Of a stretch of 64,000 bases of DNA, positions 1-64,000 are shown piece by piece. The DNA is from Anthoceros angustus (lineage: Eukaryota; Plantae; Anthocerotophyta). The stretch spans positions 248,001 through 312,000 of the forward strand of contig VJWM01000193.1 in NCBI GenBank assembly GCA_010909165.1. Reading direction: 5' to 3'. Both the position numbers and the translations under genes were made by a program. The notes under the pieces are model-generated. The model was not told the DNA's origin, did not search any database, and worked only from the letters and a program-made list of their open reading frames with translations. Each line of letters begins with the position of its first letter. Position 1 is the first letter of the stretch.

Positions 1-368
1 GCAAGGACACCCTGGAGCTGCAACTCCAAGACGCGTCGGAGCAACACGGGATTCTCAAAGAGAGAATCAAGGACTTCGAGCAGGAGATTGAGCGCCTACA
101 GTCTTGCTGCAGGGCGGATGGGAGCCTACGACGGGCCAAGGAGTTGGCCGTCGTCGAATTGGAGAGAGGGGGCTGAGTCGGGAGGTGACCACTGGAGAGA
201 GAGATGGCGGAGCTCCAGGCCCGGAATGCCAGTTGTGAGGAAGCCGCGGTGATCATTTTCAGCAAATGGTTGTACCACGTGCGCTTCAGGTTGTTGTTGC
301 CTTGGAGGAAGTGTGAATGTCAGATCAAGCTCTTGTGGAAACAACACTTCAACAATTGTGTTGAATGA
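1..368 (+). CDS. 3' end of a probable coiled-coil protein gene, truncated at the window edge
   Basis: Frame 3 reads KDTLELQLQDASEQHGILKERIKDFEQEIERLQ...LEREMAELQARNASCEEAAV...CVE* (TGA 366-368), with heptad-like L/E/K/Q composition. Two in-frame stops near 174-190 sit beside G-runs (compensating indels or decay). Confidence 0.4.
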
Positions 369-584
369 TTCTTTAAGCCTTGCAGTTTATAGCGGTAGAG
401 TCCAATGTCTGTCACTACTAGGGAGAGGGGTGTTTTACAAAACCCCTTTTGCAAATCCCCCAATCTTTACAACGTCTAGACACCTCCGTTGTAAATTGGT
501 TTAAGTTTCGCTGATGTGGCAAGTTTTAAGACTCGGTTTACAACGGAGGTTTCTAGTTGGATTATGTGGCACTCTTTTGGGTGC

Positions 585-1190
585 TCATTTACAACAACGG
601 ATTGATGACGTGGTTCTACGTTGTAGATTACGCTTGTAAAAGCATTTTTCTCAAAATTTGATCTTTATTTTTCTAAAAATATTTATTTACATCATTAATC
701 ACAAAAATATTATTGGAAGCCATTTACAACAGCATGCGATGACGTGGCTCCCTTGTTGTAGATTACGTTGTAAAAGCCTTTTTCTCAAAATTTGTTCTTT
801 ATTTCTTCAAAACTCTTTGTTATTATTATTAATCACAAAAATATGATTGGAGGCCATTTACAACAGCGGTTGATGATGTGGCTTCCTTCTTGTAGATTAC
901 GTTGTAAAACATTTTTCTCAAAATGTGTTCTTTATTTTTTTTAACTCTTTATTATTATTATTATTAATCACAAAAATATGATTGGAGGCCATTTACAACA
1001 GCGATTGATGACATGGCTCCCTTGTTGTAGATTACGTTATAAAGTAATTTTTTCAAAATGTGTTCTTTATTTTTTTTAAACTCTTTATTATTATTATTAA
1101 TCACAAAAAATATGATAGGAGGCCATTTACAATGATTGATGACGTGATTCCTTGTTGTAGATTACGTTGTAAAAGCATTTTCTTCAAAAT
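585..1190. repeat. Tandem ~135-bp AT-rich repeat (about 4.5 copies) inside the CACTA element
   Basis: Recurring block catttacaacagc...tgacgtggctcc...ttgtagattacgttgtaaaa...ttctcaaaat...attaatcacaaaaatatgattggagg. Confidence 0.85.
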
Positions 1191-1494
1191 TTGAGGCGGA
1201 GGGCTATTTTAAATTTGATTGGGGTTATTTTGTGGGGGCATGATGAGCAGCGTCCATTCAAAATGCGAGGCGTGCCACTCGGCAGCTCGCACTCCATTAA
1301 TCCCAGCCCTTACACACAGTCTGGCATGGAGAGGGAAAAAGTTGAGAGGGGGGCCGCTAGTGCTCTAATACTAGTATGTCACGCTCTTTAGCATTTTCTT
1401 TAGTGTTCTTATTGTGAGTAGGTACCACCTCTATGCCCACAAGCAAGTGCGCACTGCCCCGATGGTACATGTTCGTACATGCTTACCTTTCGCA

Positions 1495-2462
1495 GGCCAT
1501 TGTATGGCTAGCCATCGACGGACGCCATAGTTAATTGGGTGCCATTGTTGGGCGTTGGGCACCATTGTCAGGCGTTAACTGGGCGCCATTGTTAGGTGTT
1601 AATTGGGCGCCATTGTTGGGCGTTAATTGAGTGCAATTGTTAGGCGTTAATAGGGCGCCATTGTTGGGCGTTAATAGGGCGCCATTGTTGGGCGTTAATA
1701 GGGCGCCATTGTTGGACGTTAATTGGGCGCCATTGTTGGGCGTTAGTTGGGCACCATTGTTGGGTGTTGGGCGCCATTGTTAGGCTTTAATTGGGCGCCA
1801 TAGTTGGATGTTAGGCGCCATTGTTGGGCGTTAATTGGGCGCCATTGTTGGGTGTTGGGCGCCATTGTTGGGTGTTGGGCGCCATTGTTGGGCATTAATT
1901 GGGCGCCATAGTTGGGCGTTGGGCGCCATTATTATTGGGCGTTATTTGGGCACCATTGTATGGCCAACTATTGTCGGGCATTGGGCGCCATTGTTGGCGC
2001 TAGCCATTATTATTAGGCGTTATTTGGGCACCATTGCCAACCACTATTAGGCGTCATTATTATTGCTATTTGGGCACCATTCTATGGCCAGCCATTGTCG
2101 GCGCGCCATTGTTGGCGTTAATTGGGCGCATTATTATTGGGCGTTAGCGCCATTGGAGGCTATTTGGGCGCCATTGTTGTTGCGTTAATTGGGCGCCATA
2201 ATTGGGCGCCATTGGGCCATTGTTAGGCGTTATTTGGGCCATGTTGTTGGGCCACCATTGAATGGCAAGCCATTGTCGGGCGTTGGCGCCATTGTATGGC
2301 AAGCCATTGACGGCGCCATTATTATTAGGCGTTAATTGGGCATTAATTAGGCGCCATTATTGTTGGGCGTTGGGCACCTTTGAATGGCAAGCCATTGTCG
2401 CGCGTTGGGCGCCATTGTATGACAAGCCATTGACGGGCGCCATAGTTTGGCGTTAATTGGGC
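1495..2462. repeat. Degenerate minisatellite of 17-25 bp units (gggcgccattgttgggcgttaatt) inside the CACTA element
   Basis: Dozens of GGCGCCATT cores are directly visible. Confidence 0.9.
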
Positions 2463-4138
2463 AAACGACGTTGTAAACCACGTTGTCAACCCGTCCGGTT
2501 AGGTGACGTGGCGGCCACGTCAGCAACTTGATGACGTCAGTGATCTTGCCTGCCACGTCAGCATTTTTACAACTTAGTTAAGCTGTCAGTTTACAAACGT
2601 GTAAATGCCCGTTTTTACAACGTGAGGTTGTAAATTACGTTGTAAAATGCGTTGTAAAACACCTGCGATTCTTGTAGTGTGTGGCTCCATTCTTGGACGC
2701 GCACATGTAGCTGTTTGGCTAAGGTTAACCTATCAAGGACTCAGTACCGATTCTGCCTAGGAATCTGATTATTGGCACGCCTAGCAGCTTTTGCAGGCTC
2801 TAGGATATTTGCCATGGCTTTGAGCCAGGATTGATGTAACTAGGATGCAGGCGTTCTGCATCTTAGAAATTCGTTTATAAAACTATGTACAATTCTGCCA
2901 ATTAGGCCGTTGTTTTAGTGCATCTGCATGGGATTATCAAATTAACAATTTCAATAAAGGTGCATTAGAAAATCTGCCTGATACTGCACGAATTTGTATA
3001 TGATTTTCCTAAAAGAAAACATCATAAACTATTTTCTTCATCATCTTTTTGTTTCTTTCTTTTGACTTCATTTTTCAAAATAAGAAAACAAGATAAATTC
3101 ATGCACATCTTCTAGTGCAGAATTTTTATGTGCATCTTCTTAGATGCTTTCTACATAGTGTTGTGCTGGGATACCATGAAGATTTACATGGATTATGTAG
3201 AATAATTACAACATTAAGTAATCACATATACATTGATAATCAAGAAAGAGTTAAAGTGCTTTTGTGAAAAGGCAACTTAAACTTAATCTAAACGTTGTGT
3301 CTATCCATATAGAGTCGCAACTCTTATGAAACGGTACTTAACCTAACTCAACATAGCTTATGATATGAATATAATATCAATAGTATGAAGACATGAATAA
3401 TTAAGGCGAAGAAGTTGAATCTGATCCAAACTGCCTTCTGCTCAGGATTGTGGTGCAATTCATTTGCTGAAGTCGAGCGAGAATACCCGAAGCACTCCAT
3501 AGCGAAAAACATAGCAAACTTTCAACTAGTCTTCGACCATATTATAAGTGACTAGTTATGGTTTTGCTTTCAACAAAATACCTTTACATCTGGTGCGGAA
3601 ACTAGTTTGTGCACTCCTATTTATGATGTAGCTTAAAAGCATTCGTGATATGCACGCAGACTCTACAGCAGGCTGAGGAGTAAAAGGAGAAATTGATTCC
3701 AGATAGTTTCAAAGAGCATATCAATGCAGCAAGAAACTAAAAGAGGGTGGAGGATTTACAGAGAGAGTTGGCAGAGGAGGACAACGATGGCAAACTCTTA
3801 ATCTTCCAAGTCTCAAAACGCAAGCAAAAAGTCTGGTACCAGGTAATCAGCAGGACGTTCGGAATGCTTTGCAAAAATAGTGTGAACGCGAAGGAGTTTA
3901 TACCATGGTATGGGAGAAAGACAATCTGGTTGCGGACGAAAGACTTTACGAAAATTGCGAGTACATGACTGTAAGCTGTGATGTCCACCCTACATTCTAA
4001 GATATCAGGAAGTACAGTGCATTATGCAACATTGCAGCCGATGAGATTGGAGCCATGCTGCTTTCATCAAACACAACGTCGTCGTGACAAAGCTATTGAA
4101 TATCTCTACCAATAGTCACGTGTAGTTGGAGGATGTGT

Positions 4139-4195
4139 GGCACCCCATCCAAGTACTAATTCATCCCAAGGACGCTTGATTGTGGAGTTCTAATG
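4139..4195 (-). pseudogene. 5S rRNA-derived fragment covering the internal control region (box A to box C)
   Basis: Reverse complement CATTAGAACTCCACAATCAAGCGTCCTTGGGATGAATTAGTACTTGGATGGGGTGCC aligns ungapped to plant 5S CATCAGAACTCCGCAGTTAAGCGTGCTTGGGCGAGAGTAGTACTAGGATGGGTGACC (about 44/57 by eye, 5S recalled from memory). The 5S ends are missing. Confidence 0.75.
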
Positions 4196-4362
4196 AAACT
4201 ATGTTTGGATGTCAGTCCTTGAAGACGACATCAGATAATTGGGTCAACTTACTTCTGTAAATACACTTGAAGAAAAACTTACAATGTTTTTTACCGTACG
4301 TTTGGTGAGTGTTGGATCATCCAAGTAGACTGGGAAGGGAGGGAGGAGTCGGAACACAAGAA

Positions 4363-4479
4363 CAACCAACCCTTCCTCTGACTGGGAATGCTGGTTCAGG
4401 ATTTAGGGTTTAGAAAATCACAACCAACCCTTCCTCCGACTGGGGATGCTGGTTTAGGATTTAGGGTTTAGAAAATCAC
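4363..4479. repeat. Tandem duplication of a ~58-bp unit containing TTTAGGGTTTAG
   Basis: caaccaacccttcctc(t/c)gactggg(a/g)atgctggtt(c/t)aggatttagggtttagaaaatca occurs twice. Confidence 0.85.
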
Positions 4480-5302
4480 GTTGCGGCTGATGGTATGGGT
4501 TCGAACCACACGATATAGAACGATAGAGAACCTTGAGAAAAACATGGAAATGAATCTAAAAGAAACATACTTGAAACATACTTTGAACAATTTGGGGCAC
4601 TTTAAGCTTGTTGCTTTTTATGGACTTGGTGTGCAATCCATAACCTCAACTGACGAATTTCTTAGTTTTTTTAATCTTAAACAAGAACAAAAACATATTG
4701 TCCTTCTCGAGAATGGCATATTGTCCTCCTCGAGAATGGGCATATTGCCCTTCTTGAGAATGGGCATATTTTGCGACATAACTAGTCGAAGTAGGTGACT
4801 ATTTCAATTCATGTACCCTACTTTGATTTAAAGTATAAATATAGCTCAAATTCTTTCTCAAATGCCCCTAGCATTCCCCCATACACTTAACGGGTTAGTT
4901 TTTATAAATTTTCCCATGTTACGTGAGACTTGTATGGGTATGTTTTACTCCAAGTCTTTTTTTTGTCTTTTGTCAATTTTGTCTTCACAGGTATGATTTG
5001 AAACCCTTACTAAACTATACACAGGATAAGTCCAATTCTCAAGACCAGATGCTATCAGTAGTGTTGTAATAGTCGTACCTTATAAACCATTCTATGTACA
5101 GTGTCAAGATTACAGAGGCTCATGCCGAAATGGACACACTGCGAGTGAGGTTAGGGCAAGGAGTTGAGTGTAGACTCTCAAACCAGACTCCGCTAACAAA
5201 CACCACATCACTGGTTTGACACTAAATTCCATTTCTTCAGACTCAGGCAGACAGGCATGCTTGGTGTACACCGACAGGATTCGAGCTGAAGGTAGTTTCA
5301 GC

Positions 5303-7832
5303 TCAGCGTGAGGTGTAAGTATGGTAACCAAGCCTTGATCGGGAGCCACGATCTGAGTCCCTTGTTGGAGGACCAGATCGGTCGGCCGTATAGCGGGCAT
5401 GGCGAGATCGGTAACTGTCCAAGGGGAATGAAACACCCACAGAAAAGCCAGATGACGGAAGCTGTGCACCAGGGGAGTAGTCCCTCGTGGGTGGAGGTGC
5501 AAATGAGTGAAGGGTTCGGGAGAAGGTATCGAAGCCAGGGGGGGTCACATCAGGTGGAAGTTGTCCAGGAGGAGACGTTCCATCTGATTGGAGTACCAGA
5601 GGTGCTGGCACAGACCTTTGATTACCTGAAATGTGGAGAGTGGAGGGAGCTTTCCACAGCCGTTGGTTGGCTTGCCTTGGTACAGGTCCGTTCACCCCTG
5701 GGTATTCCACCACCATCCTCTTCGTAACTGACCATCTGGTGCTAGGGGATACACATTTGTGATCTGCATCAAGATTTGTTGGCATTGGTGGAGGCCCTTC
5801 AAAGATCTCCCCTTCTTCTGGTGACTCAGCAGGTTTGAAAGGGTCGCCTTCAATTATGTCGATCCCTGAAGGCTCGTCTTCATCGTCTATTTCTGCAAAG
5901 GAAAGCTGCTCATGTCAGGAGGTGACAGAACACAACACACCTTGTGTTTGCCATGAGAAGAAATGTACCGAGGTATCCAGGAGGGTATCCAATCTCACGC
6001 ATCCGATTCAGCCAGGGTGGTGGATCCCATTCCTAAAAACAGAAAAGCCAAATAGTTAGTCAAGGATTTACAGCAGAGAGTTTTCAGAGCGAAATATGAC
6101 CAGTGAAGGAGGACTTGAAACATACCCCGATGCCTAAACTTTCTCTCGTTTCCTTGCCCAAGATGCCAGGTTTTAAGCCTTCAAACTTCCAGCCTGCAGC
6201 CTCATTGAAGTATCTTACAATGGGACGGGCAGCTGAAGTAGCACATCTCTGTTTCCGGGCATTATTGATTACACCAAAGTCAAGTGGCCTTGGGCAGTCC
6301 TTTAATGCGTGGCTGTAAGCATTACAGTTGAAACACCGCGGAGCCTCTCTCGCTATGACAGGCGCACTGCCAGAAACATTTGTCAACCCAGCAGGGTCAC
6401 CAGAGTACAACGAGCGCGCATGAAATCATCACCTCTTAACTAAAGCCAACATCCACAAGAAACAACCCTAGCGAATTCTATGGCACCACCATGAGCAACA
6501 CAAATCACACAACATGCACCCTAGCAAACCACTCGTAGGTGACTTGGTTACAGCTGGTGGTCTACAGGTAAGTCAGGAAACGCCTTGCTATGATGTGACA
6601 GAAGGAAAAGTGAAAATCATGTACGATCTACTCCCACAGAATCTGGACTTAGGAAAGGAAGGATATGAACTTCACCATTCAGGACGATCAGGTGAATCCT
6701 GGGAGGGGACAGGATTGCAAACGCGATCGTATAAAGGGATTTCGGCTTCTCTTTCCTTACTACTGGTAAGTGAAACCCCTCCAAGAGCTTCTTCTGTACC
6801 ACGTTTTACCAATGGCCTGTCAATCCAAACGGGCTGAACCCAGAGAAACCAGAAAGAGATGCATCAAAAATGGTTACGAGGAAAGAGGCCTCCACATCCA
6901 GGACGTTCAAAGCAGCTCACCACAGGGCATGTTAATTACCACCAGTGGCCGCCTTTTGTCCCAGACACACGGAGGACCCAATCTGCCCAGCACTTCCTAC
7001 GAGGCTACAAAATGGACTAGCCGCAGAGTGTCAGACTTCTCGGATGACAGTATGCGGCCCTAAACTGAACCAGGTTCTAACCTCCTGATAAAGCCTACAA
7101 CTGGCGGATAGAAACTAACCACAGAAACTCGTGTTGCATCACCGACTCCTAAGGGAGGGTAGTAGACCTCTTCGCCATTCTCTTCGCATTCAACCTTTCA
7201 CATATGAGGCACATCAAACAGTCACAAACATCGCCCCCGAAAATACAAGCAGTGCCACCACGGAAAACCCCCAGTAAATAATACCTCCCATGAGGCCTCA
7301 TGACCACTCCATTCAGCCCATTCCTTCAAAACGCTCTGAAGTTTCCTTTTGCTCACCCTGTTCACACATAAAACATAGCGCATCAAAAGATGAAAAACTT
7401 CCCCCATGCTGCACAAACTCATACTCCTGCAAACTGCCTCAATGGTTGCACACCTCGACAAGTTTCTGTACACCACCCGCACCGTAGCAGAAGAAGTAGA
7501 CGACTGCCTGCGACGTTTTCGAGGGCCTTCATCTGCACAACATCAAGACGTCATCCCCAACCGCCTTTCTGCAAACCTCACCGTTGGATCGACAAACTGA
7601 CAGCCACGGTTCTCATGCTCCAAACAATACCATCATCTGGCTGGTCCCTGGGTGCCACCTTCCTTTTACCATCTCCTCCCTCACTGTCCTTTACTGGCCT
7701 CCCTCCACCGTCAAAACTAATAAACTCCTGCTCCAACTCCGGATCCCTCTCCTCCACACCCGCGCTGCCATATCTTGCACTCCTGCTCCGCAACAAAACC
7801 GGCCCGGTGTCCTCCCACTCCATGTCCGACAT
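5303..7832 (-). CDS. ZCCHC8: ZCCHC8-like zinc-knuckle/PSP-domain protein (NEXT exosome cofactor family), multi-exon
   Basis: Start MSDMEWEDTG at 7832. CCHC knuckle CFNCNAYSHALKDC (~6290-6335). PSP motifs PGILGKETRESLGIG and EWDPPPWLNRMREIGYPPGYL (~5970-6030). Pro-rich last exon ends at TGA 5303. GT-AG introns; exon limits approximate. Confidence 0.85.
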
Positions 7833-8264
7833 TCGCCTCCCAACCCTGAAAACAGAAACCGGAAAGGACCTGCCAGCGATGGCCCGAAACCCACCACGGC
7901 ACCACCAACCCCTCGCCCGGATCCTGCTGCCCGGAAGCCTGAAATGATCTCTCCCAACCTTCCCTTCCGTTCGCCGCACCCAACCCGCTCAAAGAAGCAG
8001 GCAGCGTTGCATGAGTCGGGGAAGGAGCAATGAACAAATTTGGACTCGATGGGGCAGAAAAAACTTAAAGAAACGCTACCCTGTCCACACCGGGGGTTAC
8101 ATATAGACGCCGTCCTGAAGCCGCTCAAATGACGCTTCCATCAATCCAGATATTATCTAGATACTATTAGAGCAACAAACAAAACTGTCTTGCTTGTCTG
8201 GGAAGGGGAAAGGGAAGGAAAGCGTAAGGTTGAAGGTCGCTGTTGCGCTGTGAGGTTCGCGGCG
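7833..8264. promoter_or_regulatory. Short divergent (bidirectional) promoter region
   Basis: About 430 bp separates the head-to-head start codons of the ZCCHC8-like and HemK genes. Confidence 0.55.
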
Positions 8265-9728
8265 ATGGCTATGGCGGCCACGGCGAGGGCGCCTGGCTCG
8301 CTGCTCTCCCGCCTCGCCCTGGCCGCCGGGGCGCGAAACCCTAATCGCGTCTCGATACTCAGCGCGAGGGCGATGGCGATGCGGATGAAGTCGGGCGAGC
8401 GGGAAGGCGCTGTTGCTGCTGCGGGGAGGGTGGAGATGGAGGTGGAGACGCCGCTCTTCCTCCGGCGGGAGCGGCATCAGGTCCCGCTGCGGGAGCTGGT
8501 TTCTTGGAGGAGGAGGCGAGGGAGCGGATTGCGGCCCTAGGGAGCTCGCTGGCGGAGGCGGACGGCGGGCCAGACGGGGCGGAGTTGCGGGCGGAGCTGG
8601 ACTGGCTGCTGGACGATGCCGTGCGGGGATGGCGACCGGGGCGGGAGGAGGAGTGCAGCTGGAGCGAGGTGAGGGGAGGCGGGAGGAGGAGGGGACGCGG
8701 GTGGTGATGCGGGCCAGCTTGCGGAGCTGCAGGACGGGTGGAGACGGCGGGTGGAGCAGAGAGTGCCGTTCCAGTACCTGGTGGGATGCGCGCACTGGAG
8801 GGAGCTGGTGCTGGCGGTGCAGCCGGGAGTTTTGATTCCCAGGCCCGAGACGGAGATGCTGGTGGAGCTGGCGGGGCGGCCATGGATGCCAGTCCCGGGC
8901 TGCGGCACGGGTTGTGGGTGGACCTCGGGACAGGGAGCGGGGCCATCGCCATCGCGCTGCAGCGCCTCCTGCGGCCCCCGGGATGTGTCATTGCGGTGGA
9001 CGCCAGCCCTGTGGCGGTGGCCGTGGCCAAGGCCAATGTGGCCAGATGCTCGCTTCAAGTGCGTTGAACTACCAGTCCATCCATCCATCACCGCTGCGCT
9101 GCTCATGCTGCTGCTGCTGTTTCTGGTCTGGTTTCACCCGTTTTTCGGAGTCCAGGCAAGGCAAGGCAAGGCTGCGCACATTTTGCGTTGCCGCTCTAGC
9201 AGGAATTCTGGGTACCAGGACCTGACCTGTTTGGTTTTGCTTGTTGGAGTGCAGCAGGGCATGGGCTTGGTGGATGTGCAGCAAGGGTCCTGGTTTTCCG
9301 CCCCAGGTCCCATGCATAATCTTGCCGGCGTGGTGAGCAATCCTCCTTACATCCCTTCGCCGCACCTGGAAGGTCTGCAAGCGGAAGTGGGCAAGCATGA
9401 GCCTCGGAGCGCTCTGGACGGGGGTGAGGATGGGATGCATCATCTGCGGATTATCTGTGATGGAGCTGGTGCGGCCCTTGGACCAGGTGGCTTCTTGGCA
9501 CTCGAGGTACGGCGGGTGGGCTTCTTAGCATATCCCGTCCTTTTCCTCTAATCGAGGAGTGTGGCGTGCTGAATTTCTTGTGTTGTGTTGTGTGACCAGA
9601 CCAATGGGGACCAGCAGTCTCAGGAGTTGGCTGAGCTTCTTGCTCACGGGACTTCCTTCTTCCGACAAGTTGAAATAGTGAAGGATTTTGCAGGGATTGG
9701 TCGTTTTGTGACTGCTTTCCATGTCTGA
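8265..9728 (+). CDS. hemK: HemK/PrmC release-factor glutamine N5-methyltransferase, probably organelle-targeted
   Basis: Ala/Arg/Ser-rich N-terminal extension. Motifs ELDWLLDDAV, RVPFQYLVG...VLIPRPETE, SAM motif VDLGTGSGAIA, NPPY (VSNPPYIP), HEPRSALDGG and C-terminal VKDFAGIGRFV, TGA 9726-9728. Introns ~9059-9257 and ~9507-9599. Several frameshifts in the very GC-rich exon 1 are probably read errors. Confidence 0.88.
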
Positions 9729-10756
9729 AGGTCGACGAGTTCCTCAGGAATGGAGAACTATCTTCCAGGGCTTCTTGTTTTCTGTTTCCTTTCAGGACAG
9801 AAGCGCGTGAAACCGACCATAGACCTTCTCAGTGGCTGCTTAGCAACCATGGACCTCTGTGCAAAGCCTCGCTTCACGCACTCCATTCCTGAGGTGAGCT
9901 GCGGCTATCATCAGTTGGTTGGATCCAGATCCAAGACCAAGAGATGCCAGAAGAGAGACCGAAGGGTGCAGATAAGGGATCTGGGAACGCAGCCCTCAAC
10001 TGCCTCAGCGAGATGAGCCTGATGTCATAGCTTCCTCGCGGTTTCAGCCGTCACGCCCCTTCGGTAGCCCCAGTTGATTTCTAGGCAGGCTGCGCACTGT
10101 GTAGACTACCTCCCGGAGTTCCCGCCGCTGCTGCTCTTCTTCTTCTTGCCTTGCCTGTTATGCCTCCCAAGGCGTGGGGGTCCCTGGGATGTTGTGGTCT
10201 CAAAAGCTTCTGGTGGCTAATAGACCCCTTGTTGTGATGAGACATCTTTGTCCACTCCAGCCCAGCATCCTGGGCATTCCTCGCTTCCGCTCGCCCTCCC
10301 TGGAATTCGTCCTGTGAACTCTCCACTTTCAACGCTCCACGGAAGCTGCACCATTGGTGGGAGCAGGACCCTAAACCCCTCGACGGAAATCAAGCGTAGT
10401 GGTGTTTCAGATGTTGTCTCCAAGTTTCCAGTTTGTAAAGAGCATGTGCGGCAGAAGCGGCGGCTTGGACGACGATCGCAAAGTGTTTGACAGCTTCCAA
10501 GGCTAGGAAAGACGACGACGTGGTCCGGAAGACCTGGCTGGCTTTCAGTGCGAGTACGCAGCAGGAGGTATGCTATTCTCCAACAGGAGGGGATGCTGTA
10601 TGGCTTCAGTCGTAGCATGCAGGGGCCGCAAAATTTCAGACTGTACCGTCCATGTGCAGCGCACCGTCGAGAGTGTCAGAGGTGCTTCTCATGCCACCAC
10701 CCAACTCCTTCCTCTTGAGATTTTCTCAGAGTTGTTGTTAAATTTTAGATTTTGCA

Positions 10757-13270
10757 ATGTTCAGGATGCTAGAGGATGCAGCCAAGACACAGGCAGGAAT
10801 ATCTGACCAGGGGCAGCCGATTCAGGCCGTCGAGGGCTTGAACCTCCTGGTACAACGAGGGTTTTATGTTCCCATATCCCTCTTCTACAATGTCCTCAAG
10901 ACTTCTTCGTCGAAACGGGATATATTGGCCGGACAAGCTATTAGTGATCTTGTTCTCAGAGCTGGATTTGAGTCGAACAGATTCTTAGCCAACCACTTCA
11001 TCTGCATGTATGCTTCTCATGGGAGGTTGCAGGAAGCATGGCAGGTGTTCATAGCAATGCTTGCTCCTGATTCATACATGTGGTCATCCATTATCTTGGC
11101 TCATGCTGACCATGGACAGCCCCAGGAGGCAATCAGGCTGTATTGGAAGATGCGCCAGTCGTCGGTGTTGCCTGACAACTATATATTTGCAGCAGTCCTT
11201 AAAGCATGTGTCAATGCTGCAGATTTAGCATCGGGCAGGCATGTGCATGCTGACGTTTTGAGCAGTGTAACAAAGCCTGACTTATATGTAGGCAGCTGCC
11301 TGGTGGACATGTATGGAAAGTGTGGGAGGTTGGAGGATGCCCGCAGGGTGTTCGACCATATGACCACAAAAAATCTGGTTACATGGACTGCCATGATTGC
11401 AGGGTACGCACGGCACGGGCTTGGGCAAGAAGCCCTTGCTCTTTATGCTAGTATGGAGGACGAGGGCATCACTGTCGCTGATGGTTTTATGTTTGCATCC
11501 CTTTTCCAAGCATGTGCTAGCATCGGTGCTGTACATCAGGGGAGGAAATTCCATTCTGAGATTAGGCGAAGAGGAGTGGAGGTGGATGTGGTTGTCGGCA
11601 GCTCCCTGGTGGACATGTATGCGAGATGTGGAGGCTTGGATAATGCCCGCCAGGTGTTTGACAGCCTGGGTACCAGAGACGTGGTCACATGGAATGCCAT
11701 GATTGCAGGATATGCTCAGCACGGGCTTGCACAAGAAGCTCTTGCCCTTTATGCCACGATGCAGGAGGAGGGAAGTAGTCAAGCTGACGAGGGTACATTT
11801 CTGTGCCTCCTCAAAGCATGTGGCAGCATTCAAGCGCTACATCAGGGAAAGCAACTTCACTTACAGGTTCAAGAAAGTGGACTGGAATCTGATGTAGGCA
11901 TTGGGAATTGCCTGATTGACATGTATGTCCAGTGTGGGAGCTTAGATGATGCCCGGCATGTGTTTGACAATTTAGCTGGGAAAGATGTGGTGACATGGAC
12001 CGCCATGCTTGCAGGCTATGCTCAGCATGGCCTTGGAGAAGAAGCCCTTGCCCTTTATGCTAGTATGGAGCAGCAGAGCCCTGTTATGGCTGATCAGGCG
12101 ATGTTTGTGTGCCTCCTGAAGGCTTGTGCTGGCCTTGGAGCGATGCACCATGGTAAGCGACTTCATGTCCAGGTTCAGGAAAGAGGACTAGAGGCTGATG
12201 TGGTTGTCGGAAGCTGTCTGGTAGACATGTACACAAAATGTGGGAGCTTAATTGATGCCCGGAGTGTTTTTGACAAAATGGCTACCAAGACTGTGGTCAC
12301 CTGGAATGCCATGCTTGGCGGGTACGTCGAGGCTGGATTTGGACACGAAGCCCTTGCTCTTTATGCAAGTATGCAGCAGGAGGGCACCGCCACAGCCACG
12401 CATGTCACTTTTGTGTGCCTCCTGAGGGCTTGTGGCAGTGTTGGAGCTTTTCATGTGGGCAAGGCTCTTCATTATCAAATTCGAGAAAGGGGACTGGAAG
12501 CTAATGCAGTTGTTGGTAGCTCCCTGGTCGACATGTATTCTAAATGTGGAAGCTTAGATGATGCCCGATGTGCATTTGAGAACCTGACTGTAAAGAATGT
12601 GGTGACATGGACTGCCATGATCGCGGGGTATGGCCAACATGGGCTTGGCCAACAGGCTCTGCAGTGCTACGAGGAAATGCTGTTGGCTGGTGTGAAGCCA
12701 AACGGAGTCACATTCCTCTTGCTTCTCTCTGCATGCAACCATGCCGGCCTAGTCGACAGGGGATCTGAGTACTTTGAATCCATGAGCAGGGAGCATGATA
12801 TACATCCAGAGATTGAGCACTATGTGAGTATGATAGACATGTTGGGTCGAGCAGGGCGCTTTTCTACGCTGGAAAGGTTGCTGTCGACCATGCCCATGGA
12901 GCCTGATCTGGCTACATGGCTGTGTGTCTTGAGTTCTTGTAGGAAGCATGGAAATGTAGTGTTGGGAGAGCGGGCTTTTGCTTGTGCACTGCGTCGTGAG
13001 CCAAGGCATTCATCAGCATATGCACTGATGTCACAGATTTATGCTGATGCTGGCCTTGTGGATCAAGCAAAGGAGGTGGGGACGTTGAGAGACGTGAAGT
13101 GCTCTAGGAAAGAACCTGGTCAAAGTTGGATTGAGCACGAGCTGGGAACAGAGACATTTTGGGTAGGAGATTGTGGACATCTACAGCATGAACAACTCTA
13201 TGACGTGTTGGAGAAGATCACGGAGAGGATGAATTCCAGGACTATGGCTAACGATATACCTGCGTTGTAA
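10757..13270 (+). CDS. PLS-class pentatricopeptide repeat protein with E1/E2/E+ end (organellar RNA-editing factor), no complete DYW domain
   Basis: 837-aa intronless ORF with five P1-L1-S1 triplets (VVTWNAMIAGYAQHG / F.CLLKAC / VGSSLVDMY.KCG.L.DA), then P2-L2-S2, E motifs and PG box KEPGQSWIE. It stops before any HxE/CxxC. The true N-terminus may lie in an upstream exon. Confidence 0.95.
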   Translation: MFRMLEDAAKTQAGISDQGQPIQAVEGLNLLVQRGFYVPISLFYNVLKTSSSKRDILAGQAISDLVLRAGFESNRFLANHFICMYASHGRLQEAWQVFIAMLAPDSYMWSSIILAHADHGQPQEAIRLYWKMRQSSVLPDNYIFAAVLKACVNAADLASGRHVHADVLSSVTKPDLYVGSCLVDMYGKCGRLEDARRVFDHMTTKNLVTWTAMIAGYARHGLGQEALALYASMEDEGITVADGFMFASLFQACASIGAVHQGRKFHSEIRRRGVEVDVVVGSSLVDMYARCGGLDNARQVFDSLGTRDVVTWNAMIAGYAQHGLAQEALALYATMQEEGSSQADEGTFLCLLKACGSIQALHQGKQLHLQVQESGLESDVGIGNCLIDMYVQCGSLDDARHVFDNLAGKDVVTWTAMLAGYAQHGLGEEALALYASMEQQSPVMADQAMFVCLLKACAGLGAMHHGKRLHVQVQERGLEADVVVGSCLVDMYTKCGSLIDARSVFDKMATKTVVTWNAMLGGYVEAGFGHEALALYASMQQEGTATATHVTFVCLLRACGSVGAFHVGKALHYQIRERGLEANAVVGSSLVDMYSKCGSLDDARCAFENLTVKNVVTWTAMIAGYGQHGLGQQALQCYEEMLLAGVKPNGVTFLLLLSACNHAGLVDRGSEYFESMSREHDIHPEIEHYVSMIDMLGRAGRFSTLERLLSTMPMEPDLATWLCVLSSCRKHGNVVLGERAFACALRREPRHSSAYALMSQIYADAGLVDQAKEVGTLRDVKCSRKEPGQSWIEHELGTETFWVGDCGHLQHEQLYDVLEKITERMNSRTMANDIPAL

Positions 13271-13729
13271 AAATAAAGACGTGATGGGGTGACGAATGGA
13301 GCGCGCACAGCACAAAAAGGCGTTCCGTAGTGAGACTTCCCAGGGATACTCCATTTCTTGGTCACATTGCACGGTCTACTTCAGTTCTGCAAATGTTCTT
13401 CACCTGCGGAATCCGGTCAGGTCATGTCTCCATCGATCCTCACTGTCAGTTACAAACTAAGGCTCCCGCGTGGCAAGACCGTTTTAGGCAGCCTGTGCGG
13501 ACTGCGTAGTCATGATTCAGGATGTGCAAGGTGGGGCGTAGAAACGATATGTCGCAATCCTCAATCAAGGTTAACATATCCTCAATCAAGGTTAACATAT
13601 TTTGTTCATTTAGATCTTGGTTAGTGAAACTTCTAAGTATTTATGAGTTGAGTGCCTAAACACCATAGAAATATTCTTTAATCTATCATGTATAAGCATT
13701 GAGTTGGATACCACTATGGTATACACTCT

Positions 13730-13775
13730 TACAGTCAAGCACCCTAGGCTTGGATCAGCTTTGAGGTGGGGTGCT
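13730..13775 (+). pseudogene. Degenerate 5S rRNA-derived fragment, same family as 4139-4195
   Basis: cagtcaagcaccctaggcttggatcagctttgaggtggggtgct resembles 5S CAGTTAAGCGTGCTTGGGCGAGAGTAGTACTAGGATGGGTGACC and closely resembles the 15075 copy. Confidence 0.4.
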
Positions 13776-15074
13776 ACTAAGTTAGAGTTTTAAATGGAAG
13801 CACCCTTTGGTGCATCCAATTGTGCAAACAAAATGAGCGTTAATCTTACTCTGATTCTATGATGAGAATCGAAATGCTACAATACATAAAATGTTGCAAT
13901 AGAATGAATAAACTATTAACAGTGTAAATGTGTATATATGCGATAAAGGTGGTAGTTGTTGTAATCACTTATGGCCCTAGCCAATTAAGGAATTATTAAA
14001 TGGCTAATCTAATAACTAGATCAAGGGTGCCCTAATGAATAGTACCCTGATGTAGATATATTTTTTGGGACGTCGAGTGACAACAGAGAATTCAGAGGAT
14101 TCGTGCAGTGCTGGTGCTATCTAATATGAGCATCCTACAACCTAATAACTAGATCAAGGGTGTCCAGTTGTAGCTCCCACTCTGAAGTGAGAGTTACTGG
14201 AGTGGGAGCTAGAATCGGACTCGGAGTTGTGACCCAATTTGTTGAAAACCATTGGAAATTGTTTATCACGATTGATCTTAGTTCGGCTCCTTCTCCTGCT
14301 CTAATGCTCGTAGCCTCACTTGCCCTTGTACACAGTCTTTGCCATGATTTTGGACAATAGGTCATCCCTTAGGAAAGGAAGTGAGACTTGGATTCATCGT
14401 GGAGCATCGTATACACTCGAGGTGTTACATGTTTCATTCCTCTTACATGAAGGTGTATGAAATTACATGGCCTTCTTGCATGGGGAAATACTTGTGCACC
14501 TATGCCATAGCGCATCCTCCGCCACCCAACCTGGAAGGTTGATGATGACATGCTCATAAACGGTGTACTGAATAGGGTCTGTTGCAATCACATATGTAGC
14601 GAAGACATAGTGCTGGGGTCAGAAAGACCAAATTCTCACGTGAGAAATAGGTTAGCCCTGAAAGAAACGCCGTTAGGCAAAATATATGGGTGCTTGCTGA
14701 AAGAAAAGAAGCCGCTCTCCCCGGTTATGGAGAACATGATGTCTTGGACTGCATCATGTGTAGTAATATGCTGTTCCTCAATTAGACAGTAGCGACCTAA
14801 ATGGGTTATAAAGTCGTCAAGGGGGCCACAACTACAGGTCGTGAATGGGTCACATAGTCGTGGAGGGGCCTACAACTGTACGTCGTAAAAGAAAAGGGTA
14901 GAGGTTGGACCAAGCCCGTGTCGAACAAAATTGCAATAGGAAAAGAAGAAGAAGAAGAAGAATTTTATTTAAGTCCACTAAGGACGGATTTCCGTCATGG
15001 GACTTGGTACTTAACAACTTGTACCATGGTGTGCCTAAGCTACTTGCATCAAGGGCATCCACTCACTCCCTTTA

Positions 15075-15127
15075 GGCACCCCATCTAAGTACCGATCCAA
15101 GCTCAGGATGCTTAATCACGGCTTAGA
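15075..15127 (-). pseudogene. Degenerate 5S rRNA-derived fragment, same family as 4139-4195
   Basis: Reverse complement ...gattaagcatcctgagcttggatcggtacttagatggggtgcc shares the GTACTT(A/G)GATGGGGTGCC box-C-like end with the 4139 copy. Confidence 0.55.
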
Positions 15128-15615
15128 AGGACCAAGCTGATGTGAAATGAAATTGTGACAGAAAAAGAAGTCAATGTGAATAGAAAGGCCTGGATGCAAA
15201 ATCCTGGCTTCTCTTGCTCCTTGCAAGCTCAAATGAGAAACGGATTCGCAAGTTTTGAGGAGGCGGCTAATTTGGAGCGTTTTATAAACTCATGAGGATG
15301 CATGCATGCGTCGGTACACGCCGTTGCCGCATACCACCAGTGGGCGACGGATCATTATGTTGCGTGACAATTACATTTGGGTACTGTATATCATATTTTA
15401 CAGCATTGTTTACGGTTCAAGACGCTTTCCCCTGCCGGTTCCTTCAGATGGCTGCAGCACTAATCCCTGCCTTCTCCTCTAGCCCTCCGCCCAATCAGTG
15501 AAGTCGACGCAGCCGTGACGCTCTGTACGCACATTTCCGTGGCAGATAATCGGCAGTCCTGTGCATTGTGAGCTGCCATTTATGCGTGGCATCCGGCTAG
15601 GGGTGGCTTCTTGGC

Positions 15616-17777
15616 ATGAAGATGGCCACGGGATCTGGATCGGGGCGGGTCTGCTGATGCGGTGACAAGGTGTTTCCCTTCTTGCTGATTTTAGTCCAGA
15701 TCGCAGGGGAGCCGGCGAGATGCATCTGCAGGAGAACAGCTGGTCTTCGCGGTGGAGCTCCCAAGCTGGCGGAGGCTTGGTGAGTTGCTACCATCCTTTC
15801 TTCCATGCATGATGGATGAACAGCTGGATGGGGGACTATAATTCAAGAGCTTGGATAGGCCCTCGATGAATTTTGTGCTCCGCTGATTGGTCAATGCTGG
15901 GCAGCAGATTTTGCCAGCAGGTTTTGTGCACATAATTTGGATGTGACTCCTCAGTTTTTGCCGCATTGGTGGCAGGCAAAGGTGTTTTCAACTGGATTCA
16001 CAAAAGTTTCGAAAGGGCTCCTCGCCTTCCTTCTCCTGGGATATGTTTCAAAGCTCGTCTCATCAGCAACTGTTGATTACTTTGCACTTATACCTGGAAA
16101 GTAAGAAGCAGAATTTATACCTTGAAGAGATGTTGGTTTTCATGTCTGTAGAGCTTCTGACAGGGTTATGTGGCTCAGAACAATTCCTTTCGGATGGAAC
16201 GTGGTCACCGCGGGGTATTTGGAGATGAGTTTTCTCGGGGTAACCCTCCTTGTGTATTTAGCTGGCACGTTTTTGTGTTGTTGACCATAACGAGGCTAGC
16301 CTCCTTGCCTTATGAGTTGATCCGTTCTTGATTTGGTTTGTCTAAAACGGTTCTCTGGCTTATGTTTTGCTGCAGCTGTTTGTCAGTGCCGTTTCCATAT
16401 TGGTTTTCGGGAAGATTTTGCAGCCTATTTGGGGCTCTAGGGAATTCTTGAAGTTTATCATTGTCGTCAACTTCTTGGCAGGCATTGGCACCTTCATATT
16501 TGCCATTGTCCTCTACTATGCAACGACGAGTGAGGATTTTCTGTAAGCTGCTTCTTTCTACCAAACCTCGGTTTTCGAACTGCTTGGGGCTTTGCAAAAC
16601 AAATTGCTAGGCTTTGCTTCTAGTTTCTCACAGGTTCGTCCTGCCTATGAGGGTCGACACAGAGATCCTGGGAGCTCAGGCACTCATCTTAAGCTTTATA
16701 AGCCTGGTATGTCTGATGTATGACGTGCCTGTCCACTTGAGAATAGATACACACCAATTGCTGGATTTCATGGAGCGATAGCAGGATTCGTTGTTGCGAT
16801 CAAACAAATTATGCCCGATCAAGAGTATACCAGATTCAAGCTGAAAGTGCGTGCAAAGGTACGGTTGGCCCTGCTGAGAAATGAGTTTTCAGTGTGTGTT
16901 CAGCAAGAATAGTGAGATCTCATTTGCTTCATATGTTGGTGGTTGGGTCTTGCGAGAATGGGATGGTAAGTTGTATGAACAGCGTCATAATCCGCTGAAC
17001 ATCAGTCCATGTTGTTGACGATCTGTTGATCCAGTGGTTGCCATCTATCCTCGTGCTGGGCTCAGTTATCCTCAGCATCATTCTGAAGGATCCAATCCAG
17101 TTTCTGCCTTTTCACCTTTTCGGAACCTACGGAGCATGGCTGTACCTACGTTATGCGCAGCGAAAGCCAGAAACAACCTATCGTGGTGATCCCAGTGATG
17201 AATTCGCTTTTGCAACATTTTTCCCTGAGTTCTTGAGGTCAGTGAGTCAATGGGTTCGCTTGCTTTGTTCATGCCTTGTTATCTTCATCTATTTTCGTCT
17301 TGCGAAAGGGCATGTATCTGCGTTGCTGCTGTGCCACCGAGTGGCAGTTTACTCACTCATGCCTTTTCTGATGCAGTCCTGCTGTGAACATAGTTGCCAC
17401 AGTTGTTGAGAGGATCTTCTGTGGACGGTCATACCTGAGTGACGAGCTCGGCAACGGGTACTCGCTTGGAGGGAAACCTCTACCAGGTTCAGACCCAGCA
17501 GATGCCAGCAGAAGACGGTACATGTCCCCCTTCCACATCTGCCAGTACTTCGCTTGTAGCAGATCTGCCTCTATTAAAAATAATGTGGTCTGTTTGCTCC
17601 CATGTAACTCAACGTCGGATTGGATTGTGAAGGGAGCGGGGAGCCCGGGCTCTGGAAGAGAGGCTGAACGCAAACACAAAACCTGCAGGAACAGAATCTG
17701 CTGTCCAGGATGGTGTCCCCACCTTACCTCTCAGTGTATCGGCGACAGAATCACTGGATGCTGCAGACATGGTGTAG
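15616..17777 (+). CDS. RBL19: Rhomboid-like protein 19 / TMEM115 (DUF1751) family membrane protein, multi-exon
   Basis: Exons give STGFTKVSKGL...FALIPG, QPIWGSREFLKFIIVVNF, YTPIAGFHGAIAGFVVAIKQIMPDQE, WLPSIL...FGTYGAWLYLRYAQRKPET.YRGDPSDEFAFATFFPEFLR, GKPLPGSDPADASRRRERGARALEERL, TAG 17775-17777. The first micro-exon (MKMATGSGSGR, 15616) is inferred. Confidence 0.88.
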
Positions 17778-18749
17778 AGAACGTGTTTGACTGTTAATGT
17801 GGGACACAAAAATACCGGAGCTTCCTTTCCAGTCACAGTCCATGCTGCCGGTGGAGGTTCTGTGTACGTCACCTAGCAGCTTATCTTCAGAAATTCCGCT
17901 TCTCTTTCCCGTTCACCAGTTGAAAACTGTCATGACAACAGGACAACAGGACTGAGATGATCCTTTGTAAGGAGAGACATAGAGCTTGTGCCTATCACTG
18001 TGAATACACGTTTCACTGTACTGCATCCTGTCAAGAACGCGACATTGATCACGCACGCATGCTACGTTGCAAGCTTCCGCCTGCAAGCCACTCCACGGAC
18101 CATGTGGGAGGTGCGCTGTCTTATCTCTGATCGAGTGGATCAGCAAAGCCTTGCCTAATCTGGCTGTCAAAGCTCGTGCAATGGCCTCCTCAAGTGCGTG
18201 CATGAATGAGCATGATGCGGCATGTCACGAAGAGCAGCCGAGGATCCTGGGTCTCGTCGATGGTGCCTGCAGCTTGCTGACAGCGATGAGGCCGGGCTGG
18301 TCCCACTCCATTCAATGCAGGAGAGAGAAGAGGGCGCTCCGCCCACCAGCTCGCAAGTGGAGGGAGATTACCCGACGTGGTGGATTCTGGGCATGGGAGT
18401 TTCCCGATCCCGACACACCCACGGGCCGCAGCTTCGGCCCAGGGGCCAGGATGCCTGCGCAGGGCATTTGCAGCATCCAGTAAAAAGGTGAAGGAAAAAC
18501 GCGGTTCTGCCGGCAGCCTGCGGCGCCTTGCTCTCTCGCCTCGATGCCCCATGCTATGCGGAAGCCGCGGGAAAGCGCCACTTGAATGACGGAAAACAGA
18601 CCACGCAGGCAGCAGCGTCTCGGAGCTCTTTTTGCTGCTACCCGCCTGCTGCAATTGCTGCAATTTCTGGGATGCTTCCTGCTTCTGGGCTGTGGTGACA
18701 TGAGGGAGCGGCATTAGGTTGGAGTGGAGCTAGCAGCTGGAGCTGCGGG

Positions 18750-20940
18750 ATGGGGAGGGTGAAATCGCGTTGTGGGCGGCCGGAATTGGGAGGAGAGTGG
18801 GAGGAAAGGAAGCGGAGGGGGAGCTTCTGCTCCAGGACGCTGCCGCTGCTTTTGATTTTGGCGTGCGGGGTGGGAGCAATTTGTGGGTTCTGCGGGGTGG
18901 AGACCTGGCGGACGGGGTGGACCGCGTTTGCTGCGGGGGTGGTGATGGTGGCGTTGCTGCGGAGGGGGTCCAGGCGAGAGCTGCGGCGGGTGGAAGAGAA
19001 GGCGAGGCTGTTGGAGGCGGAGGTTCGGGAGGAGACCAAGGCGGAGTTTCAGTCCTTCCTGCACCCTGACTTCGACAAGGATTTTCTGCAGCTGCTTGGT
19101 ACTCTGGACGAGGTGAGGGAACGTGTTGTGTGTCTTGGGCGTTAGATGATGCAGTGGTGGTGGTGGTGGTGGTGGTACTTACGAGTGCGTGTGTGTGTGT
19201 GGTGTGGTGTGTGTGTTCCAGTCGTCCTTGTGGAGGTCCCTTGAAGCAAGGACTGGATGGTAAGCAGCCACCAGATTGTTTTCTCTTGTTCGCTGGAGTG
19301 TGAGAAAGATGGGTGACGAGGTTTGATGTTGGGTGAGGAGGGTTTTTTGGCTGACCGATGTGGGTGTCTGGGTGATTTGTTTCGTCGGGGGGTGCAGGAA
19401 GACCGGAGGTCATGACTATGCGACCAAGCTGGAGAACGTTGCAGCTGAGGCACGAGCTGTTGCTGCCAGGTTGAATGCTGCTGCTAGCCAAGCTCATGCG
19501 TTTGCAGAAAAGTTAGCCTTGCCAGGTTTTGGTCAAGATGAGGATGAGCTGAGTCTGAGGACTGTTGCCACAGGCGTTTCTGCCTTAGGGACAGATGGGA
19601 TGAGTACCAGAAGCAATGTGCTCTACGAAGATCCTGAGTGTAAATCTGAAGATGAGCTGAGCTCTGAGAGTGGTTTGACCGTAGAGACCTCGTTGCCGAA
19701 ACCGGAGGACTGTTTGCTCACCATCAGCTGCAGAGTTGAAGGCGTGGCTCCAGCAAGACCAGATGAGGTTGCTTCTCAGACTAGTTTTGGGGCAGGTGAT
19801 CGAGTGTCGGACGGAGATACGACCACGGTTACAGTTGGTGAAGATTTCGTATACCGACGAACTGGTTCGATGACTGTGTTTGTGGATATTGTGGGGCCTG
19901 AAGATGATCCAGTGCCCAGCAACGAGTCTGCTCATGACATGCAACCAGTCATGCAGCAGCAGCAGGACTTGACAGAACTTGTTGGGGATGTGATTCGGAT
20001 TGCCGAACCTGAAGAGGAAGCAGCTGAGGAGCTGGTAGATGGCCCAGACTCATGCCTTGAGACTGAAGACATTGGTCCAGAAAGTGAAGATGGATGGCAT
20101 GGAGGGAGTGTGGTGACCGCTGATCTCTTTGAGGATATTGCCTCGGAGGAAGCTACTCTCAATACTCGCATCATGGGTTCTGAAACACAAGATAGTGTGT
20201 CTGTTATGGCCAGTCCCGTCGAATCTGCGGCATCGAAACAATGCTCAGATAGGGACTTCGATGCTATGGCGGCGGGGCTGCCAGGTGCTGCTGGCACCGT
20301 GAGTACTTCGAGCTACAGAACCACCTGGACAGATACATCCTTCGGCCAAACTGAAGAGGGCGCCTGTTCACAAGCCAGCCCTGACGAACGTTTTCCGTCT
20401 AGGACATTGAGCTTTAGGGAGGCGGGTACAGGTCACAGTCATCTTACGACCCAATCGGTGACGTCCAGGCATCGGGTCTCGAAAAGTGACGGGGAGTTTC
20501 TGTTCCGGGATTCCTTGGAAGGCAGTGCATCTGAAAGGGAAAACGTCTCGAGCGTGACAAGTAGTCCCATGGGGTATGGCTCATCTCTAAAACCCATGGG
20601 TACCACGAGCATCAGCAGCAGGTTGCCGGAGGATGCTTCTCCCACCCACGTTACAAGGACGAGCAACAAGCCTCAGGGCATTGCGTCGAGGCTACGAGGT
20701 GTCCTGAGATCAAACAGGTTCGCTAGCAGTAAAGTTGTCCCGAGACGAGATGACATACCAAGGCAAGGTTCCAGCTCCAAGAAGGAAGATGCGTCCAAAG
20801 CCAATGTTGCTCCGAAGCGGGAAGACGTGCTGAAAGCCAATAGAATACCATCTGCAGAAGCTGCTCCAAAGGTGGGTACTAGCGCAAAGGCGCTGCAAAA
20901 CGCGAAAGCCATTTCTGTAAGAAGAAGTTTGGTTTCCTAG
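18750..20940 (+). CDS. Hypothetical protein: two hydrophobic segments, a coiled coil, then a long acidic/Ser-rich disordered tail
   Basis: Exon 1 is 18750 to ~19112 (GAG|gtgagg). The intron carries (GGT)n/(GT)n. Exon 2 is an uninterrupted ORF of >500 codons to TAG 20940. A possible 41-nt intron (20917-20957, gtaag...ttgcag) would extend the CDS to 21140. Confidence 0.65.
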
Positions 20941-21904
20941 GTAGTTGGGGTTTGCAGGTGAAATCTGCTGCCCTTGTATCACAAGAGTCTGTACATTACA
21001 ACATCGGAGTTCCGGGAGGAGTAGCAGTGGAGACTAGACTAATTGAGTCACTTGCCAATGTTTACTGGATAAACCATCCGCAATTCAATTTTCACGAATC
21101 ACGTCTTTCATTCTTAACACTCGGAACAAGTGGTATGTGACACTTCAAAGAGGGACAAAAGTCTCCCTCTATCAGAGGTCTGCAATATACATGTACGCTT
21201 CATCTTTGCCTTCATTTGGCCGCGGCTGACAAGGGTCGTAAATTGACCCGTCAGCACCAGCATCATATAATTTTCTAGAATAATTCAATATAATAAAATA
21301 TTATACTATTTAAATATTTAAATATGTATCACGTATTTATTAATTTCTCACTCTTTTAGTTTTTAAGACTGTTGTTCATCTATACGCCAGAGGTTTTACC
21401 TTACACGGATTTTTCTTTTTTTTCATCTCTTATAACTTTTGTCTCAGTTACGGTCTCATTCGTATGTGTACTATGTATTTTACCTCTTTTACGTTGTACT
21501 ATCTCTGTCCCATAGTGGTCCTTCCATCCTTAGTGGACATAAATAAAGTTGTTGTTGTGAAGTAACCTTGACTGCTACCTTACATGCGGGAGTTTGATGC
21601 TCGTCACCTCAGTTAGAAAGTTTAGAGAAAATTTTCTTTTTTTATTTTTTCACATCTTCCACACCCTAAGTGTTGCCCACAATCCTGCATATTTGTTTAT
21701 CTCCCCATATCCCAGCATCCATGCGGTTCATGGTAATGTTTAAGCCACCCATTCGGGAGTTTTGGGTTAGTGTCTAGGTGGTGGATCACGCTGCTTAGTA
21801 CAACGCATTCATTTTGTAAGGTTAAATAGCCTCTGGTCATCTATACAAAGGTTATCTTTTTCACCTCATAGAGTGCATCAATTTACAATATGTTGCCATG
21901 ACAT

Positions 21905-22250
21905 TGTAAAGACTAAGGGACACACATCTTAGGAGGTTGTCAAGACATTCGACTAAGGGGTATACATCCAAGCAGGTTGTCGAGACATTCGGCTAGGGTT
22001 GTCAAGACATTCGGCTAAGGGGCACACATCGCATGAGGTTGTCGAAATTTTTTTTTGCGATTGTTCCAAGAGATTGAGGTAATGGTGATACACTACACAT
22101 TCCTTGCGCGATTGTTACAAGAGGTTGAGGCTGTGGTGATAGACTACAGCCTCGGCTGTTTAGCCTCAACATGTTCCAAAAGAGGCTAATAGATTGCGGC
22201 TTCCATTGTTTCTAGAAGGGGGTAATAGACTCCGGCCTTGACTGTTTTGC
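21905..22250. repeat. Short degenerate ~40-bp tandem repeats, probable TE relic
   Basis: gactaaggg...cacatc...gaggttgtc(a/g)agacattc occurs about four times, followed by paired gaggttgagg...ggtgata.actaca. Confidence 0.55.
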
Positions 22251-23029
22251 GTCAGGACTTTCCAGAAGTGGTTGAGAGGAACATACTCATGTAGAAGACT
22301 GTTGTGGTGACACCTTCTACCCAGGGATAGACTACGTATTGACGTCTACCTCGAGCAACTACGACCACAAAGACTTGGAAAAGCTCAGGTCATAAAAACA
22401 TGCCACCACTAAGTCTAAGAAAAGACAAGTCAATGATACAAGCAGATTGTATTAGGTGCCCCAACCCTAATCCAAAGCTTAGTGTCACCATCTACACCTC
22501 CACGATCATACATGTCATAGTTTTCAGTAGTCCATAAACATAAGCAAAGAATAACAAACAATCATAGACAAGTGGAATTGCACACAACAACACATTAGTT
22601 TAATTACTAGCAAGAACCACATGATCCTCATGAATAAATAAGACACCTTAATACATAAAACCACAATAATAAAAGAGACTAAGCGATTGAAGCAACAAGA
22701 GAAGAGACAGCTTAATAAAATCAAACTAATATTATAATAAAATGTAAGAAATATCTTACAAAAGCCTTACTAATATCCACTACAGGTTGATATAGTACAA
22801 GATTTGAGTTGGTGCAACTCAAGCCAGAAACATACCACCAAGAGAGCTCACAAGCATAAATATAAGCAAAGGATAACACACAAAAGAATTGGACACAATA
22901 ATGCACAATTTGAGATATGCGCAAGAATCATAGAGTCCTCCTCAATAAAATATCTTTGGGGGAAACTGCGATGATGATGGAAATAGACCAAGCGAGAAGA
23001 GCAACAGGAGAAGAGACACCTTAATGAAA

Positions 23030-23300
23030 TTTAAAATTGGTCCCCGCGCCTTGCACAAGTTCTCGACACGTCTATAAATTTATAAACCTCCTCTAGCTTC
23101 TGCTAAATCTATAAACCTACTCTACATCTTGCTAAATAAGCATTACATGCTGCCATAATTTTGGTCCCCACTTTCTTGAACTGCTCATTCACTAGTTGCT
23201 CAAAATGCAAGGGTGGATTTCGCATCAAATTAATACAACCTGGACTTGCAGCACATAAGAAAATAATTTTTTTGTATGCTTGAGAATTCGTTTCTCCTTT
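23030..23300 (-). pseudogene. Diverged C-terminal UBC23/24 fragment, repeated at ~24230-24490 and ~25670-25930
   Basis: The minus strand reads LMRNPPLHFEQLVNEQFKKVGTKIMAACNAY, matching the C-terminus of the full copies. Confidence 0.7.
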
Positions 23301-26300
23301 CTTTGTCTTTTGTTAAAGGGTAATGGGTAGTAAGATTTTATGAAGTACTCTTACGAGCTCATGGTTTGCGATCTAGTTAGCGCATTTTAGTCATCAATTT
23401 CAAAAAACTCACCAAGATTGAACCTTTGTTAATGAGGAAATTTAGTGACATGGGCCTGACATGGCGTTGAGGTAGAAATGAGGAGGCAGTTAAGAACCAA
23501 ACTCTTGGACAAACTAGCTAAGAACTAAACTCTTGAAAAAATTAGATTGAGCATCTTCATTTGATCCACATCCATCACATTGCGTGAGACCAACCGTAAG
23601 GACTTTGCCCCATACGTAATGTTGAACAAACGTTCGCACTTGCCTATCAGTGCCACGATTCTTTCAAAAATAGGCACTAAAATGCCTTCCCAATTTGGGA
23701 GATATGGTTCTCCTATCCCTACAACACAAAGAATTTAACGAATATAGGTACTACTTTTCTTTCTAGCTATTTCACCTAGAAAGGCTATTCAAAGGAAAAT
23801 CTCAATACAATTTCAAATATTGGTCCAATGATACATATATAGACCAAATTCTATATATTTCTCGATAAAGAGAAAAGCAAACTAGGGTTGAGAGGAGAAC
23901 CAAACACGAAATCTCAAGATAATTTTGAGATATATGGCCCAATGACACATATATATAGACTAAACTAGATATATTTCTCGATAAACGAAAAGCAAACTAG
24001 GGTCCACTATTATTTTTCTTCCTCTACCAAATAAAGGAAATGATTTTGAGTATTGGAAAACACCAAAGGAGAACAAAAGAATTGGACACAATAATGCACA
24101 ATTTGAGATATGCGCAAGAATCATAGAGTCCTCCTCAATAAAATATCTTTGGGGAAGCTGCGATGATGATGGAAATAGACCAAGCGAGAAGAGCAACAGG
24201 AGAAGAGACACCTTAATGAAATTTAAAATTGGTCCCCCGCGCCTTGCACAAGTTCTCGACACGCCTATAAATTTATAAACCTCCTCTAGCTTCCGCTAAA
24301 TCTATAAACCTACTCTACATCTTGCTAAATAAGCATTACATGCTGCCATAATTTTAGTCCCCACTTTCTTGAACTGCTCATTCACTAGTTGCTCAAAATG
24401 CAAGGGTGGATTTCGCATCAAATTAATACAACTGGACTTGCACATAAGAAAATAATTTTTGTATGCTTGAGAATTTCTCCTTTCTTTGTCTTTTGTTAAA
24501 GGGTAATGGGTAGTAAGATTTTATGAAGTACTCTTACGAGCTCATGGTTTTGCGATCTAGTTAGCGCATTTTAGTCATCAATTTCAAAAACTCACCAAGA
24601 TTGAACCTTTGTTAATGAGGAAATTTAGTGACATGGGCCTGACATGGCGTTGAGGTAGAAATGAGGAGGCAGTTAAGAACCAAACTCTTGGACAAACTAG
24701 CTAAGAACTAAACTCTTGAAAAAAAATTAGATTGAGCATCTTCATTTGATCCACATCCATCACATTGCGCGTGAGACCAACCAGAAGGACTTTGCCCCAT
24801 ACGTAATGTTGAACAAACGTACCCGCACTTGCCTATCAGGTGCCACGATTCTTTCAAAAAAATAGGCACTAAATGCCTTCCCAATTTGGGAGATATGGTT
24901 CTCCTATCCCTACAACACAAAGAATTTAACGAATATAGGTACTACTTTTCTTTCTAGCTATTTCACCTAGAAAGGCTATTCAAAGGAAAATCTCAATACA
25001 ATTTCAAATATTGGTCCAATGATACATATATAGACCAAATTCTATATATTTCTCGATAAAGAGAAAAGCAAACTAGGGTTGAGAGGAGAACCAAACACGA
25101 AATCTCAAGATAATTTTGAGATATATGGCCCAATGACACATATATATAGACTAAACTAGATATATTTCTCGATAAACGAAAAGCAAACTAGGGTCCACTA
25201 TTATTTTTCTTCCTCTACCAAATAAAGGAAATGATTTTGAGTATTGGAAAACACCAAAGGAGAACAAAAAGAAGTTTCAGATAATTTTAAATATATGACC
25301 CAATGACACATATATAGACTAAAATGGATATACTTCTCCATAAATAGAAAAGCAAACCAGGTTCAAAGGGGAACGAAAAGTCCATGTAGATGATAATGTT
25401 AAGGAAATTAAGGAAAACACACGAGGCTTGGGAGTGAGAGGAGAATTTTGGTTTGTGTTGAAAAACTATTTTTAATTATTATGCTTGAATCAAAGCTAAA
25501 TAAATATAGATTAAAAGAATTGGACACAATAATGCACAATTTGAGATATGCGCAAGAATCATAGAGTCCTCCTCAATAAAATATCTTTGGGGAAGCTGCG
25601 ATGATGATGGAAATAGACCAAGCGAGAAGAGCAACAGGAGAAGAGACACCTTAATGAAATTTAAAATTGGTCCCCGCGCCTTGCACAAGTTCTCGACACG
25701 TCTATAAATTTATAAACCTCCTCTAGCTTCGCTAAATCTATAAACCTACTCTACATCTTGCTAAATAAGCATTACATGCTGCCATAATTTTGGTCCCCAC
25801 TTTCTTGCTCATTCACTAGTTGCTCAAAATGCAAGGTGGATTTCGTGCATCAAATTAATACAACTTTGGACTTGCATAAGAAAATAATTTTTTTGTATGC
25901 TTGAGAATTCGTTTCTCCTTTCTTTGTCTTTTGTTAAAGGGTAATGGGTAGTAAGATTTTATGAAGTACTCTTACGAGCTCATGGTTTGCGATCTAGTTA
26001 GCGCATTTTAGTCATCAATTTCAAAAAACTCACCAAGATTGAACCTTTGTTAATGAGGAAATTTAGTGACATGGGCCTGACATGGCGTTGAGGTAGAAAT
26101 GAGGAGGCGGTTAAGAACCAAACTCTTGGACAAACTAGCTAAGAACTAAACTCTTGAAAAAATTAGATTGAGCATCTTCATTTGATCCACATCCATCACA
26201 TTGCGTGAGACCAACCGTAAGGACTTTGCCCCATACGTAATGTTGAACAAACGTAGCACTTGCCTATCAGGTGCCACGATTCTTTCAAAAATAGGCACTA

Positions 26301-27994
26301 AAATGCCTTCCCAATTTGGGAGATATGGTTCTCCTATCCCTACAACACAAAGAATTTAACGAATATAGGTACTACTTTTCTTTCTAGCTATTTCACCTAG
26401 AAAGGCTATTCAAAGGAAAATCTCAATACAATTTCAAATATTGGTCCAATGATACATATATAGACCAAATTTATATATTTCTCGATAAAGAGAAAAGCAA
26501 ACTAGGGTTGAGAGGAGAACCAAACAAATCTCAAGATAATTTTGAGATATATGGCCCAATGACACATATATAGACTAAACTAGATATATTTCTCGATAAC
26601 GAAAAGCAAACTAGGGTCCACTATTATTTTTCTTCCTCTACCAAATAAAGGAAATGATTTTGAGTATTGGAAAACACCAAAGGAGAACAAAAAGAAGTTT
26701 CAGATAATTTTAAATATGACCCAATGACACATATATAGACTAAAATGGATATACTTCTCCATAAATAGAAAAGCAAACCAGTTCAAAGGGGAACGAAAAG
26801 TCCATGTAGATGATAATGTTAAGGAAATTAAGGAAAACACACGAGGCTTGGGAGTGAGAGGAGAATTTTGGTTTGTGTTGAAAAACTATTTTTAATTATT
26901 ATGCTTGAATCAAAGCTAAATAAATATAGATTAAAAGAGTCTATGGAGAAATATGGAAAATTTTACACTCACTAAAATGGAAGAAGAACTTGTTGAATCC
27001 TCATACATTGTAGAAAATGAGCAGCTAACAACTTCTTCTTTGAATGTCACGCCCATGTAGAGAAGTTTCCAACCACCTTACAGATGCTCTCTGGACACGT
27101 CAACGTGAATAGGTTGGGAGGAGTTCATATTCTTGCTTATTGTTCCGTCCTACCAAAGCACATCAAACGTGCGGTGGGTAGTGGTAACAAAGATCCTCCT
27201 GAGGTTCCCAGTTGGGCAACACCAAGGATGACGAGATAGTCGTTGGGATGCCTCCCGATTTAGAAGTGCCGTGAGCATAATAGGCAAAGTCACGCGTTTC
27301 ATCGCTGCTAACGCCATCATCGACATTTGATGTGTTTCAGGGGCACGATTCTTTCAAAAAAATAGGCACTAAAATGCCTTCCCAATTTTGGGAGATATGG
27401 TTCTCCTATCCCTACAACACAAAGAATTTAACGAATATAGGTACTACTTTTCTTTCTAGCTATTTCACCTAGAAAGGCTATTCAAAGGAAAATCTCAATA
27501 CAATTTCAAATATTGGTCCAATGATACATATATAGACCAAATTCTATATATTTCGATAAAGAGAAAAGCAAACTAGGGTTGAGAGGAGAACCAAACACGA
27601 AATCTCAAGATAATTTTGAGATATATGGCCCAATGACACATATATAGACTAAACTAGATATATTTCGATAAACGAAAAGCAAACTAGGGTCCACTATTAT
27701 TTTTCTTCCTCTACCAAATAAAATGATTTTGAGTATTGGAAAACACCAAAGGAGAACAAAAAGAAGTTTCATAATTTTAAATATATGACCCAATGACACA
27801 TATATAGACTAAAATGGATATACTTCTCCATAAATAGAAAAGCAAACCAGTTCAAAGGGGGCGAAAAGTCCATGTAGATGATAATGTTAAGGAAATTAAG
27901 GAAAACACACGAGGCTTGGGAGTGAGAGGAGAATTTTGGTTTGTGTTGAAAAACTATTTTTAATTATTATGCTTGAATCAAAGCTAAATAAATA

Positions 27995-28530
27995 TAGATT
28001 AAAAGAGTCTATGGAGAAATATGGAAAATTTTACACTCACTAAAATGGAAGAAGAACTTGTTGAATCCTCATACATTGTAGAAAATGAGCAGCTAACAAC
28101 TTCTTCTTTGAATGTCACGCCCATGTAGAGAAGTTTCCAACCACCTTACAGATGTGCTCTCCGGACACGCCAACGTGAATAGGTTGGGAGGAGTTCATAT
28201 TCTTGCTTATTGTTCCGTCCTACCAAAGCACATCAAACGTGCGGTGGGTAGTGGTAACAAAGATCCTCCACCGTTCCCTGCAGCAACACCAAGGATGACG
28301 AGATAGTCGCTGGGATGCCTCCCACGATTTAGAAGTGCCGTGAGCATAATAGGCAAAGTCACGCAGTTGGGCGTTTCATCGCTGCTAACGCCATCATCGA
28401 CATTTGATGTGTTTCGTGGCCCGATTCTAATTTTGACGGCTGCTGGGACATGGTCCATGCCGACCTGAATCCCATTAAGCTTCTTATAATAAGCGACTTG
28501 GCAATCATGAGATGATGGTCTCCTATCACC
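27995..28530 (-). pseudogene. Internally deleted sister fragment of the UBC gene, present in every large unit (also ~31890-32410, 35800-36340, 39680-40220, 43560-44106; partial at ~26935-27340)
   Basis: TISKNMNSSQPIHVDVSREHICKVVGNFSTW..TFKEEVVS matches TISKDMDSCQLIHVDVSGEH...KVVGNFFTRDVTFKEEVVS of the full gene, with the intervening segment missing. Confidence 0.7.
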
Positions 28531-28637
28531 CTCGCAAATAATTTGGCGAATATAGGTAGGTACTACTATTCTTTGAAAGTCTTAAAATTTTTGAAGAAAA
28601 TTTGATGGTTATTATAAATTCATTACAAATGATTACT

Positions 28638-31274
28638 TCAAGGAAGTTTCTCAAAAGTCGCTTTCAACTTCGCCACAAGTTTTGCTAACGATAACTTGAA
28701 GCCGAGGACCTACATGTGTCTCCTCTAGTGCATCACTATGGGAATGTGATAAAGTGTCGATGCAAAACCTACTCTAGCTCCTTGAATAAGCATTACATGC
28801 CGCCACAATTTTGGTCCCCACTTTCTTGAAGTGCTCATTAACTAGTTGTTCAAAATGCAAGGAGGATTTCATCAAATACAACATGGACTTAGAGCACAAG
28901 AGAAAACAATTTTCGTGATACTTGAGAATTCTTTCTCCTTCCTCCGTATTTTGTTGATGATCAAAGTCCGTTCGTTGTAGAAAGGCTTCTCGGTGAGCAC
29001 AAGACTTTGGATTGAAAGGAGCACTTGCATGATGTTAGAAGCCTTTGGATTCCAAGCCTCGATGTCTTCCCATGCCATGTGTTTAGCAAGTCGAGACATA
29101 CTTCACCGCTTTCATAAAGATTGGGATTAATCCGCAAACCTTTAGAGTAATAATGTGCTTGGTGGAACATCGGATACCGCGAGAGATATATATCAAAAAT
29201 ATATAGTCCATCATGATATGGGGTGCCATCGCCCTGCTGATTACCGCCAAAAGATCCATCCGTTCTTCATATACCCGCACGTAAATTGTGTCCGGAAGAT
29301 TTTTACTAGGAGGTCCCACTCATGTTGAACTCGCTCATCCATTTCCTCCGAATGCCCACATTATTAATGTTTGAGAAAAAGTGGTGGTTGCTTGCATCTT
29401 TGACTATATCAAAATGCTTAAAGGGCTCTCCCTCCGCTCTCCTCGATCCTTGTGGCTTCGGTTTGACACTTGATGCATATTTTGTCATTTCAAGAGACAT
29501 ATCTCGAATCCATTCTCATGATGGCGCTCGCCCACATCTTCACCCACATCCATATTCGCACTTTACATCCAGATAGGCCCATCCTTGCAAGGGACCTTGA
29601 AATGGCCAACTTGCTTTGTTTTTCCCTTATAGGTAGGTGCACCGCTGCTAGGTTGACTAGAAGCATCTTCACCATCGCTTGCCGCCACTACAAGCCTCCT
29701 CCTCATCATGACTTGGATCACTCGGATCATGAGCGCTCTCAAGAGTCCGAGTCACTTTCGATGAGGATTCGCCATCGTATTTAATGACTACATGTACATC
29801 ATTCAACCCCACTTGTGACGTGGAACCATCCATCCATGCAACTTCAACATCCCCATTATCCGACAGCCAGTCTGATGATACACCCAAACCATGCATATGG
29901 ATTCGACTTTGGAATATTATGGTCCTTTGGGAGTCGAACGACAACATCTTTGATATTGTAATCATATTGAGCATGCTCGCAAAGCTCAAACACACTAACA
30001 ACTTCTTCTTTGAATGTCACGCCCCTTGTAAAGAAGTTCCCAACCACCTGGTAAAGGCGCTGTTTGAAATCTCCAGATAACGCCAAGGCCATGTTCGATA
30101 ATGTTTGAATTGTTTTCGTCATCAACATCTTTACACACATTGCCTTGGCCAAAAGTTGTGCTCTCCGGACACGTCAACGTGAATAAGTTGGCAAGAGTCC
30201 ATATCCTTGCTTATTGTTCCGCCCCGCCAAAGCACATCAATCGTGGTTTTGATGCCTACCACTTGATGCCTCGAGTAACACCTTCCTCCTCCTCGCTTTT
30301 GGCGTTTTGGTTGAGATTCTAAACTTGGGCGCCGCCCTTTCGATCCTTGCTTCTTGGTTTCACATATGACATTGGCGTCCTCAAAGCTAGAGCCCACAAC
30401 AATCGCTTCATTGTGTTTGAGAGGTTTCATGTGCTCATGCAAAAGGCATCGGCCACCTAGCCAATCTGTGAGAAAACTGGTTCATGATACCAAATCTTTT
30501 GGCTTCGCTATGCATTTCTAGGCTTCCTCGATCCTGTACATTGCCATAAGTAGCACACCATTCAACGACAACCATGTTAATATCAATTTGTGAAATTGTC
30601 CCACATAATTTCCTCCTTCGCTTGTTGTAGTTCCCAACCAACCATGTCGCTTTTGTAGAGTTTTTGATGACTTGCTACAACTCTCGACCAATAAATAATG
30701 GCATATCCTCCTCCGCTATGTTGTGACATTTTAGATGGTCGGGTTTGTAAGCTTTAGTTGGCATTGGTTCCATCGTTAAACACCAATGTCACAAGCTCAA
30801 TCACCGTGTCTACTTTTCCCACCCATCCAAAGACCGATGACAAAGTCCCCACTTGAAATGAGCTTATTCTTCTTAAGCTTTTACTATCCATATCCTTTAG
30901 GAGCATACCATTTGCAAGTTCCAAGTCCATCAGAATCATAACATTTGTCACGATCCCCATTTGCCCTAATGGGTCTTGTGTAAGTGCCGCATCGTTATGC
31001 CTCAAAGTCCTATCCACAATATGGAGATGGTGTGGATTCACTATGGTCTTGTTCAAGTCCATCCACAACACTCTTGTTTGCCTACCGCTTCTTCTTCCTC
31101 CTCCGTATCGCTATTATATTCCGAGTCCGAACTGGATCTCCAAAGGTCCGCTGTACAATTCCTAAAAGAGAAGGATTAGATTTCATAGAAACCACATCTT
31201 CGCTAAACACTGATGTGTTTCGCCATTTCGGCTTTTTCTTTCCTTCAACCTTCTCCTTCCATTTTGATCGGCAT
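28638..31274 (-). CDS. UBC23/UBC24(PHO2)/UBE2O-type large ubiquitin-conjugating E2, copy 1 (intronless, frameshifted in this assembly)
   Basis: Start MPIKMEGE. N-terminal motifs LGIVQRTFGD, RVLWMD, DPLGQMGIV..V..TVDLE, WVGKVD.V..VTLVFNDG and VAWMDGSTSQV. UBC core LPDTIYVRVYEERMDLL, NPNLYESGEVCLDLLNTW (catalytic Cys), QVLLSIQSLVL.EKPFYNE. Ends GFKLSLAKLVAKLKATFEKLP*. About 880 codons. Confidence 0.85.
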
Positions 31275-31339
31275 TGTAATGCTCGCCTTGAAAGGTGTAG
31301 AAAGTAACAAGAGGGACAAAATTTCCAAACTAATGCTTT

Positions 31340-31760
31340 CACCTAGAAAGGCTATTCAAAGGAAAATCTCAATACAATTTCAAATATTGGTCCAATGATA
31401 CATATATAGACCAAATTCTATATATTTCTCGATAAAGAGAAAAGCAAACTAGGGTTGAGAGGAGAACCAAACACGAAATCTCAAGATACAATTTTGAGAT
31501 ATATGGCCCAATGACACATATATAGACTAAACTAGATATATTTCTCGATAAACGAAAAGCAAACTAGGGTCCACTATTATTTTTCTTCCTCTACCAAATA
31601 AAGGAAATGATTTTGAGTATTGGAAAACACCAAAGGAGAACAAAAGAAGTTTCAGTATAATTTTAAATATATGACCCAATGACACATATATAGACTAAAA
31701 TGGATATACTTCTCCATAAATAGAAAAGCAAACCAGGTTCAAAGGGGAACGAAAAGTCCA
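31340..31760 (-). promoter_or_regulatory. Putative UBC upstream region made of three sub-repeats (present in every unit)
   Basis: (g/c)ccaatga(t/c)acatatatagac...aaaagcaaac(t/c)agg occurs three times. Contains site-II-like GGCCCA, telo-box-like TAGGGTT and P1BS-consensus GGATATAC (31702-31709). Motif function is unproven. Confidence 0.4.
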
Positions 31761-32521
31761 TGTAGATGATAATGTTAAGGAAATTAAGGAAAACACACGA
31801 GGCTTGGGAGTGAGAGGAGAATTTTGGTTTGTGTTGAAAAACTATTTTTAATTATTATGCTTGAATCAAAGCTAAATAAATATAGATTAAAAGAGTCTAT
31901 GGAGAAATATGGAAAATTTTACACTCACTAAAATGGAAGAAGAACTTGTTGAATCCTCATACATTGTAGAAAATGAGCAGCTAACAACTTCTTTGAATGT
32001 CACGCTCCATGTAGAGAAGTTTCAACCACCTTACGGATGTGCTCTGGACACGTCAACGTGAATAGGTTGGGAGGAGTTCATATTCTTGCTTATTGTTCCG
32101 TCCTACCAAAGCACATCAAACGTGTGTGGGTAGTGGTAACAAAGATCCTCCACAACAGTTCCCGCCAGCAACACCAAGGATGACGAGATAGTCGTTGGGA
32201 TGCCTCCCACGATTTAGAAGTGCGTGTGAGCATAATAGGCAAAAGTCACGCGGCGTTTCATCGCTGCTAACGCCATCATCGACATTTGATGTGTTTCAGG
32301 CTCGATTCTAATTTGACTACTTGCTTTGACATGGTCCATGCCTAATTTTAATCCCATTAAGCTTCTTATAATAAGCGACTTGGCAATCTGCGGATGATGG
32401 TCTCCTATCACCTCTGCACAAATAATTTGGCGAATATAGGTAGGTACTACTATTCTTTGAAAGTCTTAAAATTTTTGAAGAAAATTTGATGGTTATTATA
32501 AATTCATTACAAATGATTACT

Positions 32522-35185
32522 TCAAGGAAGTTTCTCAAAAGTCGCTTTCAACTTCGCCACAAGTTTTGCTAACGATAACTTGAAGCCCAAGGACCTACAT
32601 GTGTCTCCCTCTAGTGCATCACTATGGGAACGTGATAAAGTGTCGATGCAAAACCTACTCTAGCTCCTGCTTGAATAAGCATTACATGCCACAATTTTGG
32701 TCCCCACTTTCTTGAAGTGCTCATTAACTAGTTGTTCAAAATGCAAGGAGGATTTCGCATCAAATACAACATGGACTTAGCACAAGAGAAAACAATTTCA
32801 CGATACTTGAGAATTCTTTTCTCCTTCCTCCAGATTTTGTTGATGATCAAAGTCCGTTCGTTGTAGAAAGGCTTCTCGGTGAGCACAAGACTTTGGATTG
32901 AAAGGAGCACTTGCATGATGTTAGAAGCCTTTGGATTCCAAGCCTCGATGTCTTCCCATGCCATGTGTTTAGCAAGTCGAGACATACTTCACCGCTTTTC
33001 ATAAAGATTGGGATTAATCCAAAACCTTTAGAGTAATAATGTGCTTGTGGAACATCTGGATACTCGCGAGAGATATATATCAAAAATATATAGTCCATCA
33101 TGATATGGGGTGCCATCCGCCCCGTGATTACATCAAAAGATCCATCCGCTCTTCATATACCCGCACGTAAATTGTGTCTGGAAGATTTTTACTAGGAGGT
33201 CCCCACTCATGTTGAACTCGCTTCATCCATTTCCTCCGAATGCCCACATTATTAGTGTTTGAGAAAAGTGGTGGTTGCTTGCATCTTTGACTATATCAAA
33301 ATGCTTAAAGGGCTCTCCTCCGCTCTCTCCTCGATCCTTGTGGCTTCCGGTTTGACACTTGATGCATATTTTGTCATTTCAAGAGACATATCTGAATCCA
33401 TTCTCATGATGGCGTGCTCGTCCACATCTTCACCCACATCCATATTCGCACTTTGCTACATCCGTATAGGCCCATCCTTGCAAGGGACCTTGAAATGGCC
33501 AACTTGCTTTGTTTTTCCCTTATAGGTAGGTGCACCGCTAGGTTGACTAGAAGCATCTTCACCATCGCTTGCATGTCACTACAAGCCTCCTCCTCATCAT
33601 GACTTGGATCACTCGGATCATGACCGTCTCAAGAGTCTCGAGTCACTTCGATGAGGATTCGCCATCGTATTTAATGACTACATGTACATCATTCAACCCC
33701 ACTTGTGACGTGGAACCATCCATCCATGCAACTTCAACATCCCCATTGCTCGTGATTTGCGATGATACACCCAAACCATGCGATTGGATTCGACTTTGGA
33801 ATATTATGGTCCTTTGGGAGTCGAACGACAACATCTTTGATATTGTAATCATATTGAGCATGCTCGCAAAGCTCAAACACACTAACAACTTCTTCTTTGA
33901 ATGTCACGTCCCTTGTAAAGAAGTTCCCAACCACCACCACATTGCGGTCGTTGCTTGAAATCCACCAGTATAACGCCAAGGCCATGTTCGACAATGTTTG
34001 AATTGTTTTCGTCATCAACATCTTTAACGGTCACATTGCCTTGGCCAAAAGTTGTGCTCTCCGGACACGTCAACGTGAATAAGTTGGCAAGAGTCCATAT
34101 CCTTGCTTATTGTTCCGTCTACCAAAGCACATCAAGCTGTGGTTTTGATGCCTACCACTTTGTGACTCGAGTAACACCTTCCTCCTCCTCGCTTTTGGCG
34201 TTTGGTTGAGATTCTAAACTTGGGCGCCTCTTTCGATCCTTGCTTCTTGGTTTCACATATGACATTGGCGTCCTCAAAGCTAGAGCCCACAACAATCGCT
34301 TCATTGTGTTTGAGAGGTTTCATGTGCTCATGCAAAAGGCATCGGCCACCTAGGCGCCAACTGTGAGAAAACGGTTCATGATGATCAAATCTTTTGCTTG
34401 CTATGCGTCTAGGCTTCCTCCGATCCTGTGTACATTGCCATAAGTAGCACACCATTCAACGACAACCATGTTAATATCAATTTGTGAAATTGTTCCACAT
34501 AATTTCCTCCTTCGCTTGTTGTAGTTCCCAACTAACCATGTCGCCTTTTGTAGAGTTTTTTGATGACTTGCTACAACTCTCTGACCAATAAATAATGGCA
34601 TATCCTCCTCTGCTATGTTGTGACATTTTAGATGGTCAGGGTTTGTAAGCTTTAGTTGGCACTGTGCTCCATCGTTAAACACCAATGTCACAAGCTCAAT
34701 CACTCTGTCTACTTTTCCCACCCATCCAAAGACCACAGACAAAGTCCCCACTTGAAATGAGCTTATTCTTCTTAAGCTTTTACTATCCATATCCTTTAGG
34801 AGCATACCATTTGCAAGTTCCAAGTCCACCGTAATCATAACATTTGTCACGATCCCCATTTGCCCTAATGGGTCTTGTGTAAGTGCCCTGCATCGTTATG
34901 CCTCAAAGTCCTATCCACAATATGGAGATGGTGTGGATTCACTATGGTCTTGTTCAAGTCCATCCACAACACTCTTGTTTGCCTACCAGTTTCTTCTTCC
35001 TCCTCTGTATCACTATTATATTCCGAGTCTGAATCTGGATCTCCAAAGGTCCGTTGTACAATTCCTAAAAGAGAAGGATTAGATTTCATAGAAACCACAT
35101 CTTCGCGAAACACTCGATGTGTTTCGCCGCCCATTTCGGCTTTTTCTTTCCCTTTGAACCCTTCTCCTTCCATTTTGATCGGCAT
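32522..35185 (-). CDS. UBC23/UBC24-type E2, copy 2 (intronless, frameshifted in this assembly)
   Basis: Same motifs as copy 1; ORFs 34865-35254 and 34401-34859 give the N-terminal domains and SGEVCLDLLNTW the catalytic region. Confidence 0.85.
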
Positions 35186-36447
35186 TGTAATGCTCTGCCT
35201 TGAAAGGTGTAGAAAGTAACAAGAGGGACAAAATTTCCAAACTAGCTGTTTCACCTAGAAAGGCTATTCAAAGGAAAATCTCAATACAATTTCAAATATT
35301 GGTCCCATGATACATATATAGACCAAATTCTATATATTTCTCGATAAAGAGAAAAGCAAACTAGGGTTGAGAGGAGAACCAAACACGAAATCTCAAGATA
35401 CAATTTTGAGATATATGGCCCAATGACACATATATAGACTAAACTAGATATATTTCTCGATAAACGAAAAGCAAACTAGGGTCCACTATTATTTTTCTTC
35501 CTCTACCAAATAAAGGAAATGATTTTGAGTATTGGAAAAACACCAAAGGAGAACAAAAAGAAGTTTCAGTATAATTTTAAATATATGACCCAATGACACA
35601 TATATAGACTAAAATGGATATACTTCTCCATAAATAGAAAAGCAAACCAGGTTCAAAGGGGAAACGAAAAGTCCATGTAGATGATAATGTTAAGGAAATT
35701 AAGGAAAACACACGAGGCTTGGGAGTGAGAGGAGAATTTTGGTTTGTGTTGAAAAACTATTTTTAATTATTATGCTTGAATCAAAGCTAAATAAATATAG
35801 ATTAAAAGAGTCTATGGAGAAATATGGAAAATTTTACACTCACTAAAATGGAAGAAGAACTTGTTGAATCCTCATACATTGTAGAAAATGAGCAGCTAAC
35901 AACTTCTTCTTTGAATGTCACGCTCCATGTAGAGAAGTTTCCAACCACCTTACAGATGTGCTCTCGGACACGCCAACGTGAATAGGTTGGGAGGAGTTCA
36001 TATTCTTGCTTATTGTTCCGTCCTACCAAAGCACATCAAACGTGCGGTGGGTAGTGGTAACAAAGATCCTCCACCAGTTCCGCTAAGCAGCAACACCAAG
36101 GATGACGAGATAGTCGTTGGGATGCCTCCCCGATTTAGAAGTGCTGTGAGCATAATAGGCAAAGTCACGCAGCGCTTCATCGCTGCTGCTAACGCCATCA
36201 TCGACATTTGATGTGTTTCCAGGGCCTGATTCTAATTTGACGGCCCTTTGCGGACATGGTCCATCTTGACCACGAATCCCATTAAGCTTCTTATAATAAG
36301 CGACTTGGCAATCTGCGAGATGATGGTCTCCTATCACCATCGCACAAATAATTTGGCGAATATAGGTAGGTACTACTATTCTTTGAAAGTCTTAAAATTT
36401 TTGAAGAAAATTTGATGGTTATTATAAATTCATTACAAATGATTACT

Positions 36448-39067
36448 TCAAGGAAGTTTCTCAAAAGTCGCTTTCAACTTCGCCACAAGTTTTGCTAACG
36501 ATAACTTGAAGCCCAAGGACCTACATGTGTCTCCCTCTAGTGCATCACTATGGGGCGTGATAAAGTGTCGATGCAAAACCTCTAGCTCTGCTGAATAAGC
36601 ATTACATGCGCCACAATTTTGGTCCCCACTTTCTTGAAGTGCTCATTAACTAGTTGTTCAAAATGCAAGGAGGATTTCGCATCAAATACAACATGGACTT
36701 GCACAAGAGAAAACAATTTTAAATACTTGAGAATTCTTTTCTCCTTCCTCCAGATTTTGTTGATGATCAAAGTCGGTTCGTTGTAGAAAGGCTTCTCAAG
36801 TGAGCACAAGACTTTGGATTGAAAGGAGCACTTGCATGATGTTAGAAGCCTTTGATTCCAAGCCTCCGATGTCTTCCCATGCCATGTGTTTAGCAAGTCA
36901 GACATACTTCACCGCTTCATAAAGATTGGGATTAATCCGCAAACCTTTAGAGTAATAATGTGCTTGGTGGAACATCGGATACTCACAGAGATATATATCA
37001 AAATATATAGTCCATCATGATATGCCATCTCCTTTGATTACATTACCAAAGATCCATCCGTTCTTCATATACCCGCACGTAAATTGTGTCTGGAAGATTT
37101 TTTACTAGGAGGTCCCCACTCATGTTGAACTCGCTTCATCCATTTCCTCCAATGCCCACATTATTAGTGTTTGAGAAAAGTGGTGGTTGCTTGCATCTTT
37201 GACTATATCAAAATGCTTAAAGGGCTCTCCCTCTGCTCTCTCCTCGATCCTTGTGGCTTCCGGTTTGACACTTGATGCATATTTTGTCATTTCAAGAGAC
37301 ATATCGAATCCATTCTCATGATGATGGCTCGTCACATCTTCACCCACATCCATATTCGCATCAGCAACTACATCCGTATAGGCCCATCCTTGCAAGGGAC
37401 CTTGGAAATGGCCAACTTGCTTTGTTTTTCCCTTATAGGTAGGTGCACCGCTAGGTTGACTAGAAGCATCTTCACCATCGTTGCCGCTGTCTCTACAAGC
37501 CTCCTCCTCATCATGACTTGGATCACTTCATGACTCTCCTCAAGAGTCCGAGTCACTTTCGATGAGGATTCGTCATCGTATTTAATGACTACATGTACAT
37601 CATTCAACCCCACTTGTGACGTGGAACCATCCATCCATGCAACTTCAACATCCCCATTATCCTATTGATGATACACCCAAACCATGCGATTCGGATTCGA
37701 CTTTGGAATATTATGGTCCTTTGGGAGTCGAACGACAACATCTTTGATATTGTAATCATATTGAGCATGCTCGCAAAGCTCAAACACACTAACAACTTCT
37801 TCTTTGAATGTCACGCCCCTTGTAAAGAAGTTCCCAACCACCTTACAGCTTGCAAAGGCGTTGCTTGAAATCCAATTACGTGTTAACGCCAAGGCCATGT
37901 TCGACAATGTTTGAATTGTTTTCGTCATCAACATCTTTAATACACATTGCCTTGGCCAAAAGTTGTGCTCTCCTGGACACGTCAACGTGAATAAGTTGGC
38001 AAGAGTCCATATCCTTGCTTATTGTTCACGCCAAAGCACATCAACGTGGTTTTGATGCCTACCACTTTGTGACAGCCTCGAGTAACACCTTCCTCCTCCT
38101 CGCTTTTGTTTTGGTTGAGATTCTAAACTTGGGCCGCCTTCGATCCTTGCTTCTTGGTTTCACATATGACATTGGCGTCCTCAAAGCTAGAGCCCACAAC
38201 AATCGCTTCATTGTGTTTGAGAGGTTTCATGTGCTCATGCAAAGGCGCCACCTAGTCGCCTAATGTGAGAAAACCTGTTCATGACTACCAAATCTTTTGG
38301 CTTCATTGCATTAGGCTTCCTCCTCGATCCTGTGTACATTGCCATAAGTAGCACACCATTCAACGACAACCATGTTAATATCAATTTGTGAAATTGTCCC
38401 ATAATTTCCTCCTTCGCTTGTTGTAGTTCCCAACTAACCATGTCGCTTTTGTAGAGTTTTTGATGACTTGCTACAACTCTCTCCAATAAATAATGGCATA
38501 TCCTCCTCGCTATGTTGTGACATTTTAGATGGTCGTGGTTTGTAAGCTTTAGTTGGCACTGCTCCATCGTTAAACACCAATGTCACAAGCTCAATCACTG
38601 TGTCTACTTTTCCCACCCATCCAAAGACCGATGACAAAGTCCCCCACTTGAAATGAGCTTATTCTTCTTAAGCTTTTACTATCCATATCCTTTAGGAGCA
38701 TACCATTTGCAAGTTCCAAGTCCACCTGTAATCATAACATTTGTCACGATCCCCATTTGCCCTAATGGGTCTTGTGTAAGTGCCAGCATCGTTATGCCTC
38801 AAAGTCCTATCCACAATATGGAGATGGTGTGGATTCACTATGGTCTTGTTCAAGTCCATCCACAACACTCTTGTTTGCCTACCGGTTCTTCTTCCTCCTC
38901 CGTATCGCTATTATATTCGAGTCCTAACTGGATCTCCAAAGGTCCGGTACAATTCCTAAAAGAGAAGGATTAGATTTCATAGAAACCACATCTTGAAACA
39001 CTGATGTGTTTCGCCCATTTCGGCTTTTTCTTTCCCTTCAACCTTCTCCTTCCATTTTGATCGGCAT
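36448..39067 (-). CDS. UBC23/UBC24-type E2, copy 3 (intronless, frameshifted in this assembly)
   Basis: Same motifs, e.g. DLLNTWHGKTSEAWN, EKPFYNEP, PFKHFDIVKDASNHHF. Confidence 0.85.
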
Positions 39068-40324
39068 TGTAATGCTCGCCTTGAAAGGTGTAGAAAGTAA
39101 CAAGAGGGACAAAATTTCCAAACTAGTCGTTTCACCTAGAAAGGCTATTCAAGGAAAATCTCAATACAATTTCAAATATTGGTCCAATGATACATATATA
39201 GACCAAATTCTATATTTCTCGATAAAGAGAAAAGCAAACTAGGGTTGAGAGGAGAACCAAACGAAATCTCAATACAATTTTGAGATATATGGCCCAATGA
39301 CACATATATAGACTAAACTAGATATATTTCTCGATAAAGAGAAAAGCAAACTAGGGTCCACTATTATTTTTCTTCCTCTACCAAATAAAGGAAATGATTT
39401 TGAGTATTGGAAAAACACCAAAGGAGAACAAAAGAAGTTTCAAGATAATTTTAAATATATGACCCAATGACACATATATAGACTAAAATGGATATACTTC
39501 TCCATAAATAGAAAAGCAAACCAGGTTCAAAGGGAAACGAAAAGTCCATGTAGATGATAATGTTAAGGAAATTAAGGAAAACACACGAGGCTTGGGAGTG
39601 AGAGGAGAATTTTGGTTTGTGTTGAAAAACTATTTTTAATTATTATGCTTGAATCAAAGCTAAATAAATATAGATTAAAAGAGTCTATGGAGAAATATGG
39701 AAAATTTTACACTACTAAAATGGAAGAAGAACTTGTTGAATCCTCATACATTGTAGAAAATGAGCAAGCAACAACTTCTTCTTTGAATGTCACGCTCCAT
39801 GTAGAGAAGTTTCCAACCACCTTACGGATGTGCTCTGGACACGTCAACGTGAATAGGTTGGGAGGAGTTCATATTCTTGCTTATTGTTCCGTCCTACCAA
39901 AGCACATCAAACGCGGTGTGGGTAGTGGTAACAAAGATCCTCCACAACAAAGTTCCTGTTCCAGCAACACCAAGGATGACGAGATAGTCGTTGGGATGCC
40001 TCCTGGCGATTTAGAAGTCAGTGAGCATAATAGGCAAAGTCACGCAGTTGGGCGTTTCATCGTCGATTCTAACGCCATCATCGACATTTGATGTGTTTCC
40101 GGCCTGATTCTAATTTGACTGACCCTTTATGACATGGTCCATGCCGAATCCATCCCCATTAAGCTTCTTATAATAAGCGACTTGGCAATCATGCGAGATG
40201 ATGGTCTCCTATCACCCTCGCACAAATAATTTGGCGAATATAGGTAGGTACTACTATTCTTTGAAAGTCTTAAAATTTTGAAGAAAATTTGATGGTTATT
40301 ATAAATTCATTACAAATGATTACT

Positions 40325-42939
40325 TCAAGGAAGTTTCTCAAAAGTCGCTTTCAACTTCGCCACAAGTTTTGCTAACGATAACTTGAAGCCCAAGGACCTA
40401 CATGTGTCTCCTCTAGTGCATCACTATGGGAACGTGATAAAGTGTCGATGCAAAACCTACTCTAGCTCCTCAATAAGCATTACATACGCCACAATTTTGG
40501 TCCCCACTTTCTTGAAGTGCTCATTAACTAGTTGTTCAAAATGCAAGGGAGGATTTCGCATCAAATACAACATGGACTTGCAGCACAAGAGAAAACAATT
40601 TTCTCGATACTTGAGAATTCTTTTCTCCTTCCTCATTTTGTTGATGATCAAAAGTCCGGTTCAGAAAGGCTTCTCGAGTGAGCACAAGACTTTGGATTGA
40701 AAGGAGCACTTGCATGATGTTAGAAGCCTTTGATTCCAAGCCTCCGATGTCTTCCCATGCCATGTGTTTAGTGAGACATACTTCACCGCTTTTCATGATT
40801 GGGATTAATCCAAAAACCTTTAGAGTAATAATGTGCTTGGTGGAACATCGGGATACTCGCGAGATATATATCAAAAATATATAGTCCATCATGATATGGG
40901 GCCATCCGCCCTGATGATTACCCCGTCAAAAGATCCATCCGCTCTTCATATACCCGCACGTAAATTGTGTCCGGAAGATTTTTTACTAGGAGGTCCCACT
41001 CATGTTGAACTCGCTTCATCCATTTCCTCCAATGCCCACATTATTAGTGTTTGAGAAAAGTGGTGGTTGCTTGCATCTTTGACTATATCAAAATGCTTAA
41101 AGGGCTCTCCCTCCTCCTCCTCGATCCTTGTGGCTTCCGGCTCGACACTTGATGCATATTTTGTCATTTCAAGAGACATATCAATCCATTCTCATGATGG
41201 CGTGCTCGTCACATCTTCACCCACATCCATATTCGCACCAGCCTACATCCGTGATAGGCTCATCCTTGCAAGGGACCTTGAAATGGCCAACTTGCTTTGT
41301 TTTTCCCTTATAGGTAGGTGCACCGCTAGGTTGACTAGAAGCATCTTCACCATCGTTGCCGCCACTACAAGCCTCCTCCTCATCATGACTTGGATCACTC
41401 GGATCATGACCGCTCTCAAGAGTCTCGAGTCACTTTATGAGGATTCGCCATCGTATTTAATGACTACATGTACATCATTCAACCCCACTCTTGACGTGGA
41501 ACCATCCATCCATGCAACTTCAACATCCCCATTATCCGACAGCTGTTGGATGATACACCCAAACCATGCAGTGGATTCGACTTTGGAATATTATGGTCCT
41601 TTGGGAGTCGAACGACAACATCTTTGATATTGTAATCATATTGAGCATGCTGTCAAAGCTCAAACACACTAACAACTTCTTCTTTGAATGTCACGTCCCT
41701 TGTAAAGAAGTTCCCAACCACCTTACAGTTATGCGTTGCTTGAAATCCACCCACACATATAACGCCAAGGCCATGTTCGACAATGTTTGAATTGTTTTCG
41801 TCATCAACATCTTTAATACACATTGCCTTGGCCAAAAGTTGTGCTCTCCGGACACGCCAACGTGAATAAGTTGGCAAGAGTCCATATCCTTGCTTATTGT
41901 TCCGTCTCGCCAAAGCACATCAATCGTGGTTTTGATGCCTACCACTTTGTGATGACCTCGAGTAACACCTTCCTCCTCCTCGCGTTTTGGCGCTTTGGTT
42001 GAGATTCTAAACTTGGGCGCCGCCTTCGATCCTTGCTTCTTGGTTTCACATATGACATTGGCGTCCTCAAAGCTAGAGCCCACAACAATCGCTTCATTGT
42101 GTTTGAGAGGTTTCATGTGCTCATGCAAAAGGCATCGGCCACCTAGGCTGTAATCAGAAAAGCGGTTCATGATAACAAATTTGCTACTAGGCTTCCTCCG
42201 ATCCGTACATTGCCATAAGTAGCACACCATTCAACGACAACCATGTTAATATCAATTTGTGAAATTGTCCCACATAATTTCCTCCTTCGCTTGTAGTTCC
42301 CAACTAACCATGTCGCTTTTGTAGAGTTTTTGATGACTTGCTACAACTCTCGACCAATAAATAATGGCATATCCTCCTCCTCGCTATGTTGTGACATTTT
42401 AGATGGTCGTGGTTTGTAAGCTTTAGTTGGCACTGCTCCATCGTTAAACACCAATGTCACAAGCTCAATCACCGTGTCTACTTTTCCCACCCATCCAAGA
42501 TGACAAAGTCCCACTTGAAATGAGCTTATTCTTCTTAAGCTTTTACTATCCATATCCTTTAGGAGCATACCATTTGCAAGTTCCAAGTCCACCGTAATCA
42601 TGACATTTGTCACGATCCCCATTTGCCCTAATGGGTCTTGTGTAAGTGCTAACGCATCGTTATGCCTCAAAGTCCTATCCACAATATGGAGATGGTGTGG
42701 ATTCACTATGGTCTTGTTCAAGTCCATCCACAACACTCTTGTTTGCCTACCGGTTTCTTCTTCCTCCTCCGTATCGCTATTATATTCCGAGTCAACTGGA
42801 TCTCCAAAGGTCCGTCAGACAATTCCTAAAAGAGAAGGATTAGATTTCATAGAAACCACATCTTCGCGAAACACTGATGTTTCACGCCATTTCGCTTTTT
42901 CTTTCCTTCGAACCCTTCTCCTTCCATTTTGATCGGCAT
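40325..42939 (-). CDS. UBC23/UBC24-type E2, copy 4 (intronless, frameshifted in this assembly)
   Basis: Same motifs, e.g. VVGIKTTIDVLWRDGT, HNFWPRQCV, YRENCFLLCCKSMLYLMRNPPLHFEQLV. Confidence 0.85.
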
Positions 42940-44429
42940 TGTAATGCTCGCCTTGAAAGGTGTAGAAAGTAACAAGAGGGACAAAATTTCCAAACTAGTC
43001 ATTTCACCTAGAAAGGCTATTCAAAGGAAAATCTCAATACAATTTCAAATATTGGTCCAATGATACATATATAGACCAAATTCTATATATTTCTCGATAA
43101 AGAGAAAAGCAAACTAGGGTTGAGAGGAGAACCAAACACGAAATCTCAAGATAATTTTGAGATATATGGCCCAATGACACATATATAGACTAAACTAGAT
43201 ATATTTCTCGATAAACGAAAAGCAAACTAGGGTCCACTATTATTTTTCTTCCTCTACCAAATAAAGGAAATGATTTTGAGTATTGGAAAACACCAAAGGA
43301 GAACAAAAAGAAGTTTCAAGATAATTTTAAATATATGACCCAATGACACATATATAGACTAAAATGGATATACTTCTCCATAAATAGAAAAGCAAACCAG
43401 GTTCAAAGGGGAAACCTAAAAAGTCCATGTAGATGATAATGTTAAGGAAATTAAGGAAAACACACGAGGCTTGGGAGTGAGAGGAGAATTTTGGTTTGTG
43501 TTGAAAAACTATTTTTAATTATTATGCTTGAATCAAAGCTAAATAAATATAGATTAAAAGAGTCTATGGAGAAATATGGAAAATTTTACACTCACTAAAA
43601 ATGGAAGAAGAACTTGTTGAATCCTCATACATTGAAGAAAATGAGCAGCTAACAACTTCTTCTTTGAATGTCACGTCTCCATGTAGAGAAGTTTCCAACC
43701 ACCTTACAGATGTGCTCTCTGGACACGTCAACGTGAATAGGTTGGGAGGAGTTCATATTCTTGCTTATTGTTCCGTCTCTACCAAAGCACATCAAACGTG
43801 CAGGTGGGTAGTGGTAACAAAGATCCTCCACAGTCAGGTTCCCAGTTGGGCAGCAACACCAAGGATGACGAGATAGTCGTTGGGATGCCTACCACTGATT
43901 TAGAAGTGCTGTGTGAGCATAATAGGCAAAGTCACGCAGTGGGCGTTTCATCGTCAGTGCTAACGCCATCATCGACATTTGATGTGTTTCCATGGCCTGA
44001 TTCTAATTTGGACGGCCCTTGACATGGTCCATGCTGACCCTGAATCCCATTAAGCTTCTTATAATAAGCGACTTGGCAATCTACGAGATGATGGTCTCCT
44101 ATCACCTACTGGGTGTAAGCATGGTTTGGTGGTACACTTTTGTACCATATGGTTGTGGTACACTTGGTTACTTTTGAGAGATGAGAGAGAGATGTGAGAG
44201 AGTGATGTGAGATAGTCAAAGTTTCACTAAATTAATATTTTTTATTTTACTTATAGTTATAGTTTTATATTATTGTAGTTGATTATTTTATCTTACGTTT
44301 ACCTTGTCTATTTTTTACTTGTTTGAAGGTCAACGATCGCTTACCTTCGGCCGAAAGGCCTTCTGCTTCCTCCCGCCTCCACCTTCTTACATGTGCCTAC
44401 GCTTTGGCCGCGCCGGGTCTGCCTGTTGA

Positions 44430-45130
44430 TGCTCGAGGCCCTCTGCACGCCGAGGCCCTCTGCTGCTGGTCCTGCTCTCTGCTGATGCTCGAGGCCCTCT
44501 GCTGCTTCTTGAGGCCCTCTGCTGCTGCTCGAGGCCCTCTGCTGCTGCTGCTGGTCACGCCCTCTGCTGCTGCTGGTCACGCCCTCTGCTGCTGGTCCCG
44601 CCTAGGCCGGGTCCATCTGCTATCACAGGTGCTCCTATGTTTCTCCTACCAAAATTTATTCCCAGAAGGATGCTGCCTCAAGGCCGAGAGCGTGGGAAGC
44701 TTCAAGGGAGCTTGGGAGCTTAGGAGCCGAGAGCGTGGGAAGCTTGGGAGCCGAGAGCGTGGGAAGCTTGGGAGCCGAGGCGTGGGAAGCTTGGGAGTCG
44801 AGGCGTGGGAAGCTTGGGAGCTTGGGAGGAGTGTGGGAAGCTTGGGAGCTTGGGAGCTCAAGGCCGAGAGCGTGGGAAGCTTGGGAGCCGAGAGCGTGGG
44901 AAGCTTCAAGGAGCTTGGGAGCAAGGCCGAGAGCGTGGGAAGCTTCAAGGAGCTTGGGAGCCTGAAGGCCGAGAGCGTGGGAAGCTTGGGAGCTCAAGGC
45001 CGAGGCGTGGGAAGCTTGGGAGCTTGGGAGCCGAGGCGTGGGAGCTTGGGAGCTGAGGCCCTCTGCTGGTCACGCCCTCTGCTGCTGCTGCTGCTGCTGC
45101 TGGTCACGCCCTCTGCTGCTGGTCACGCCC

Positions 45131-45173
<43 letters not shown>

Positions 45174-45210
45174 ACGCCCTCTGCTGCTGCTGCTGCTGCT
45201 GGTCACGCCC

Positions 45211-45250
<40 letters not shown>

Positions 45251-45262
45251 ACGCCCTCTGGT
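44430..45262. repeat. Compound satellite: (CTG)n/gtcacgccct block, then (gggaagcttgggagccgagagcgt)n block, then (CTG)n block
   Basis: Directly visible. The central block (~44680-45055) is rich in AAGCTT. Confidence 0.9.
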
Positions 45263-45379
45263 CTTGCTCTTGCCCTCTGCGGTGTCTAAGAGTCAAGCAT
45301 GCTGGTTTTTCTTACTTTAGGGTGCATGCTGGTTTGTGCTTTTATTAACATGTTGCTAAAGCTTTTCGTTGTAGATGTT

Positions 45380-48300
45380 GTAGCTTGAATCAGCAGCAGG
45401 CTCATCTACCGCCGCTACTGCTGCTGCGGGCAATTTAGGTCAACATTGAGGACAAGGTGCTAGGATGCTTGCATCTATTTATAGTGACATGGTGGCGTCT
45501 GATGAGGAGATTGTAGGAATGACACGGAATCGGAAGCGTGCTCTAAAGAATGCTGTGACTTGACAAGCCCGTGTGAAAGCCTTGGAGGCGCACCCAAGTG
45601 GAAGCGCCCACTTGGTGTTGGCACACTGGAGACTTTGTCCCGCGAGAGGAAGGAGTGAGCGTTCGTGACATGCTTCAGTGAAGGAGGCGGTGGGAGGCCA
45701 AGACGTGTTTGACCTACGGTTTGGTGTAGAGAGCGGCGGTGAGGCTTCTGGTGGAAAGGATCGAAAGTTTTCGGATAAGGAGGCGGAACATTGATGACGA
45801 TCTTCCATATTTATGGCGAGCTAGTAGTGGTGGCCAAAAATCCGAGGTTGATGGCCTTGGGCATCCTAGTGGAGAAAAATGCACAAGGCATGGGTTAGCC
45901 TTCAAACAGAAACAATGGAAAGCCTTGAAGGAGGAGAAGAAGAAGGGTCGGGCGGGGAGAAGGAGAAGAAAGTGGATGTCCGGAAGAGACCCACGATTCA
46001 CAAGGCCCGTAACAAGGTCACAGGGTGGGGAAAGGTAAGGTTGGGATTGAGCATGTGTCTTGATTCCGAGGATGCCCATGAGGAGGTGAGATGGTGACGC
46101 CGGGAGCAAGAGGAGGACATGCACCGAGGCGTGAGGAAGAACTTATTCGACAAGGAGGCGAAGTCATAGGCTTGGTAGAGGAGGACAAAAATCATCGTGT
46201 TCTTTTAGCGAGAGGATGGAGAAGAGGAGGCGGGGCAATCGGTGGGTCATTTTCTCGTTCGGCTAGTTGATTATGAAGTTTTTTTTGGTGATATGCTTGA
46301 GCTTGATCCTGAGCGGTGGGTGTGATTGCGGGCTGGTCCGGATATCTATCTGAGCTCGAATGTTTTTTGTGTGTTGGAGCTTGATCCGGCGGCAGATTGT
46401 TTTGTGTTTGAAGTGTGCTTTCAACCTTGAGACAGATCTACTCACGTTTGAACACGTGAACACCGGCCTGAATCTGCTTCACATGTTCAGTGTGCCTTCA
46501 ACAGCCTTAGCCTTGATAGGCCTTCGTGATCCTTGACATGATTAGCCTGTGCCGGATCCTTGACACCCACATCCTTCCGTGGCTAGATGCATACTGTGAA
46601 TGCTTGAGCATGTGAGGGTGGTGGGTGTGATGCGATGATTTAGCTCTTGGATGCATCCCAGTCTGATGTTTGCGCTCTAAAATTACTAGACCTTCGTGGC
46701 TTTGAACTTGGTGGTGTAGCTTGTGCTTATGGTAGCTTCTTGAGCTGTAGTGCAAGATGAGCTTATGGATGCTGGTCCAGTGATCTGCAGGCAAGATGTG
46801 AACGGGTAGGTGGTGCGTGTTAGATGGTTGGTCCGGATATCTATCTGAGCTCGAATGTTTTGTGTGTGTGTTGGAGCTTGATCCAAGCCAAATTGTTTTG
46901 TGTGTGTGGTGCTTTGAACCTGACAGATGATGCATCTAATGACATCGAACATGTGAATACCAGCCTCATTTTCTAGCGGAGTAGTGTGTGTCATTGGCGG
47001 CCGTGTTAGATGCTTTGTCTACATGTCTATCTACATGCTCTGAAGTATTTTTTTGTGAAATGTTTGAGCTTGATCCTTGACATGAACTGCCTTGTGTGCT
47101 GGATCCTTGACACCCACATCCTTGTGTGTTAGACCAGAACATATGAATGCACAGCCTTGAGCGGTCCTAGCAGTGAGTGGTGGGTGTGATGCAGGACAGA
47201 TGTATCTCTTGGTCCAGATGTTTTGCTGGCTCTAAAAATTACTAGAGCATGCTCTGAATGTTTTGTGTGTGTGTGATGGAGCTTGATCCAGGCAGCCAAA
47301 TTGTTTTGTGTGTGTGGTGTGCTTTGAACCTGATGATGATGTGATTACCATGATCACTCATGTCTCTGCGGTACATGCCCAAGTTCTGTGATATGTTTGA
47401 GCTTGATCCTTGACATGAACAGCCTTGTGTGCTGAATCCTTGACATGAACAGCCTTGTGTGCTGGATCCTTGACACCCACATCCTAGCGATGAGTAGTGT
47501 GTGCCATTGGTGCCATGTGTTTACGCTTTGCAGGCCCTGCCTTGAGCCCTACCACACATTTCAAAGGGTTTCCATGGTTTTCGCATCCATTGCGATTAAC
47601 AGGTTTGCCCCTTGCACAATTGTGTACACGATGGGATGATGTTTTATTTGCATGACCTTATGTTGACCGGACACGATTGTACAAAAGTATCGCCTTGGCA
47701 AGCTCGGTTTTGTAAGCTCATCACCGCATGGTGTGGGTGTTTCCAAGTTGGTAGCATGCTAATTCTTTGCTATGTGCATTTGTTTTCCCAACTGTTGATT
47801 TAGTTCAAACCGCTTTAGGCTCTGGGAGGGATACTTCATGGGGGCACTTGGGCATTCACATTTGGTGCATTGGTTGGTGCAACCGCATATTGACATTTGG
47901 TGTTGTTTGGTCATTCTGTCCTTGCATTCGTGCAGTCAGGCCTTCCGTGGTTGGGCATCTTGGCATGGGGTGCCTAGCGTCATCACCACGCTTGGGCATA
48001 GTCATTCGTCATTCCTCACGGCGCATTTCGTCATTCCCTAATGTCGGAGTTTGGGCATTTCGTCATTCCATCATGTCGGGCAGTTGGGCATTTCGTCATT
48101 CCTCATGTTCATATGTGACACGCATTTTCTCGCTTGTCGGTCATGTGGGCAAGGAGGGCATGTCACTTTCATGGGCAGCATGCCTTGGGCATTAATAACA
48201 TGAGCCTAACCATTTTTTGGAAGTTCATCTTGTTTTACAATGTGCATCCCACCCTCTTGTGCAGGTGGGATACTGTGCCGCACAAGCACATAAAGACTCG

Positions 48301-51300
48301 TTGAGGAGCTTATCTCCTTGTCGAAGGAAGAGAACCGCTGTGGTTGTGCAAGCGAGACAAGCAATCTAGTGGCAGCAAAATTGCTCTTGGTGAGCTCATG
48401 CACGCCGCTCTTGGCGCAATAATCTATGACAAGAAGGTATGGATCTTTCCACAGACTTCAACTTTATATTCTTTTCAATCGAACAAATGCGGAGTATTCT
48501 GCGGAAGAGGATGCACATGTTGCCCATGTTCGAGGCAACATCGTCTGTGTGAGGGCAGACAATCTCACAACAACAAGGAGCGTGACACCTTCAACAAGGG
48601 TTAATTTGGGAGGACTTACATGATGCCTTGCCGCATACATAGTTTGATAAGGGAAAAAGGACTCCTCAGTGGATTCCAGCTCCTTGTTACACCAGCCAAA
48701 ATGTGCCCCTTCATATCACAAAGTGCTGCGTGTGCACCAGGTTGTCCTCCTGCTATTTGCATGCCTTGGCTCTTGTTTCAATTTGCTGTCCATGCCTCTA
48801 ACGACTATTGGTTCCATGGTGATTTGCAGGGGGTTTGGATGCTATGAGTTTGTTTTCCTCCCTTGTGGGCACTATTTTCATGATGCATGCCTCTACCAAC
48901 ACATGTTGGTCACGGTGACTTGCCCCAATCCTGCTTGTTGTCTTCCAGTTCCCGCAAAGTGGCTCAAGGCTAAGGGTTGGCCATTCACAAGTACCGTCCT
49001 GCCAGACGCATGGGAACGTGATCGAGAGAGTGGACAGAGCATTACCATGGTTGCCTGCGAGACTTCCACATTATGGAGCACCGTTTGGAAGAATTGCTGG
49101 GGACTGGTGCTGCACAAGATAGTGCCCCTGTTGCCTCATAGAAGAAGGCTGTTTGGGAGTCTCCTGGTTAGTAATTGTGTAAGTTGGCTTCATGATTTGG
49201 GACAACTTTCACAAGACATTTGTGCTAACTTGGATTTTGTTTGGTCATAGCACATAAGATGCCGCCACCCCGCTTGAGGTGCTCAGCGTTCATCACACCA
49301 CCGTGGCAGCCACCATGCAGGAAGCTAATCCAGACGTCCTTGTTGGCGATGCACAACTATGTCCGGGGATACGAGGTGGTGGTTTCTGACTCAAACCCGG
49401 GTTTGAGTCCGAGTGAGGCACGCACCCAGTGGTGTAGTGTGATGCGATATTTTCCCACTCTCCGGCAGCCCGAGTGTCATGTTTGGGGTTGGCCCTCGAT
49501 GAATGGGGTGCCTCAACGTGGCAACCTCTTTGTTTGTTGGCCCCAATGTTCAAGTTCCGGAGTGAGACGGGTCACCGCTTGTGTGCCAATAATGCCTCAC
49601 TGCAAGACATGGTGGGCACACATGTGTGTTGATGTCCAGGCAAAGATGCATCTCGTGGAGTGGACAATCGGAGGAGGATACCCAAATTCTTTTACGGAGA
49701 CTCGTTGTGCAAGAGGATGAAACTTTGTTGTCGACATCGAAACCCATTGTGCAGACTACCATAGATTTTTGCCTGCCTTTGTCCACCTCAATGGAGACAT
49801 GTATGGAAGAATGTGGAAGCTGATGGATGAAGATGAACCGAGGATGAAGTGCCCAAAGATGAAGTCAAGTGCCACCGAGGATGAATTGCCCAAAGATGTG
49901 GAAATGCTCTTAGAGAGGGATTGGTAGAGAAGGAGGTGGCCACCACCAAGGACGATGAGGAAGTGGCCCCACCGAGTGGTGGTAAGGAAGTGACCACTTG
50001 TGCAAGTGATGCGGCCACTTGTGTTGGTGATGTAGTGGCCACTTGCATTGGTGGTGTAGTGGCCACTATGGGTCGCCACCGCTGACGGCAACTTGGTGAC
50101 GCAGCCACTTTTGTGGTGCACGACCACTATGAGCGCCAACGAAATTCCAAGGTTAGGTCCCAAGACCAGAAATCACCATGAAAGTACCTCCCCGAGCTCA
50201 GTCCGAACTCTTGGCCCCGCACCCACTGCTGTGGCATCGGCGGAGCTCACAGCCTCGTAGCCTAAACACATCCCCTACTACTCACCAATCCCCGTGACGG
50301 TGGACGCAGAACTCACTCCGCCTCCTCGAGCACTGAAAAGGCAAGAGCACACGGAAGCGCCAAGATGGTACTCCGGATACCTCCCTCTCAGACGCCGCCT
50401 CCTTTATATCCCCAACAACTTAATCTACCCAGACCTATGTATGTACTCAACCGGATATGCGAGAATTGCTGGCTGGATTGATTTGCTGATGGCTGGATTA
50501 TTTGCTGACGCTGCCGGGCGCGATTTTCATTTGCTGGTTGCTTTGGCCGGACATTTGCTGACGCGCTGCCGGATTTTACTCACACGCCGCTGCTGGATTT
50601 ATTTGCTGCTTACGGACCATTTGGCTGACGCCGCTGGCCGACCATTTCACGAACGCCGCCGGCCGGACGACGGTCGAATCGCCGCTGCCGGACATTGGCT
50701 GCTTTGGCCGATTACCTGCTGAACGCCGCTGGGTTTACTTCACTACGAACGCCATGGCCGGATTATTTGCCGAACGCCGCCGCTTACTTCATTTTGCTGA
50801 ACGCGGCCGTACCGGGACTAATCATTTAACGCCGCCGGACCACTGGCTCGACCGCCCCACGGACCACCCGCTTGGCCGCCGGACTACCCCGCCGACCTCA
50901 CGGGCCGGACCACTCCGTCGAACGCCGACTCCACTCCGCTTTAACCCTCACTTATTCTTAGTTCCAGGGATTGCACTAATTGGCGCAATCCGCCAAACGG
51001 CCTTATCACAATTCCTCCATCCCTCTTGAATAAAGAACGGACCAAAACAAAACAGTTTCAAACAAGCCTGTGGAGTACTGACATCGATTCTGCACCCACA
51101 GTGGAGCAAGGTTTATATGCCCAAGGAGCGGAGGAAGAACGACTCGGCGCGGCGCGGTCATATGGCTTGGTAGAGGAGGAAATCAATGGTTCTTTGAAGG
51201 ATGGGAGAAGAGGAAAGTGGAAGTACGCCTGTGTATCCCTTTCTAAGCCACCTGCTGATTGTCCTGTTTTTGGTGCTTTGAGCTTGATCCTGGGAGTAAA

Positions 51301-54300
51301 GGTGATTGCAGCTGGTCCGGAGCATGCCGCCTACAAAGGCCAATGTTTTTTCTCTGTGTGTGTGTTGGAGTCATCCATGTGCAGCCGATTGTTTGTGCCT
51401 GTGCTCAACCTTGACAGACAGAGCATCTACTATTATCCTGCATGCACTGGCGCCCTAGCAAAGGAGTGGTGGTATGCAGATGTATATGCTCTCTTTGTCT
51501 GTGACATCGTTCACAGTTCAAATTACACCTTCTTGGTGTGGCTTTTGAACTTGGTGGTGTAGCTTCAGCTTATGGTAGCTTCAAGCTTGTAGTGCGCTCA
51601 TGAGCTTTGGTGGCTGCTGGTCGCTAAGTGACTGCATGTGCGTGTGCAAGTCGTGAATGGGTAGTGCGTGTTAGATGCTTGCCCGTATAGGGTCGTCGAT
51701 GTGCTCGAATATTTTTGGTGTGCTCGAGCTTGATCCAAATGATTGTTTTTGTGTGTGAAAAGCTTTTGAACCTTGACAGACAACAAGATCTCCACTCACG
51801 CTTGAACACGTGAATACCGCCGGCCTTCAGCAACTCCCTGCCTTCAGCATTCTAGCTCTTCGCCTCAGGCCGCCTGGCCTCGTATAATACTCCCGGCCTT
51901 CTTCAAGATACCCGGCCTTCTGTGATCCCCATATGATTAGCCTGCAGGCCGGATCTCGACACCCACATCCTCCGTGTTAGACCGTAATCACGTGAATGCA
52001 CACTTGGAGCCTTGAGCCCTAGCAAGAGGTGTGGTGGGTGTGGATGCGTGATGCAGATGTGATTTAGCACTTCCTTGGTCGCGAGGAAGTGGCCCCACCG
52101 AGTGGTAAGGAAGTGACCACTTGTGCAAGTGATGCGTGGCCACTTGTGTTGGTGATGTAGTGGCCACTTGCATTGGTGGTGTAGTGGCCACTATGGGTCG
52201 TGCCACCGCTGAAGTGGCAACAGGTTGGTGACGCACACTTTTACTGGTGCACGACCACTATGAGCGGCCACCGACGAAATGGCTAGCTCGTGACCGGTAA
52301 GGAAGTGCCCACGAGTTAAGGAATTGAATCACGAAAGCTATCGGTAGACAGCACCACAACTTGAAACATCTCCTCCCGATGTGGTGAAGCCACACGACGC
52401 CGGGCCTCTGACAAACCAAGAGGCAAGTGGATCGGACCAGCACATTGAAACAAAAGAGTGCCTCCCGAGGAAACCACGTCCCAAGAAAGCAAAAGAGGTG
52501 CCTTGGTGGAAGCACCAGTCCGAATTTGTGCGCCGCATCCGGGAGACAATTTCATGGTGCGTGCAATGAAGGATAATAAGGAGAAGGTCAAGTGGTATGC
52601 ACCGAAATGCAGAGGCACTCACGACATTAATGAGCAGACGGAAGACCAGCTTGGGGTGGTGAGATTTTACGGGTGAAAAAGTGGTGAAAGGTTATTACTA
52701 TGAGCAAGTGCCCTCGACAAAAGTGCCTTTGAGCTGCTAGACGAGGGCCACGTGGTGACCCAATAATGCTTGAAGATAATCCGACCACAAAGTTTCCAAT
52801 GGTAGCTATTCAAGGCCAACAGAAGAACAAGAAGACTCACGCTGTCACTGGATATAGAGCATGGTTGGATCAATGTGGCGAACTAGGAGAGGATTGCAGC
52901 AAAGCTATCCACGACTTGTCGAGAGTGTGGAGTCCCAACTGGTGTGGAAGTGTCCAATGGGCAATTTAGCTGTGGATGCCTCCGATTGCGAGATATGGTT
53001 TTAGTTTGAGGTGAACCATGTTAAACATGCCGCTCGGCTCGGAATGTTGTGACATGGATTCAAACTATGTTGTGTGTGTGAGTTCGGTGTGATTGGCAAT
53101 TGGAATGTTGTGCGAGACCTTCACACTTGCCTTGCTTGTCTAGATGTGCATTTGGATTTGTCGATTAACCCCACACGGGTGTTAACGGTGCACTCGATAG
53201 CTACACGAGCTACATTGCCACAAAGGCTATGCCTAAAAACAGGCTGCACTCTCCTAAGAGGCGGTCCGGCATGAAAAGCACAACACAAGGCCATTTGTGA
53301 AGAGTTTTGGAAATGGCAAGCCTCGTTTAGCCGAGAGCATAAGACATCATTTTATTGAAATTGTGGTATAGTGCCATAGCATCGATTTCACAATGCGACA
53401 CTCATGCCTCTCTGCTAGAAAGTATAATGTACAAATCATCCACAATTGAGACACATTGAGTGCAAAGCAACAAGCAAAGATTCACAGCCTTGACCCGATG
53501 TATGGAATACATACGCCTCGCCAAGCATAGCACACCCATGAGCGAGAGTGTGCCACATCCCTCTTGCCGACATGCCTCCAGCCATACATGCTATATGCAA
53601 GCACGATGACAAGGAAACCGTTGCGCGAGGCGCCCCTACCACAATGTGCTCGCTTGAGTCATCCACAGGGAGGGCACCTTGTCCTCCAGGTCCATCAGCA
53701 CCACGGCGTGCGTGAAGGCTGGCATAGGGGCCAACCACTGAGCTCGCACCTTCTTCCAATGGCCGCCTTTTGGCCTGTTCCATTCGATGCAAGTACTGCG
53801 CAGCCAAGTTGAAAAGCTGTGAATCTGTCATAGCTAGATGGCTGATACTCACCTCCGGCGCAAAGAGGCGCCCTTGGCCGATTTCGCTTGAGATTCCATG
53901 TCCCTCCATCACAACAATATCATCCATTCTCCAAGGGCCATAGCTTCCATTGTGCAAAGGCGGGACCCGAGTGCACGAGGGTGCTCGTGCTCTAAAGTGG
54001 AACTAGGTAGACCGCGGCTTTAAGTTGCGGGAAGGCCGCGTGTGCATAAGGCCACCATTGAAAGGTGAGATGATTACTTCATTGAATCATGCGTGTCAGG
54101 AAAGCAAGCCTAGATGGCCAATCGGGATGGATTTTGAATTTGTGAGTGAGGCCTTGGGCATTGTAAAGTTTGCCTACGAATGGGCATGATGTCGAAAGGT
54201 GAGAAAAACTACGGACATGTATCTAATAAGATTTCTATTCAAGTCCGCTTTGATTGTGATGCTCAAGTCCTGTGTGTGTTGATGCTATGATGCAAGTCTG

Positions 54301-54460
54301 TGGTCTGAGGCTAGAACCAGCAACCCTCAAGCGGCTTCACATCCACTACCGGGAAGCTTTCACACATGCCTTCACCTCCGAGCACATTCACATGCAAAAC
54401 TAGAAGCATAGCGTGATGGAGCTTTCAACGTAAACAAGTGTTGTCGCTTTGAAGCCGAAA
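45380..54460. mobile_element. Large decayed TE-like region with internal duplications and broken ORFs; class unresolved
   Basis: gagcttgatcc-containing repeats at 46290-47480 recur at 51240-52060, and 49960-50135 recurs at 52083-52270. GC-rich cgccg/gctggatt repeats at 50460-50950. No intact transposase or RT recognised. Confidence 0.45.
48760..48955 (+). pseudogene. RING-H2-like zinc-finger relic
   Basis: FLPCGHYFHDACL...VTCPNPACCLPVP matches C-x-H-x2-H-x2-C...C-xn-C. The first Cys pair may be the frameshifted S-I-C-C near 48775-48790. Confidence 0.55.
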
Positions 54461-54466
54461 GTTTTT

Positions 54467-55289
54467 CAGACTTCAACCTACAACCTACACTACAACCTAC
54501 AACCTACAACCTGACAACCCACAACCCACAACCTGCAACCTACAACCCACAACCTACAACCTACAGCCTACAACCTACAACCACAACCTACCCCACAACC
54601 CACAACCCACAACCTACAACCTACAACCCACAACCCAACCTCACCTACATACAACCTACAACCTACAACCTATTCCCATAAACCCATAACCTTAACCTAA
54701 GTCCTATAACACACAACCTACAACCATAACCTATAACCATAAACACAATCATAACCATAACCTACAAATCCTCACTACAACCTATAACCTACAACCTCCT
54801 AAACCTATAACCTATAACTTATAACCTATCGCATAACCTACAACCTACAACTACACTTATTCAACCTATAACCTACAACCTACAACCTCCTATCCTAAAC
54901 CTATAACCTAAACCTACAACCTAAATAAACCTACAACCTACAACCTACAACTCCCATAACCTACAACTTAACCTATAACCTACAACCTACAATTACAACC
55001 TACAACTTAAACCTAAACCTACAACTACAACTACAACCTACAACCTAATCAAACTACAACCATAACCTACAACCTATAACCTACAACCTACAACCTACAA
55101 CCTACAACCTACAACCTACAACCTACAACCTACAACCTACAACCTACAACCTACAACCTACAACCTACAACCCACAACCCACAACCTACAACCTACAACC
55201 CACAACCTACAACCTACAACCTACAACCTACAACCTACAACCTACAACCTACAACCTTCAACCTTCAACCAGACTTCAACCTACAACCT
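54467..55289. repeat. Heptamer satellite (AACCTAC)n, i.e. (TTGTAGG)n, with AACCTAT/AACCCAC variants; telomere-like
   Basis: About 115 units by length, near-perfect at 55075-55255. Both ends carry cagacttcaacctacaacct. Confidence 0.9.
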
Positions 55290-56239
55290 TGCTGTCTGTA
55301 CACAAAACCTACACAAGAGCGTTATGTCTGAAAATGTCGGAAGCCTAGAAACGGCATTCTAGCCGCCTACCTAGAATTGCTTCACATGCCAACCATCAGG
55401 CAGACTGGTGCTGCCTGATGCTCACATCTAGACATTAAGCGTACAACTTGGCCACCTCTCAATCCAACTTCCCAGCCAGCAAAGAAGTTGCCGTCTTCAA
55501 CGAAATCACTTGCACCTGGAACCACATCTTGTAGTAAACTTTGCCACCAGCCTGGGCCTCCTGCTTCAATTTCTCAAACTGATTAGTCACACCCACAATG
55601 CCCTTAGCATGTGGACAACCAATCTCTTACTCGTGAGGGACTGACCATGTCACCCAGCCTCCCCTCATCGACAACAATGTCTCGATGCTCGGTAAATGCA
55701 AAAGTCACCAATGGTCAATTCTTGCCTCAAACTCCTCGTCCCTTGAACTCGTCCGACCTCGATGCATTGGATCTCGCTCGAACTGAAATTTCCTCATTGC
55801 ACTGGAGTACCGACTGAGGCACCCACTTCCACCGCATCCTTGCCAACTGGATCCTCGTGATCATCACCACACCCCCGAAAGAAAGGATAACGCTTCTTCA
55901 TTACAATTCGACAACAACAAGAAAGCCCAACTCCCAATAGGTCGGACGGGGTGTTCAGTCCAAAGGATATACTCGAGACATCCCAATGTGGAGTGGAATC
56001 ACCACACCTACTGTTGAAACCTCGATGATCCCACACCATATCCCTTCCAATTCAAACAAAGATAGTGAAAAGCGGAAAGCATCATGAGTCTCAATCCTTG
56101 ACGATGAAGGGATTGTGGGAGAAGTGGTCTCAGAGAGTTAACCAAAGGAGGTGAAGCACTCCCAAACCTCAAGAACCAGCAGGTCCCAGCGGAGGATGGG
56201 TTCCGAGCCGAAAGCCGCCGGGTTATGTGAGGCCAATGT

Positions 56240-56335
56240 GGCGCGCCGCGCGCCGTGACGGGATGAGCTGCCGCGCCGCGTGACCGGGATGAGCTGCCCG
56301 CCTGTGTGACCGGGATGAGCCCGCCGCTACCGTGA
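56240..56335. repeat. GC-rich ~26-bp tandem repeat, about three copies
   Basis: gtgac(c)gggatgagc(t)gccgc repeated. Confidence 0.75.
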
Positions 56336-56469
56336 CACTACAAAACAAAAGGTATAGTCACCGGACGCCAAAGCATGGACTTTAAGCAAAGCCCTAAACA
56401 CGAAGCTACCACACACTGCGGTGGTGAAGTGCCCAACCGCACAAAACACATGATGCGAACAAGTGTTGA

Positions 56470-57062
56470 AGTAGCCATGTAACTGCAATGTAAAACAAGC
56501 TCGGATCACATGGCAAGACAAGTACAAGAAGATACAAGTGCCCATGTAACCACGGACCGTAACCACATGGCAAGACAAGTACACCAATATACAAGTGCCC
56601 ATGTAACCACGTGTAACCACATGGCAAGACAAGTACACTAATATACAAGTGCTCATGTAACCACGGACCGTAACCACATGACAAGTACACCAATGCACAA
56701 GTGCCCATGTAACCACGGGATCAGAACTACATGGCAAGACAAGTACACCATGCCACCACATAGCAAGAGAAGTACACCATGCCACACCAATGTATAAGTG
56801 CCCATATAACCACGGAACATATCACGAGGCGTGAAAAAGTGAACCATCAGACAAGTGCCCATGTAACCATGGGAACATGCCAGACCACAAGGCAACAAGA
56901 GTGAGCCATATACAAGTGCCCATGTAACCACGGGAACATGCCAGGACCACAAGGCAAGAAGAGTGAGCCATGCACAAGTGCCCCTCTAACCACGGGAACA
57001 TACGAGGATCACATGGCAAGAAAAGTGAACAACTGTACAAGTGCACATGTAACCAACTTGAA
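56470..57062. repeat. ~60-bp tandem minisatellite, about ten copies
   Basis: acaagtgcccatgtaaccacgg...acatggcaagacaagtacacc repeated. Confidence 0.85.
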
Positions 57063-58259
57063 GGGAACATACCAGCTCTGCTATATAAAGCCATGTCCAT
57101 ACTTGTCTGCAGACTGCTTCTTGTTCAACCCTTGCAGCCTGACATGCCTCCATCCCCACCACACGTGTATGGTCAAGGAAGTTGAATTCAAGATGAACCT
57201 TCCTATGTGTGATCTCCTCCAACTTTTGCACCCCTCGTGTGCCAAAATGGCAGTACTGTGAAGAGCAAAAACCGGCACATAACGCCAGATGCATTTCATT
57301 GTTGGAAATTATCTACATGGTTCAAGGACACAACTTACCACTCGCCTATAAAGTCACAATATCTCGCTGAGCTGGAAAATGACCGTGCCCAATGCATCAA
57401 CGGCATCTCCAATTTATACATCGCACCATGCATTATTGGATCATCATTGGATACAAACAAGCTATCTTCATGGATCAAGGAAACAACGATAAGCGGAATG
57501 ATATGCCAACAACCTCCCGTCCGGCGTCAACGTGATGCCTCCACACCAAAACAACAGCTTTACTTACCACTCCACATCAAAACAACCTAAGGATCCCTAA
57601 CAGCATCATCACGATTACTCTCCTCCACAAGGGAGTCCACTACTTGCTGAGCATCTGATGATAGGTTGTATAACAACTCGTCACCATCCTGTTCATGGTG
57701 GACCATGTCAAACTTGCATAGTTTGACTAACTCAGCTGGTTGAACACTGTCTGCGTTCTCTAGAGGCAAGGTATAGACAGACCCAGGAATATTCTTCTGC
57801 AACATTGTGGTGGGAGGTTCCCGGGACCCCCGGAACCCTCAACCCTGTAGCGGCCATACTTATCCCACTGTCGGTTCGTACAGTAGGTTTTGTTCCCACG
57901 AAGGAGTGGGGGAGCCCTTCCCCGCACAGATGGAGGGTGCGCCCTTGACCGACCTCTCGACTCTCGACCTCCCGTGACAGCGCCTGAACGACTAATCGCC
58001 TCCCATCGGCGCCCGCCCGGTGACCCACACTAGGTAAGTCACACTACCCTACTTGACGCGATGACTCGTGGCTGGCAAGGACCTGGTCGCGAGAGGCGCC
58101 AGCTGCAGCGACCACTGGGACCCCTGCATCACTGCATGGACAATCCTCCCACTAGCGCAAATCCTACACTTCCTAAGACCCTTCTCTTGACAAATTTGGG
58201 GCCTCCTCCTCAAGCTCTTGTCACAGCCCGTGAAATTTCACCTCCTCCTCTTTTCTAGA

Positions 58260-58501
58260 TTGCTCTCACACTTTTCTTCCTCCTCTCTTCTCTTTTTGTC
58301 TTTTTCTCTTTTCTCTCTTGCTCCTTCCTTCTTCTCTCTAGCTCCCTATCCTCTCTAGCTCCTCTCTCGTCCTCTCTCGCTCTCTCTCGCCTCTCTCTCT
58401 TTCTCTTTCTCTTCTCTTCTCTTTCTCTTTCTCTTTCTCTTCTCTTTCTCTTTCTCTCTTTCTCTTTCTCTTTCTCTTTCTTTTCTTTTCTCTTTCTCTT
58501 T

Positions 58502-58532
<31 letters not shown>

Positions 58533-58640
58533 TTCTCTTTCTCTTTCTCTTTCTCTTTCTCTTCTTTCTCTTTCTCTTTCTCTTTCTCTTTCTCTTTCTT
58601 TTCTCTCTTTTCTCCTCTCTTCTCTCTCTTCTCTAATCTA
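58260..58640. repeat. CT-rich polypyrimidine microsatellite (TTTCTC)n
   Basis: Directly visible. Confidence 0.95.
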
Positions 58641-59278
58641 CCTCTTCCACTCTTCCTAGCTAACTATCAGCCTTGGGCGCCCTCCTGGCCCCCCACCAGC
58701 TGCCTCAAATCATAGGGCAGTGCCCTCACGGTCCTAGGCCAGACATTTGGCTGCAGGCGACCTCTCGCGTGCTGGAATTTACTAGGGACCTCCCCTCACC
58801 AGCCTGACGCACCGTCGCTGCAATCACAATGCCACTCCCTCACCGCTCAAACACTCCCCAGCTGCTACCTCGGGCGGGGTAGGTGGGGTTTGCTTACGGT
58901 TTTTAAGTAGGTGGCCTCTTAAAAGGTTCTTAACCTACCTCCTAACAATGCCACTAACCCCCTATGGGTCTTGATGACCCCTTCACTCCCCTACCAACTA
59001 TTTTCCTACTTCTGCGTTGGGCTGGCCAGCGCCGCCACCGCCTTCCTCCTCTTCTTTGAACATTCCCGTCCGGATCGCCTCTCCCGTCAGCCGTGAGCCT
59101 TCACGTCTGTCTGGCGTCGGGCCTGATGAAGGCTGGGCGTCAGCCCCTCTTGCGGCGTTCTTGCAGGCACCGGCCTCTCTGTAACTGTCGCACACCGTGG
59201 TACTTCAAGGCGGTTGGGTGTTGGTGCAACTCCTGTCCTGCCGCCAAACACCCCCACCAACCCTACCGGCTGGCTGGA

Positions 59279-62200
59279 TGTTAGAGGTAGAAACCTAACA
59301 TAGTTTATATATTTAATTACTTGACTATAGGTTAAGTAGGTAACCCAAGAGTCATAAACAATTTTGTATTTAAGGAGTCACTCTCCATCATTTGTTTGAT
59401 CAATGTTCATTATATACAAGCTCGCTTCCGCGATTTATAGCATGGTATCAGAGCACGTAGGCTCTTCGATCCATATCTAGGCTGTCTATGTGATTAGATG
59501 CTGTACAAAGGATGAGATAGGGTTCTCAACGTAATCTGGTGTGCATTCTAGGATACACACTACACTATGTTGAATCACCTATCTCCTCTTCTGCATAGCA
59601 CAGTTAGCCTAGAGTTTATGGGACAACATTAAGTCAAAATCTCAATGTTGGTCCTACAAGTTAAGCAGGGATGACGCGCAGGTCTAGAAACAGGTTTCAT
59701 GTTCCTTTCGTAAGGGAGTCCGTAGTTGATTTGCCTGCTGTCAGGAACAGACGCCTTGAAGATCCTCACAGGAGAATCCCTAGACGGAATCCACGCACTC
59801 CACCCTTCTCAATTGCGTCTAGGCAATTGGATCGTGCTGAGCATCTGGATCCGCGTCTTTGCAACTACCACGCAGCACAACGCATAAATCAGTCACAAGG
59901 ATTGGCATTGCGCCCAAGGAGTGAATACCTGTCAGATGCCGATGAGGATCTGATTTTGGATGATTCCTATTCTCGCTTTTGAATATCGCCCGCGATACAG
60001 TGTTTAACGAGATCTCGATCTCACCGCAATTGACTCGGCATTGCAGAGATTCCCTTACGCGCCTTCAATCAAGCAACCGTGCGTGCATCGAGATAATCGC
60101 AAGGACTGCAAATTTCCTTAGAGTTCCGGAACAAGGACATTCAGCGGTTGCCCCCAATTCTGCACTTTGCAGGTGCGACACTGCGCCGTGAGCTGCGGCT
60201 CGTAGGCAGCTTGATCGCCCGCCAAGCGTTCGCATCGATTCCGCAGTGCTATCTTGTTCCTCCAGCATACAGCATGGCGGCGTCGCGGCAGCTCTCCGCC
60301 GACTTGACGGTAGCGGTACAGGTTGACGGTTGGTCTGGTTGGTCTTGGTTGACACCTGTCATGAAATCCAACGTGTCAGCAACTTTTCAGGTTAGGATGT
60401 ATCGGTTCATATCTAACCCTAAGTGCTTGGTGGTCGAAACGGTGTGTACCTTTTAGTTGATGTCGTTTCGTATTACCACATGTCTTTTGGTCTTCGCTCA
60501 TTGTTTGGTGATTCAGATTCAGACAGTGACGTAGACGAGGACTTAGCCACTGAGCAGACTTTCCTTCAGTCTCTGCAAGCCTTGTTTCCTGCATTGAATC
60601 CACCATCATATCTGTTAGTGCCTCCATCTGTCAGCATGGGGACAGTAGCCCAAGGTGGTAGTTTTACAGGCGAATTCAAAGAGAAAGACCGGTTTGACGG
60701 CAAGCCTGTGAACTACGAAAGCTGGCGGGCTCGAATGAAGGCTTACCTGAACGCTCGAGATTTGTGGGACTACGTGGATGGCTCCATCGCTAATCCTCAC
60801 AAAGTCCCAGCCACTGCTACTGTGCAGCCCACTGCGGATGAGATAGCTAAGTGGGATAAAGGAAACAAGGTGGCTTTCGCTGTTCTCCTGTCAGGCCTGG
60901 ATGCCACCACTGTGACAGAGGTCGAATTCCTGGAAACAGCTGAGGATATCTGGAATCAACTCAAAGATACTTACAAAGTTCAAAATGTGTGCACTTTGAT
61001 GACTGTTCGGAGTGACTTCCACTCCTTCCGGATGCGGGAAGGGGATCCTGTTGGTCCTGCTGTTACCAAGCTGAGGCTGCTGCGAGCTCAACTGTCTGCG
61101 CTAGGAGCCAAGATTAGCGAGGTTGAAATGGTGGCCCAACTGTTCACCGCCCTCCCTCCATCCTACCAGACCTTCATTTCGGATGTAATGCAGCACTTCG
61201 CCGCGGCGCTGCGTCGCTAATCAACCTACGCCTCAACCTCAACTCTGTGGTCGGGGCTCTCCTGCAAGAGGAGGCCAGTAGACACAAGCCAGGTCAGAGC
61301 ACTCGCTCACGAGGTGAGAAGGTGTTATTTGCAGCCAAGGGCAAGTCGTTTGCGAAGGGAAGGGGGAAAGAAAAAAAGAAGACTAACTAGTGTGATGCCC
61401 TGAGGTTTCACGCCTCAACTCCCTCCAAAGAAACGATGTGGCACTTAATTGGTGTCGATTCTGGCCATTGGGAGCGGATCGGAAAAAAGGTGTGACCCAA
61501 AGAAGGAGCTTCGTCCGGAGGCACATGTTGCTGCCAAAGACAAGTCACCTACCTCTCACAAAAAGCAACACCATCTTGACTGGAAGCAGCGTCTTCCTCT
61601 TGATTTGTTCATCGCCTGTTCATAGACTCACTTACGTCTCATGTGTGTAACAACAAGGATTTGTTTGCTACACTTACCACAAGAGTGTCACCACAGTCAG
61701 TGTATGTGGGGGACGCAAGAGGCATAGATGTGCAGGGGGTGGGTACAGTATCAGTTACCTTGGCTAATGATGCTGAAATCCTTCTTGAGAATATCTTGTA
61801 TGTTCCTGCCATGTCCAAGAATTTGCTTTCTGTTCGTGCAGCCACTCAGTCTGGTCGCTATGGCTTTACATTTGAGCAGGGTCATTGTTGTCTTTATGAC
61901 CTGTCCAGATCTGGTACATGCATAGCAAGAGGTCAGTTGGTTGATGATTTGTATCAGCTTAACTTGGCTGCAGAACCAGAAGCATTTGTTACCTCTACTG
62001 TGTCTGAGGCTAACCTGTGGCATGCTAGGCTTGGGCATATAAACAGGGAGAAGTTGAATCTAATGTCGTTTCTAGACTGTTTTAGGGAAAAGCTTCCCTC
62101 TTGTTTCAAGCATCTACCCATCGCCGCCTTGTGTTATGTCGAAACAAAAGGAACTTCCTTCAAGAATAAACAAGCAAATACAAAGTGTGTTAGAACTTGT
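59279..62200 (+). mobile_element. Ty1/Copia LTR retrotransposon, 5' part, interrupted by a nested insertion
   Basis: 164-bp TG...CA LTR (59279-59442) is followed at once by the tRNA-iMet PBS TGGTATCAGAGC (59443-59454). Gag FDGKPVNYESWRARMKAYLNARDLW...LPPSY. Protease region VGDARGIDVQGVGTV...ENILYVPAMSKNLLSV. Pre-integrase LWHARLGHIN, then the integrase start VLEL(V). Confidence 0.9.
60480..62200 (+). pseudogene. Copia gag-protease-integrase N-terminus, frameshifted and interrupted
   Basis: ORFs 60423-61220 (UBN2-type gag) and 61643-62239, in the Copia domain order PR-INT. Confidence 0.85.
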
Positions 62201-64000
62201 TGTGGACTACGGACTTCTCGGGGGTTAGAAATTAGGTAGGGTTTTGTTTTTGTGGGAGCGAAGGATAAAATGAGGCGAAAAAGGGGAAATAAGCAGTTAG
62301 CATCTCGGACGGCACTGGAGTATACTCCGACCGGAGTGAGGAGCTCTAGGCCTACGACAAGGTAAGAAGATAAGTCCCACCCCGAGGACCTGACTCCAAA
62401 GAAGGGGTCCAGACCGACCCTGTGAGGGAAGACCTGACTCCAGAGGTCCGACCCCGAGTTCCAGAGGTCCTGAGGTCCAAACTGGGAGTGGGGAGAGCCA
62501 CCAACCCCAGCAGATCCAGCTTGAGGGCCCATCGCGCAGGGCCCGCCAGAGAGAGAAGAGGGAGGACGAGGAAGACTTGGTGGTGATCGCCGCCGCCGCC
62601 GGTGGCGCAGCACTGAAGAGGAAGGGGTCCTACCGCGATCATCCGATTGCGCCTGCAATGATGTGGCTTGGGCCGGTGCCAAGAAGGAATGAGGGCTATC
62701 CACCCCACCACCGACGGCGATAGGCGGAATAGGGAGGTAGTAGGCGGTGGTTAGGCACACCGAAATGGCCTCACCGTAATAGAGGTAATAAAGGCGCCGA
62801 CCTTCGCGTAGTATAAGAGGGCTAAGGCACCAATAAATCATCTTTCTTGGTGTTGATGCCGCTGCACCTTTGTGTCTTCTGCTAACGTGAGTCCCGAGTC
62901 ACCGAAAGGTGCACGGTACCCGGGAGATTGATCTGTGGTCCCGTGACGACCTAACGTGTTGTGGTGTGTGCAGGAAGGTGTGACCCGTGCTCGCGAGCCG
63001 CCCCAAAGACCGAACGACCGGAACGTGAGCCGAGGAACTCCGGAGGGCGCGGCAGAGTCTGACGAGAGGCCCGCGAACGAGGAGGTCCGCTGTAACCCGC
63101 TTTTAAGACCGATGAGTGTAGCGTGAGGGAGAGAGGAAAGGACCGAAGTGTGAGGACGAATGTGAACGATACGAGAACGGTCCTAAACGCTTGGCCATAC
63201 CGGCCTCAGACGGTGAACGCTAGAGTAGTTAGGAGTGTGCGTGAACGAGCGAAGTGAGGTAAGAATCACCAAAACGCGTAAACGGAGCCTATCATTCCTT
63301 TGGGAACGGACTTCTTCCTACAACGACACGGATTGTGGCGCTACCGCCGCTATCACGAAAGTCGCGCACATTTTGGCGCCTGCCGGGAATGAAATCGCTC
63401 GTACAGCCGGATGCGTGAGGACGGAGGTAGTTAAGGAAGAATTGCTAAGAGAGTCGGACGCCAGATCGCCGAGCGCCCGAGCGCAGTAACGTGAGAGACG
63501 AAGCTCGAGGCGAGGTCACGAACCGCGCAAGCGCGGTGGAATTGGATCGTGAGGAGGAAGCACGCAGGCGTGGCGCAAGAGGAGCGTTCTCTCCCCGCCG
63601 CGACGATGGCAACAACAACGACCAAACAAGTTTCTCTTTGGGAAGAAGGAGAGATGCGAAACCTTTGTTGAGGATTTCATCCCGAGCAACTTCAACGGAA
63701 GAAGGTCGGATGCGCCTAATCCAAATTGCTCCAAGGGTCCTTCGGGACAGCGCCTGGTACCGGGAAGTACCGACCACCCTAACGCCTCGCAACCTTCAAG
63801 ATCAAGGATGCCTTCGGAAAGATTCCGCAATCGATCAAGAAGGCCATCCCGTCCAAGCTTGAGAACCCAAAGAGGGGCAAGACGGAAAGTTGGGATCAGA
63901 CATCGAACGGTTCTATGCCCTCCGGATCGGCACCCCACCCACACCATGCAAAGTGCTGGTTCGCACTACCACCTAAGCCAATGGCTAAGCATGTGCCGTT
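62201..64000 (+). mobile_element. Nested Gypsy-type (Athila/Tat-like) LTR retrotransposon: 5' LTR, PBS and leader, running off the window
   Basis: ~1170-bp LTR with inverted ends TGTG...CACA (62201-63370), followed by tttTGGCGCCTGCCGGGA, a PBS type seen in Athila/Tat elements. It starts exactly where the Copia integrase breaks. Confidence 0.7.

Follow-up and report, generated by a model that had tools for sequence, protein, structure and literature searches.

A recently amplified tandem array of giant E2 gene units in Anthoceros angustus, and the probable source of its frame breaks

Plant UBC23 and UBC24 (PHO2) and animal UBE2O are giant E2s, and genes of this class, PHO2 included, are usually low-copy. 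Ampliconic or tandemly duplicated gene clusters, in which copies arise by unequal crossing-over, consist of near-identical units with repetitive spacers and are bordered by partial units. The locus described here bears comparison with both. It lies in 64,000 nt of Anthoceros angustus DNA (the window; GenBank assembly GCA_010909165.1, contig VJWM01000193.1, positions 248,001 to 312,000 of the forward strand), and all coordinates below refer to positions within that stretch. With the giant E2s the array gene has its domain order in common, including the NPN...C catalytic motif, and with ampliconic clusters it shares the near-identical units, the repetitive spacers and the edge partial units. It departs from the UBC23/UBC24 family in being intronless and in standing in tandem as multiple copies. 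The array itself is real and was recently amplified. We consider it probable that the many breaks in its reading frames come mostly from methylated CpG sites that were miscalled in the nanopore consensus.

Layout of the array and state of the gene copies

Self-comparison of the window resolved four complete head-to-tail units of 3,874–3,914 nt each at 27855–43406, in agreement with the four tandem units of ~3.9 kb reported in a first-pass annotation made from the DNA letters alone. The genes lie on the minus strand throughout. Unit 1 spans 27855–31741 (3,887 nt; coding region 28638–31274), unit 2 spans 31742–35655 (3,914 nt; coding region 32522–35185), unit 3 spans 35656–39529 (3,874 nt; coding region 36448–39067) and unit 4 spans 39530–43406 (3,877 nt; coding region 40325–42939). 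A partial fifth unit at 43407–44107, which consists of 3'-flank segments without the gene and matches unit-2 positions 11–672 at 92%, forms the right end of the repeat island. On the other side, four short units of ~1.07–1.43 kb (22900–27854) carry spacer segments of the array without the gene body. The island in full runs from ~22.9 to ~44.1 kb and is thus larger than the 27464–44106 first proposed. Its G+C content is 35–43%, compared to 45–60% in the flanks. The array had been described as far more AT-rich than its neighbours, which fits the island as a whole but is too strong for the coding part, where the gap is modest (43.7% G+C for the ORF alone, 50.4% for the neighbouring PPR gene).

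The spacers contain remnants of the same gene. Three diverged C-terminal fragments, all on the minus strand and corresponding to ORF nt 2326–2502 at 80–86% identity, are found in the short units at 23118–23302, 24311–24487 and 25747–25944. Older fragments (ORF nt 1026–1117 and 1223–1277) are present in the 3' spacer of every full unit at 85–93% identity, for example at 31981–32124 on the minus strand, where ORF nt 1223–1277 and 1026–1114 are represented. The upstream spacer (35276–35655) is composed of about three tandem sub-repeats of ~110 nt, each with one TATATATG motif. This upstream element is very high-copy in short reads, with a word depth of 2,526 at 35410–35540 against ~45 in the unit body. 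TATA-like motifs also occur in the upstream repeat, of which there is one per gene copy.

Within the full units, the landmarks of the gene are conserved while its reading frame is not. The start MPIKMEGE, the internal motifs RVLWMD, KHFD, LLSIQ and GEVCL, and the end FEKLP* were recovered on the minus strand in all four units. Both ends of the coding region first proposed are therefore present in every copy, although no uninterrupted frame connects them. No ORF in the 26–46 kb interval exceeds 186 aa, and every unit carries 29–44 frame-changing differences from the stop-free composite described below, which is at odds with the continuous coding span of ~2.64 kb that had been claimed. The statement that the catalytic motif is kept is correct for GEVCL (four of four units), but NPNLYESGEVCL can be read in a single frame in unit 1 only (29093–29128, minus strand); a change of frame separates NPNLY from GEVCL in units 2 and 3, and NPNLY is missing from unit 4. 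Searches with family members (tblastn) gave matches in every unit that are collinear with residues 14–934 of a relative from a public run (P0003), with many frame switches. Since ~880 codons, collinear with the family members, fill 2,664 alignment columns, there is no space for an intron, and the absence of introns noted in the first-pass annotation is upheld.

Family identity and relatives

Two Pfam domains scored above their curated cut-offs and place the gene in the plant giant-E2 family, as first suggested. The longest open piece of unit 2 (34401–34859, minus strand) matched tSH3-B_UBE2O (PF23046) with 67 bits (cut-off 22.4; E 1.7e-18), and the open stretch of unit 1 that includes NPNLYESGEVCL and the UBC catalytic core (28964–29266, minus strand) matched UQ_con (PF00179) with 33.1 bits (cut-off 27; E 5e-08). 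SH3-A_UBE2O (17.2 bits, cut-off 24) and SH3-C_UBE2O (18.8 bits, cut-off 21) remained sub-threshold on the broken pieces. An exhaustive HMMER search with the 152-aa piece of unit 2 returned 106 relatives, none of them above 41% identity, and those with names are plant UBC23/UBC24 proteins (Citrus, Cajanus, Cynara, Sphagnum, Diphasiastrum and Welwitschia). The best relative of the composite, P0003, is 35% identical over its full length (E 1.8e-151); P0003 is itself a singleton, its nearest kin being 43–46% identical to it. On the strength of these matches the gene belongs to the giant E2 family of plant UBC23/UBC24 (UBE2O-like) proteins, as a divergent member that lacks introns. Its domain order is SH3-A, tandem SH3-B and SH3-C, an acidic linker, a UBC core with the catalytic Cys and the C-terminal helix of the family. 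If intact, the protein would by analogy act like UBE2O and PHO2, with the SH3-like domains binding substrate and the catalytic Cys transferring ubiquitin.

The UBC domain is 50–53% identical to those of the Diphasiastrum, Welwitschia and Sphagnum members; overall identity is ~35%, in contrast to 48–54% among the non-seed-plant UBC23/24 members themselves. At ~880 aa the array protein is also shorter than most of the family. In a FastTree phylogeny it forms a basal branch of the land-plant clade, next to Sphagnum, Diphasiastrum and P0003 and outside both the seed-plant UBC23 and the seed-plant UBC24 clades. The motifs RVLWMD and VDL had been taken to indicate a closer relation to UBC23; given its place among non-seed plants, the protein has no closer affinity to UBC23 and is not an orthologue of PHO2. 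Its branch is long (1.65 compared to a median of 0.79), a length that residual errors inflate. The window gave no match at three or fewer mismatches to the miR399 target-site pattern used for the search, and Rfam and tRNA scans found nothing.

Distribution of the differences among units

As assembled, units 1, 3 and 4 are 93.5–94.4% identical to unit 2, with 79–96 gap openings per 3.9 kb. Indels and substitutions stand at a ratio of ~1:2, and all pairs of units are about equally distant. CpG sites are where these differences concentrate, with 98 of the 138 variable clusters lying within 2 nt of a CG (42.7±5.3 expected), as do 80 of the 112 clusters that contain an indel (36.3±4.9 expected). 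Seen from the sites, 71% of CGs have a variable column within 2 nt, compared to 17–46% for the other dinucleotides. CHG sites show no enrichment, and homopolymers are mildly enriched among the remaining clusters. In clean columns, defined as those separated from every CG and gap by 6 nt or more, variation is limited to 16 of 1,988 positions (0.2–0.7% per pair of units), and the variants are nested, separating units 1 and 2 from units 3 and 4. The near-identity claimed for the copies is thus borne out by the clean columns, as is their recent amplification, but not by the units as assembled, from which intact genes cannot be read.

Natural decay of CpG sites produces transitions rather than indels, and we therefore read the CpG-centred breaks as nanopore miscalls at methylated CpG. 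Consensus errors in ONT assemblies are known to fall chiefly at methylation motifs and, after these, at homopolymers (PMC6591954). The pattern extends across the spacer as well as the gene, implying that the entire unit is methylated. Such methylation is unlikely to be old, given that the observed/expected ratio of CpG in the array (0.65–0.75) equals that of the flanks. The adjacent PPR ORF of 837 aa is uninterrupted, indicating that unique flanking sequence was polished.

Comparison with a public DNA run from the same organism points in the same direction. Only 0.34 of the 31-mers of unit 2 are present in the run. Head-to-tail order is confirmed by a read contig that crosses a unit joint (35656 to 31744), and independent contigs contain the joint at a depth close to that of the unit body. 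Small indels account for most of what separates the read contigs from unit 2; a contig of 307 nt, for example, shows 5 gap letters and 0 substitutions. Among the 12 indels listed, most agree with the state of other units, 7 of them with all three. Unit 2 and the composite disagree in blocks that make up 17% of the ORF, and it is in these blocks that 4 of the 6 indels and 21 of the 32 substitutions listed within the ORF are found. Against this, 27 of the 40 read substitutions listed have no counterpart in any of the four units. The contigs over the unit are short (170–470 nt) and of unequal depth (12–48), from which we conclude that the copies truly differ at some positions or that additional copies lie elsewhere. 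The only RNA-like run from the same sample contained almost nothing of the unit, a result of little weight in either direction. A single contig of 785 nt from that run shares 112 nt with the array (34008–34119) and diverges beyond, hinting at a transcribed relative elsewhere.

A four-copy consensus had been proposed, but a simple majority consensus still contained many frame breaks because 96 columns were tied. A dynamic programme, limited at each of 111 variable blocks to the variants observed in the four units, found a stop-free path of 2,643 nt from ATG to TGA. A homology-weighted version (2,634 nt) and a version hill-climbed against a family HMM (2,646 nt) are likewise stop-free. Against this HMM, built from 20 members and 1003 nodes long, the hill-climbed composite scored 686 bits and followed nodes 5–990 in order, the N-terminal SH3-like part being covered by nodes 5–576. 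Its aligned residues are 19–457, 459–519 and 592–879, and the gap corresponds to the variable acidic linker of the family, where residues ~520–591 offer no homology by which to check the frame.

As proof that the genes are intact, the stop-free composite carries little weight. A choice point occurs about every 24 nt, and one or two real shared frameshifts could hide behind noisy neighbouring variants. Local off-frame bits persist even after homology weighting and hill-climbing, for example after GEVCL, and the composite retains two unit-2 bases that are missing from the reads and from the other three units. The dynamic programme by itself was rejected as proof of frame, having strayed into open off-frames, and a null test with shifted starts was uninformative because these starts rejoined the true frame. 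No disabling change is demonstrably common to the four units; the first-pass annotation had counted such shared stops or frameshifts, if shown by polished reads together with a lack of expression, against its view.

Competing explanations and their bearing on the giant E2 family

The array had been put down to a retro-copied or transposon-captured gene, and a mobile cassette of this kind, inserted into a pre-existing 1.1-kb repeat, would explain why filled and empty units stand side by side. The Sphagnum member P0034 has two introns and the array gene none, and the unit at 26786–27855 lacks unit-2 positions 569–3500, which amount to the gene with short UTR-sized flanks. This unit is not a clean empty site, however: ~115 nt of other sequence occupy the place of the gene, part of which resembles a diverged gene start, and comparison with it showed no target-site duplication. 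The other short units look like deletion derivatives, as they keep the diverged C-terminal fragment. No poly(A) tract was seen after the 3' UTR, and inspection of repeats, ORFs and Pfam matches in the flanks gave no transposase or other transposon protein, LTR, TIR or terminal repeat bounding the array (the closest is a copia gag at 60.4 kb). With its nearest known relative only ~35% identical, the gene was not copied recently from any known parent either, and we regard capture as highly improbable. The older gene fragments in the short units and 3' spacers record a longer past of duplication, deletion and decay at the locus, followed by a very recent four-fold amplification or homogenisation. 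An error of assembly in the number of copies, by over-expansion or collapse, is a separate concern. The region is visibly error-ridden, and read contigs show joints, with skips of 1,513 and 308 nt, that the window lacks. Nevertheless, the tandem joint recurs in independent contigs at roughly unit-body depth, and nested clean-column variants are expected of distinct real copies, so that a true number other than four seems to us rather unlikely.

The state of the genes admits two further readings. If the copies were genuine pseudogenes, decaying relics each with many private frameshifts and stops, the absence of long ORFs and the dozens of frame-changing differences per copy would need no technical cause. 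The locus does have a history of decay, seen in the truly diverged same-gene fragments (80–92% identity) of the spacer and short units, and the RNA-like run gave no transcript match. Natural decay, however, does not place indels at CpG, nor is it reconciled with divergence as low as that of the clean columns; the private indels of unit 2 are absent from read contigs, and a disabling change common to all units is wanting. We hold a pseudogene array to be improbable on this evidence. The opposite reading, in which four intact and expressed genes make up a ubiquitin dosage system specific to the lineage, or a selfish amplicon on which selection acts, can draw on the open ancestral frame, on family motifs kept from end to end, the catalytic core among them, on the near-identity of the copies and on the upstream repeat with TATA-like motifs that each copy has for itself. 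Yet the CpG-centred errors suggest methylation of gene and spacer, pointing more to repeat silencing, the same-sample RNA-like run holds no matching transcript, and the long branch would fit relaxed constraint, even if part of its length is due to residual errors. A dosage system is accordingly possible but unlikely in our judgement. Should the copies prove truly intact and transcribed, which we would not expect but would take seriously, they would represent a fast-evolving UBE2O-like E2/E3 hybrid of the hornwort lineage, amplified as a dosage adaptation or as a selfish, conflict-driven amplicon, and one that partially escapes, or is regulated by, the CpG methylation covering it.

The explanation we favour, a real array with mostly technical frame breaks, can be set out as follows. 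At least four near-identical units of 3.9 kb, each with one giant-E2 paralogue, were recently amplified or homogenised, likely by unequal crossing-over between the repetitive spacers with their 110-nt sub-repeats and older gene fragments. The common ancestor of the four copies would have had an open, family-typical reading frame. The error pattern suggests that the array is CpG-methylated, and most of its frameshifts and stops would be non-biological, arising from nanopore errors at methylated CpG and, in a few cases, at homopolymers. Short-read polishing would have missed these errors, since the repeats are too alike for a read to be assigned to a single copy. The true copies are then most likely intact or nearly so, and would reside in silenced, methylated repeat chromatin rather than serve as a dosage system.

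Near-identical repeats in this assembly keep CpG-centred indel errors, and pseudogene calls, dN/dS values and copy divergences read from them are therefore unsafe. The same error pattern can be used as an indirect map of CpG methylation. For the giant E2 family that includes PHO2, the locus adds a divergent, multi-copy and lineage-specific member. If the array is intact and expressed, it would amount to an unusual dosage amplification of an E2 in an early-diverging land plant.

Sequence surrounding the array

Polishing worked well in the unique sequence of the window, as shown by a PLS-class PPR gene of 837 aa with an E motif (10757-13270, + strand), which is intact and whose frame runs without interruption. 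A little to the left of the repeat island lies a Ser/Glu-rich open reading frame of 535 aa (19333-20940, + strand), for which Pfam returned no match. Immediately to the right of the array is a GC-rich low-complexity stretch with 23-34-nt tandem repeats (44683-45235) and a repetitive 341-aa open reading frame (44323-45348, + strand) that received no family assignment. Farther right, at a distance of 16 kb from the array, an LTR retrotransposon is revealed by a copia-type gag frame at 60423-61220 (+ strand; Retrotran_gag_2, E 1.7e-30). Elsewhere in the window, about 120 copies of the 7-nt repeat CAACCTA, strongly skewed in base composition, occupy 54474-55289, and there are tandem repeats of a 24-nt unit (18.8 copies, 1530-1959) and of a 134-nt unit (4.5 copies, 586-1194).

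A high-copy sub-repeat upstream of each gene

A sub-repeat of ~110 nt lies upstream of each gene (35276-35655, 26418-26617, 39156-39357 and 43029-43233). Its read word-depth is about 2,500, compared to about 45 for the unit body, and the sub-repeat is therefore a member of a high-copy repeat family in this genome.

Possible related copies in the sequencing runs

One contig of the RNA-like run, 785 nt long, matches the giant-E2 gene over 112 nt (34008-34119), with two other letters and two gaps, and then runs on into sequence unlike it. The contig may represent transcription from a related gene or from a locus bearing a fragment. Short-read contigs from the DNA run, placed on unit 2 of the array, contain two joints. 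One (32582->34096; depth 12.7, about 88% alike) skips 1,513 nt of the open reading frame, and the other (35267->35576) skips 308 nt of sub-repeats. Both are absent from the window, so there are probably additional partial or diverged copies at other places, or the assembly of the array is imperfect.
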